Below are positions 1 to 64,000 of a DNA stretch of 64,000 nucleotides, piece by piece; the first letter of the stretch is position 1; each line of letters starts with the position of its first letter. This DNA comes from Takakia lepidozioides. Its lineage: Eukaryota > Plantae > Bryophyta. A program made the position numbers and the translations under genes. The stretch lies in the NCBI GenBank assembly GCA_030704615.1, contig CM060731.1:77438001-77502000 (forward strand). The letters run 5' to 3'. A model generated the notes under the pieces. The model had not been told where the DNA came from. It searched no databases and was given only the letters and a program-made list of their open reading frames with translations.

Positions 1-3000
1 ATATTCAGACGGGAATAGGAGCGCTTCCCAATGTACCTTCTTGTCAGCTATTCAGGATGAAGAATGTTTGCGGAAGGGGAATGCTCAACTTTTTAATGTT
101 TAGCTTGCAAGGAAGTCTTGGAAACAATATCAGAAACAAGGGAAGTCACATTCCGACTTGACATAATCCTGAATGAATATAAAGATATGTTCCTGATGAG
201 ATCCCGGGATGCCCCTGAACGGGAGGGTTGATCATGCTATCGAGTTGATGTCAGATGCTTTGGTACCGGTTGTAGCAAGGGCACCGTTAAAGGCATTCAA
301 TTGCAAGAGAGAGAAAGTGACGAGTTAGAAAGGCAGTTGACTGACCCCTATTGGGAAAAGGGGTATATACGTCCAAGTAAATCCCCTTGGGGTGCCCTGT
401 AATGTTTAAGAAGAAGAAATACGGGACTTTGAGACTGTGTGTGGACTATACATGGTTGAAAAAGATCACCATCAAGAATAAGTTTCATTTGCCTTGTATG
501 GATGATTTGTTTGACTATCTCTATGGAAGTCAGGTTTTTTCAAAACTTGATCTTCGGTCTGGATATCATCAGATACGGATCAAGGAATTTGACCATGACC
601 ACCGACAGGATTTCGAATCTCGTTTTGGTCATTTACGAATTGTGGTGATGCCATTTGGGCTCACGAAATGTTAGCAACATTTACTCATCTCTGATGAATC
701 TATGTTCAAGAAATAATTTGGGGAAAGATGGTCCTAGTCTACATGGATGATATACTAATATACTCGAAGTCTGAAGAAGAACATGAATAGCATCTACGCT
801 TGATCTTAGACATATTGAGAGAGAACCATCTGTTTGCTAAGAGAAACAAATGTGAATTCTTTGTAGACCACATGGATTACTTGGGATTTTGCATCTCCAA
901 AGATGGAATCTCAATTGATCCTAAGAAAGTCCAGACAGTGGTTGAATGGCCTAAGCCCAAGTAATAAGACTGAGGTCAGGAGCTTTATTGGGTTTGCTAG
1001 CTTCCTACGGAAGTTTGTCAAATCTTTTTCACAGACTGCAGCACCATTGACTGACCTGCTTAAGGACTCGAGTCCTGTAAGCTTGAGAGACGTCTGGACA
1101 AGAGAATGTGATGACAGTTTCGAGAAATTGAAGTTTGCCTTGACACATGCTCATGTACTGAGATTGCTCGATCCTACGAAGGGAGCAATCGTACTGTGTA
1201 CCGATGCAAGTGATCTTGCTATTGGGGCTGTGTTGATGCACGATGGGCAAGTGATTGCCAATGAATCTCGAAAGATCAGTCCAGCAGAAAAGAATTACCC
1301 AACTCATGAAAATGAACTGTTGGCAATAGTTTATGCTCTGAAGATATGGAGGCATTACCTGCTTCCAGTTGATTTTGTGATAGAAACTGACCATCAGAGT
1401 TTGAAATACTTGACCACACAGCCTCATTTGAGTCAGAGGCAGATTAGGTGGTCAGAACTGCTTCAGCAATTCCATTATGACCTAAAATATGTCAAGGGGA
1501 GAGAGAATGTGATTGCTGATGCACTTTCTAGGAGACCATTACAAGTTAATGTTGTCTAATGCGTCAGTAGCACTATATTTCAAGACATTAAAGGTCAGTA
1601 CGAGATAGATAAATTCTTCAAAGAGCCATTCAAGAGTTTGTCTCGTGACCAAAGAACTTCTATTGAGAAAGAGAAGTACCGGCCATACCTCTTGAGAGAT
1701 GGGGTGTTATTTTATGATGGTCGGCTGTGTGTTCCCTTGATTCCAGACTTGAGATTGCGGATTATTCATGACAATCACAATATTCCAATCTCAGGACACC
1801 CGGGCTTTCAGAGGACCTACTGGTCAATACGGAAGCATTATTTTTGGCCGGGAATGAAAAGAGAGATCAAAGAATATGTACGGAAATGTTTCCCTTGTCA
1901 GGTGTCGAAGTCAGGAAGAGTTAGACCTCTTGGATTACTACAACCATTATCTGTTCCTGGATGGAATTGGGAATCCATTAGCATGGATTTCATTGTGGCA
2001 TTACCCAGGACCAGAAACGGCCATGACAGTATCATGGTGGTTGTAGATAGGCTGTCTAAGATAGCCCACTTGATACCTACAAGGATGAGTGCTACGACAT
2101 CTGATGTTGCATCCTTGTACATGAAAGAGATATTTAGGATCCATGGTCTTCCTCGGGAGATTATTTGTGATAGGGACTCAAAGTTTACAAGCCATTTTTG
2201 GATTGACTTGTTCAAGAAATTGGGAACCAAGGTGAAACTGAGTACGGCCTTTCACCCAGAAACAAATGCTCAAACAGAAAGAACCAACCGTATAATAAAA
2301 GATATGTTGAGGATGTACGTTGGTGAAAGATAGTCCTCTTGGGAACAGTATCTGTATATGGTGGAATTTGCTTATAACAAGCATTTCCACAGTGCCATTG
2401 GCATGGGCCCATTTGAAGCTTTATATGGACGAGATTGCTTGGCTCTTGCTTCGCTTATTGCACCACCATCAAATGTGCAGAGTGTGAATGACAGGATCAG
2501 AGAGATGCACTCTATACTGGACCTGGTGAAGCGTAGTATGCAGGCTGCTTGGGAACGGGCTAAGTTCTTTGCTGATAAGCATAGAACTTTTCGTGAATTT
2601 GCCATTGGTGATATGGTGTTTTTGAAAGTTACACCTAAAAGAAGCAATCTAACACTGGGCAAGTGTTATAAGTTGTCACCAAGGTTTTGTGGCCCGTTTA
2701 AAATCCTGGAACGCCATGGCACAGTGGCCTATGAGTTGGATCTGCCTCCAACTTGGAAGATCCACAAAACTTTCCATGTCAGCCTCCTCCAGAAGTATAT
2801 GTCAGACCCATTGCACATCTTGCCCACACTTCCTCAAGCTATGAATGATGGTCAGCTGATGGCTGAACCCGAAAAGATTTTAGAAACGCGAGTGAAGCAC
2901 CTGCGCAACCGTTCTTGGAAAGAACATTTGATTAAGCGGTTGCATTACCCAGAGACAGAGGCTACTTGGGAGAAGGAAAATGAATTGACATTGAATTACC

Positions 3001-3790
3001 CCTCGTTTTCTGTCATTAAGGACAATGACCTGTCTTCGGGAGGGGGAGTTCGTTAGGTGCCAGGAACGAAGATCGACCTGTCAAGCACCAGTTTGGAACG
3101 ACAAGAGACTGCTAGAATATCGCCAAACTGACAGTTGCAGGTAAAATGGAGCATACTCGCGTGCATGACGATATCCAGGACTAGGGATTTTGACGGGTGG
3201 CGCTTTGAGATGGCAAGATGGTTGAAGAAAGGATGATGGCGTACAGGCGTCTAGAGCAGATCTGCATGGACAGGAAATCTGTGTGTAGCACGGCGTGGTG
3301 GCTGGGTGGACCGGATGCTGTAGCCGGTGCTGTGCTTTCAGAGTGTAGGTTGATGTTGGAATAGGTGTCGTTGGCCTTTGGTGCCTTGCAGCGGCAGGGA
3401 CTGTGACTTCTCTTTTGTATAGAGTGATGGTGTAAATCCTGTGACTAAGGTTTCATCAAGAGTTGATTTGAAGAGGGGCAGTTTAGATCTGATTCCAGTC
3501 ACTGTTTGGAATAAGGCTTGTGAATATGCTTTTGTGAAGAACAGGGCTGAACGATCGTGGAGTGAAGTGATCTCTCTTACGATCTGAGTCAGAGAATTGT
3601 GACTGGAATAAAAGAGGCTGGTTACAGAAGGTCTATACTGTTGTGGATTCAAGCAAGCAGTTCTCTAGGGATTCTGATAAATTCCCTGTGAATAGCAAGA
3701 TAAACAAAGTGCCTGAAATTGGTCATAGTCAGATACTTTTCAAGTACCCTGTTTGTGAGGGAAAGCGGGGCTCTTGTATATTACGCATGC
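1..3790 (+). mobile_element. Degenerate Ty3/Gypsy chromovirus-type LTR retrotransposon: pol, PPT and probable 3' LTR; 5' part lies outside the window
   Basis: ORF fragments encode RT ([24 protein letters not shown] at ~740), RNase H (TDASD..IGAVL, ADALSR), integrase (SGHPG..CFPC, SMDFI, DRDSKFTS) and a chromodomain-like tail (PEKILE..ATWE). There are many frameshifts and stops. Purine tract GGGAGGGGGAG at ~3038-3048. The LTR right end is approximate. Confidence 0.9.
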
Positions 3791-4370
3791 TTCGGCCGGA
3801 GTCTTCTCTCTCCCATTATAGTGCTGATCATTTGTACGTAGCTTCCTTGCTCTTCCTTGTGGCTGTTAATAAGGTGCACAAGTTTCCACGTTAAGCCCAT
3901 GAAGAGTCATTAACTCAAGTTAGAATTATAACAATAAGCATTAACAACAGCTGCAATTCTCTTTCACTTCTCAGGTCGAATCAATCATGAGATTGCGCAT
4001 GTAGTTGCCGACCTCTTGCTGACCAGGGATAACACAACAGATCATATGGAGTATATATGTAGTATCATGTGTGGTTACCAGAGGACACAGTACTTTACTC
4101 TTTTGCCTAAACCACATGCAGACCGCTGCAACCAGACGTATCATCCCAACTGATTACAATTCAGGTTGTTTAATTTTTCGTAAGGCATACTATACTAGTA
4201 CTTATACTTGTTCTGAGATGATCTATTAAGTCTAAGCTGCTCTAATGAGCTGAACGACTACACCAGGATACCTTCTTTTGGAAAGGAGGATTGCGCTCAT
4301 AAGTAACCGATGTTATACATGTACAGGTAGTGTAAGTATAACATATGTAAGTCGACTTACCGCATGCTCT

Positions 4371-4810
4371 TTATGGTCTCCATGGACCAACAAACACTTC
4401 CTGATACCCAGCTTGCGCCCTATAGAATCCATCCGGTCGAACATACCAAATGCACTGTTTACATGCGATATGGTGGCCGAATAGTCCGGGGCCCTTCCAG
4501 ACTGTGTATCCTGCGAATTGATGTGTTGGATTGCATGTGAAGTCACACCAAAATAACGTAGATCCCCAGAAGTTGTCTTTGAACCCGAATCCATATTGCT
4601 GTCCCCAAGTTAAACTATGGCTTTGCAGGTCATCGTTCTTGGATCGGCAGTGAAGAGTAAGGATCTCTCACAACCCTGGTTGAAAATGTTCACAGACATC
4701 TCTTCGCCAGGTTGTGCATCAATGCAGTAGGACATGAATATAACCATCAGTGCCACTACTATAAGAGATGCCTCTGTCGGCACTCCCAGTTTGCCATCAT
4801 ATTTTACCAT
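4371..4810 (-). pseudogene. S-protein homologue (SPH, Self-incomp_S1 family), copy 1, with a 2-bp frameshift
   Basis: Near-identical to copy 2. An extra 2 bp in GGATCTCTCAC (~4663-4670) shifts the frame. Removing it gives a signal peptide plus LHCRSKNDDL..FGFKDNFWGSTLFWCDF..CKQCIWYVRPDGFY..PWRP*. The span is 440 nt = 438+2. Confidence 0.85.
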
Positions 4811-5519
4811 GCCTGTATCTGATCTGAAAACAGCAAATTAAAGAAAAGGCCAAAAGGAAATCATGAAGAGCCAGAGATGAGCTCGAGAGGGAGAACAAGC
4901 TAGACTAGGGAAAGTATTTGCGCTCCAAAAAATACAGGAAATGATGTCATACGTGACCTTGAAACTCGATCGAGAGAGAACTGAGGAGGTTTAATTACAA
5001 CAATATGCGGCTTATTACTGCTTACATGAAATACCCTATTCCCCCATATTCTTCATACGCAAGTACACAAGTTTACCCTTCCGGCCCCTATGTATATTAC
5101 AACTACCAGGTTTTTTTTCAGAACCCTCACTCCACCATTGTGCACTGACGTCTTGGTATTCACGAAATTTCTAAGGTTCATTCCCTTGCATGGATCACAT
5201 AATGAGTAGACCTCTGAACCTCAAGCTGGTAGTAGCACGATATATTATGGGCATGGAAAGCGAGAGTGTACAGCAGAACCACATAACTGATCCGCCATAG
5301 ACGAGCAGCCTAAAAAACATACACCACACCAAGGAAAGTAGAGCCTGTCCACATGTATGTATCTTCAAATGACTAGCAGGAGACTGAAAGGTTCAAAGAG
5401 AATTGGATTATACCTTGCAGAGCGCCTGCAACCAATCTGCACACCCAGTACTGAAGAGGTACTGAACCAAAAGAACACAGGCGACCAAAAGAGATGAAGA
5501 GACAAGGGGAGGGCACTCC

Positions 5520-5526
5520 TTTAATA
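5520..5526 (-). promoter_or_regulatory. TATA-like box (TATTAAA) of SPH copy 1
   Basis: Context GATGGGGCTATTAAAGGAGTGCCCTC is conserved with the two other promoters at 14125 and 14543. Confidence 0.6.
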
Positions 5527-6435
5527 GCCCCATCTCTCCCTCCCCCCCTGCACAATACCAGCCGCCTATCTCTCTCCTCCCTTGACCACCCTCCGGCCTC
5601 GAGCTGATACCCAGATATTCTCAAAGATATTTTGTGAAAATATTAGAGTAGTATGAATACATATTGGAATATTCCGTTAATGACAATATCTTCAGTCCTC
5701 TTTACTTCGACAACTCAAAAACTAATGAACTAGTTTCTGAAGTGCTCGGAGATCATCATTTCATTTCATTCTCTTTGAGCATCCGACCTGATCAATGTGC
5801 ATGTCTTTGTTTGCTACACTATCCTTTCAGTTTCAGGTTTTGACGTTTTGACAACAGCTCTACTCGTGCAGGTATCACTTGGTTCCTACAGAGAGTACTG
5901 AGGCATGAAGCCACAGTTCCCTAATTACTACCTGAGGACAGGCAGAGGACCCAAGTTAATCTTCTGTCCCGATCAGACGTGCGTATAACTCGATAAGCAA
6001 CAGGACCCTGGTCAGTTTAAGAGGAGGAATAAGATGATGCCATCCAGAGTAAATGGCACCAACATACATTATATATAAAAGATCGACCTACCACATGATC
6101 TCCACATGATGGTAATTATTTTCAGGATCGCAACGCAAGCACGGTAATGTCACATCTCGAGGACGGTGGTTGGGACCACATGTTGGGATAAGGATTGGTA
6201 ATGGTGTACGTGGACGCAATGTTCCTCAGGGCACTATCAGCCGGGCAAGCTTAACAAGCACACAATCAAATTATATCCTTTCTTTCGCTCAGATTTTACT
6301 GTGACAGGCTCCTTCGCCTCTTCGACTTGGACTTTCTAAGTGCCACATCTCTGTGTCTATTTTTGTAATTTAAAACTTTTCTCTGGGCCCTCCTGTGGAT
6401 GTAATAGTTTTCTTTCTTTCTTGTTTCTTTCTTCG

Positions 6436-9400
6436 GTACTCCTCTCTCTCGCGCGCGCGGCAGCGCCGACGCGCTGCGCTCAGGGGCGCTGGCGCGCTAG
6501 CGCTATCTCTATCTCCACCACACCATGACGTCCAAACGCCAAAGGACGGCTGCCGACGAGGTAGACTACCCGTCTCCCTCACTCACGTCCACATGATTCC
6601 CCTCTACTTCTTCTTCCTGCCCATGTCTCTCATCAAGCCTCTCATTTGCGTCAATACTCCACAAGGAGTGTTGATGTTCAAACGCTTCGGGACCAAATCT
6701 CCATCTTACAAACGAAATGCATCTCGGAGAAGACTCTGCAGCAAGTGCTCGCTGCCCGTGACAATGACTCGGAGGAGCGGTTGGCTTCCCTAGACAAAGA
6801 TTGGGAGACGCGGATGGCTTCCCTTAACAAAAATTGGGAAAAGCGCATGGATTCCTTGGACAAAGATTGGCAGAAACGCATGACTTCCTTGGACAAAGAC
6901 TGGCAGAAGCGCATGATAGACAGATACACAGACTTGGAGAACAATATGCGAGTACAGGATAGCGTTTTGCGGGCCTCTCTTCAGGAGTGCACTAGCAAAC
7001 TTCAAGGTGTGGCGAAACATCTCAGTGACAAATCCACACATACGCGTCTTTCAAAACTTGAAGGCGAAGTGAAGACCTTCACAGAGAAGAGCCTCCCAGA
7101 TCCCCTCACAACAAGCATCCACATGCAGGTGGAATCCCTTAGCAAAGAGCTGGAAACACACAGAACTGCGACGTCTACAATGGCTCGGGAGCTCCAAGCT
7201 CACAAGGCAGAGGACTCCTCCTGGGCTAATATAGTTAATGGGAGCACATCCAACAACAGTCCTCACTCTCTGGAGGAGACGGTCTCGGCTACTTTGCGAG
7301 AGGAACAGCAACGGGCTTTCAAAGCCCTTAACATCAGGGTCACTGGGAAGCTAGGGGGCCTTGCTGAGGGGGACCCTCTTGACGCTGCCACCAGCCTTAT
7401 TCAGCAAAACCTTGCTCTCCCACGGAGCGCGAGTGGCATTGAAAGGGCTTGGCGTGCAAGATCTCCAGAGCACAAAATCCTCTTCATTAGATTCAAGGAC
7501 AAGGGTGCTCGGGATAGAGTCCTCAGGCAGAGGCCTCAATTGAGAGGTCAGGGTATGTACCTCAACGATGACTTGACCCCTTTGCAATACAACGCCATGC
7601 GGGCGCAACTCTTGCAGGTTAAGCAAGCTCGAGCTCAAGGGCACTATGCCGTGTACCGAGATGGGAGGGTAATTGTCCGGGAGCACGAACGTTACCCCTC
7701 TAGCTCTAAATAAGGGTTGGGGCACCATGAGATCAACGCACGCTCACATCTACACATTGGCTCATGGAACTGTAATGGCTCGTTGTGGAGCCACCCTCCA
7801 GGGCTTCTAGATATTCTTTCCAAGTGTGATGTTATTTTTCTTTTGGAAACTCATGCGTATGAAGGAAAGGACCCCCCTTTTATTCTCGGGTATGGCTTTC
7901 AGTCAGTGATTCGTCCACGTACAGATCTCACATCCTGCTGGCGGGATGTTATTTTGCTCCGGCTGCATCTCCGCACAACGGCCTACATATTCGAACAGAT
8001 TCACCATATGTTCCATTGGAAGACGATATGACCCGTCTCCGTACCCCACAAACGGACATTTTCTTGGTTGGAGATTTCAACGCCCGTACAGGATCACTAC
8101 AGGCCCCCACCTTCGACCACACAGATCCTCTACACATCCAACGCTCGCATACGGAATTGGAGAGGCAAAGTGCAGATTCTTCTTACGGTCACCATCTACT
8201 CAAGTTTTGTGAAACTCAGGGGCTGTCCATTTACAATGGAACAACCAACTTCAAATCCTCCAGCCAGTTCACTTGCCACACGTACAAGGGCCAAAGCGTG
8301 GTTGACTATCTCTTAGGGAGCCCCAACAAGCCTGATAGAATAAGCTCATTTTACATCACGAGGTACCCGGATTCTGATCACTCTTGCCTTTCCTTTGCAT
8401 TTCCTTCCATCTCCCTCCCCGTGAGGATCCCCTCTGCGTCTCTTCCCTTACACCTACGTATCCACTTTAATACCCCTTTCTCTCACTTACACAATGCCGA
8501 GTATGAAACATACCTAGCGTTAACCCTCCCTTCCATTCTTCATCTATCATCTCCTAACGACAAGGCTACACATCTTACTCAAGCCCTTTGGGACTCAGCC
8601 CTGCGATCCTTTCCCGTCACCCTTCCATCTACCTCATCACCCTTCTCCACTCGTCATTACGCACCATTTTATGATGAGGAATGCAAGACTGCTAGACGTC
8701 GCATCAAATTTTTACTACTTGATACCAATTATTCTCCAGAGTCCACTAATCTTACTCATAAGCACTGTAAGTCCCTCATTAGATCCAAAAAGCAAGCCTA
8801 CACTATCAAGTTGCAATGTTCTTTCCTTGCTAAAATCAGATTTTCTCCACGATCTTTTTGGTCCCTCCTTAAACCTCATAGAGATCCCCCCCCAATCACT
8901 GACATTCATGTCTGGCATGAGTATGCACAGTCTTTATACCATTCCCCAACCCAAACTCCTTCTCCTATAACCTCTAAACCCCTTCACTTCTCTCTTTTTA
9001 CTACAGCCAATGTCAATAAGGCAATCAAGAAGCTGCAAAATGGCAGAGCGGTGGACATTTCAGGACTTCAGAGTGAATTCATCAAGCATGTTGCACCTAC
9101 TTTAGCCCCTTTTATAGCTAACCTCTTCAATGAGGTGGTGCAACGGGGGTTTCCAACAGAGTGGACAAAGAGCATCATCCACCCACTTTTTAAGAGCGGT
9201 GACAGGCTCGCACCGACAAACTATCGTACTATCATGGTGTTCTCATTACTTGCTAAACTGTTTGGGGCAGTAGTGGCCATGGAACTGGATGATTGGGGTG
9301 AGTACTCTCGCATTTGTGCTGAGGGACAGGCTGGTTTCCGTCGAAACCGATCCACTATTGACCACATCTTCACTTTTCAAGTTATGGTGGAAAGTGCACG

Positions 9401-11066
9401 CTATGACAAAAGAATGGTCTATGTTTGCTTCGTGGACTTTCACAAAGCCTTTGATTCAGTTCCTCGGGACCTTCTCTTCCAACGGCTCCATAGAGTAGAA
9501 GTCCCTCCAGACATCCTCTGTGCCATCTCTTCTATATATGAGATTGTCACTGGCATGGTCAATGTCGCTGGTGACTTCTCAGCCGAGATCCACAGCAACA
9601 TTGGAGTCAAACAGGGCTGCCCCCTTTCACCTACCCTGTTCGGGATCTACATTGACGCCTTGGAGAATTACATATAAAAAAACCATGGGGTTGGGGTCCC
9701 ATTGGATGGGGGACCAACCCAATCAGATCTCCTCTATGCTGATGATGTTGCCCTTTTGGCACAATCCCCGGTCTTTCTGCAACGCCATCTCAAAATTTTG
9801 GAACAGTTCTGCAAAGACTATGGGATGCAGGTCAATCTTAGCAAGACCAAGATCATGGTCTTCAATGGCCAGGCTGACCGTAGATTCATCTTCAACCAGC
9901 AGGAAATTGAGATTGTGAAATCATACCGGTACCTAGGTCTGGTTATCCACTCCCCCAAGTTTCACTTTGCAGCCACTGCCTTGGACAGGTTGACTAAAGG
10001 TAAGGCGGCCTCCGTCCGCCTTCAGGCCACAAGCAAATACATCTGCGGCATCCCCTGACCAAAAAGTGGCTGTTTGACACCGTCGTCAGCCCTGCTACCA
10101 TCTATGGTTGTGAGTTCTGGGCACCTGGTGTCCCTGACTCCTGGTGGGAAAAGAATTTGGAACCATTACAGTCATTTTTTCTCCAAGCAATGCTTGGCGC
10201 CAGGAGCACAACTCCATCTCAGATCCTAGGTGCAGAGTTCGCATGTGTACCATTGCAATCCGAGGCCCTCTTTAGGCTTACAATCTTTCTCCATAGATTG
10301 CAGGCCCTTCCACCCAAAGGGCTAGTGGCAAGGGCCCTCACAACATCTATGAGGCTCAAAGCTGCAGGTTTCAGGAACTCCTGGTATGCTCGAGTGGATA
10401 GTTTATTTCAACGTAACGGACTTTCTACTGCTTTCCTATTACCAATGAACCCAGATGAGGTGGACATCACATCCAGACATGACCGCAACAGACTCATTCG
10501 GAGAGAGCTTATGGAATTACATGTCAAGAGAACTTGGATGCTACCCAATCTCACGACAAAGCTCCACTTCTATCGAGAGACATTCTTGGTGCTCCGCGAT
10601 GATAGAATCTTGAGACCAAATTACCTTTCAGCACCCTTATCTCCTTCCCTCTTGAGGGCATTGGGGCGGTTCAGGGTGGGTTCCCACAACCTACGGATAG
10701 AGACTGGCAGATGGGAAAACCTGCAACGGGAGGACCGCCTATGTCCAGCTTGCATAGGGCGCAGCAAGGAAATTGAAACTGAAGAACACTTCTTCTTCTA
10801 CTGCCCTCTATACTACGAGATCCGTGGGAGATTTCACTGTTTATTCAGTGGAACCCAAACTCTCACTGATGTCTTTCACTATGAGGATAAAAAATGCGTG
10901 GCAGCCTACCTACACGAGGCCTTCACCCTTAGACAATCGCTAGAACATTGATTGTGGTTTCTGGATTTGTTCCTCTCTCATGTTTTCTTCCATTTTGTCC
11001 CATAAGCTCTACGAGCTTTCCGCGGACGTTATAAAGCACCATTTCATTTCTTTTCTTTTCTTTTCT
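6436..11066 (+). mobile_element. Near full-length non-LTR retrotransposon (LINE, RTE-X-like) with ORF1 and a disrupted ORF2
   Basis: GC-rich 5' UTR and coiled-coil ORF1. ORF2 carries an APE endonuclease (GSWNCNG, LLETH, VGDFNAR, VDY, SDH), RT (QAGFR, DFHKAFDSV, GVKQGCPLSP, LLYADD) and a C-terminal zinc motif (RLCPAC..EEHFFFYCPLY). The tail is (TTTCA/TTTTC)n. ORF2 has frameshifts and stops. Confidence 0.92.
6525..7713 (+). CDS. LINE ORF1, coiled-coil protein; probable start 6525 with one frameshift near 6590
   Basis: A 355-aa open frame contains 11-aa repeats RMxSLDKDWQK and a C-terminal FIRF..YLNDDLT motif typical of LINE ORF1. Confidence 0.75.
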
Positions 11067-11310
11067 CCCTCTATATTATATTGAGATCCGTGGGAGATTC
11101 CACTTTCTATTCGTTGGGACTCAATCTCTCACTGAAGTCTTCCACTATGAGGATCAGATGCTTGGCAGCTTACCTGCACGAGGCCTTGACCCTTAGACAA
11201 TCCCTCGAGCAGTAGTTGGCTCTGGTTTTGTTTCCTCGCTCTTGTTTTTCCCGTTTTGTCTTTGAGCTTTCCACGGACGTTATAAAGTACCATTTCATTT
11301 TCTTCAATTT
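11067..11310 (+). mobile_element. 5'-truncated second copy of the same LINE 3' end
   Basis: Diverged duplicate of ~10804-11066, including the ORF2 end and the TTATAAAGTACCATTTCATTT tail. Confidence 0.85.
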
Positions 11311-12396
11311 CGTCCTCTTTTACGGACACCTTATGTCAAGCTGAAGCACCTGGAGCTCGGGTCCTGGCAGGTCCAGCTTTTGTAGCTAGGTATACATATT
11401 TATAACCTCGTGAATGTCCTGTCTTGCATCAACCTTTAATCTTCAACTCATTGCTTTTGGCTTGGTTTAGATGGTAGTCTACCTCTTTATCACTAGCACG
11501 TTCAATATAGACCAACTTATCCGTACATGATCCAGTGGGACGTGCTGATTTCTTGTATGTTTTCACTGCAAATTCATAATCTAGCTCTACTTCCAATTTT
11601 GTGTGTACGAAGTATACTTAGTAAAGACAAACGATGAGGATCATATTTATTGGGAATTAAGGCTCAGAAATATCCTACTGCTCTTGGAGTAGGGGCGGCA
11701 ATGGATCAAGTTGAGAAATTTCTGAACCCTGTCTCAAGTCCGCAATGCAAGACAACACTCGACAACTAGGAGATTCCAGGAATTCCAGAAATTTATCAAG
11801 TTGTGATAACCCGGGCCACCCCATAAAACCGGCCATTGATCAGACTAGCGGTTATCGAAAGGATCCACATACGATCAAGTCAATTTTCTTAGAGAACCTA
11901 GTGAATCATGACAATCACCATCTATGCTGTGCCTTGCATTAGAACCTCTAGAAAATGCTTATAGAAATAAGGGGAAAACTGGCACTTTATGCTTTGTTAC
12001 CTCCTCACAAAGCAGAAGTTTAGTAGAGCAATCAGAAGCATTGATACACACGACATCCAAATTGAAGTCCGTGAAATATCCAGCTGCAATCCAAAGAGTA
12101 AATAGCTGCCTGCATGGTCTCAAGCAACAAAGAAGGAATACACTACCTCCATCCAGCTTCACCAGCCATGTGATTGTACTGCTAGCTGGTGGAGAGCTGG
12201 TGATGGTAATCAAAAACTGAACTTCAAGAAGAGATCAACACTAGCACTTCCATCGATAAAAGCAGTTCAATCGGCTATGCCACTGAGATGCAAACATACC
12301 CTCCATGGCTACTAGGAATTTTTCTCTAACAATGTCACCAGTTCCTTTTGATGTTTATCTATTCCTGTGCAGCTGCTAAGAGAATGTCAAACAAGC

Positions 12397-12556
12397 AAAG
12401 TAAATAAAGTAAAGTATGACGCTTAAATTATGGTGCCGCTTGACCCCCAAAGCTAATGCCTTCCGGCTGGAAGGTGGACACCTTCGTTACACCAATCGGG
12501 TTCACAATACCTTCCTAGCTAGGTGGTATGTGCCCATTACCACTGGCTCCAATTAC
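12397..12556 (-). mobile_element. tRNA-derived SINE, copy 1
   Basis: The reverse strand matches 43510-43655 (AAGGTGTCCACCTTCC..GAAGG..GGGTCAAG..CACCATAA). It has an A-box-like head and a (TTTAC)n-like tail. Confidence 0.65.
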
Positions 12557-13596
12557 TTGTCCAGAGTGAAGGATAATGAAGTACAGGTCTTCTACATAAA
12601 TATGCAGCCAAAAAGTGCTTTATTGAATGGATCACGGAGTAAGTCAATCATCAAAGAACGAGGGCCGAACCTATATTGCAGCCTAAGTGATTGAAAACCT
12701 GCAATCAAGTTGTGCTCCTCAATCTTTGCGCCGAGGGCAGACAGTCCAAGCAGAGTCCGAGGAGGACTGCTCTAGCTCTCTGAAGATTTTAAACATACAC
12801 TGCCCACACTGGGATTTGGGTAATTATTTATGATCTTAGTCTGTGATCCTTCAAATGTCAACAGTTCCACCTATCATAGCCCCTTCCTATTCAATGTCAT
12901 GCACTATAGATAACCCCCTAACGTGTCTTCGACTCTATATGTCATAAACTCCCTATGTGTCTCCCACTGTGGTGCCGATCATTTGTACTTCGTAGCTTCC
13001 TTGCTCTTCCATGTTTGTGTTGCAATGCCTACACCCACGTCCTTTAAACCTGTTAATAAGATGCACACGGTCAGCCCACTGTCAGCCTGTGAGGATAAGT
13101 TAGAAATCAATTAGCATTGACAAGAGCTGCAATTCTCTTTGACATCTTAGGCTGAGTCAAACATGAAATTGCGGTAGTTGACCAATGATAACACAACATA
13201 TGTATGTAGTATCATCTGTGGTTACCAGATGACCCAGTTAAATCTTTCGCCTAAACATCACATGCAGACCGCAACCAGACCTGTCATACCAACTGATGTA
13301 AGATGTACAAACGACTGAAATACAAATGATATGTGCTCCACATGAGATGATATCTCAAATAAGACCAAGAAGTACACCACGATTCTATTTTATGCAAGGG
13401 GGATTGCACTCATAGTTAAAAAATGTTATCTCAAGGTAATGTAAATTGATCTCAATATAGGGTACATGCTATCTCTATGCATAGACACAGATCATGTTTG
13501 AAAATGAAGTGCTAGATAAAACATATGCCCACAATCACAAAAGGTTAACTAGAATGTATGTAAAGTCGACTTACCGCATGCTCTTTGTAAGGCTCT

Positions 13597-14025
13597 TTAT
13601 GAACTCCATGGACCAACAAACATTGGATCGTCCCCCATTTGGGCCCTATAGAAACCATCTGGCCGCACATCCCAAATGCACTGTTTACATGCGACATGGT
13701 GGCTGAATAGTCCGGGGCCCTTCCAGACAACGTATCCTGCGAATTGATTTGTTGGATTGCAGGTGAAGTCACACGCAAATAATGTAGATCCCCAGAAGTT
13801 GTCTTTGAACCCGAATCCATACTGCTGTCCTGGAGTTAAAGTATGGCTTTGCAGGTCATTGTCCCTGGAACGGCAGTGAACGGTAAGGATGTCACAACCC
13901 TGGTTGAATATGTTCACAGACATCTCTTCGCTTGCATCAATGCACCTCATGAAAATAACCATCAGTGCCACTACTAAAAGAGATGCCTTTGTCGGCACTC
14001 CCATTTTGCGATCATGCTTTGCCAT
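13597..14025 (-). CDS. S-protein homologue (SPH, Self-incomp_S1 family), intact, 142 aa, secreted
   Basis: Hydrophobic signal peptide followed by V.I.N..LTVHCRSRDNDL..L.PGQQY.F.FK.NFWGSTLF.CDF and CKQCIWDVRPDGFY, the classic SPH signature. A 3'UTR intron donor sits at 13574. Confidence 0.9.
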   Translation of the reverse strand: MAKHDRKMGVPTKASLLVVALMVIFMRCIDASEEMSVNIFNQGCDILTVHCRSRDNDLQSHTLTPGQQYGFGFKDNFWGSTLFACDFTCNPTNQFAGYVVWKGPGLFSHHVACKQCIWDVRPDGFYRAQMGDDPMFVGPWSS

Positions 14026-14124
14026 GCCTGTAACTGATCTGAAAACTGCAACCAATCTGCACACCCAAAGAATCCAAAAGCACTTGTGACCAAAAGAGAT
14101 GCAGGGACAAGGGAAGGCACTCGC

Positions 14125-14131
14125 TTCTATA
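14125..14131 (-). promoter_or_regulatory. TATA-like box (TATAGAA) of SPH copy 2
   Basis: Context GATGGGCTATAGAAGCGAGTGCCTT, about 100 nt upstream of the ATG. Confidence 0.6.
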
Positions 14132-14542
14132 GCCCATCGACTCTCCCCCTCACGAGCCATCTCTATCCTCCCGAGACCCCCCTCCCGCCAGCTCGAGTGG
14201 ATACCCAGATATTCTCGAAGATATTTTGTGAAGATGCTATAGTGGTATGAATATTAGAATATTCTGTTCATGATAAAATCTTCAATCCTCTTTCATTATT
14301 TAGACAACTCAAAAATTAATTAATTAGTTCGGGGATAAGATGTTATAAGTTATAAGCCTGTGGAGATGCCAACGTGCAATTGGAGCAAAAGAAAAGAGTC
14401 GACTAGCCTTCTTATCGTTCGTGTCCAGAACATTCGCCAGCATCTGACGGAATCAGTAAATATCTTCTTAAAAATAGTCGGGTGCTTGCCTCTGGAGGCT
14501 GCTGATCTGGGCTGATCTCGGGGGAGGAGAGGAAGATGGGGC

Positions 14543-14549
14543 TATAAAA
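14543..14549 (+). promoter_or_regulatory. TATA box (TATAAAA) of the peptide-precursor gene
   Basis: Followed by a pyrimidine-rich leader, a donor CAG|GTATTT at 14627 and an acceptor TGCAG at 15366. Confidence 0.65.
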
Positions 14550-14754
14550 GCGGGCGCCCTCATCTTGTCACTTCATCTCTGTCGCTTCTACTTGTGAAGA
14601 ATGTTCAGTGGTTGGTTGACACACAGGTATTTGCCCTTCCACTCTTCATTTTTGTGATTTTCATGAGATCGTTTTCTTCCATTGGATTTCCAGATTTCTC
14701 CTGCTAATCACGGCTCTGCCTAGCTTCTTTCTTCTCTCTCACAAGTTGCTTTTG

Positions 14755-14860
14755 GGCTGTTTTTTTGCTCTGGTTTTGTTTCCTCTCTCATGTTTTTTCC
14801 ATTTTGTCCCATAAGCTCTATTTCCGCGGACGTTATGAAGTACCATTTCATTTCATTTTC
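14755..14860 (+). mobile_element. LINE 3' tail fragment in the 5'UTR intron
   Basis: Matches 10955-11060 (CATTTTGTCCCATAAGCTCTA..CCGCGGACGTTAT..CCATTTCATTTC). Confidence 0.8.
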
Positions 14861-15415
14861 CTCTATTGCATGTTCTCCTAAGCTACCCGTATGTAGTCCA
14901 TTGTGTGGTTCTGCTTCCAGTTTTGTTTGGTAGATCGACTCTCGTTCGCCATGCCCCTGAAGTGTTAATGTGCTACTGAAGTGCCTAGTGATTGGTGTTA
15001 TCCAATACATGAACAAGTCGAGTACTTAAAAGCATATAATGAGTCATGAGTTATATCAAGACCTGAGCAAGACCTCCAAAACATGAACTTCATAGTATAG
15101 CTATCCAGTGATACACGTGAAAGGGTATACTCATAGCTGACCATTGAAACCAGAGTACGTTAAGGAAACGGTTCGGGACCCAGCAAAACGAAGGATATCG
15201 ACGTAGCACTCGGGAGGATGTAACGATGACAATGTACATCTCTCAATATGACTAAAGATTTGTCATTTTGTTGATCAGCCATGATACATCTACCTATTAC
15301 ACATTAGACGACTCTAACCAACAAAAATTTTCCTTACGCCTCTTGACGAGAGATAGTGGCGTGCAGGACCTTTCGAGCTTCCAATCTCAAGCACATTCGA
15401 CTCAAGACGACCATC

Positions 15416-15934
15416 ATGGCACACATAATGCAGCTGAGGATGGCCCTGTTCGTCAACCTTTTGGTCTTCGTGCTGCTTGCACCAGCCACAAACTGCTCTC
15501 GACCCAGCTTCCTCGGCGTGCATGACACTAACGGTGACACTGGGCCTCATGGGATCATACGGCCTATAATACGGCACTGGCCGCCTCCTAACGTCACGGC
15601 CATCGGTGACACTGGGCTTGATAAGAGCATAAGGCGCGTCCCGCCTCCTAACGACACGGCCACCACCACTTTGCAGTTGGATTGTATCCCGACTTTCCGC
15701 AACCCGCCGCCTTTCAACGAGTCCACTACGTTGATGGATTGTGTCCCGACTCTCTGCAACCCCCCGGCTTTCAACGAGTCCACAGCAAATATGCTGAACT
15801 ATGGACATCCCGTGCCAGCAAAGAGGTTGAGTCCGTCGACTGAGCTGAAAACTAGCGCCGCCTTTGAGAGCACTCTGGATTATGAAAATCCCAAACCAAA
15901 TCCAGCGCATGACATGCCTCCACCTCCTCAATAA
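15416..15934 (+). CDS. Secreted signalling-peptide precursor (172 aa) with a C-terminal PSY1-like peptide and internal RGF/GLV-like repeats
   Basis: Signal peptide (ALFVNLLVFVLLAPA), four Pro-rich modules and a terminal 18-mer DYENPKPNPAHDMPPPPQ matching the PSY pattern DYxxPxxNPxHD. Confidence 0.75.
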   Translation: MAHIMQLRMALFVNLLVFVLLAPATNCSRPSFLGVHDTNGDTGPHGIIRPIIRHWPPPNVTAIGDTGLDKSIRRVPPPNDTATTTLQLDCIPTFRNPPPFNESTTLMDCVPTLCNPPAFNESTANMLNYGHPVPAKRLSPSTELKTSAAFESTLDYENPKPNPAHDMPPPPQ

Positions 15935-16402
15935 ATTCTGAGGTTATGGATTGCGATAGTTAAGGTGAGTGCACACATGGAGTTTGCTGTAGAATGTACA
16001 GCATATCGGAATGGCTGCGCTCAACTGATCTCCGGGAAGGACAATCTCAAGTTGTAATAAATTGCGAACTATTGATGATTGATTCCTAGTTGATTCCACA
16101 AAATTACCCAAATCCCAGTGTGGACAGTGTTTAAAATCTTCAGACATTCCACTGCACGTAACACATCTCATTGCCAGGAAGAACATATCTTCTGTTTCTG
16201 GTACTGTTCCATCTGGGACTTAGCTCGCATCTTCTTAGTCGACCGTTCCCTTTTGTATTGTCAATGAATAGAGAATGATCTAGCTCAGGATATCGTTCGA
16301 TTTCTAGTCTCAAGGTTTTCTAAATTGAACTGTCAATACCAGTAGAGATCTGCACGAATTTTCTGCACGATCTGCGTGCGAGATCTGCATTCTCTGAGAA
16401 TT

Positions 16403-17154
16403 CCCTGGGAATTGAAGAATTCGAAAGGGAGGATTCAGTCTGGTGATGCATTAAACCCTCTTAAGCCCCACTCTTACTGCATTTGTGCTGCTTGTCAGAA
16501 ATGACATTTCAAACCCAAATTTTAATCTGCAGATGCATACGGTTCTGTGCACAGGAATTGGAAGAGGGAGGGTGGAGAGAGAGCGCGAACCTTGAGGTAG
16601 CCTTAGTTGAAAAGAGATTTGTGAAGAAGGAACACGGTTCTAAAACCATCCCCAGAAAAGGCTCTTAAGGAAAGAGGAAGGTCATGATGCTCAAGAGAGG
16701 CCCAGATTAGGAACCCAGCAAGCGACGTATCAAATGGCCTTTGCCCCGGCATTTTTATCGGTTCAATGAGCTGTCTTCACCAGAAATTTCTCTCTTCTCC
16801 ACGACCACTACAATGTGGTGCTCGTTATGTCGAAAGAGAAAGACGCCTGTACCCTTGGGAAGTAAGGTGATGAGACATCTCACTTTCTCTAACTAACTCT
16901 ACGAAACCATCCCCATGACTTCTTCACTCATCGGTCTATGACTTCCAAGAAACGTGCGGAACAGGCAGGAGAGAGCACGACTGTAGATCCACGACATAGC
17001 TTCCGGATTAGGGTTATATGGGTGCGGGGTCTTTCAACCGCGAGTAAAAAAATGTAGAAATTTATCAACTCCAAGTAGGTTACTAGAAACGACTCTACTT
17101 ATACCTCCGGAGATGTGGGCATATGTGCAAACGATATGGGATATATCTCCTGCA
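16403..17154. repeat. ~750-bp dispersed direct repeat, copy 1
   Basis: Highly similar to 34946-35708. Confidence 0.9.
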
Positions 17155-17933
17155 AAATAAAAGCTAGTGATTGAGAAATCTGGCGCTTATAAGCAATGAC
17201 GAGAAGGCTCAAAAAAAGCCGGCGAGGGTGATATGTATTAATCGCGTACCATGCACTAATAAAACAAACTGGACAATGCATATCTTTGGGTGTCTGTTTC
17301 ATTCTACAGCAGTTTTTTTGGATATCTTTGATGGCTGCATAATAATTTACATGTGCAGCTCACAGATTTTCAGGAGTCCTCTGTGTTGCTCTCAGTCTTT
17401 GCCTTCTCCAATGAAGTCATGGATTTTGGGGTTGTGAAAAAGATGTTCATTCTTGCCTTTGAATTTGTGTGTTGTGGAGCACAGGTGACCAGTGCTGTGC
17501 CTACTCCTCCACCAGAAGCAAGATAGAGAAATCTCTGAAGAGATCTTGCGGAAATCATCTGACTTGTTATGTGTGTATAAAGTCAGGTTTCCTTCAGCAT
17601 TTTGCATCCAACAATTTCCTGACACTGTAGCTACATGACTTGCTCAAACCACGGAGATATTCTGTCTCCTTACCAACCTCGTCTTGATGTCTGGTCAACT
17701 GCAAGCTAATGCAAAAATGCTTTGGTTACAATCTCCAGCCATGGCTAAACAAACTGTGATGTTTTTGTCGGCACACCATTCTGCAAAATCTCAGTGGCAG
17801 TAACATGCATCTGAGGTATTCTGACTGAACACATGCCTTTGAAGCAAAAAACTCTTTTAGAGAACACTAAGAGCACACAAATTTGAATGAAGGAACCAGA
17901 AGTGTAGAACTTTTCATCAAATTTTCATAAAAT

Positions 17934-20900
17934 TCAGGTAGTTGCCAACTCCTTGATTTGTTCGATGTTGAGCGTACCAAATACAGTGTCATCTACAACA
18001 GCTTTGATAACTGCAGCAGCCACATCCTCCACATTGACAGGAGGTACCAACACGAGGTCGGCTGCTGGTAGATTTTGAAATGGTCGAGTAAACGTCTGCG
18101 TCGCTGCGAGTAATTTCTCCAAAGGCTCACCAACTGCATCTAGAGGGACGTCGATCCCATTTACCCTTCTCTTTCCATATATAAATCCTGGTCGGAGAAT
18201 TGTTCCTGTGCATCAAGTGTAAGTGTACTGCATCATCATACCTGAGGACTAGACGTTTCCCACGAACTGTAGTTAAACAAGTCTTTCTGAGTTACCTTCG
18301 AACTAACTTGGCCAGGGGAAGGAAGATCTGATTGAAGCAGCGCCATGCGGACTCACAGAAAGCACAATATAGATAGGTCTGGATGAAATGGCCACCTTGG
18401 AGATCGAGTACTAGCAAGCATCAACTTGAGCACATGGCTTATTAGCCCAGCTGTACTGTTTGTTTCTCTCAATATTAAAGACACCATCAACCTATGACCA
18501 GTGACTGAGAGAGGGAGAGTTTGACAGAACAACTAGACGTCCGATCCAACTGGATGCAAGAGTTCCAGAAAGTTGACATTGGGCCTTCCTCCAAGGGCCC
18601 TAAAACAGAGTTATTGGTGAGGATTATCATCTACTTGCTTCCAAGCAGTTGCCTGCATGCAAAATTCTTGCGCTAAAACCAAGCTCCATCATCCACTTTA
18701 GTATTAAGTAAGGCTGTTCCTACTCGTATTGTCAGATTTGAAATCATATTAGTTGGAGAGGAGGGAGGGAGGATGACACGAGAGCGTCAAACAAGCCTCA
18801 CCAGAATTTGGATAGACCGACAAAATTTGAGCTTCAGCTTTCCTTTTTCCAGCAAAGTAGCCATTATTTAGCACAATGGATGGCAGTCTGTAGTCGTGCA
18901 CTGAAATATAGACAAACTTTGGGATCCCTGGCATTTGCATACACTTCCTGATCAGTCAAAGTTGAAAGTGGGCACATGCTTCCTGGAACAGGCCTACCCA
19001 AAGGTCAACCTGCAAACTATTGGCTACCTGAGATAATCACCATAGATAAACAAACACCCACCTTCAACTGATTGAAACACAGAAGATGATTTATTCATTA
19101 GGGTTCGATTGAGGTAGCTTACGACCATAGCCCTGAGCTCAGTTAGGACAGCAGAAAAATGGAGGGAGGGAGGGGGGAAAGCTCAAGGATGCAGTACCAA
19201 CAAGGTTTTCAATTTTCACCTTATCCGAGACAAAGAAAGAAAGAAGTCTACCATATGAGTGGGGCCCCAAAGGAATAGAACAATTAAGCTTTATTACGGC
19301 CACAAGAAGCCCAAACAGCTTATAGGGGAGAAAGAAAGAAAGAAAGAAACTTTATAATGTCCACGGAAGCTCAAAGAGACAGATAGTCAGTGCAACTCAC
19401 CAGCCTTGCTTGCAGCAGTGACAGCAACAATGTTGGCGCTAGCATTCACCTTCTCCATTTCCTCGTTGGTCCCAAAGCCTCCGAGTGTTGACACCACCGC
19501 CGTCACCCCATCAAGCAGCGCATCCCAGTCAGTAACAAACACATCACCTGCATTCAACAATATTGACAAATCCCTTCAACACAAGTCCAGAAAGAGTGAA
19601 CCAAAATCAACTTTTATTTGGAATGAATACACAGCATGGGTGTAAGACACTGCCCAAGTAGAATTTAAAACATCAAAGGAAACGTGCCTGAAACCCATGT
19701 GACTTTATCCACCCAGACGGCCGAGTAGGATGGCCGCCCTGACCTGCCCCAGCCACCGAAACATTTTTTCTGAGATATCTTTTGATTCAAGAAAACACCA
19801 GTGAGCATAGAGCATTATTCTCTCTTTCTCGTGCTCCTTTGGAAATTTAATCAGAGTGGGTTCCCGTAGTATCCAGATTGATACACAGAGATGGGCTGGG
19901 ACTGCTCAGGAATTACATCAAGAACTACTTCCTTTTCTCATGTCATGTCCCTACTACTAAGAGATCAGGGGTAGGCATTAGTGTCCTTTAAGAGATTCTC
20001 TCACATTGACCGAGCCCTTTAGCAATGAGGATCTGAATTGCCTTGCACCCTACCTGCAGGAGGCACTCCACCTTCAGGCCACATTTGAGGAGTTCCTTGA
20101 TTCTATGATTCTGTTTTATCACCACACGAAGTAGTTCTATCATTCTGTTCTGTATCCTTGGCTCCTTTTCCTGGGCCTCCTGCAGATGTGATAAATATTT
20201 CTCTTTCTCTTTCTCTCTCTGTTTCTCCTCCTCCCTCATCCCTCCCTCCCGAGAAACAGGTGAATTGGTGCAGTGCTGCATATTGGCCGTATGAGCCGAA
20301 AAGACGACCATATCTGCAGGACATGACTGACTGGTATAGAACAATAACAGAGACAGAAAGAAGGTCTCACCTACTGAGACTTACAACCTCGATACACTGT
20401 GACACAGCTGCCTTGCACACAGCTGAGCCCACAAAGCCACTACCCCCTAGCACTAAAATCTGCATGACACATGGAGAAGGCATTAGTCATGAGTTACATT
20501 CTAACCTCTCTGCTTGCACTTCCCGTTGCCTACGTCCTTCGTCTGCTTAGCCATCAAGCCCAGAAGAGAGTGGCACGAAATACACAAACAAGCAATATCT
20601 CACAAGTGCTACACAAGGAAAGACAGATACACAGTTGACAGCATCTCTCAAAAGTACCGTGAATCTTGCAGAGCAAGATGTGCACAAAAGATGCATGTAT
20701 CTTTTGTATCAAACAATGCATCAAAAAGATACAAAAGATGCATGTATCGATGGATATCAGATGGATATGGAAACAGGAGTGTGGCACCTTCTCTGATTTG
20801 ACCTCAGCCACCACATCAATTGGAGCTGACGCAAAGTCAGGGCTACTGGTACCTGTTGAATATGTACCCTTCACCTGCCTCCTGCACATGTAATATATAT

Positions 20901-21813
20901 GTAAGCATCATTCTACTCGCTTGCACTTGAGGGAGATGCCTAAAGAGTAGAAGGTCTATATTTTGCAGCAGATTCATGCTCCAGCAAGAGAGTCTTCTGG
21001 AGGAAATCAGGTCGGAAGCAACTCTGTTTACAAATGAAGTCCCATTATGAGGTGGCAGCTGTTTATTGTGGGCGAAGGCATGGATAGTAAGCGAGTACAC
21101 CATCATCATATTTCTCTCTCACATACATACAAATCTATGGCATTTAGTATTGTGGAACAAACCTTCTTTCACGCCCTTCCAACAAATCTGATCGGAAACT
21201 GCCTCCGTTCGCTAAGGGTAATGCAACAATGTGTCCCTAGAGTTCACTTCACTGCATTACAGATTCAGTGATGATTGGATGGTCGAATAGTAATTAACTG
21301 ATGATTGGATAGTCGATTGATGCACAATCTCCATGGATGAAGTACACCAATACCAGGAATCCGGATGCAATGTGATGTTCTACGTGGGATGATCACATAT
21401 TGCCACCAGATAGCATACTGCTCTTGAGTGCCAAATACTGGAGCACAGGAGACCTGGCTGACGAGATAAATCTCTCCAACTAAGATAGATTCGTGCAGAC
21501 ATATTCATCAGGCCAAATTGCACGTACGCAGGTCTCGTCACAAAGCCAGACCCAAAATCCCTCATGAGAAATCAGCACTCTAGATTGGATAATGGGTAGA
21601 CCTGAATTAATCACGAAGACTCATTTCACAAACTACTTACCAGCTGTGCCCTGGCGAAAAACGCTTAACTAGAGGCCGGCAAATTCCATCGGAGCTCTCG
21701 GTCCGGCGCCCCGAAAAGGCAAGGGCCTGTGCAGAATGATGGTGAGTTCCTGAAATCCATTGCGACTGCAAAGCCACGCCGGGCGCAGGCCTCGAGATAG
21801 TAGCGGCAGCCAT
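17934..21813 (-). CDS. NAD(P)-binding Rossmann-fold protein, At1g32220-like, probably plastid-targeted. Exons: 21813-21641, 20881-20788, 20459-20371, 19743-19688, 19547-19401, 18927-18802, 18205-17934
   Basis: Exon phases join in frame. Motifs ILVLGGSGFVGSAVC, TAVVSTLGGFG, GYFAGKRKAE and LRPGFIYGKR are present, with an Ala/Ser-rich transit-like N-terminus. Intron 4 is GC-AG. Confidence 0.9.
19280..19380 (-). mobile_element. Two stacked LINE 3' tails in an intron
   Basis: The reverse strand reads GAGCTTCCGTGGACATTATAAAG(TTTC)n, immediately followed by CCTATAAGCT..GGCTT..GTAATAAAG. Confidence 0.6.
19995..20235 (+). mobile_element. 3' fragment of a related LINE subfamily in an intron
   Basis: Translates to TLTEPFSNEDLNCLAPYLQEALHL, comparable to the LINE ORF2 end TLTDVFHYEDKKCVAAYLHEAFTL. 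The tail CTGGGCCTCCTGCAGATGTGATA(TTTCTC)n also occurs at ~6380-6435. Confidence 0.7.
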
Positions 21814-23094
21814 AGCCCGAGCTGTGCAACAACGGAGACCAAGTGCGTGCACAAGGTGCACGGACCTCGGATTGTACACTACATGTTCCTCACCCACACA
21901 TCCAGTTTCACTGCTGAGATGTCATCCTCCAAAGGAGAGGTTGAGGCAAGGCCCATTAGGGCTCCAAATAAGGAAAATCTGAACTCTACAGGCATGTTGC
22001 CACCATATTTAGAGAGATTGGACTCTAGGCCAAAGTAACTAAGAGCCACTTCACTTTGCAACCTTTGTGGTTAGGGCGCTACAAAGAATTCCGGGGAAGC
22101 TACGCCATGAGCATGCTCACGTGAGCCTATGAGCCCATGCTCACATTTTACCACTAAGTGTGAGCTTGGGCGTCACGCTTAGCGGTCATGAGCGCGCAGA
22201 GTGGTGCGGTATTAGAAAGGGTGCCTATATCCGAGGATAACTGCAGACATATTCCCACGAGAATACCAGCAATGCTATTTGGAAAATTGAAAACGTATTG
22301 GTGCATTCATTATGTTCTTGTAATTAGGTGTGAGGACTCATGATGTGGGCGTTGACGACCACACAAGGTAGAGGACCCATTATGGACCCTTTAAGTAGTT
22401 TAGGGTGCTTCTAGTGGCAGATTTCGCATTTGTTTTTGCATTTCGATTAACAAATGAAAACTATTGGGATTGCCAAAGTTTCAGGATTTTTTGACTTGGT
22501 GTATAATTTTTGTGAATTTTTAAAGTAAAAAATATAAAAATAACCCACTTATGACCAATAGCCCCAACCAAGTGTGAACAGAACGCATGCTAAAACGACC
22601 TCATGATTATGGTAACCCAGATCGGCGACATCATATCAACAGTTTGGTAAAGGTGGCAAGAGTGACTCAGCTACTCTAGTAAGAAAATCAGTAAGCATCA
22701 TTAAATGCACTTTCTACTGCCCCAATTCAGCCCATCAGCCTTTCAAAAACTGGCAAGGGGGGGTGAGTTGAGGCGGCTAGAGCCATCCTCTCTCAAACCA
22801 CCGTGCATCTAAAACATCATTGAGTGTCTCTCAAATATATAACTCATCTTCCCCATGTCAGATCGTCATCATCCCATCAACTGTCCAACTTATATAATTT
22901 GATCATCCTCAAGACGGCCCCTCCCCTACCATGTCATACATTCAGCGCATGCTGGACTTTGGTTTTTAAAACTTGCAGACAAATGGCCCGCCTTTTTATC
23001 ATATTAGCTCACTTGGTGTTTTTTGAAATGGCGCAGATGAGCTTTGAATTTGGATCGCAATTGATTTGCACCTAAACGGGCTGATCTCCTGTGG

Positions 23095-24820
23095 ATAGGA
23101 GACGCTACTTGAATACATAGGGGATTGCATTTGGACTTAGATTTCAGTTCTTAACACATGGGCCAATGGCGCAGGCTACCCTAGGCCTAGATCTCCCAAA
23201 CAGAGGGATTGCACTTGGACTTAGATGACACTGGACACTTGGGCCAACGGCACAGGCTACCCTAGGGCCTAGAGGTTGCACTTGGGCCTCGACATAGGAG
23301 ACGCACTTGGATACATAGGAAATTGCACTGGATACATAGGAGATTGGACTTGGGCTTAGATGACAGGGGACAATTGGGGCTCTATATGGGAGATGTACTT
23401 CGATACATGAATAGAAGATTACACTTGGGCTCAGATGATGACAGTGGACACTTGGGCCAACAGCACCAGTTACCCTAGAGGTTGCACTTGGCCTCGACAT
23501 TGGAGACGCACTTGGATACATAGGAGATCTTGCACCTGGGTTAAATGACACTAGACACTTGGGCCAACGGCACATGCTACCTTGATGGGCATTTACATGG
23601 AAGATGCACTTGGATACATAGAAGATTGCACTTGGGCTTAGATGACAGTGGACACTTGGGCCAACGGCACAGGCTACTCTAGTCAATATATGAAGCAAGA
23701 CGTTTGTTTTGTTTGTTTTGTGTTGTTTTGTTTTGTCACATTGAGATGTCCCAAACCGCAAGGCTTTAGTCCTGGTGCTTGGTGCCGTTGGAAAGCCCTC
23801 GACGAGGAGGGGTGCACAGGCTTGGTCTCACAATTTTTGGACCTGCGGTGTGGGAGATACGGAATTCCAAGTACTTTTGGTTGCTGGAAATTCACAAAAA
23901 ATAGCAAAAATGGCAAAGTGGGCTAGGAGAATGGTTGGAGCCTCGACGGGAGAGATATGAAAGGAAAGGTCTCCGGTTCAAATCTGGTCGTAGGTTCTGT
24001 GGAAAAAAATGATTAGACTTAGATGACCTAGATGACATTGGACGTTGGGGCCAACGGCACATGCCATCCTAGACACTTGTGTTAAGATGATCCACTAGAC
24101 ACTTGGGCCTCTACACGGGAGATGTACTTGGATACATGAATATAAGATTGCACTTCATGGGCTTAGATGGGCCTCGACATAGGAGACGCACTTGAATACA
24201 TAGGAAATTGCACTTGGTCTTAGATTTCAATTCGTCACACATGGGCCGACGACATAGGCTACACTAAAAGTCACAGTTGGGCCTCGACATAGGAGACGCG
24301 CTACACTAGAAGTCACACTTGGGCCTTGACATAGGAGACGCATTGGGATACATAGAAGATCTTGCACTTGGGCTTAGATGACACTTGGGCCAAGGGCACA
24401 GGCTACCCTAGGAGACGCACTTTGTTACAATATAGGACGCACTTTGCACTTGGACTTAGATGACATTGGACACTGGAGGTCATTGGGCCTTCACATGGAT
24501 ACACACATGGATACATAGGAAATTGCACTTGGGCTTAGATTTCAATTCTTCACACATGGGCCAACGGCACAGCTACCCTAGATCTCCCAAACAGTGGGGG
24601 CTCCCGATACATAGGGGATTGCACTTGGGCTTAGATGACCCCCTAATCTTCATAATATTTTTCATCGATGACCACCAAAACCACACTTGGGCCAACGGCA
24701 TAGGCTACCTAAAAGACATACTTGGGCCTAGACATAGGAGACGCACTTGAATGCATAGGAGATTGCACCTGGGCTTACATGACCCTAGACACTTGGGCCA
24801 ACCGCACAGGCTACCCTAGT
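23095..24820. repeat. Complex tandem minisatellite interrupted by a ~310-bp insertion (~23698-24010)
   Basis: Recurrent modules CACTTGGGCCAACGGCACAGGCTACC, CACTTGGATACATAGGA and GCACTTGGGCTTAGATGAC. Confidence 0.85.
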
Positions 24821-24839
24821 AATAATAATAAATATGATT

Positions 24840-25445
24840 TTTGTTCTTTTTGTTCTTTTTTTCAAAAACAAATGAGCATTCCGCTATCACTGATTATGGT
24901 GTGTGCCTTCATGGCATTCCAATGGGGTTTTAATTTTTTTCCCCGCAAATAAACTCGATAAAGCCCCAGGGGCCTCAGTCCCCTGTTCTCAAAATACAAA
25001 ACAAAAAGAAAAAAAAAAGAAAAAGAAAAGAGCACTGGTTTATTTAAGTTGTTGGATTTGAAGTAAGGTAGGACTTTGCATTCTAGGCTACTTCATCTAG
25101 CCTTGGTTCGTCAGCAGTTCTAGCCTCTGGTTGGGGGATGGTTCCATTCTCACTAACTCCAGTGTGTGTGCCTTTTGCCGTAATATGGGTTTTAATTCTT
25201 TCCCCAAATTAATCCTAATAATTTGTAAGGGCTTTTGGCCCCCAAAATTTCTGTAATAAAGTTAATCAGGGCTACAATCCCCCTGTTCTTTAAGAAAAAA
25301 AACAAAAAAAAAATAGAACAGGGGACAGAAGGCCTGATGAAATTTTTTATTAAGAATTTATTCTGAGAAAAAATTAAAAACCCTATTACACCATGAGCAC
25401 ATACCGTCCAGTATTCAGTGATTTTGTCTATGTTTAGAGAAAAGA
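24840..25445. repeat. Three copies of a ~150-bp element, two direct and one inverted, upstream of the F-box gene
   Basis: GTGTGTGCCTT..GGGTTTTAATT..CCCCTGTTCT plus an A-rich tail at ~24840-25030 and ~25140-25315. The reverse-complement copy is at ~25315-25445. Confidence 0.6.
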
Positions 25446-25612
25446 TTAACCATGCTTTCTTTTACGTAAGAGGTAAAGCCCTCCGCCCGAGGACTTTCCT
25501 AAAACAGAAAGAGAAGAAGAGCAGCGGCACAGTGCCTATAAAGAGCGGCGTAGACAAGGAACGGCAGGCAGCCTGAGAAGCACCTTGTTGAGCGAGAGCA
25601 GCGGGACTGCAG

Positions 25613-26938
25613 ATGGAGTGCAGGGTGCGGAGCGAGCTCGCTTCCGACTTGTTGGAGGAGCCAGTTTCGACAATGTTGAGGAGAGAGAAAAGAAAGCGAG
25701 AGACACGTCCAAAGAGAGAGAGACACACACACATCCAGGAGGAGAGAGAGACACAAGTGATGGACCCCAGGGTGTGGAGCCAGCTCCCTTCCGAGTTGGA
25801 GGAGCGAGTTTTGACACTCCTACCATACACAAGACTCAGGGGATTTCGCCTTGTGTGCAAGCAATGGTATTCTCTTATTTCTAAGCCACGCTTCCTGGGG
25901 ATCCGGAAAAAAGTCCCTCTTGGGAAGAATGCGCCATGCTTTATATTTTTCACGGATTTCAAACTGCTGGTTTTCGACCCATTTGGTGGTGGCTGGACCA
26001 GCATCGACCTCAAATTTCTTCTGCCACATTTGCTTGTTTTTTAGACCCGAATAGTCACCTACTACTCGCTTCTATTCCCCTATGACAAACCTGCATCACA
26101 CAAACTTATGGCCGCGGCAGGAGGCAGGCTCTTGTTCTTTTCAGGTTATGGTCGAACACAGTACACTGTTTGCAACCCGGTCTCCAAATGCTGGAGACGA
26201 TTGCCAGACCTAGGTTACACGGATAGTCAGTTCAATCCTCTTACTGTGCAATTGGTGGTGGACAAGATCGGCTCCTACAAGATTCTTGTGGTAAATCCTA
26301 TTCTGGTAAACCCTCATACCAAAAAAAATCAGTCATGTAAAATGCACGTGTATGACTCAATCTCGAACTCTTGGAATGAAACTGGAGGCATGCCTGTAGA
26401 TCCCAGCTTGCATGTAACAAGCGTGATGTGCGGCGATGTTCTGTACGCCATCTCTTATGGATTCAAGTCCAAGGCACCTGGGAGGTTGCTGGCATACAAC
26501 ATGTCCAGTGGTGTCTGGATCAAGGTGCGTACAAAGGTGCCCAATTCTCTATTCATGCGGCTATACCTTGTGGAGAGCGGCGGACGCCTGTTGCTGGTTG
26601 GCTCTTATTCAGAAACTGTAATTTTTCTCCCAAAAGCCATGATAGGTTTGTGGGAAATCACGTCCTCCACCCGAGAGTGGAAGGAGTTGGGGAGGATGCC
26701 TCAACAATTGTTTGAGGAATTTTTTGCACATGATCTTGGTCTGGCAAGCTCGTGTGGGTGGAAAGCGGTAGCGCATGACGGTCTCATCGTGTTGAAGATC
26801 AATCAGGCACGGACGTTGGTGTATGACTTGAGGCAAGCGTCGTGGAGCTGGCTTCCTCTGGCTCCGAACGAGACTGTACTGCAATTTAAAACAGACTACA
26901 GTTTTGTTAGCCATCTTGGTTTAGACATAAATGTGTAG
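25613..26938 (+). pseudogene. Intronless F-box protein with a kelch/FBA-like beta-propeller, interrupted by a single in-frame TAG (26042-26044)
   Basis: F-box WSQLPSELEERVLTLLP..FRLVCKQW, plus VCNPVSKCWRRLP, VYDSISNSW and LVESGGRLLLV. The two ORFs lie in the same frame. Confidence 0.85.
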
Positions 26939-27173
26939 TTTTGTATGCCCTTGTACCGTTTGTTGTTGTCTTTTCATGATCTCTTTCAAAAAGTTAAATG
27001 AATGTTTCAAACTGTAAAATATTCAGTCCAATGCTGAAACCATCACTTCAATCTCAAATTTTTACGTTCTTTTCAAAACCTGCACACCTATCTTGATAGA
27101 CAGCAAATCTGATAAGTCATACCCAATGAGTGCTGTTGTATGAGATTAGGCCTAGTGTGAATCGACCAGCAAA

Positions 27174-27500
27174 CTAAAGGAGCCACAAAGGAGGTGCAAT
27201 CCTAGAAAGACTGCTGTTGCAGCTTTGCAACCTCTCACTCTGCAGTAAAACCTTTAAGAGATCCACCCAGAATGTACCCACAACACTAAACACTATAACT
27301 GCAAGCCACTGGCCTGCAGGTAAGGGAACCAGCTTCAGATGTACTCTCACTGAACTCTCAGTGGCAATCGACACCCCCCAAGCTTCTGGCGACAGAAGCA
27401 AAGCTCACAAAGACACTCAATGACATGCATATGCAAGATGCTCCGATACCCCCAATCAGCTCACGGTCAAAAAATGGTAGAGTACGGCATCGGGTCTTTC
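27174..27500 (-). pseudogene. Possible C-terminal remnant of a P-type cation ATPase
   Basis: Peptides DRELIGGIGASCICMSLSVFVSF and LKLVPLPAGQWLAVIVFSVVGTFWVDLLK resemble the terminal transmembrane segments of a Cation_ATPase_C domain. The frames are broken. Confidence 0.3.
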
Positions 27501-27859
27501 TAGTCTCTGATCTCTGTACGTCCATGTGTTAACAGACAGTTATACATGCTCGTATCATGTACAACTCTAGATAGGAGATGTCTTTCCACTATGAAAGGGA
27601 ACCAGCTTCAGATGTACTCTCACTGAACTCTCAGTGGCAATCGACACCCCCCAAGCTTCTGGCGACAGAAGCAAAGCTCACAAAGACACTCAATGACATG
27701 CATATGCAAGATGCTCCGATACCCCCAATCAGCTCACGGTCAAAAAATGGTAGAGTATGGCATCGGGTCTTTCTAGTCTCTGATCTCTGTACAACTAGAG
27801 ACAGTTATACATGCTCGTATCATGTACAACTCTAGATAGGAGATGTCTTTCCACTATGA
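27322..27859. repeat. Tandem duplication of ~270 bp (27322-27594 and 27595-27859)
   Basis: Near-identical copies starting AAGGGAACCAGCTTCAGATG. Confidence 0.9.
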
Positions 27860-28332
27860 ATACTGATGTCCAGCAAGTTCAATCCATCGCTTTAAAGGTT
27901 ACAGTCAGATTGGCAGAACGGATGTGACAAGGAAAAGTCTAAGATCTTGAAAGCTTAGTTGACAAGGATAGTCAGGATCCTACAGAGACAGTTCATTGAA
28001 GGAATAGCAGACATGTAGAGATCCGTCCGCAAGAGCTAGATACACTCGGCAGTTTTCCCGTCACTCCACACAACCCTGCATGTCTGCATGTCGCTTATGA
28101 TTACTGAAGGTGGTACTTGCTGTTCAAAGTCCCTATAACGTCTGAAAGTTTAAGAGAGATAGCTCTCGATCAGGCTCCCAAACTTCACTGCTGTGAATGA
28201 AAATTAAAAGATTAGGCCGCATCTGACTCGTGAAGATGCAGATATAGTCAGGTCAGAGAATTTAAAATGGATGTACTCTCCACAAGGCCCCAAATATGTT
28301 CCAGAATATTCGGTCACTAAGGTGGCCTCCAT

Positions 28333-28468
28333 AGAGAGAGAGAGAGAGAGAAAGAATGTAAGTACTCATAAGACTTTGTTTGCCGACGTAGCCTTGTGGC
28401 CATTGACCCCGCGCCCAGTTTGAGCGGAACACAAAGGGACAGAAACTACCTTTCTCAACAGGATGTTC

Positions 28469-28500
<32 letters not shown>
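28333..28500 (-). repeat. ~110-bp retroposon-tail-like repeat between two (AG)n microsatellites
   Basis: The reverse strand matches 33410-33525 (TCTGTCCCTTTGTGTTCCGCTCAAACTGGGCGCGGGGTCAATGGCCACAAGGCTA). Confidence 0.8.
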
Positions 28501-28505
<5 letters not shown>

Positions 28506-29330
28506 CTCACACGACTAGAGTCACCAAACCATTTGAAGCACTCTACTGCAGCTGAATATTGGAGATTTGGAGACGCGGTTGAGGACAGAGATGGATGGAA
28601 AGATGAAAGAAAACCATGATGCTCTTCTTTTGCGAGTTGAAGCCCTACAGAAGCTGACCATCGAGCACGGAACAAAATTGATGAACAACACAATACGAGC
28701 AAACAACAAGTCAACCAGTTGGACGAATTGCAAAACCATGTTGGCATTCTCTTCTTCCGACTGCACTGACAAATTAATACTGTCACCCACATGAACTATA
28801 TCTTCATGAATAAAAGTCTTGTGCACCAATCGATCATGAAGCTGTCTCTTTCAACATTAGTCCTCCATTTTTTTCTAGGATGCAACCCGCACGGATGTTC
28901 AATTCAAAGACTGAAATAGTCTTAGTATGCTCCACAGACGCGAGACCCGTTTCTATGAAAAACATATCTTTCTCTAAACTCAGCCCTGAGTTCAGCCCAA
29001 AGTATGACCAGATTGCTTTATCAACATTTCTGAATTCAGCAAAGACCCACAAATGAATATGTTTGCGGTTTAAACTTTACATTTCAAATTTTGTGGCCCA
29101 CGGTGTGGCCTCTTAAATGAGTCGAGTAGATGGGATATTCACTTCGAAGAACTCTCTTTGTGCAAGCGACAAGGGAAGACAGACAGATCGATGATTTCCA
29201 TTCAAGGATGCGGCAGTCTACTGGGCAGCCATGGCTTGTTTCTCCGTCCGCTGTCAAGCCGTGTGCCTAAACCTGTGTGTGAGAAAGAAAAAGGTCTAAG
29301 ATCTCAGTAGTATTGAGTGCTCACTGAGTA

Positions 29331-32300
29331 ATGTTGTCCTTCAATTCGGCTGGAATGCAAATTAGAGTTCGTCTCACAGGAGAGAAGGGCGTTGCTAGAT
29401 GGGGGAAGTGTTCATCGCCAAGGCTGAATTGTCGCCCACGACAAGGGGTACAGAAGATTTATTGCTTGGGTAAGCCATTGTCCCTTTCTAGCTCTCCTCG
29501 TCGTGGTCAAAATGATGAGAGGAAACACTATTCTCGGGGGTTTCTTGGTGCTGCCATTCTGTGGTACCAATTCAGTGTTGAAATACATTCTTGGAAAGGG
29601 TTTGAAAGAAGCTCAGACGCTTCTCCCAGGGTTTCAAATGGACCGAAGAAATGGGAGGCATCTACTACGTTTAGTTCATCAGATTCACCTACTTCCTCTA
29701 GCACACATAATTTTGGCCAAACCCCTACACATAAATCATGGAGCCCTAAGTCGTTTTCATGGGAGGGCGTTATACCCCTCAGCAAGACACTTCGGAAAAT
29801 GAAGCCATTCATCTACCCTCAAATGCCCATCATCTTGAAGGGATGGTTTTGTACAGCGGTTGCTGTGGTCGCTGTCTTTCTGTTTGTGCCGGAGATTGGG
29901 GGATTTTCAAACTTACTCGCAAAGGGTGATTTAAGCAGCTTGACTAAGAAGGCTGTGAAGGTGTTGTCGCTCGTGGCTGCGAGGTCAGTGGCACAGTTCT
30001 GGCAGCAGGCGCTCCTCTGGGAAGCTGCCCTGAATATCACCTATGCAGTGAGGGTATTTGTGTATGAGAATGTCTTGAATAGAGAAATGGGGTATTTTGA
30101 GGGACAAGGAGGTGCAGCAGCTGGCGACATTGCATACAGATTGACAGCTGAAGCTGAAGATGCTGGGGGTACAGTCTACGCCCTCCTTCATGTGCGTGAG
30201 ACATCTCTCTTGCTTGCTGCCTCCCTAGTCTCTTTTCTACTGCTTCCAGTTCTGTTTGTATGCCTCCCACCATTCCCACCACCCCCTCTCTCTCTCCCTG
30301 GCCTAGACATTTAGTGCTGCGAAGATCTCAAGTGCCTTGCACTCTGCCGTCTCATATATCTTTGGTTCTTTCATTGTGTTCTATCAGCGGGCCACAGCAA
30401 GTCTCTGGTTTGTGTCCCTTAGGGTCCTTGGAGACCCAATAATTCCTTTCTTTCTTCTCTCATGACAGGAAATTGGTACTCTTTGAATTCAAATTTTAGC
30501 CGAAGTTTCTATTTCAATGGAGGCTTAAGAGATAGCGCTTTTTTGAGAAATGACTGCAGATGCTGGTCCCAAGCCTTCTCCAATTGGCTGCCATGGCCAC
30601 CCGCATGGTCATGCTGAGTCCCCTCCTCTCCATCGCCACCATATCAGTGAGTCTCAAATTGATTGGCGAATCTCATCTTCCTCTTTTGGTTCTGGAATTA
30701 TTTTACATGTGGTGAGACTAGCCTGAATTCAAGCCAAGAATCTGTCATGAAGAAGTCAGATGACTGGGGACAAGAAGAGTACTGTCATTATTTTTGCGGG
30801 CATAAGCCTCACAATTGGCCTGCAGGTGAATGTTATTCTTCAGGTTCTATGATTCAATCCAAGGCTGATGTATATTTCATCAGTCTCTCTTATATCTTCT
30901 TGGCTGTCTCATTTTCTTGGTACTAAACTTATGTTTGTGTGGATATGGATGGGACCAGGTGGTGCCAGTGATGTCTGTGGCGATAGCGATACTGGGGGAA
31001 AGGTTACGGCAGCTGGCTAAAAAGGGAAAGGCGAGTGTTGCCAGCATTTCGGCCTATCTCAATGAGGTTTATCCTCACCCAGAGGCTCCATGCAAGAATT
31101 CATAAGACGTCTCACATTCAAGACATGTTTGAAGATTTGAACTTACAAACCCAAAGCACTATTTGATATTTCTACAGTGTCAGAGTACTTGGTTCAAAGC
31201 ATCATGGTCACATTGGAGGAAACTGTAAATGGACAGGTCCTGCCATCCATGTTTGTCGTCAAAGCTCATGCTGCTGAGGCATTTGAGCAGCGGCGATTTG
31301 AGAGGCTTGCACTTGCAGACTGCTATGCTTGCCTTGGCAAAAAGAGGATGAAGGCTTTCATTCCTGAAGTGATTACGGCTGTGTATGCGGCAACTGCGGT
31401 CGTGCTCTTCGGGGTGGGCACATGGGCGATTTCTCAAGGGAGCTTTGATGGAGCAGGCATGGTGTCTTTCATGACATCATTGGTGCTTCTTATTGAACCG
31501 ATCCAGGCATGCCAACTCCTCTCCCTCTCTGCTCTATGGTGCTCTGACCATCATTATCTAATCAATGCATCTTTCTTTTTTCCTTGGCTCTTGCTTCCAA
31601 TTATTGCATAGAAACAGCGATGTATCACACTTTTCCTAAGGAAGCTACACTTTCCTGAAGTTGATCACAAAGAATTTGTGCTCAGGTGATGGGGAGAGCA
31701 TACAATGAATTGAAGCAAGGGGAGCCAGCAATCGAGCGCCTTTTTGAACTGACATCAGTCAGTCCAGAGGTAACTTGCAGTCTACACCTGATCTTCTTGT
31801 AAGGTCTATATGATTTTGTGAAACTGCTGTGTGCGTATTATTAGTAAGACAAACAATTATGTACACGCTTGAACTATTTGTTGATGGGGTGCAGGTGCTT
31901 GAGGAAGTGGCCATAACCAACCTGACTAGAGTTTTGGGAGAAGTTGAACTCTGCAATGTCGCATTCCGCTACAGAGACACCTCACCCTGGGTGTTAAATG
32001 ACATTTCTTTGCGAGTCCATGCAGGCGAGACAGTGGCGCTGGTGGGACCTTCAGGGGGTGGGAAGACCACCCTTACCAAATTGCTACTTCGCCTCTATGA
32101 TCCTGTTTGTGGTAAGAATTTTCGGTTGCAAGGAATGTTAGCCTCTTTGTTTCTATTTTTTCATCAACAAGTTCCTAATTTGTAAGAGGGAACTGACATT
32201 TATTTTACCGAAGGTGACTTCGTTCACCCTTCTGAAGCTCAGCAGCTAAGCGTGAAAGCCAACCAGATGATCCAGTGTGCCACCATACGTCAGATGTCTT

Positions 32301-34420
32301 TCATTACACTGTCGAGGCCTGGAATCCCATAGAAGTTACTTTTATCACCCAGAGTGTGAGTAATGTCCCAACTTTGGCGAGGATTGACATTGTTGTTGCC
32401 ACACTTCTGTCTGTTGGATCCGTCTGTGTATGTCTTTGGAGTGCCTTTGGTCTAAGTTGATAGTAACTCCAGTGCTATTTGGAGGACAGGATCAGTTCGA
32501 ATCGATGGGCATGACATCTCCGAACTTAGCCTCAAAAGCCTACGCCAACATGTGGCAATCGTGCCTCAGGAGACGGTCTCTCTGACTCTCTCTCTCATGC
32601 CTCAATGTCCTGTATGATGTCTGGGGTTTTAGTGGACGTTGCCAGGGCCTGCTCCCATTGAGCTGAGATGAGAAGTGTCTTGGGGCTGAACACAAAATTG
32701 CCCCATTGGCAATAATGGGCTGTGAAGTTTCCTGGCCACCTGAGATTATGACCCCTGCCCTCAGGTGGCTCATTATTTTCTAGGACTGGCAGTAGCTGGT
32801 CACTTTCGCAAGATGACCTGTTAATGCCAGCAGGAGACCCTTGGCTCTCTTGTTCTTGATTGAGCTCTACCAGCTGGCTTTCCCAGGGGTTTCATTAGGT
32901 GGCAATGGGGGTAATCCACCCTTTATTCAAGTGACCTGGGACATCTATTCGATTACCCAATATAGGGTTCAAAAATCTCATGTCAATGGGAGGAGGTCCT
33001 AAGCTCCTCTTTCTTATTTTATTCAATTTTCTCTCTCTTGGCCCTTCTGTACTCTCTTCTTGCTGATATGAAAGCTAGGGCACTGCAGACATTATTTACC
33101 GGAACAGTGGCCGAGAACATTGCATATGGAGACATGAATGAGAAGTTGGACATGAGGGAGATAGAACAAGCAGCACGCCTTGCTAATGCAGACGGCTTCA
33201 TCAAGAAGCTACCAGATGGATATAACACACATCTGGGTGATCGCGCTTCCTGCCTAAGTGGTGGTCAACGCCAAAGGTGTGGACATTATAAAGTTACTCT
33301 TGCTTTCATTTTCTCTCTCCATGTCTGTCTCTTTCCCTGTCTTCCTTTTTCTAGAGGATATCTGGACAACCCGGATCAATGTTCTTTACCAAGGTAAGTC
33401 TTACTACCGACATCAGCCCCTGACAGAGGTAGGTTCTGTCCCTTTGTGTTCCGCTCAAACTGGGCGCGGGGTCAATGGCCACAAGGCTATGGCAAACAAC
33501 GTCTTATGAGTACATTCTTTCCCTGTCTTGCCCACCGTCTCTCCTCTTTATATCCCCTCCCATTCTGATAATGCTTTCGAGTTCATGTGCACCTTGGGTG
33601 TGTTGTATGTGTGCTGGGTAGATTGGCAATCGCAAGGGCAATCTACCAAAAGGCCTCCATTTTGATATTGGATGAGGCAACTTCTGCTCTGGATAACAAG
33701 TCAGAAAAGCTTGTAAGGGAGGCCTTGGAACGCCTGACAGTCGGCCGCACCGTATGTATTCTATTCAACCATTCTGGAGGGAAACCGAGTCTATTTAAAT
33801 TTTAGGTGGTGGCTTCAGCTGCATTAACCCATATGGAGGCAGAAGCCCATCAGTGTTGTAGTTTGCTAAGAAAGGATTTTCAGGGATTTACCTCTTCAGT
33901 ACTTCACAATCTGAGCTTTGTACCTTAATCACTGACTGCACCTTTAGCCTGTGGATTGTTGACAAGATGTTCACTGGATCAATGCGTGAGTATTTGCAGG
34001 TGCTGAGAACATGACAACTGTAGTGCAACAGCAAGGATATAAGTATTAGCACAAGTTTTAATCAGCACAATTGCACTTAGTGACAAGTAGAGGTAATTTG
34101 TTTTGTGAATTGCTCTATCTTCTGCCAATTAGACCAAAGAACGGTGTGTTCCAGTTAGGCTGTACTGTTTGGAACGCTTCTGCCTTTCTTGGGACCCTTT
34201 TCCTCTCCTTACCCTTTTTCTAAGTTAGCTGTGAACGTGGCAGGTGTTCGTGATTGCACACCGCCTGGAAACTGTGCAACATGCAGATAGGATTTTGCTT
34301 TTGGATGGAGGGAGGTTGGTAGAGGAGGGTACCCATTATTCTCTGTTGAAGCAGGGAGGGCAGTATGCTGCTCTGTATACAAGACAAGAGTTTGTAAATA
34401 TTGCAGGCGAATCATTATAA
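29331..34420 (+). CDS. ABCB29: Half-size ABC transporter B family, ABCB29-like, probably plastid. Exons: 29331-30191, 30560-30646, 30959-31066, 31237-31506, 31686-31769, 31895-32111, 32490-32575, 33089-33276, 33622-33751, 34244-34420
   Basis: In-frame splicing yields a TMD followed by Walker [10 protein letters not shown]-loop VPQE, signature LSGGQRQR, Walker [13 protein letters not shown] and H-loop IAHRL. The [15 protein letters not shown] motif is present. Intron 4 is GC-AG. The start codon is uncertain. Confidence 0.9.
33410..33525 (+). repeat. Intronic copy of the 28.4-kb repeat
   Basis: Matches the reverse complement of 28352-28465. Confidence 0.8.
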
Positions 34421-34945
34421 GCTAGCAGCAGTTGTGGTGTAGGATACATATGCTTTTTCCAAGTGCACATTGTTACTAATCCGTTTTGAGGGCATTTCTA
34501 TTTATTTTGCCTGTCAAAATGTCATCTGATAATTGTTTATGTATAAATCTGAAGGGTCATTTTATCTTCGCAGTATAGTTTAGAATATCAATTTCCTCTT
34601 CATTATATTATGTACTCAGGTAGTTGCCTTTCATTTTCTGTATTAGAGGAAAATCCGGCAGTGACAGTTCACATTTTCAGGCCCTTACAAGAGAGGAGGG
34701 AAAATAACGTTCTTTCAACTATAAGACCCATAGGTCACAAAGAATAATACCATACATGATAAGGTAGCAACATTTGAACCCACTGCGTAGCATGCGGATT
34801 ACAATCCAATTGACCTATCCACAGATGGTCCCTTCTCAGAATAAGGACAAGAAGGTATTTGAAGAGATGCACTTTCACTTCTATTTGTCACTATACAGTC
34901 AATTGGGAGTTGTTGCCCTCTATCTCTCTCCTCTTGTGTTCCGAA

Positions 34946-35708
34946 CCCTGGGAATTTGAAGAATGCGACAGGGGAGGATTCAATCTGGTGATGCATTAAA
35001 CCCTCTTAAGCCCCACTCTTACTGCATTTGTGCTGCTTGTCAGAAATGACATTTCAACCCCAAATTGTACTCTGCAGATGCATACGGTTCTCTGCACAGG
35101 AATTGGAAGAGGGAGGGTGGAGAGAGAGCGCGAACCTTGATGTAGCCTTAGTTGAAAAGAGATTTGTGAAGGAACACGGTTCTAAAACCATCCCCAGAAA
35201 AGTCTTAAGGAAAGAGGAAGGTCATGATGCTCAAGAGAGGCCCAGATTAGGAACCAAGCAAGCGACGTATCAAATGGCCTTTGCCCCGGCATTTTTATCG
35301 GTTCAATGAGCTGTCTTCACCAGAAATTCCCTCTTCTCCATGACCACTACAATGTGGTGCACGTTATGTCGAAAGAGAAACACTCCTGTTACCTGTACCC
35401 TTGGGAAGTAAGGTGATGAGACATCTCACTTTCTCTACTGCAACCATCCCCATGACTACTTCACTCATCAGTCTATGCCTTCCAAGGAATGTGCGGAACG
35501 GGCAGGAGAGAGACAACCGACGACAGGCACATGACTGTAGGTCCACGACATAGCTTCCGAATTAGGGTTAGATTGGTTCGGGGTCTTTCACCTGCAAGTT
35601 AAAATATGTAGAAATTTATCAACTCTAATTAGAGATATAGCAACGACTCTAGGTATACCTCTGGAGATGTGGGCATATGTGCAAACGATATGGGATATAT
35701 CTCCTGCA
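34946..35708. repeat. ~760-bp dispersed direct repeat, copy 2
   Basis: Highly similar to 16403-17154. Confidence 0.9.
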
Positions 35709-36133
35709 CCTACATGAAGCAGATGATCCTCCCCCACTTAAATGTTAGCTTGAATGTACCTTGATTAGATAAGACCCATAACTGAATCTTTTGCTCTTAG
35801 AGAGGATGTTTGACAGAGTCCCGTGATTGAGTGGTGTGACAGATCTCTTGCAATTGAGGATTAAACCAAAGTTGTATGGTCTGCCAGCAGAAATGGAAGA
35901 TAATAGGAATAATGTAAGAACTTAATGCAAGCGCGTCAGGACGGTCCAGCCCTGACACCCGTACCGCCGGTTCTTCGCCTCCGGCAGACATCGAAAGGCA
36001 GCCGGCTGGGCTCGGTCAATCCCTCCCCACCCCCGCCCTCATCCCATCGGCGTCGTCGCCCCAGGCGCGTCGTCGCCCCCTGCGTCCTCGTTCTGCGACA
36101 CCAGTCCGCCGCTTCCAGCAGTCCGCCAGTTCC

Positions 36134-38260
36134 CTGTAACCCCCGCCCCGGGTTCAACCATCACCCCCATGTAACCCTCTGTAACTCCGCCGAGTGTAAC
36201 CCACATTACCATGTAACCCTTTGTAACCCATATAACCCCATGACCCTCTGTAACCCATGTAACCCTCTATAACACCGCAGAGTGTCACCCCCACCCCTAT
36301 GTAACCCTCACTACATGTAACCCTCTGTAACACTTTGCAACCCATGTAACCCTATGTAACCCTCTGTAACACCGCAGAGTGTCGCCCTCACCCCTTATGT
36401 AACCCTCACTCCATGTAACCCTCTGTAACCCATGTAACCCTCTGTGACCCTTTGTAACCCTCACCACCATGTAACCCTCTGTAACACCGCAGAGTGTCAC
36501 CCTCACCCGTATGTAACCCTCATTCCATGTAACCCTCTCTGACCCTCTGTAACCCTCACTCCATGTAACCCTCACTCCATGTAACCCTCTGTGACCTCTA
36601 TATCCCTCACCAGGTGTAACCCTTACCTCCATGTAACCCTCTGTAACACCGCAGAGTGTCACCCTCGCCACCATGTAACCCTCACTCCATGTAACCCTCA
36701 CAAACCCTCTGTGGCTCTGTAACCTATGTAACCCTCTGTAACACCGTAGAGTGTCGTCCTCACCCCTTATGTAACCCTCTGTAACCCATGTAACCCTCTG
36801 TGACCCTTTGTAACCCTCACCACCATGTAACCCTCTGTAACACCGCAGAGTGTCACCCTCACCCCTATGTAACCCTCACTCCATGTAACCCTCTCTGACC
36901 CTCTATAACCCTCACCACCATGTAACCCTCTGTAACCCATGTGACCCTCTATATCCCTCACCAGGTGTAACCCTTACCACCATGTAACCCTCTGTAACAC
37001 CGCAGAGTGTCACCCTCGTCACCATGTAACCCTCCGTAACCCTCACAAACCCTCTGTGACACCGCAGAGTGTCACCCTCATCCCCATGTAACCCTCACTC
37101 CATGTAACCCTCTGTGACCCTCCGTGGCTCTGTAACCCATGTAATCCTCTGTAACACCGTAGAGCGTCACCCTCACCCCTTATGTAACCCTCACTCCATG
37201 TAACCCTCTGTAACACATGTAACCCTCTGTGACCCTTTGTAACCCTCACCACCATGTAACCCTCTGTAACACCGCAGAGTGTCACCCTCACCCCTATGTA
37301 ATCCTCACTCCATGTAACCCTCTCTGACCCTCTGTAACTCTCTGTAACCCATGTAACCCTCTGTGACCCTCTATATCCCTCACTAGGTGTAACCCTTACC
37401 ACCATGTAACCCTCTGTAACACCGCAGAGTGTCACCCCCATCCCTATGCATCCCTCACTCCTTGTAACCCATGTAATCCTCTGTGACCCTGCGTAACCCG
37501 TGTAACCCTCTGTGACCCTGTGTAACCCATGTAACCCCATGTAACCCTCACTCCATGTAACCCTCTCTGACCCTCTATAACCCATGTAACCCTCTGTGAC
37601 CCTCTATAACCCTCACCAGGTGTAACCTTCACCACCATGTAACCCTCAGTAACCCTCTGTAACACCGTAGAGTGTCACCCTCACCCCTGTGTAACCTCAC
37701 TCCATGTAACCCTATGTGACCCTCTGTGACTCTCTGTAACCCTCACCAGGTGTAACCCTCACCACCATGTAACCCTCCGTAACCCGTTTATCCCTCTGTA
37801 ACACCGCTGAGTGTAACCCTCACTCCATGTAACCCTCCCATGTAACCTTATGTCACCCTCTGTAACCCATGTAACCCCATGACCCTCTGTAACCCATGTA
37901 ACCCCATGACCCTTTGTAACCCTTTGTAACCCATGTAACCCTCTGTTACTCCGCGAGGTGTAACCCTCACTCCATGTTATCCTGCATCGTGTAACCCCAA
38001 TGTAAGCTTGTATCATGTTATCCCATATACCCCTCTCCGTGTAACTCCAGTTCCTCGTAACCCCATCATCCCTGTAACCCTCTGCACGTCAGCGCTTTAG
38101 CTCCGCCTCGTGTAACCCTCATTGTGCAACTCTCACATTGTAACCCCACCATGTAACCCCGATACTGTATCAATCCCCCCCGTGTAACCCCCGATTGTGT
38201 CACTCATAGCTCGTGTCACCCCGGATCCTTTATCCCCAACGCATGTCACCCCTGTTCGTG
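36134..38260 (+). repeat. Left subterminal (GTAACCC)-core minisatellite
   Basis: Dense CCATGTAACCCTCT and GTAACACCGCAGAGTGTCACCC units. Confidence 0.95.
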
Positions 38261-38484
38261 TAGCCCCTTAGTGCCCGGCAAAAATTGGCGGGCTCCAAGA
38301 GGTGTCAGATATTTTGAATTCAAACCTGGGTTACACGATTCGGTGACATCAAAACCCACGTGTAACTCCATCATCGCTCGTCATTTTCACCAGGTGCGTA
38401 GACGACGTGCAGTCCCGAGGGCTCCGCTGCGTTGCCCGCGTGTATTATGCAATTTGTACTGTACTGGTGGTATTGTTGCTGCTA

Positions 38485-39995
38485 ATGGCATGTACTGCCG
38501 CGAAGGTGCTAGACGAGGAACGCAAAGCAGCATTGGAATCAAATGGTTTGAAAGATGAGGCGGGAGAACTCTGTCATTTGCAGCATTTGGTATCTCATTT
38601 GAAATGCATCCTACAGCTGCCCATAGACGGGCTTTTCAATCACACAAACCTCCGTTGGATACGCCAGGTTTCCCAGGGAAAAGGGAAACGGATATCCATC
38701 GAAGTAGCTGTCGTTCCATGGTCTCGCATTCTTGACTTTCTGGAGGGAGAAAGGAGTAGAGTGGATGGGAAGACCCAATTTTATGTTCAAGATCGAAGGT
38801 ACCGTGAGTTGCCAGATTTGACAACACCGCGTGCAAACAGTTATCGTCAGTGGCATAAGTAAGTCACTTATGAGGGTTGTATAACATTCCCAGCCCCACT
38901 TCTTTCTGCTAGTCTAGCAAAGTCGTATATGGCGATAACCCTCCTCGCTTTATATGCTTTTTTTGCAGGTACCACTGCTGCTACGGCCCGATAGATAGGC
39001 GCACGGACCCGCCGATTGTGAAGAAAAAAGAAAAACCGATAGCAGCCTCCGATAATCAAACAGCAGTCAAGCGAATCAGACGTAAGGCAGCGGATTTCGG
39101 AGAGTCATACAAACGTGGGTGTACGTGTAGCTTCAAAGTTGGCCAGTGTTTTCTAGATTCAGAGTTGGCAATCATCACATACTTCCAGAAACAGCATGTG
39201 GATGCAAAAGGAAAGCCATGTCATGGTTCAGCTGACCCCTCTTCCCATTTCTCGCGATTCGTGCATGCCCCTCGTCTCAGCCAAGATATGAAACAGTGGA
39301 TCGTCGATAGTCTTCGCAGTGGCCTATCTCCAGCTATGATTATGACACAACACACTCAACAACTCCAGGAAGCTTGTGCGTCTCAGCCAGGCATGGAGTG
39401 GAGTCGCGATTGTTTCTTGTTCGAGTACGACGTGAGAAACATTGCCGACAAGCTTGCGATTGAGAGTTACAAAAAACATCCAGATGATGCACAAAGTGTA
39501 CGTATGTGGGTCAATAGCAATCCTGAAAGCGTCTTCTTCTACCATGAAGAGACAGCGCCAGTGGCGGGTGATTTGAAGTTGTAATTGGAATACAAACGGA
39601 GTGGCAAAAACAGAAAATGATCGACTTGGGACACAACCGTGTGGTATCCTGCGATGCAACATTTGGGACCAACGAAAATAAGGTATTCGTGTCACGCTTT
39701 ACCTTTCATTGCATTCTGAAATGTGAGTGCCATGCAACTGTTGCCAATATTTTAACGCTCACCTTATTCATTTTTGTACCATTGCGACATTGCAGTTCCC
39801 AATGTATACCATGATGGTGTTCGACGAATGGCTCAACGGCATACCTGTTGCTTATATTATATCAGCGAGAAACAAAACGACTGACTTGAGCCCCTGGATG
39901 AAACGTCTTCGCGACCGACTTCTTCAGAGCAAACCAGATTGGAGGCCAAATGCTTTTGTTGTCGACGATGCAGACGCAGAAATCAATGCTATCAG
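38485..39995 (+). pseudogene. Truncated MuDR-type transposase (exons ~38485-38858, 38969-39682, 39796-39995)
   Basis: Motifs YHCCYGP, KRGCTCSF, SCDATFGTN and FVVDDADAEINAI. There is a frameshift at ~39580. The CxxH motif, catalytic E and SWIM region are missing. Confidence 0.85.
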
Positions 39996-40079
39996 GTACA
40001 CGGCTAGAAGTTACAATGTTCTGAGTCACACTACAAGTTGCATGCACGAGGGGTTTCATGGATCGGGCTACACTGCTGC

Positions 40080-41425
40080 TAGTTACACTGAGAATCACAG
40101 TAAGAGTTAAACTGCCAGTTACACGAGGGGGTGCATTGCTGCCTGTAACACTTGGAGTTACACTGTCAGTTGCTCGAGGGGTTACATGGATTGGGTTGCA
40201 GTGCTGTCTATTACACTGAGGGTTACACTATCAGTTAGACAGATGGTTATACTGCCTTGAGTTGGACGGAGGGTTACACTGCTGTGAGTTAGACCGAGGG
40301 TTATACTACTGTGAGTTAGACCGAGGGTTACACTGCTATGAGGTAGACAGAGGGTTACACTGCGAGTTACACAGGGAGTTACACGGCGTGTCATCCGCAG
40401 TCCTACATGGATTAGGTTGCACTGCTATAGCATGTGAGTTACACTGGGAGCATCGCAGAGGGTTGTATGGGTTGGGTCGCTCTGAGAGTTACACGGTGTA
40501 ACATGGATTGCGTTACAGCGCTGCGAGGGGTTATATGTGTTGGGTTACACTGCTGTGAGTTTCACTGATAGTTACATGACCAGATGCACGATGGGTTACA
40601 TGAGTCACACTACTAAGAGTGACACTTTGAAGAGTTACACTTCTACGAGTTACACCTGGTGAGGGATATAGAGGTCACAAAGGGTTACATGGAGTGAGGG
40701 TTACAGAGGGTCAGAGAGGGTTACATGGAATGAGGGTTACATACGGGTGAGGGTGACACTCTGCGGTGTTACAGAGGGTTACATGGTGGTGAGGGTTACA
40801 AAGGGTCACAGAGGGTTACATAAGGGGTGAGGACGACACTCTACGGTGTTACAGAGGGTTACATAGGTTACAGAGCCACAGAGGGTTTGTGAGGGTTACA
40901 TGGAGTGAGGGTTACATGGTGGCGAGGGTGACACTCTGCGGTGTTACAGAGGATTACATGGAGGTAAGGGTTACACCTGGTGAGGGATATAGAGGGTCAC
41001 AGAGGGTTACATGGAGTGAGGGTTACAGAGGGTCAAAGAGGGTTACATACGGGTGAGGGTAACACTCTGCGGTGTTACAGAGGGTTACATGGTGGTGAGG
41101 GTTACAAAGGGTCACAGAGGGTTACATGGGTTACAGAGGGTTACATGGAGTGAGGGTTACATAAGGGGTGAGGGCGACACTCTGCGGTGTTACAGAGGGT
41201 TACATAGGGTTACATGGGTTGCAAAGTGTTACAGAGGGTTACATGTAGTGAGGGTTACATAGGGGTGGGGGTGACACTCTGCGGTGTTATAGAGGGTTAC
41301 ATGGGTTACAGAGGGTCATGGGGTTATATGGGTTACAAAGGGTTACATGGTAATGTGGGTTACACTCGGCGGAGTTACAGAGGGTTACATGGGGGTGATG
41401 GTTGAACCCGGGGCGGGGGTTACAG
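40080..41425 (-). repeat. Right subterminal (GGGTTAC) minisatellite
   Basis: Reverse complement of the left array. Confidence 0.95.
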
Positions 41426-41651
41426 GGAACTGGCGGACTGCTGGAAGCGGCGGACTGGTGTCGCAGAACGAGGACGCAGGGGGCGACGACGCCGATGGGA
41501 TGAGGGCGGGGGTGGGGAGGGATTGACCGAGCCCAGCCGGCTGCCTTTCGATGTCTGCCGGAGGCGAAGAACTGGCGGTACGGGTGTCAGGGCTGGACCG
41601 TCCTGACGCGCTTGCATTAAGTTCTTACATTATTCCTATTATCTTCCAGCA

Positions 41652-41770
41652 GAAATGAAACGAAATGAAATGGTACTTTATAATGTCCGCGGAAAGTTCA
41701 AAGAGCTTATGGGACAAAATGGGAAAAAAAAACCTGAGAGGGGAAACAAGACCAGAGCCAAAAAATAAGC
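41652..41770 (-). mobile_element. LINE 3' tail fragment adjoining the MULE TSD
   Basis: The reverse complement matches 10955-11060. Confidence 0.8.
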
Positions 41771-43503
41771 AGAGAAAGACTCCAATTGCACACAGATTTG
41801 GAATGTCTGATGAGAGAAAAAAAATTCAATTACTATTTGATTAGTCAGTTAACAAGGTGTTGGAGCATGCACAGATCAACATGGATGAATCAAAGTTGTG
41901 TTGTCTTTTCAGTTTAGGGTTTGCTGTCACATTTTAGGTTTCACCTTGTTCATGTTATCTTCTAGGCTTCCTCACTCTCTCTCTATTTACAGTTTTACAG
42001 TTTTACAGTTGTATAAATTTACAGTTTTGTTTTATGGATCTTTAGTATATATCTTTTTAAGCATATAAAGACATCTAGATAAGTTTTTCAGTGAGTATTT
42101 CAGTATTACAGTTTTACAAATGCACAGTTTTATAGTTTTATGGATCTTTAGTATGTATCTTTTTAAACATATAAAGACATCTAGATAAGTTTCTCAGTGA
42201 ATATTTCAGAATTACATCAGTATTTCACTTAAAAAAGCATTTTTCAGCTCATTATAAACTTCATTTTTTCAGTTGTAATATTGTAAATTTATTTTCTTTC
42301 CATTTCAAATTACTTCTTTGTATTTCTATTATCTCAATTACATACTTAAAAGCTTTTATTTCATATTCACATTTGTTTTATATCATTCTGCTTTGGATGC
42401 CCAATCCATATATCTAATGTTCTCACCTGCACCACGGTTTTAATTTCATAGTTTTAAAATTTTAAAATATAACAATTGAATAAGACCAATATATTAGCTT
42501 GAAGTTCAATTTTTCACTTCATATCATATGATTTATTTCCAGGAAATAATTATATTCTAAATTCTCGAATCTAATAATTTTTCATTAATCTAATTAATAT
42601 TATACTTTTTATTTACGATTATTGTTGCGGTTAACAACAAAATTTCTTAATTCATTCTCTTCTTTACGTAAATCCTATATTTCTCATTTATTAATGTTTA
42701 CATACTTAACTACAACATAGTAAATTGCATCCAAAAAATATCTCACTATTTTAGTAATTCAGAGAATTGATAGATCAGTTAATAGTATCATACATTATAC
42801 TTAATTTTTGCTCTTATGGTACATGTTCATTTAGGTCCTTGTTCTATTTTGAAAAAGATCAAATATAAAATTTTATGAGAGGATTTGATTATTATTATAT
42901 TTTCAATTGCCAAAGTTGTCAATAAAAATAATACAATAAGCTGATTGATATCATATATTTTCACATAACAGATATTATAATCTGAAGATTGAATGATGCT
43001 TAGGTTTTTTCGATTTAAGTCTATTCTCTATTACAGGGAATTTATTTTGTAATTTGTTTTTTATCTACAAATAAAATAAAGTTTTTCCAGGGTCTCTGAT
43101 CTCTGCCCTTGTTATACATATATATTTAGTTTCAATATAAAATTGTAAATAAATATTCTACTTGAAAGTGTCATTACATTAGCAAACTTGAGTTGTAAGC
43201 CCAAAACGGTTTTTATATATTAGATGAAGGGGATGACAAAATATTCAATGGCTTTGTAAATAAAAATATGTAGATCATGATATAGAAACTCATGACTAGT
43301 TTCTTCGATAATTTGTTCGCTATCAGGTTTTACTTGTGTACTCTTTATTTTCATCTTCTGTGTGCATAATGTATTGATTGAATTTCACAAATTGATCATG
43401 CAACATTGACGTACATAAACTCAATTATATATTTCAAACTGAAAATATTGCAAATATATGATGAGTGTCTTTGTTGTTAGAACACAAAGTTGATTGTTAC
43501 ATA

Positions 43504-43655
43504 AACAACCAACATGTAGCCCAATGGTAAGGGCATATACCCTCTTGCAAGCGGTTGTGGGTTCAAACCACCATGTTGGTTGTTACAAAGGTGTCCACCT
43601 TCCTATCAGAAGGTAGTAGCATTTCTGGGTCAAGTGACACCATAAGTTATGCTTG
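43504..43655 (+). mobile_element. tRNA-derived SINE, copy 2, with Pol III A and B boxes
   Basis: A box TAGCCCAATGG and B box GGTTCAAACC. Acceptor, D and T stems pair, but the anticodon arm does not. The body is shared with the 12.4-kb copy. Confidence 0.7.
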
Positions 43656-43689
43656 CTTCGTCAACGTGTCCACATTTTTTCTTCTTCTT

Positions 43690-44525
43690 TGATTGTTACA
43701 TAGTTCCAAGTTCAAATCCAACATGCATGATTTGTATGAGTTCCCTTGCCCTTATAATATCTCACTCTTTCACACACACTAATATACACATTTCAAGACA
43801 TTATTGGATGGTCATCAAAGATATCATTATATACCATGTCAATTTCCTCTACTCGCGCCCTCATATTGAAATGCTATTGAACAACAAATGTACGAATATC
43901 TTTAAAGTATTGTATTTCTTTGTAACCTTTCATATCTCCCATTGTTAATATAAGTATCATTTTGAATATATCATTGCCAATATATTAGACTAAACTTAAG
44001 ATCAAAAATGAAAGAAACATCTTTTTTCATTGTTGTGTATATAACTAAATCAATTGTCGTGCATTGTTTTAAGTTCAAACCCAACATATATGACCCAATA
44101 TGACTTCCCTTCCCATAATTATATCTTACTCTTCAATACATACTAATAGAACAACTTTTAAGACATTCAGTCATATGATTTGGATGGTTATCAAGGATAT
44201 CATTATATACCATGAAAAGTTCATCTACTCTCTCACTCACATTGAAATGAGGTTAAAATGCTATTGAGCAACAAATGTATGAATATCTTTGAAATATGAT
44301 GTTTTTTTGTAACCTTTCATATTTCACATTGTTAATAGTGTCAAATCAAATCTATCACATTGATAATAGTGTCATTTCAAATCTGTCACATTGTCAACAA
44401 ATGAAACTAAACTTGAAGATTGTCCAAAATGGTACAAATTTTATTTGCCATTGTAATGTATATATTACAAAATAGATGTCACATAGTTTTGAGTTTAAAC
44501 CCAACATGTATGATTTGGTATGATA
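43690..44525. repeat. Degenerate ~360-420-bp tandem repeat, about 2.2 copies
   Basis: AGTTCAAA.CCAACAT..ATGA recurs at ~43709, 44071 and 44491, with internal blocks repeated. Confidence 0.7.
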
Positions 44526-44594
44526 ATATAATAACCCCTTGCATTAACTATTGGTAAGAATGAGAGCACACCCTTACAGATATAACATACATTT

Positions 44595-45712
44595 TGCACT
44601 TTGCACGAGCAACTAACACCTATATATATACGTCCTACGAAAATATCATAAGCGTCAAGAGTCATTGCACTCCTAAACTTTCAAAACACCATTCGTATGA
44701 TTTTGGTTGGAGTTGAAACTTTACATCAGCAATTAATACCTACAGTCATAGGTCCTGCAAAAATATCATGAACAACAAAAATCATTACACCAGTGAACTT
44801 ACAAAACACCATCCGCATGATTTTAGTTGGATTTAAAACTTTATATGAGGAAATATTACCTACATTCATAGGTCTTGCAAAACTTTCATGAACAACAAAA
44901 ACCATTACACCAATGAACTTACAAAACAACATCCGCATGATTTTAGTTGGTTTTGAAACTTTACATGAACAAGTAACACTACATTCATATGTCATGCAAA
45001 GATTTTATGAACAACAAAAATCATTACACTAGTGAACTTACAAAACAACATCCGTATTATTTTATTTGGATTTGAAACTTTACATGAGCAACTAACATCT
45101 ACATTTATAGGTCATACAAAACTTTCATGAACAACAAAAATCATTATGTACCATGAACTTACAAAACACCATCCGTATGATTTTAGTTGGATTTGAAACT
45201 TTACATGAGCAACTAACACCTACATTCATAAGTCATGCAAGAATCTCATGAACAACAAAAATATTACAACAGTAAACTTACAAAACACCGTCCGTAGGAC
45301 TTTAGTTGGATTTGAATTTTTTTATGAACAACTACCACCTACATTCGTATGTCCTGCAAAAATTTAATGAATAAAAAACGTCATTATGCGGATAAACCTA
45401 CAAAATATCATCCGTGTGATTTTAATTCAATGTGAAACTTTACATGAGCAACTAACACTTACATTCATATGTCCTACAAAAATTTCATGAACAACAAAAG
45501 TCATTATACGGGTGAACTTATAAAATACCATCAGTGTGATTTCAATTCGATGTGAAACTTTACATGAGCAACTAACACCTACATTCGTATGTTCTGCAAA
45601 AATGTGATGAACAACAAAAGTCATTACGCGGGTGAACTTATAAAATACGATATTTGTGATTTCACTTCGATGTGAAACTTTACATGAGCAACTAACACCT
45701 ACATTCATATTT
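44595..45712. repeat. 120-bp satellite array, about 9 copies
   Basis: GAAACTTTACATGAGCAACTAACACCTACATTCATA recurs every 119-121 bp. Confidence 0.92.
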
Positions 45713-46346
45713 TGAGGAGGCATTGTGATAGCAAGCAGGATAAGACAAACACTAAATTCAAGCTCTCAAACCTAATAAAATACAACACTTGCACATACAT
45801 GACCTAAACTTTGATCCTCTTATAATCTCTTGCTACACTAGTGTAGAACAGATAAATCATGGGAAAGAGGGCATGCAAATAACTTCCCTGTACTCAGCAT
45901 TGAATTAAATGGTATGGGGCAGCGCTTCCACTCCACCTCCATAACCAGCCTAAATCGCAGCCCAGATCGCAACATCCACTCGATGTTCACAACCACCCCA
46001 GATCGCAGCCCATCCACTCGACCTCTGTAACCACACCAGATCGTAGCCATATCGTAGCCCAAAAAACCCTCCATAACATAACTACTTGCATCCGTAACCC
46101 TAAACAGATCGCAGCCTAGGAAGATTCTCCATAACAACTACATACGCCCGTAACCTGTAAAGACTGGCGAAAATTTGTTATGCAAGCTGGAATGGAGGTG
46201 GCGAGAGGGACCCCTGAAGGTTGAGAGCTTGGCGAAACGAAGGGCTATGATGCGGCCGCCTAGGCGATAATCAATGGCCATGATGTGGCCCCTTGACATA
46301 GAACATGGACCCACGTATGATTAGGGTGGCGAATTGGTGGGCCCAT

Positions 46347-49300
46347 TGTCGTGCACCTCACTTCGGTAAGCTCCCCCTCAAATCATAGTTATTCGCTTTG
46401 ATGCGCGCGCCTAACTCCCAACCTAGCCGCCGGGCCAACTTGGAGTTTCGGTTGCTCACCGGGGCATAACGGTCCCCCTTTGCTCTCCCAAAGAACCCTC
46501 CACCGATTTGGAACCAGCGGGAATTCCCTTTGGTAGTTGGCAGTCCGGAACAGCTCCCCACTCCTTGGTCGCTTTCCGGCTCGCTCGCTTACTCACTAGT
46601 TTTTGGTCACCAACGGGCTTGCACCGTTCTCGGGGTTACTACTCCCTATATATACTTCTGTAGCTGTCCGCGGAGGTTTCACAACCAGCCATGCCATTTT
46701 ATGGCGAACCACCACGAAAACCCTCGACTCCCGGTGATGAGTCGCGGTGAGTCTTGGCCCACTCACCACGGCCCCTATGGACCGTGATGAGTCCCAAGAC
46801 TCCCCACGACTCCCACCACGAGGTCTCCGCCCCATGGTGAGTCCTATGCCACCCCCACTAAGTCCCGCTAAGCTACCACCACCCCTTGTGGAGCCACCCC
46901 CACCGCAACCCGGTGTGCGGGGCTCCACCTAGTGAGCGCCTCCGCCTCCTTGAGTGCCTTGGGCACTCAAGGGTGCTTCAGCTCCCCATACCTGTCGCTG
47001 CCGCTGCCCCCACCACAGGGGCAGCCCCTCATGTGTCCCGACCCCCTGCCCTTAAGGCAATGGGCCGCGGCACACACCCCTACCAACAGGGAGTCGATGT
47101 CCTCATCGACTTGTCCATTTTGTAGAAACAAACATCCAAGTTGTGGCGTCCCACATCAAGGAGTTTGTTTCCGTACCATGGCGTCCCATGGCAAAGAACC
47201 AAACCCCACACTTGACTCTACTCTCCACTAGCTAGTTCGGCCGATTTCCTCCAAGTCCCGGCCAGGGGTGGAGCCTCTCAAGCTCCTCCCAGTGCACTCT
47301 TCTTGGCCTACTTCAAGGCCAAGGAACGATCATCCCCGAGGATCGCATCGCCTTACTGCAACAATATTGCTTGCGACCGCTCATGATGCCGCTTTTGGCA
47401 TCACCTTGAGCAAGGATTCCCTAGAACCCTCTTTGACTAGGAAGATAACCTTGAACCAACCGTGCGCCCCAATCACTACAATTGGGTCCGCCTTGGAATG
47501 CTGGCCTGAGGTACGGGAACACGCCGGAGCCGCACTACGACTTCGTTCCGAGGCTACACGATTATAGTACGTGAACGGAATCATATAGCTTCCGCGTTAG
47601 CCCGCACTACAAGGCAACCACCTCGGTAGCGCAGTTATAGTACGCGCATGCGCCAGGTGCGCACTAGCACGTTACCTCCAAAGAAGCACTTTTTCTTTGT
47701 CCCTTGGATGGGAGTCACCCCGATTTCGGCACTGCGCAACACCCGATTAACCCAATTTACCTCCTCCCCCACTTTTGGTAAGCTAGTATGGCATTCTACA
47801 CACACTAGCCAACCATACCATGCCACACACCATCCAAACAAAATAGGACGCACAACATTTGGAAGCCATTTCATTTATAGCACGTTTTGTACAATACAAG
47901 TTTTTGCAATCGGATTCCTAAGCTAGCTAAGTCGGGCTAAGCATGTTTCCTTTCCTCCCCCACGCTCCAAGGTTGATGTCCCATCAACGCTTCTTCCGCT
48001 TTTGAGGTCGCCCTTCGAAAGCTGCAACTTCCTCGGATGCGTTTCCCATTTTGAGGCACACACCCAAGATGCCTCCACATGATGATAGCCCTTCCATTTT
48101 TGACGAGATACTCCGTTTCTCGGTTCCTGAACCTCCTCGACTTAAGTATTGCCTCCACCTCGTACTCAGGTTCATTTTCATGATCCAACAGCATAGGTGG
48201 CGGACGCAACACTTGATGCCGATTCGGACGCGCTTCATCTTTGAAGTAAGGCTTCAAAAAGGGATACATGGAATACTGGGTGCACCTTACTGTTTGCCGG
48301 CAGCTCCAATTCATACACATCCTCATTCATAACCTTCCGAATGCGAAAGGGTCCCGCATACGGAGGTACGAACTTCGGACTCACTTCCGGAGGTAGTCGG
48401 AAATTCTTGATGTTCAACCAGACCTCTGTACCTGCCTCAAACTTCACTTCCCTCCGCTTCTGATTCGCCTGCCTTTCATACCGTTTCCTAGCTTTGGCAA
48501 TGTTGTACTTTGCGAGCTTCAACAAACGCTCGCGTTCTTCCAGTACCACCGCTACTGCCGGTTCCTCAACGTCCTGGGGCGCCCAACTTGTCGGCACCAG
48601 AGGTGCTTTTCCATAGACCAATACGAAAGGGGAAACTCCCGTTGCGGAGTGTTCTGTGTTATTATAACATAACTCTACCGCGTCTAAGTGTTCCACCCAG
48701 TCTGATTGGTCTGCCGACACGTAATTCCGCAAGATCTGCTTCACTATGGAATTTACTCTTTCCGTTTGGCCGTCGGTCGTAGGTCGGAAGGCGGTGCTCA
48801 TCTTCAAGCCTCGTCCCCATCTTTTTTCCAAAGTGTCCTCCAAAATTTACTCGTAAACTTTGGATCGCGGTCCGAGACAATATCCTTCGGGACTCCATGA
48901 TGCTTTAAGACGTTGGCAAAATAAAGTTGCCATGTCTCATGCGCCGTTGCCGTCTCCTTGGTGGGGATGAAATGGCCCATTTTACTGAACCTATCCCACC
49001 ACCACCATGATTGCATCGAATCCTTTTGACAGCGGCATAGCATCAAATCCATCGAGACGCTTTCCCAAGTCCCTTCTGGAATCGGCAAGGGTTGTAATAG
49101 CCCCGCTTGCTTTTTGTACTCACTCCGGTTTTGTTGGCATGTGGTGCATGTCTTGACATACTCCTCTGCCCTCCTCCTCAGTTTGGGCCAAAATACTCTT
49201 TCTTCAGGAGTGCCGCAGTGCGTTTGGCTCCGCCGTGGCCCGCAAGCGGCTATCATCATGGCTCTCTCAAGAGGCTATCTCTGATCCCTCCCTTCGGCAC

Positions 49301-51403
49301 GTAGAGGCGTTTTTGCTTATACCGGAGCAGTCCATTTTGCAAGTGGAACTGCGATTTAACCCCCATCGTCAAGTCCTGCATCATCACGGACTTCGCTAGC
49401 TCATCCTTCCGGCAAGCCTTCCGGATCTTCCTTTGGAGCGCCGTCTCGCCCTTGTACAAACCAACAGAGCTGCTGCTTTCTACTTAAAGCATCGGCCACC
49501 ACGTTGTCTCGCGCCCCGGTTTGTACTGGATATCCACGTCGAACACCGTCAAAGTATCTTGCCACCTAAGTTGTTTTGGGGACAACTTGGGCTGCGTGGC
49601 AAAATACTTCACCGTGACATTGTCCGTGAACACCTTCACTGGGTTGGAACCAACATAGTGGCGCCAAAGCTCAAGACAGTGCACCCCCGCCTTCATCTCT
49701 TTCTCGTGCGTCGGCCACCGTCGCTCCACTTCATTCAGTTTCTTACTTTCGTAAGTCACTGGACGTCCATCTTGCATCAGTACACCCCCAATTGCGAAGT
49801 CCGATGCATCTGTATGTATCTCGAACGGACGATCGAACTCCGGGATTTTCAAGACTGGAGCTTCCACCATCCGCTGCTTCAATTCAGCAAAAGCTTGGCC
49901 ACAAAAGGGTTCCATGCCCAGACTTTAGATTTACACAGAAGGTCTGACAACGGCCCCGCGATCTTGGCGAAATTTCTCACATACTTCCGCTAATAGGAGG
50001 CGAGTCCTAGGAAGGATCGCACTCCCGACCGAAGTCGGAGGCTCCCAGTCCAAGATCGCCCTCACCTTTATGTCATCCATTTTGATCCCATCCTGTGTAA
50101 TCACATGCCCCAAAAGTTCACTTTTGTGACCCCAAATTCGCACTTTGAAGCTTTGGCATACAGCTTCTCTTCTCGCAATTTTTGGAACACCCTTTTGAGG
50201 TGCTCCAGGTGCTCCGCCTTTGTTTTCGAGTACACCAAGATGTCGTCGATGTACACAATCACAAAGTCATCCAACCACTCCTGAAAAAGGCTGTTCATCA
50301 GCGTGCTAAATGTCGCTGGTGCATTGGTGAGCCCAAAAGGCATCACCAAGAACTCATATGAACCATACCTTGTCCTGCACGCGGTCTTCTCCTCATCTCC
50401 TTCCGCCACCCGAATTTGATGATAGCCGGAGCGCAAGTCGATCCGGCTGAAATACTTCGCTCCTGCCAACCGATCGAAAAGGTCGTCGATCCTTGGCAAA
50501 GGGTACCGGTTTTTAATAGTCACCTTATTCAAAGCCCTGTAATCGACACACATCCGCAGCGTCCCATCCTTCTTGTTTGCGAATAGCACCGAGGCTCCGT
50601 AAGGTGACTTACTCGGCCGGATGTACCCCTTTGACATTAGATCTTTGAGCTGAGTCTTCAGCTCGACCAACTCCTGTGGCTCAACGGTAGGGCGCCTTGG
50701 CAGGCGGTTCCGATCCCGGTATCACCTCAATCTTGTGGTCAACTCCTCTTCGCGGTGGCAAGCCGCTTGGTAAATCCTCCGGCATTACATCGTGGTATCT
50801 CTCCAAAATCCCCTTGATCCAATCTGGGCTCGGCTCCCCATCGCCTTCTCCCTTCACTTCTCTAATGTAAGCAAAAACTGGGGCTCGTGTGCCTCCTCAC
50901 GGCCCACTCCTTTGCTGACAGAAGGTTTATTCGCCCTCCCACGGATTTGGGCGTTTCCGACACTCGTAAGACCTCGCCACCATTCCCACATGGCAGCGTG
51001 ACTATCTTTGCGGCCATCTATGACCGCTCCGGATTTGCTCAAAAAGGTCATCCCCAAAATGAGATCCACTCCATCGATCTCGCAGATGGTGAAGTTCTCA
51101 CGTCCCTCCCAACTCCCCAGTTGAAGGGGAACATCAAACGCCAACTGTGGTTCTCCTTTGGCAGAACGCACCTCAATAGAGGCCCCCACGTCACTTGTCG
51201 GGAGTCCCAACTTTCGCGCCGCCGTCGGCGTCATGAAGGAGTGTGACGCTCCTGTGTCCACCAACAACGACACGTTAGTTCCGGATATTATCCCATCCAC
51301 GAACAATAACTGACTCCCTTTACGCAGGGCGCCAGTTTCCTGATACAACTCACAAGAATAGTTGCCAACCTTGCAAGTCCTGGCAACCACCGCTTCCACC
51401 AAG
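46347..51403 (-). mobile_element. Ty3/Gypsy chromovirus element A: PR-RT-RH-INT-chromodomain plus 3' LTR (46347-47072); gag and 5' LTR missing
   Basis: Motifs VDTGASH, YIDDIL, TDASDFAIG, integrase and chromodomain EYEVEAIL. The LTR is the reverse complement of 51404-52118. Frameshifted. Confidence 0.92.
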
Positions 51404-54400
51404 TGTCGCGGCCCTTTGCCTTGAGGGCAGGGGGTCGGGACACATGAGGGGCTGCCCCTGTGGTGGGGGCAGCGCAGCGATAGGTATGGGGGGCTGCACC
51501 CTTGAGTGCCCAAGGCACTCAGGGAAGCGGAGGCGCTCACTAGGTGGAGCCCCGCACACCGGTTTCCGTGGGGGTGGCTCCACAAGGGGTGGTGGTAGCT
51601 TAGCGGGACTTAGTGGGGGTGGCATAGGACTCACCATGGGGTGGAGACCTCGAGTGGGATCGTGGGGAGTCTTGGGACTCATCACGGTCCATTGGGGGCC
51701 GTGGTGAGTGGGCCAAGACTCACCGCGACTCACCACCGGGAATCGAGGGTCTTCGTGGTGGTTCGCCATAAAATGGCATGGCTGGTTGTGAAACCCCCAT
51801 GGACAGCTATAGAAGTATATATAGGGAGTAGTAACCCCGAGAACGGTGCAGCCCGTTGGTGACCAAAAACTAGTGAGTAAGCGAGCGAGCCGGAAAGCGA
51901 CCAAAGAGTGGGGAGCTGTTCCGGACTGCCATCTACCAAAGGGAATTCCGCTGTTCCAAATCGGTGGAGGGTTCTTGGGAGAACAAAGGGGGACCGTTAT
52001 GCCCGGTGAGCAGCCGAAGCTCCAAGTTGGCCCGGCGGCCAGGTTGGGAGTCAGGCGCGCGCATCAAAGCGAGTAACTATGACTTGAAGGGGAGCTTACC
52101 GAAGTGAGGTGCGCGACACTTGGTATCAGAGCTTAGAGTTCAGTACGCGATCGTCCTTGGGATTGGCCTCATCATGGGGTCGGGCAAGCCGAAGCGAAAG
52201 CGGAACGGCTCAAAAGATGATGATCCCGGTGAGCCCGATGGGGGCGGCGTGCCACCGAGGCGGCCATTTGAGGAAGCGATGCATGTTTCCGAAAACGAGG
52301 CCGCTCAAGAGTGGGAGGAATCCAAGGAGTCGGCCCGAGGAATCCTTGAGAGCTCCGACAAACCAAGAGATGCCTCCCATGCCGGCAGCCTTTTGGGAAG
52401 GGTTGTTGGCGCAGTTTGGCGGGACGTTGAAAGACGTGTTGAAGGCGGCTAATGCCACTTCCGCTAAGGCAAAGTTTAAGGTGAAGCCTAAGGAACCCGG
52501 CACCTTCGAGGGCGTCCGAAATCGGAAGGCACTCAACACCTGGCTCTTGGAGCTAGAGCAGTACTTCCGGGCGGCCAAGTTGAGTGACGAGGATCGGGTG
52601 GAAGTGGCTCCCACCTATTTGAGGGGCTATGCTCAACAATGGTGGCAGAAACGCCTTCACGACCGAGGTCCAAGCCCGGAAACCTTGAACTGGAGTGGGT
52701 TCAAGGAATTGATGAAGAGACAGTTTGTGCCCCTCAACGTGTCCTGGCTCGCCCGGGACAAGATGAGGAATTTGAAGCAAACAGATGACATTCGGGGGTA
52801 TGTCCAGGCTTTCAATGTGCTGTTGCTCGAAGTCGCGGACATGGCAGAACCAGAAATGGTCTTCAACTTTGTGGCGGGACTGGCCCCATGGGCCAGGCGG
52901 AAGTTGGAGGAGAAGCCACCCAAGACTTTGAACGAGGCTATTGAGAGGGCTGAATGTTTCTCAGATGTCCCTAGGGGTGAAAGACAAGGCCGTACGGAGC
53001 TGAACCACAAGAAGATTCGGCGGGAAGGTGACTCCTTCCGACCGGAAAAGAAGTGGGATAGGCCACGCGGCGAAAATGGCACGTGGAAATCAAAGGGAGG
53101 GCCTTCACACGTCAAGGCGGCACCCGGTGCTTCGAAAGGAAAAGCGGGTGGAGCGGCTTATGGCGGACAGAAGGCGACCTTGATGGAGTGTGTTTTCAAT
53201 TGCGGGGAGCCCGGGCACATGGCCAAGAAGTGCACGAAGCCCCGGCAATTGAACATGACTCGCGCGACCACGGAGCTGTCGGAAGATACCATCAGTCGCT
53301 TGGTGGAAGCGGTGGTCACCAGGACTTGCAAGGTAGACAAATTTTCTTGTGAGTTGTATCAGGAAACTGGCGCCTTACGAAAAGGGAGTCAGTTTGTTCG
53401 TGGATGGGATAATATCCGGAACTAATGTGTCGTTGTTGGTGGACACAGGAGCGTCGCACTCCTTCATGACACCGGCAACGGCACAAAAGCTGGGACTCCC
53501 GACAAGTGACGTGGGGGCCTCTATTGAGGTGCATTCTGCCAAAGGAGAACCACAGTTGGCGACAAGGTTGGCGATTGATGTTCCTCTTCAACTGGGGAGT
53601 TGGGAGGGACTTGAGAACTTCACCATCTGCGAGATCGATGGAGTGGATCTCATTTTGGGGATGACCTTTTTGAGCAAATCCGGAACGGTCATAGATGGCC
53701 GCAAGAGAATAGTCACTCTGCCATGTGGTAATGGTGACGAGGTTTTACGAGTGTCAGAAATGCCCAAATCCGTGGGAGGGCGAATAAACCTTCTGTCAGC
53801 AAAGGAGTGGGCCGTGGAGGAGGCACACGAGCCCCAGTTTTTGCTTTACATTAGAGAAGTGAAGGGAGAAGGCGATGGGGAGCCGAGCCCAGATTGGATC
53901 AAGGGGATCTTGGAGAAATACCAGGATGTGATGCCAGGGATTTACCAAGCGGCTTGCCACCGCGAAGAGGAGTTGACCACAAGATTGAGGTGATACCGGG
54001 ATCAGAACCGCCTGCCAAGGCGCCCTACCAGTTGAGCCACAGAGAGTTGGTCGAGCTGAAGACTCAGCTCAAGGATCTAATGTCAAAGGGGTACATCCGG
54101 CCGAGTAAGTCACCTTACGGAGCCCCGGTGCTATTTGCAGACAAGAAGGATGGGACGCTGCGGATGTGTGTCGATTACAGGGCTTTGAATAAGGTGACTA
54201 TCAAAAACCGGTACCCTTTGCCAAGGATCGACGACCTCTTCGATCGGTTGGCATGAGCGAAGTATTTCAGCCGGATCGACTTGCGCTCCGGCTATCACCA
54301 AATTCGGGTGGCGGAAGGAGATGAGGAGAAGACCGCGTGCAGGACAAGGTATGGTTCATATGAGTTCTTGGTGATGCTTTTTGGGCTCACCAATGCACCA

Positions 54401-55492
54401 GCGACATTTAGCACGCTGATGAACAGCCTTTTCCAGGAGTGGTTGGATGACTTTATGATCGTGTACATCGACGACATCTTGGTGTACTCGAAAACAAAGG
54501 AGGAGCACCGGGAGCACCTCAAAAGGGTGTTCCAAAAATTGCGGGAAGGGAAGCTGTATGCCAAAGCTTCAAAGTGCGAATTCGGGGTCACAAAAGTGGA
54601 GTTCCTGGGGCATGTGATTACACAGGATGGGATCAAAATGGATGACAGAAAGGTGAGGGCGATCTTGGACTGGGAGCCTCCGACTTCGGTCCCGGGAGTG
54701 CGATCCTTCCTAGGACTCGCCTCCTATTACCGGAAGTATGTGAGAAATTTCGCCAAGATCGCGGGGCCGCTGTCGGACCTTCTGTGTAAATCCAAAGTCT
54801 GGGTATGGAACACATTTTGTGGCCAAGCTTTTGCTGAATTGAAGCAGCGGATGACGGAAGCTCCAGTCTTGAAAATCCCGGAGTTCGATCGTCCGTTTGA
54901 GATTCATACAGATGCATTGGACTTCGCGATTGGGGGTGTACTTATGCAAGATGAACGTCCAGTAGCTTACGAAAGTAAGAAACTGAATGAAGTGGAGCGA
55001 CGGTGGCCGACGCACGAAAAAGAGATAAAGGCGGTGGTGCATTGCCTTGAGCTCTGGCGCCACTATATTGGTTCCAACCCAGTGAAGGTGTTCACGGACA
55101 ATGTCACGGTGAAGTATTTTGCCACGCAGCCCAAGTTGTCCCCAAAACAACTTAGGTGGCAAGATACTTTGGCAGTGTTCGACATGGATATCCAGTACAA
55201 ACCGGGACGGGACAATGTGGTGGCCGATGCTTTAAGTAGAAAGCAACAGCTCTTGTTGGTGTACAAGGGCGAGACGGCGCTCCAAAGGAAGATCCGGAAG
55301 GCTTACCAGAAGGATGAGCTGGCAAAGTCCGTGATGCAGGACTTGAGAATGGGGGTTAAATCGCAGTTCCACTTGCAAAACGGACTGCTCCGGTATAAGC
55401 AAAAACGTCTCTACGTGCCGAAGGGATGGATCAGAGATAGCCTCTTGAGAGAATGCCATGATAGCCCGCTTGCGGGCCACGGCGGAGCCAAG
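51404..55492 (+). mobile_element. Ty3/Gypsy element B of the same family: 5' LTR 51404-52118, PBS, gag-PR-RT-RH; truncated at the start of integrase
   Basis: LTR ends TGTCGCG..CGCGACA. PBS TGGTATCAGAGC (tRNA-iMet) at 52121-52132. Gag has a degenerate zinc knuckle (FNCGEPGHMAKKC). Stops and frameshifts are present. Confidence 0.93.
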
Positions 55493-55507
55493 ATAATCTC
55501 ATATTAG

Positions 55508-55917
55508 CATGGGTTGTCGGATTTGTAGACGGTGTATACCAGTGTCGGCTAGGTATCTTGTTTTGAGACTTCTTCCGGTCCCGGTTATGGCCTACTCTTT
55601 GATGGCCGGGGCAGGGTATACCAATATGTTTGAAAAACATCTCAGTTACAAGTTCTCATTAAACACATGAATTTATTTTTGTCCGGTTCTCAATCTATCG
55701 GCCGGTTATGCCATCTTAAAAAAATGCCGGTTCCATGGTACCGGTTATGGGATCCATCCATTTTTATTTTTCTACTATTTCTAGCATTTTTATGTATTAG
55801 TATAAAACTTTTATATATATATATATATATAATTATAATTACACAAGAGGCCTGTGGCCTGGTGGTAAGCCACTGTGTATTGGCCTGTGGATATGGGGCT
55901 CCAACGTACAACCCATG
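55508..55917. mobile_element. Possible MITE with a 10-bp TIR CATGGGTTGT
   Basis: CATGGGTTGT at 55508 and ACAACCCATG ending at 55917. No TSD is recognisable. Confidence 0.4.
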
Positions 55918-56349
55918 TTATCTAAGTTATCTCTAGTGTTGGACTGGTATACCGATAAGAAATTGGTATCAATATTGGTATGTATACTGGTATGAAGTAT
56001 CAGACCAATCTGTCACCTCAAGCCACCTAGTATATACCCGTATTGACCTGGTATCTGCTTCCTAATACTATGGATGATACCCTACAAATCTAGTAGATGG
56101 TTGAAAATCCGTACCTCATACCAGTACCAGATCCATTTTTGTGGGGAAAACCTAGGTATCAATATCGACAGACTGCAGATACTCGTAGTGGCTGAAATTC
56201 TTTTCTTGATACAAACCCGACAGACTTTTTCAGTCTTGAATCTGAGCTCTTAGATGCAAATGAAGACGAAATATGTGAAGCTGGATACTTTGAGGAATAA
56301 ATCCAATGAGAATCATGTTTGTACACATTTATATGAGAAGTGGGGCCTT

Positions 56350-59300
56350 TCAGTATTTTAACATATTGTGAGTTTGTTTGATATTGGAATCATTCAAGTC
56401 ATATCTATATGTACGCACCTTAGTCTCAAGAGGTTTGTACCACCTCAACACTAAGTATAAACTACTAGGTATTTTTATCAAATCAAAACCTAATTTGTAT
56501 TCCGCCCATTTGGGCTTCTCTTTGGATGGATTGACATTTCTTATCATCTTCTAAACTCGACCCAACCAAAAAAAATCCACCATCCTCACCATATCATATT
56601 GCACAATCAGATCCAATGCCAAAAAATTCACCATTATTTTGTGGAATAATCTCTTTGCTAAAGTGCACTCCTTGTTTGACTCGAGTGAGCCCATCCTTGG
56701 ATAAAGTCAGATTGTCATTCAATTGATTCACCAATGTCGATTTGAGAATAAATCGATTATCAAATTCAACGATAGGTGAAATACCCATGACCCGGCCTCC
56801 ACCTTGTTGCTCATCAAGCACAATATCTAGCTCATGCCGAATTTCACTCTCGGCAACTTGAATGTCAACCTATGCGTCATCCACCATAGTCTCATCCATG
56901 GAACCTTCCCAACAAATCTCCAAATTAGTATTATCATTAGAAATCTCCAAATCAGCATCATCATATACTTCCAAATCAGTCTCAGATCTGTCCAAAGTCA
57001 GTCCCTTTGATATTTTGGCTTGCTCTCTTCAATTTTTGTGTGTCATGCAACCAAGATTTTGACCACCACCCTCTCAACTCATTTTTTCTTTTCGGTTGTA
57101 TTCCCAAATGCTTATACAGATTTTGGGCGTCTTCTAGTCCTTGTTGCAAAAAACCAATGAGTGCAACATCAGTAGAGATGGCTATCTCGAAATCTGTAGC
57201 ATTCTCCAATCTTGTAACATATCTTTTGTGCAATGATGTCCACACATGTGTTTGGAGTGTGCACGTTTGTATTCTGGCCCATCTGAACTATACTCCTGCT
57301 CTGCAATCCTATTCAAAGCTCCAGAGCTATGAAATAAATCACCCAAGTCAAAAATACGTTCTTGACCAATCATCCCTCCAACCTTGCTAAAGAAAATTTC
57401 TGCTGCATCAGATCCAGTGAGATGTAACGGACATAGTATTCTCGAAACAATTAATCAAGAGCACAACAAAGTGACATGACATCTGAATGTCAAGAAATGC
57501 CTGCATGCTTATGAAATTCTTCTTCACATCATGGGCATCACTATGATGAAGTCAAAGACGCCACAACCTGAAAAAATATGAAACTTTGGATGCCAATCAA
57601 ACCTTCTCGTGAAGACCCAAAGTGGTACATACAAAAATATCAATGTAGTCTCCCACCACCTCCAAATGTGCTTTGGTACCAATTGTGTTTTCTTGTTTGA
57701 TTGCCTTGCCTTTGTAATTCCCATCGTGTAGAGCTTGAAGACATATTTGCACAGGTCTGCTTGCAATCCGTTGTGTTGCTACCCAATTTTGTCTATCTTC
57801 TCTCAAATAGTCTCCCTCTTTCAATCTATGCTCATTAACTGCAAAATCGGAGTACACCATAATGACATGCCTCAAACCAACAATATGACCTCCCAACTCC
57901 AGAACCCTCACTGGGCTATCCAATGGATTAATAAGTTTTTTTCCATTATTTACAAAGTCTTGATTATGTAGGCCACCCACCTGCTTTTTTACCATTTTTC
58001 CAGACATTTTCCAGCCACACCAATCTATGTCAACCGTACCCTATCCATGCTTAAGTAATCATTCAACATAAAGCTTCTCCTTCGAGCATCACCATCAGAC
58101 GTATGACCCACAATAAGCCCTATGAATCTTTCAACACTTGTCCTCCACATGTGTTCAATTTTCTGCCATTGATCACGAACAAAATCTGCAGTAAACTTAT
58201 TGCAAGTCCCTTGAACCACTAGTACAATGCATGGAAGCAGAGCATGCAGTAGGTTTGCATTTATCACCCTTGCATAGTTACATCTAACCGCATTTGTAAA
58301 AGCTCCAACGATGTTTTAATAGCCCTCTTTCTCAACACCAACCTGAACCATGAAATCTGATACGCACTCATGCTCATCTTCTTTAATTGTCACGGAAGCC
58401 CACTAGTACATCCGACTTTGCATTCCATCTGCATTGCCACAATCAAATGAAGATGGTTAGGCATGCTATGCATATCACGATAATTGATCAGAATAGCACC
58501 AATAGAAATGACATATAAACATAACATCAGGTCTCTGAAATTTAGTTCATCTAATATATCTTTTGATTGATGTTTCATCTTCCACCAACATCACTGAGAC
58601 TCGTGAAGTAATCGCATGTTTTTTCATCGCATCACTATATTTTTGACCAACAGCTTTGAATATAAACTTGTGCTCTCCTGGCACAAAATCTATAGCTTTG
58701 TGAATCACACGTTTTGTAGAAGAGATGGATGGTCCCATCAAATTATTGCACAAAAAATTGTGTAATCGTGGGCCACCCCACAATTTAACTGTTTCAGCTA
58801 TAGCTGTGGACGTCTTATAATATCTGTGGCCTTGTTTCCTCCTCATCAAATTTGTTCCAATATCCTGTAACCAACTCCACAAAGCTTTCTTTCCCCCAAA
58901 CTTCCCAGATCTATGAGCATCCACAATATTGTTGCAAAATTTCCTGATATCTTTTCTCTTCTAAGCCTCTTTATTTGTCTCCTTCAGGGTTCGGATCTGC
59001 ACTGACAACATCACAGTCTTTTGTTTCTCCCAAAACAATGATCGCTTCAAATCTCTCATTTTCCTTCCATACAAACCAACTTCTTGCTTCAATTCAATTT
59101 GAGTCAAATAACCAATTCTTCGTCCTTGGACTATTTTCTTTTCACCTCTTTTTTTCTTTAGCCTGTGACTCTCTATATACTCGTTGACGGAAATCAATAG
59201 TTTGAGGAATGCTTTGGCAGTATGAGCAACTAAATCCCTCGAATGGATCACCATCTTTTGAGATCTTTTTGCATTTCTCATGCCTAAACAAACCATGGAT

Positions 59301-60871
59301 CTTCCACTCTCTATTGCCATCGAAGAGCATCTCTTGTGCATGTGGTCTAGCCCACCAACATCTCTCGTGGTTTTGATCATCAAGCAATGGTTTGATGGAC
59401 AGATTTTTTCCATTCACTTATACTGTCTCCTCCCATAGTCCCCAAACATAAAAAATTGAGATGTGTTGTTATGCTCTTACTTGGGGCAGTTGTAGTAGTC
59501 AAAGAAGAATGACTAGGAAGATGTTATCTACTCTCTCCCAGGAGAAGCTCCACATAAAAACCAACGGAAGACGATGGTAGCGGTGGAAAACCCTCCGCGG
59601 TCCTTTTATCACAAACACCTCCATCAGATTTTTCTGATCTCTTTTCCATAGTTGGGTGCAAGTCCTTTGAAGAACTTGACTCAATCGCCCCATCATTGGG
59701 CTTAGAAACCACACGTTGGAAAAAAATGGACAATGAGGTCTGATTTGGAAGAAGACTTCGTTTCTTGGATTGACCTCTAAGCCCAGTACGAGCTACACCT
59801 CCCTCCTCCTCTTGTTTTTTTTATCATAATTCACAATGTGACGATTGGCCTTTAGATGTTCTATCATGCTTGTCCTCAAATTTCCAGTTCGAGAATAAAG
59901 GTGAAAGAAACGATCACGACATATCTCACATCTGAATTTTACACGCTGATAATGACTATAATTAATTGTATGGTCAATTACCCAAAAGCATGCATCTGCC
60001 CTCTCATTGTTGAACGCTTCAAGTTCAGAAATTGCTTCATCAATTGAAGTTGTTTGTGATTGGAGGGAAAGTAGGTGGAGGATGCCCATATTCAACAACC
60101 AAGGAAGTGACTAGCTGGACACTATCTTTTGATTTTTTTTTTCGACGTGTAACATAATTCTTTTCGTGTTTGTTGCAGCCTCGGACGTGCTTTCTGAAAA
60201 AATTGTCCAACACCATGTTTGGATCTTTATCAAGTGTGCACCTGGACCCATATTCTTTTTGACATTCATGACACCATAACCGTGTATATGGAATGCCAGA
60301 TGAATCAAATGTCTCGAGCTCAAATTCATCATCTCGTGGTGGATCCAAACCACATAGTTTCTTCAGTGTTGAAAATATCACTCTCCCATTTGGCCACCGT
60401 GGTTTCACTCATTAAGATGTTTTTTTTCCAAGAAACAGACGGAGGAATAGAGTTGAGATTTCCCTCTTGTGTTATGTTGAGTTATGAGATAGTCACAATT
60501 ATCGAAACAACACCCCTGGGAAATAGCCCTCATGTGATAGCACATCCCCTGGAAATTCATCGTGACCAATATTTGCATCTTTTCTGGAATGTGAAGAGAT
60601 AGATTGACTCCCCTCAATCTGTTTTTCTTGGTTGACATGCTCCACTTGTCGTCTTGATATTAACAGCCTTGTCAATTGCAACAACTCTTGTTGCTTCTTG
60701 ACTCTCCTTCAAAATGGACCCCTCATTTGTCAAGAAATTGTACTCAAATTCCACAAGAGCATCCAATTTTATTTCTCTTCGTACGATTTCCAAAGTGGCT
60801 GTTGCTGGTACATCAACAACTCCTTGTTGCACTCCTTCTTCATACACCTTTATCTCCCACACCTCTTCCAT
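56350..60871 (-). pseudogene. Decayed DDE transposase with P-element/THAP9-like motifs and N-terminal C2H2-type zinc fingers
   Basis: Ordered fragments: WCHEC..KH..H; RCEIC..EHLKANRH; GHRY..GGPRLHNFLCNNLMGPS; EDETSI; TSDGD; QDFVN..KKL; DRQNW; GSDAAEIFFSKVG. Confidence 0.7.
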
Positions 60872-62349
60872 TGTTCTTAGATCTTACCCTACAAAAGCAT
60901 GTCATCAAAAAATCAATACCTAAGCAATAAATTAGGGTTTTGAACCATGATACAACCAAAAAAAAAAGGGGGAGGAAGAAGAAGAAAGTCTTTTCATAAA
61001 CTTCCACTTTCTAATTTATACAACCATTCGATAGATAATTTGCCTATAATTTGTCCCTCTTTGATTTTCAAGTTACTGTTTTTCTAATTCACATAACATT
61101 TCCATACTATGGAATCATAATTGCTAACCAGATAGAAGAAAATCAGATACTAATTATATATATAAGTATTCTAACTAAAAATATAAATTGTAACCACCAA
61201 CTCCAAGACTAGATCATCCCATCATACCAAAAAACTAACAAATGGATAAACCATATTCATTAAGGTTGATAACTACTTGAGATGCATACATTGAATATAT
61301 GCATCCCATTTTTATTATAGTAATTATTTATGACAATAAAATCTGCTATATAATATATAATATATTGTTCATTATATGTTTAATTATACATTCATTCCCA
61401 ATTCAGAGCAATGTGAAATAATTTGGGCAGTGCTTCCGCGTCCCTCATTATTATTTCATTTTTGCTAGAATTTTGACAGTGCTTCCGCACAAGTTTTGTT
61501 ATCTGGATTTTCAATCTCTTATGGACAAGGCTGTGAATTAAAAGGTTCTATGGTCTATGGTTTGACATTGAACCCAATTAATAGTGAACTTAGTGTAGAA
61601 GTATCCATCCAGTCACAACTGTTAACATGCACATACAAGTAAAAGGTTAATAGTATGACATGAACAATATCTCAAATCCAGAAGCATGCACTGTATATCC
61701 TCTCTAAAATGAGAAACATTCTACATATCATTCTATAAGCATTTATACCTGTCTTCGTATGAGAAATCAGTTTAACGCAGACTATAACATTCCAGTTGAG
61801 TTATCGGGGACTCCGAAGAAGAAGCACAATCACTACATAGAGTCTGGAGATGTTGGAAACCACTTAGACAGATCGAGTTGTTGCCGCAGCTATTGGCGCC
61901 GCCGAAAGACGTAGGGAAACTAGGGTCGCGAGGTGTGAAAAAAGAGGGAAAAACAAAGAAGAGATCTCAACCGCACTTAGCAAAACAAGACTCAAGTGGT
62001 CTTAGGGTCAAATCCCATCTACAAATGCAGAAAAAAAAACTTGCACCCTTGTATGTATTTATAAAATTTTGTAAAGTTTATATAAATGCATTATCCCTAC
62101 CTATATTTAAACATTTTGACCAATCATACCCCTGCCCATACATATATTTCGTACAAGATTTTTTTTTCAAAACCCCATGTGCGGAAAAATATTGATCACA
62201 CATGGTGTGGTAGCCTAATGAAGAGTGAAGAGCAAGTAGAGCAACTTCCTGATGATGTGATCTGTTTGAGCGATTCAGTCAACCCACCTGTAGATCTACC
62301 GAGTACACCTCATACGAATATATGCATACCACTGTCATGGAAGAAACAA

Positions 62350-63600
62350 GAGATGTTATTGGGGCTGCTAAGTTTGTGGCTTTAACCTGCGAAGAAGTCT
62401 CGACAGTTGACAACCAATCATGGATTCAATTCATGCTTATGTTGTCGACAATTGGGCGCGTGCTCCTAGAGAGAGTTGTGGAGGGGGGATGATCTGATAA
62501 TCTCACAAAGAAGATCATGGAAGCACTCATGATAGGTGGAGGCATGCCACAAGAGCGCATTAGAGATAAACTATTGAGCTTTGGGGCAGATGGAATAAAT
62601 GTCTTTCAAGGGGTGAGAAATGGAATAACACGGCAGATCCATGATGTATAGGCCCCTCATTCTTTGGGGATAAATTGCATGGCCCATCGCACTAACTTGG
62701 CGGTGGAAATACTGTCAAACTTGACACGAGTGAGCAGACTTGAGAATTTATTACAAGCTCTATACACCTATTTTGTTCATTCACCAAAGAGGCATGTGGA
62801 ATTTACAAAACTTGCTACCATCATGGAAACAAAAGGGAACAAGTTGTTGAGAAATGTGAAAACCCGCTGGATTTCTATGTTGAGCCCAACCAAGCGTGTG
62901 GTGTCAGAATACCGTACCTTGCTCATGAAGATGGCCTTGGACAGTGCAACAAACAGTCAAGCAAAGGTGAACTATGAGTCACTTTGTGACTTGCAGATTT
63001 TGCTTGGCCTTGCTTGTCTTTTGCTTTTGTTGGCCAGAAACTATTCATGCGCTAATTAAACTTTGCCCAGATGCGGGATGTGTTCGTATGTGATCTGGTG
63101 GCAGCGATAAAAGTGTGTCAAGGTGATGTTTTCACTATGTACAATGACCAAAACTCTGCCTACAACTCAGACATATTTTGGGCATTTAGATCTCTATTGG
63201 AGTGTAACCATGACAAAATATACATGCGTTTGGTCCTTGATTTGAACACGAGGGTCCACCATCTTGCTTTTGACATTAATGGACAACACATTTGGGCTGT
63301 CCACCGCAAGGAAGTCACTGGGGAAAGACGATTTGTGACACAAGAGGTCTTTGAGGAAGTGGAGCAACTTGTCAAATCAGAGTGTGCAGGTATGTAGTCC
63401 CTTATAAATGCTTTCTGAATTTGCTTTCAGTCATTCAGAGCTACATTATGAAATTGATGTTATGGTTCGCTATTGACTACGGGGTGGATTGGCTTTTGTA
63501 GAAGCTGCCGAGGCTCTTGTGCGTGAGCTTGAAGGGTGTTTTCCAGCACATGGCATCATGGATGCCTTGGGAATTGTCTACCCACAATACGCTTCAACCA
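62350..63600 (+). pseudogene. hAT-superfamily (ZNF862-like) transposase fragment
   Basis: Motifs FGADG..VFQG, CMAHRTNLAV and NVKTRWISM. Stops and frameshifts are present, with an intron at ~63390-63501. Confidence 0.85.
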
Positions 63601-63617
63601 GATTGTGAAGAGACCCC

Positions 63618-63820
63618 GTGTACCGCTGGCTTTCAAGAGCAATATTGACTGTCAGTATCTTGTACCAATGTGTACCACTGGCTTTCAAAAGGGGTTGACT
63701 GTGAGTACCTTGTACTTGTGTACTATTGGCTTTGAAGAGGAACTGAGTGTGAGTACCTTGTACCAATGCCCATTACTATGAGTATCTTGTACCATGTGTA
63801 CCACTCGCTTTCAAGAGGGG
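63618..63820. repeat. Short tandem repeat of ~50 bp
   Basis: GTACCACTGGCTTTCAAGAG..TGAGTACCTTGTAC recurs about four times. Confidence 0.7.
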
Positions 63821-64000
63821 CTGATTTGTGATTTATTTCACCACCTCTACAAAAAAATTAGCCACCAAATGCTCCAAAAAAATCAAACTCGCCATATTTA
63901 CATATAGAAAATTTACCTATAGCCACCAAAAAAAATGAGCATGTTAATTGATTTCGCTACATGAGCACTAGTTAGATGAGACAAGTAGACTCGCCAGGCT

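Follow-up and report, generated by a model that had tools for sequence, protein, structure and literature searches.

An inverted copy of an SPH proximal promoter upstream of a PSY-like peptide gene in Takakia lepidozioides

Two SPH genes (SPH1 and SPH2) and a PSY-like peptide gene have homologous proximal promoters, and the copy that belongs to the PSY gene is inverted relative to the two others. Their homology and arrangement, and the identity of each gene, were established in a 64-kb window, the whole stretch of DNA analysed here. According to the first-pass annotation, a single regulatory piece underwent duplication and inversion and now precedes two unrelated secreted-protein genes, and both the homology of the proximal promoters and their mirror geometry support this proposal. 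On balance we favour the view that the SPH promoter was duplicated locally, in inverted orientation, and that the copy now stands at the predicted 5' end of the neighbouring PSY gene as a working promoter with a spliced leader.

Results

Gene content of the locus

The features of the locus are listed in Table 1, and the sequence strings quoted in the first-pass annotation were found at the positions given there. SPH2 matched the Pfam profile PF05938 (Self-incomp_S1) over profile positions 6–104 of 104 with E = 2.4e-22 and 79.9 bits (cut-off 24), confirming that it is an SPH gene. The PSY precursor matched no Pfam family, in agreement with the claim that the two coding sequences are unrelated.

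Table 1. Positions of the annotated features in the window
Feature	Position	Strand	Details	Basis
SPH1 coding region	4380..4810	-	two reading frames, frameshift near 4667	ORF list, tblastn
SPH1 predicted 5'-UTR intron	4824..5413	-	AAG|GTAT ... TTTTCAG|A	sequence
SPH1 core promoter	5490..5552	-	GA-rich stretch, TATA box TATTAAAG at 5526-5519, CTTGTCTCTTCATCTCT at predicted start	
SPH1 evening-element-like box	5612..5640	-	AAAATATCTT...GAATATCTGGGT, 106 bp upstream of TATA box	
LINE retrotransposon	6400..11054 (start approximate)	+	between both SPH copies	Pfam, ORFs, tail repeat
47-bp inverted repeat, left arm	12779..12825	not assigned		
SPH2 coding region	13597..14025	-	intact, 142 aa, Self-incomp_S1 domain, signal-peptide-like N-terminus	
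SPH2 core promoter	14095..14160	-	weakened TATA box TATAGAAG at 14131-14124, then CTTGTCCCTGCATCTCT	
SPH2 evening-element-like box	14203..14231	-	95 bp upstream of TATA box	
Mirror axis of SPH2 and PSY promoters (approximate)	14330..14342	not assigned		
PSY-gene evening-element-like box	14455..14485	+	TAAATATCTT..., 85 bp upstream of TATA box	
PSY-gene core promoter	14517..14580	+	TATAAAAG at 14543-14550, CTTGTCACTTCATCTCT at 14564-14580; inverted paralogue of SPH cores	
Predicted PSY exon 1 (leader)	14575..14626	+	start from TATA spacing; ATG at 14601	
Predicted PSY intron	14627..15366	+	CAG|GTAT ... GTGCAG|G	sequence prediction
PSY-like precursor ORF	15416..15934	+	172 aa	
C-terminal PSY peptide	15878..15931	+	DYENPKPNPAHDMPPPPQ, last 18 residues of precursor	
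47-bp inverted repeat, right arm	16102..16144	not assigned		

An exhaustive search of a representative protein library returned 970 relatives of SPH2 at E <= 0.001, the nearest being at most 47% identical; an exact look-up of the SPH2 protein gave no record, a word-based search no match, and a metagenome scan was blank. The four loci fetched for two of the relatives (L001–L004) had neither a PSY motif nor promoter similarity and are too distant to be informative. Protein look-ups, word-based and representative searches and metagenome scans retrieved no orthologous SPH-PSY locus, and a metagenome scan with a degenerate pattern of the promoter module was blank.

Two SPH copies had been annotated, of which SPH2 stood as an intact gene and SPH1 did not. 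Using SPH2 as the tblastn query, SPH1 was matched at 75–81% identity in two frames, 4810–4667 and 4667–4380. Since a frameshift near 4667 splits it between these frames, SPH1 reads as a pseudogene as assembled. The homology between the copies is interrupted from 4836 to 5426 (SPH1 coordinates), the leader intron segment being missing in SPH2, whose intron was lost through a 595-bp deletion. With dS ~0.28 and dN/dS ~0.41 between SPH1 and SPH2, the duplication is old and both copies were constrained for part of that time. The paralogy stops at 14329, and a remnant of a second PSY gene, looked for beside SPH1, was not found.

The LINE consists of ORF1, an endonuclease-RT ORF in pieces and a 3' tail, with Pfam matches to RVT_1 and Exo_endo_phos_2. 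The SPH2 and PSY pair is bracketed by both arms of the 47-bp inverted repeat. A reading of the two cores and this repeat as a MITE or TIR element was rejected, as neither the cores nor the repeat showed a target-site duplication. A palindrome of whole arms spanning 12779–16144 was also rejected as unsupported, since collinear mirror matches were confined to the box, the core and the two 47-bp ends.

The peptide gene encodes a PSY-like precursor

A scan for the PSY motif gave a single match within the 64-kb window, the C-terminal peptide. This peptide has 9 of 18 positions in common with AtPSY1 DYGDPSANPKHDPGVPPS in the form given by PMC8462819, among them the D-Y start, P5, N8, P9, H11 and D12, and it fits the motif DY..P..N..H.P (PMC12637578), save that the Pro after the His comes one position later. 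Thus the PSY-like half of the earlier PSY/RGF-like label is well founded. The RGF-like half had to be dropped: the RGF pattern is DYxxxxxKPPIHN (PMC8462819), and the precursor has no DY-containing RGF motif. Its internal repeats, DCIPTFRNPPPFN and DCVPTLCNPPAFN, are without Tyr, match RGF1 of PMC8462819 at 4 of 13 positions (by eye) and carry N-x-S/T sites. The N-terminus has a hydrophobic, signal-like stretch, LRMALFVNLLVFVLLAPA, read from the translation. An exact look-up of the precursor found no record and a word-based search no relatives, and a look-alike search (Atlas) gave weak leads only, to small plant peptide precursors. Mosses were already known to have PSY precursors (PMC8462819, PMC12637578), and PSY signalling in mosses is under current dissection (PMC12637578, PMC13618415).

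Three homologous proximal promoters

The + strand at ~14500–14710 had been described as an inverted homologue of both SPH promoters, and this was confirmed in the core block. Alignment of 14380–14760 (+) with the reverse complement of 5330–5720 gave a block of 61 columns at ~82% identity (~50/61 columns identical), with a local score of 67 for PSY against SPH1, whereas shuffled sequences averaged 20 (sd 2.5, max 30; z = 19). For PSY against SPH2 (reverse complement of 14000–14340) the score was 47, the shuffles having a mean of 19.5 and a maximum of 29 (z = 12). None of the 500 shuffles came near the observed score, and blastn found the core block with E = 5e-9. Taken over the three promoters, the homologous block extends over 62–65 bp between the TATA box and the predicted start, at ~80–85% identity. 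The TATA consensus is best in the PSY arm, and the 64 kb contain CTTGTCNCTNCATCTCT only three times, each time at one of the three promoters. Global identity from -90 to +10 was 62–64% for PSY vs SPH and 75% for SPH1 vs SPH2, all values being far above shuffles.

Further upstream lies an evening-element-like box, the 9-mer AAATATCTT. It has only three occurrences in the window (0.77 expected), one before each of the three TATA boxes, at a distance of 85–106 bp and in gene sense; the homology therefore extends to about -90 or -100. The stretch between box and core is weakly similar, and upstream of the box the similarity is marginal (reached by 15–195 of 1000 shuffles). Given the homology of both core block and box, the shared piece is a proximal promoter of ~125–150 bp, from about -100 to +10.

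The TATA boxes of SPH2 and PSY lie head to head on opposite strands, 412 bp apart, close to the ~410 bp reported earlier, the start sites themselves being predicted. The mirror diagonals of box and core nearly coincide (+13 and ~+5).

The PSY leader and its predicted intron

The PSY ORF is predicted to be spliced to the leader at 14626|15367. The donor and acceptor of the predicted intron fit the plant consensus, and its AT content is 0.59 vs 0.45 in the CDS; a LINE-tail repeat of very high copy number lies within it at ~14740–14860. When the predicted exons were translated separately, the sole ATG of the leader proved, over the predicted splice, to share the reading frame of the PSY ORF, with no intervening stop codon. 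This upstream ATG would add ~25 residues before the PSY signal peptide, which is unusual. In the contigs of two probable RNA runs with the same species label, only the high-copy repeat of the PSY intron was represented, and both SPH2 and the PSY gene lacked coverage; none of the listed sequencing runs that hold the sequence is recorded as RNA.

The first-pass annotation had claimed a shared promoter-leader-intron module, of which the core promoter held and the rest did not: leader and intron stay within the shuffle range, and SPH2 is intronless. Downstream of CATCTCT the best local match was 13/14, TCTCCTGCTA[A/G]TCA, reached by 31 of 1000 shuffles. A gapped alignment of leader plus intron start, PSY vs SPH, was at chance level (208–243 of 1000 shuffles reached its score), and the score of the whole SPH1 intron against the whole PSY intron was reached by 35 of 300 shuffles.

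Discussion

Origin of the PSY-side promoter

In the reading that we favour, the SPH proximal promoter, comprising the box at about -90 to -100, the TATA box and the start site, would have been copied beside itself in inverted orientation, producing a quasi-palindrome with its axis near 14335–14342. This would have placed the second arm at the predicted 5' end of the adjoining PSY peptide-hormone gene, where transcription from it would yield a short first exon, spliced to the exon of the PSY ORF. The SPH unit would also have been duplicated once more, giving SPH1, almost exactly up to the mirror axis; SPH1 retains a leader intron and is frameshifted, and SPH2 is intact and has lost the intron. 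In this reading PSY would be driven by the copy on its side, its leader would be spliced at the predicted sites, and SPH2 and PSY would share regulation, possibly via a SHAQKYF-type MYB factor (CCA1/RVE-type) acting at the common box.

It is rather unlikely, in our judgement, that the PSY-side copy is a functionless relic, with PSY starting near its own ORF (~15250–15400), having no leader intron and the copy being of no regulatory consequence. The two probable RNA runs give the splice no support, the PSY leader and intron show no homology to their SPH counterparts, and the leader ATG would lengthen the PSY precursor, all of which a relic would accommodate. However, the PSY arm has kept the best TATA box and a start block as conserved as that between SPH1 and SPH2, while its surroundings have decayed, which points to constraint; moreover, by eye, 15200–15415 has no canonical TATA box.

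We consider it improbable that the site was formerly occupied by a third SPH gene, in inverted orientation, which lost its coding sequence and whose promoter, leader exon, donor and intron start then became joined to the PSY exon, so that the whole promoter-leader-intron module would be SPH-derived. Short matches do follow the core in the same order (GTCGC, GTTCAGT, TTGGTTG, AG|GTAT and the 13/14 intron match, with p ~0.03 for the last), and SPH1 indicates that the ancestral SPH gene had a leader intron. Against this, the alignments of leader plus intron start and of intron with intron do not exceed chance, and tblastn found no SPH-like coding remnant in 14600–16100.

Still less probably, the shared block would be part of a dispersed element and no local duplication, the element being either a transposon end with an outward-facing promoter or a type of promoter that recurs at many genes in this genome. 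The locus is rich in transposons, the 47-bp inverted repeat flanks the SPH2-PSY pair, and a family of low identity (80%) would be compatible with the data, since copies were counted over the 64-kb window and depth refers to likeness of at least 90%. Yet the 64 kb contain just three copies, and every one of them coincides exactly with a gene's 5' end; the depth of the core block in the DNA run (25.6) equals that of its flanks, which makes it single-copy at likeness of at least 90%; target-site duplications are absent from the edges of the block as well as from those of the 47-bp repeat; and the SPH1/SPH2 homology passes straight through the block into the genes. Chance, or convergence of two TATA-type core promoters, can practically be dismissed: plant core promoters commonly combine a TATA box with a pyrimidine-rich start region, but the block stands 12–19 standard deviations above the shuffles, and a second motif that is absent elsewhere in the window accompanies it in the same order and orientation.

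Significance

SPH and PSY are both gene families known in mosses and the shared part is smaller than had been claimed; the locus is a tidy evolutionary observation and not a new kind of system. If the PSY-side copy of the favoured inverted duplication works, a gene would have acquired its neighbour's regulation via a mirror copy of little over a hundred bases, and neither gene duplication nor a transposon would have been necessary for gaining it. We would go further only tentatively, to a fold-back duplication of the SPH promoter that gave the PSY gene a new promoter and a new first exon with an in-frame upstream start, with both ligands activated in concert, perhaps under control of the circadian clock via the shared box. 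If true, this would be a dated, mechanistically readable birth of a promoter by local inverted duplication, placing two signalling ligands in one programme. The locus also offers a way to test how PSY, a growth peptide that is conserved, is regulated.

Comparison with known systems

The SPH (Self-incomp_S1, PF05938) family includes the Papaver protein PrsS. SPH2 resembles its members in covering almost the whole Pfam model, and its hydrophobic N-terminus is a putative secretion signal; SPH1 differs in being frameshifted. Any role of these copies in self-incompatibility or reproduction is conjectural, as is the co-expressed, possibly reproductive ligand module of the first-pass annotation. Like known PSY precursors, the present one, which is putatively secreted, bears its peptide at the C-terminus, with the D-Y start and DY..P..NP.HD. 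It differs in that the Pro after H-D is shifted by one (HDMP vs HDP) and in being long (172 aa) with internal repeats; sulfation and activity are putative.

In Arabidopsis, the evening element AAAATATCT is bound by CCA1/LHY/RVE MYB factors. The exact 9-mer is present in SPH1 and SPH2 and 8/9 of it in the PSY promoter (TAAATATCT), always 85–106 bp upstream of the TATA box; binding of the box and a rhythm of these genes are putative in this moss. CCA1/LHY act through the evening element, and moss has CCA1/LHY homologues (PMC3017809).

The inverted segment is short and lies a few hundred bases from its source, with a mirror axis adjoining the duplication breakpoint at 14329. Inverted (fold-back) duplications of this sort, and copied 'filler' DNA, can arise during repair of double-strand breaks; the arms here share no evident microhomology and, since they are only 62–64% identical outside the core, the mechanism is unreadable from the junctions. 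Finally, head-to-head gene pairs in plants are commonly linked with co-expression. SPH2 and PSY share with such bidirectional pairs their divergent orientation, predicted starts less than 1 kb apart and closely spaced TATA boxes, but here there are two separate TATA core promoters, which are mirror-image paralogues, each with its own upstream box.

Genes of the region

Sequence reading and the ORF list revealed three genes and one retrotransposon in the region 3800-16200. SPH2 covers nearly the whole Pfam Self-incomp_S1 model (E = 2.4e-22), confirming the family assignment made in the first-pass annotation. For SPH1, tblastn coverage takes two reading frames (4810-4667 and 4667-4380), and the gene is dead as assembled; the frameshift points either to recent pseudogenization or to an error in the assembly. 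At this frameshift (4660-4670), SPH1 has two bases more than SPH2, directly after Gly-Cys codons.

The C-terminal 18 residues of the PSY precursor, DYENPKPNPAHDMPPPPQ, agree at 9 of 18 positions with DYGDPSANPKHDPGVPPS, the Arabidopsis PSY1 peptide given in PMC8462819, and match the DY..P..N..H.P motif of PSY peptides (PMC12637578) with the last proline one position later. At 15533-15830 the precursor also carries internal repeats that form two pairs (GDTG...PPPN-x-T and DC-x-PT...NPP-x-FNEST), each repeat ending in an N-glycosylation-type site. These repeats contain no Tyr and have 4 of 13 positions in common with RGF1 (compared by eye). Thus, the PSY part of the earlier PSY/RGF-like label stands, and the RGF part is dropped.

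Table. Features of the window (box, evening-element-like 9-mer AAATATCTT; distances in gene sense).
Feature	Position	Strand	Description
SPH1	4380-4810	minus	SPH2 paralogue, frameshifted near 4667 as assembled
SPH2	13597-14025	minus	intact, 142 aa
PSY gene	15416-15934	plus	172-aa precursor, hydrophobic N-terminus
Box at SPH1	5632-5624	minus	106 bp upstream of TATA box
Box at SPH2	14226-14218	minus	95 bp upstream of TATA box
Box at PSY gene	14458-14466	plus	85 bp upstream of TATA box
Gypsy chromovirus	900-3056		RNase H, integrase, chromodomain
LINE	about 6400-11054		between SPH1 and SPH2; endonuclease and reverse transcriptase; ORF2 in three ORFs
LINE-tail repeat (~100 bp)	~14740-14860; 10960-11054; 11216-11300; 41658-41765		first copy inside predicted PSY intron
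Second gypsy	50854-55507		gag, protease, RT-RNase H
47-bp inverted repeat	12779-12825 and 16102-16144		42/47 identical, unique in window
Direct repeat	16403-17154 and 34946-35708		about 770 bp, 89% identity
Two ORFs	26108-26938 and 29331-30314		matches to Kelch repeats and to an ABC-transporter transmembrane region; probable exons of ordinary genes

A proximal promoter shared in inverted orientation

The first-pass annotation had proposed that one homologous promoter-leader-intron module precedes both the SPH and the PSY genes. A blastn comparison of the region with the entire window returned one inverted match, 14520-14580 (+) to 5548-5490 (-), with 82-84% identity (E = 5e-9). In Smith-Waterman alignments evaluated against 500 dinucleotide shuffles, the PSY core promoter scored 67 with SPH1 (shuffle mean 20, maximum 30, z = 19) and 47 with SPH2 (shuffle mean 19.5, maximum 29, z = 12), in both cases above random similarity. 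A regulatory piece has indeed been duplicated and inverted, and it now precedes two unrelated genes for secreted ligands. The homologous block begins with a GA-rich stretch, includes the TATA box and ends in CTTGTCNCT(T/G)CATCTCT, which sits at the expected start site, ~30 bp past the TATA box; the window holds just three instances of this 17-mer pattern, one at each of the three promoters. The promoter strings quoted previously were correct on sequence reading, as was the 412-bp spacing between the head-to-head TATA boxes of SPH2 and the PSY gene.

The leader-intron half of the proposed module did not hold beyond CATCTCT. When the leader (predicted first exon) and the first 100 intron bases were compared, the best local score was a 13/14 match, TCTCCTGCTA[A/G]TCA, which 31 of 1000 shuffles also reached; the corresponding number for gapped scores was 208-243 of 1000, and whole introns aligned at chance level (35 of 300 shuffles). 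Moreover, SPH2 has no leader intron: a 595-bp SPH1 segment (4831-5425), comprising the leader exon end, the donor and nearly all of the leader intron, is missing at SPH2 14045/14046, where only the last seven intron bases are left. This loss is a genomic deletion and not a processed-copy loss.

Upstream, the homology reaches beyond that first described. Counting both strands, the 64 kb contain only three sites of the 9-mer AAATATCTT (0.77 expected), one at each promoter, and box and core fall on almost one diagonal when the SPH2 and PSY sides are plotted as mirror images. Global identity from box to start is 62-64% between PSY and either SPH promoter and 75% between SPH1 and SPH2, all far above shuffles; upstream of the box, similarity is marginal (reached by 15-195 of 1000 shuffles). 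Because homology fails downstream and extends upstream to the box, what is shared is a predicted proximal promoter, about 125-150 bp long, rather than a whole promoter-leader-intron cassette.

Copy number

The module does not behave as a common repeat: within the 64-kb window, the block, the 17-mer and the box have no further copies besides the three promoters, and contigs of a DNA run that is probably the assembly source gave a depth of 25.6 over 13864-14709, the same as in the flanks, with the likeness threshold set at 90, below which copies at 80-85% identity fall. In the same run, depth over the LINE-tail repeat inside the predicted PSY intron was 54,000-145,000. This repeat is the 3' tail of the neighbouring LINE, with a summed contig depth thousands of times that of single-copy DNA.

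Predicted splicing of the PSY gene, and expression

The donor (CAG/GTAT) and acceptor (GTGCAG/G) of the predicted PSY intron fit the plant consensus, and its AT content is 0.59 versus 0.45 in the CDS. The predicted leader has a single ATG (14601-14603), which, when the exons are translated separately, is in frame with the PSY ORF over the predicted junction (14626|15367) with no stop between; its use would lengthen the precursor by about 25 residues ahead of the signal sequence. Since an in-frame open leader is expected by chance about once in ten, this supports the splice model only mildly.

Contigs of two probable RNA runs carrying the same species label did not cover SPH2 or the PSY gene, matching only the high-copy repeat at 14740-14860, which is weak evidence against broad, strong expression. 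In a plant-metagenome run of an independent study, two 151-base contigs align with the PSY locus (15268-15419 and 15554-15704) at about 98-99%; therefore, the same or a very close moss was in that sample. One of them crosses the predicted acceptor unspliced and thus looks like genomic DNA.

History of the locus

By blastn, four blocks of SPH1 (3809-3856, 3917-4154, 4333-4836 and 5426-5735) match 12960-14329. The mature domains of the two paralogues differ with a dS of about 0.28 and a dN/dS of about 0.41, and upstream of the genes identity is about 75%, a roughly neutral level. Within the 46-base TATA-to-start core, distances among the three copies are about equal (80-85% identity, counted from alignments), whereas outside it the PSY arm (the inverted promoter copy) has diverged far more than the two SPH copies have from each other. 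Most simply, the inverted promoter copy would have arisen first and the SPH1/SPH2 duplication after; more rapid evolution of the PSY arm would leave an identical divergence picture. Only about 10 bp or less separates the mirror axis (about 14335-14342) from the paralogy end at 14329, a position that fits, without proving, either an event of the fold-back type or breakage in the middle of a palindrome. We found no second PSY gene or remnant beside SPH1, where a gypsy-type element ends directly to the left, and the PSY side showed no trace of SPH coding sequence. The locus as a whole sits among transposons (Table).

The 47-bp inverted repeat brackets exactly the SPH2 and PSY pair (3.3 kb). It has no target-site duplication, and apart from the promoter blocks its arms have no further mirror-order matches in common.

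Relatives and proposed regulation

Neither exact protein look-up nor word search gave a match to SPH2 or the PSY precursor, and two metagenome scans likewise gave no hit. SPH relatives from an exhaustive search were at most 47% identical, and four loci from two of them had no PSY neighbour and no promoter similarity, as expected at such distance.

We propose that two mirror-image paralogous TATA-type promoters, 0.4 kb apart and each preceded, about 90 bp before the TATA box, by an evening-element-like box, would drive SPH2 leftward and a predicted spliced PSY transcript rightward. The evening element AAAATATCT, which CCA1/LHY/RVE factors bind in Arabidopsis, is exact in SPH1 and SPH2, and the PSY promoter agrees with it at 8 of 9 bases. 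Given that CCA1/LHY act through this element and that moss has homologues (PMC3017809), shared time-of-day control of SPH2 and the PSY gene would be a reasonable hypothesis. Co-expression of the two ligands and a reproductive role, as suggested in the first-pass annotation, are likewise hypotheses.

We class the locus as a putative head-to-head pair of genes whose promoters are mirrored paralogues, a neat case of promoter sharing through local duplication, smaller than first claimed. The SPH and PSY families themselves are both already known in mosses, as previously reported for moss PSY genes (PMC8462819, PMC12637578).
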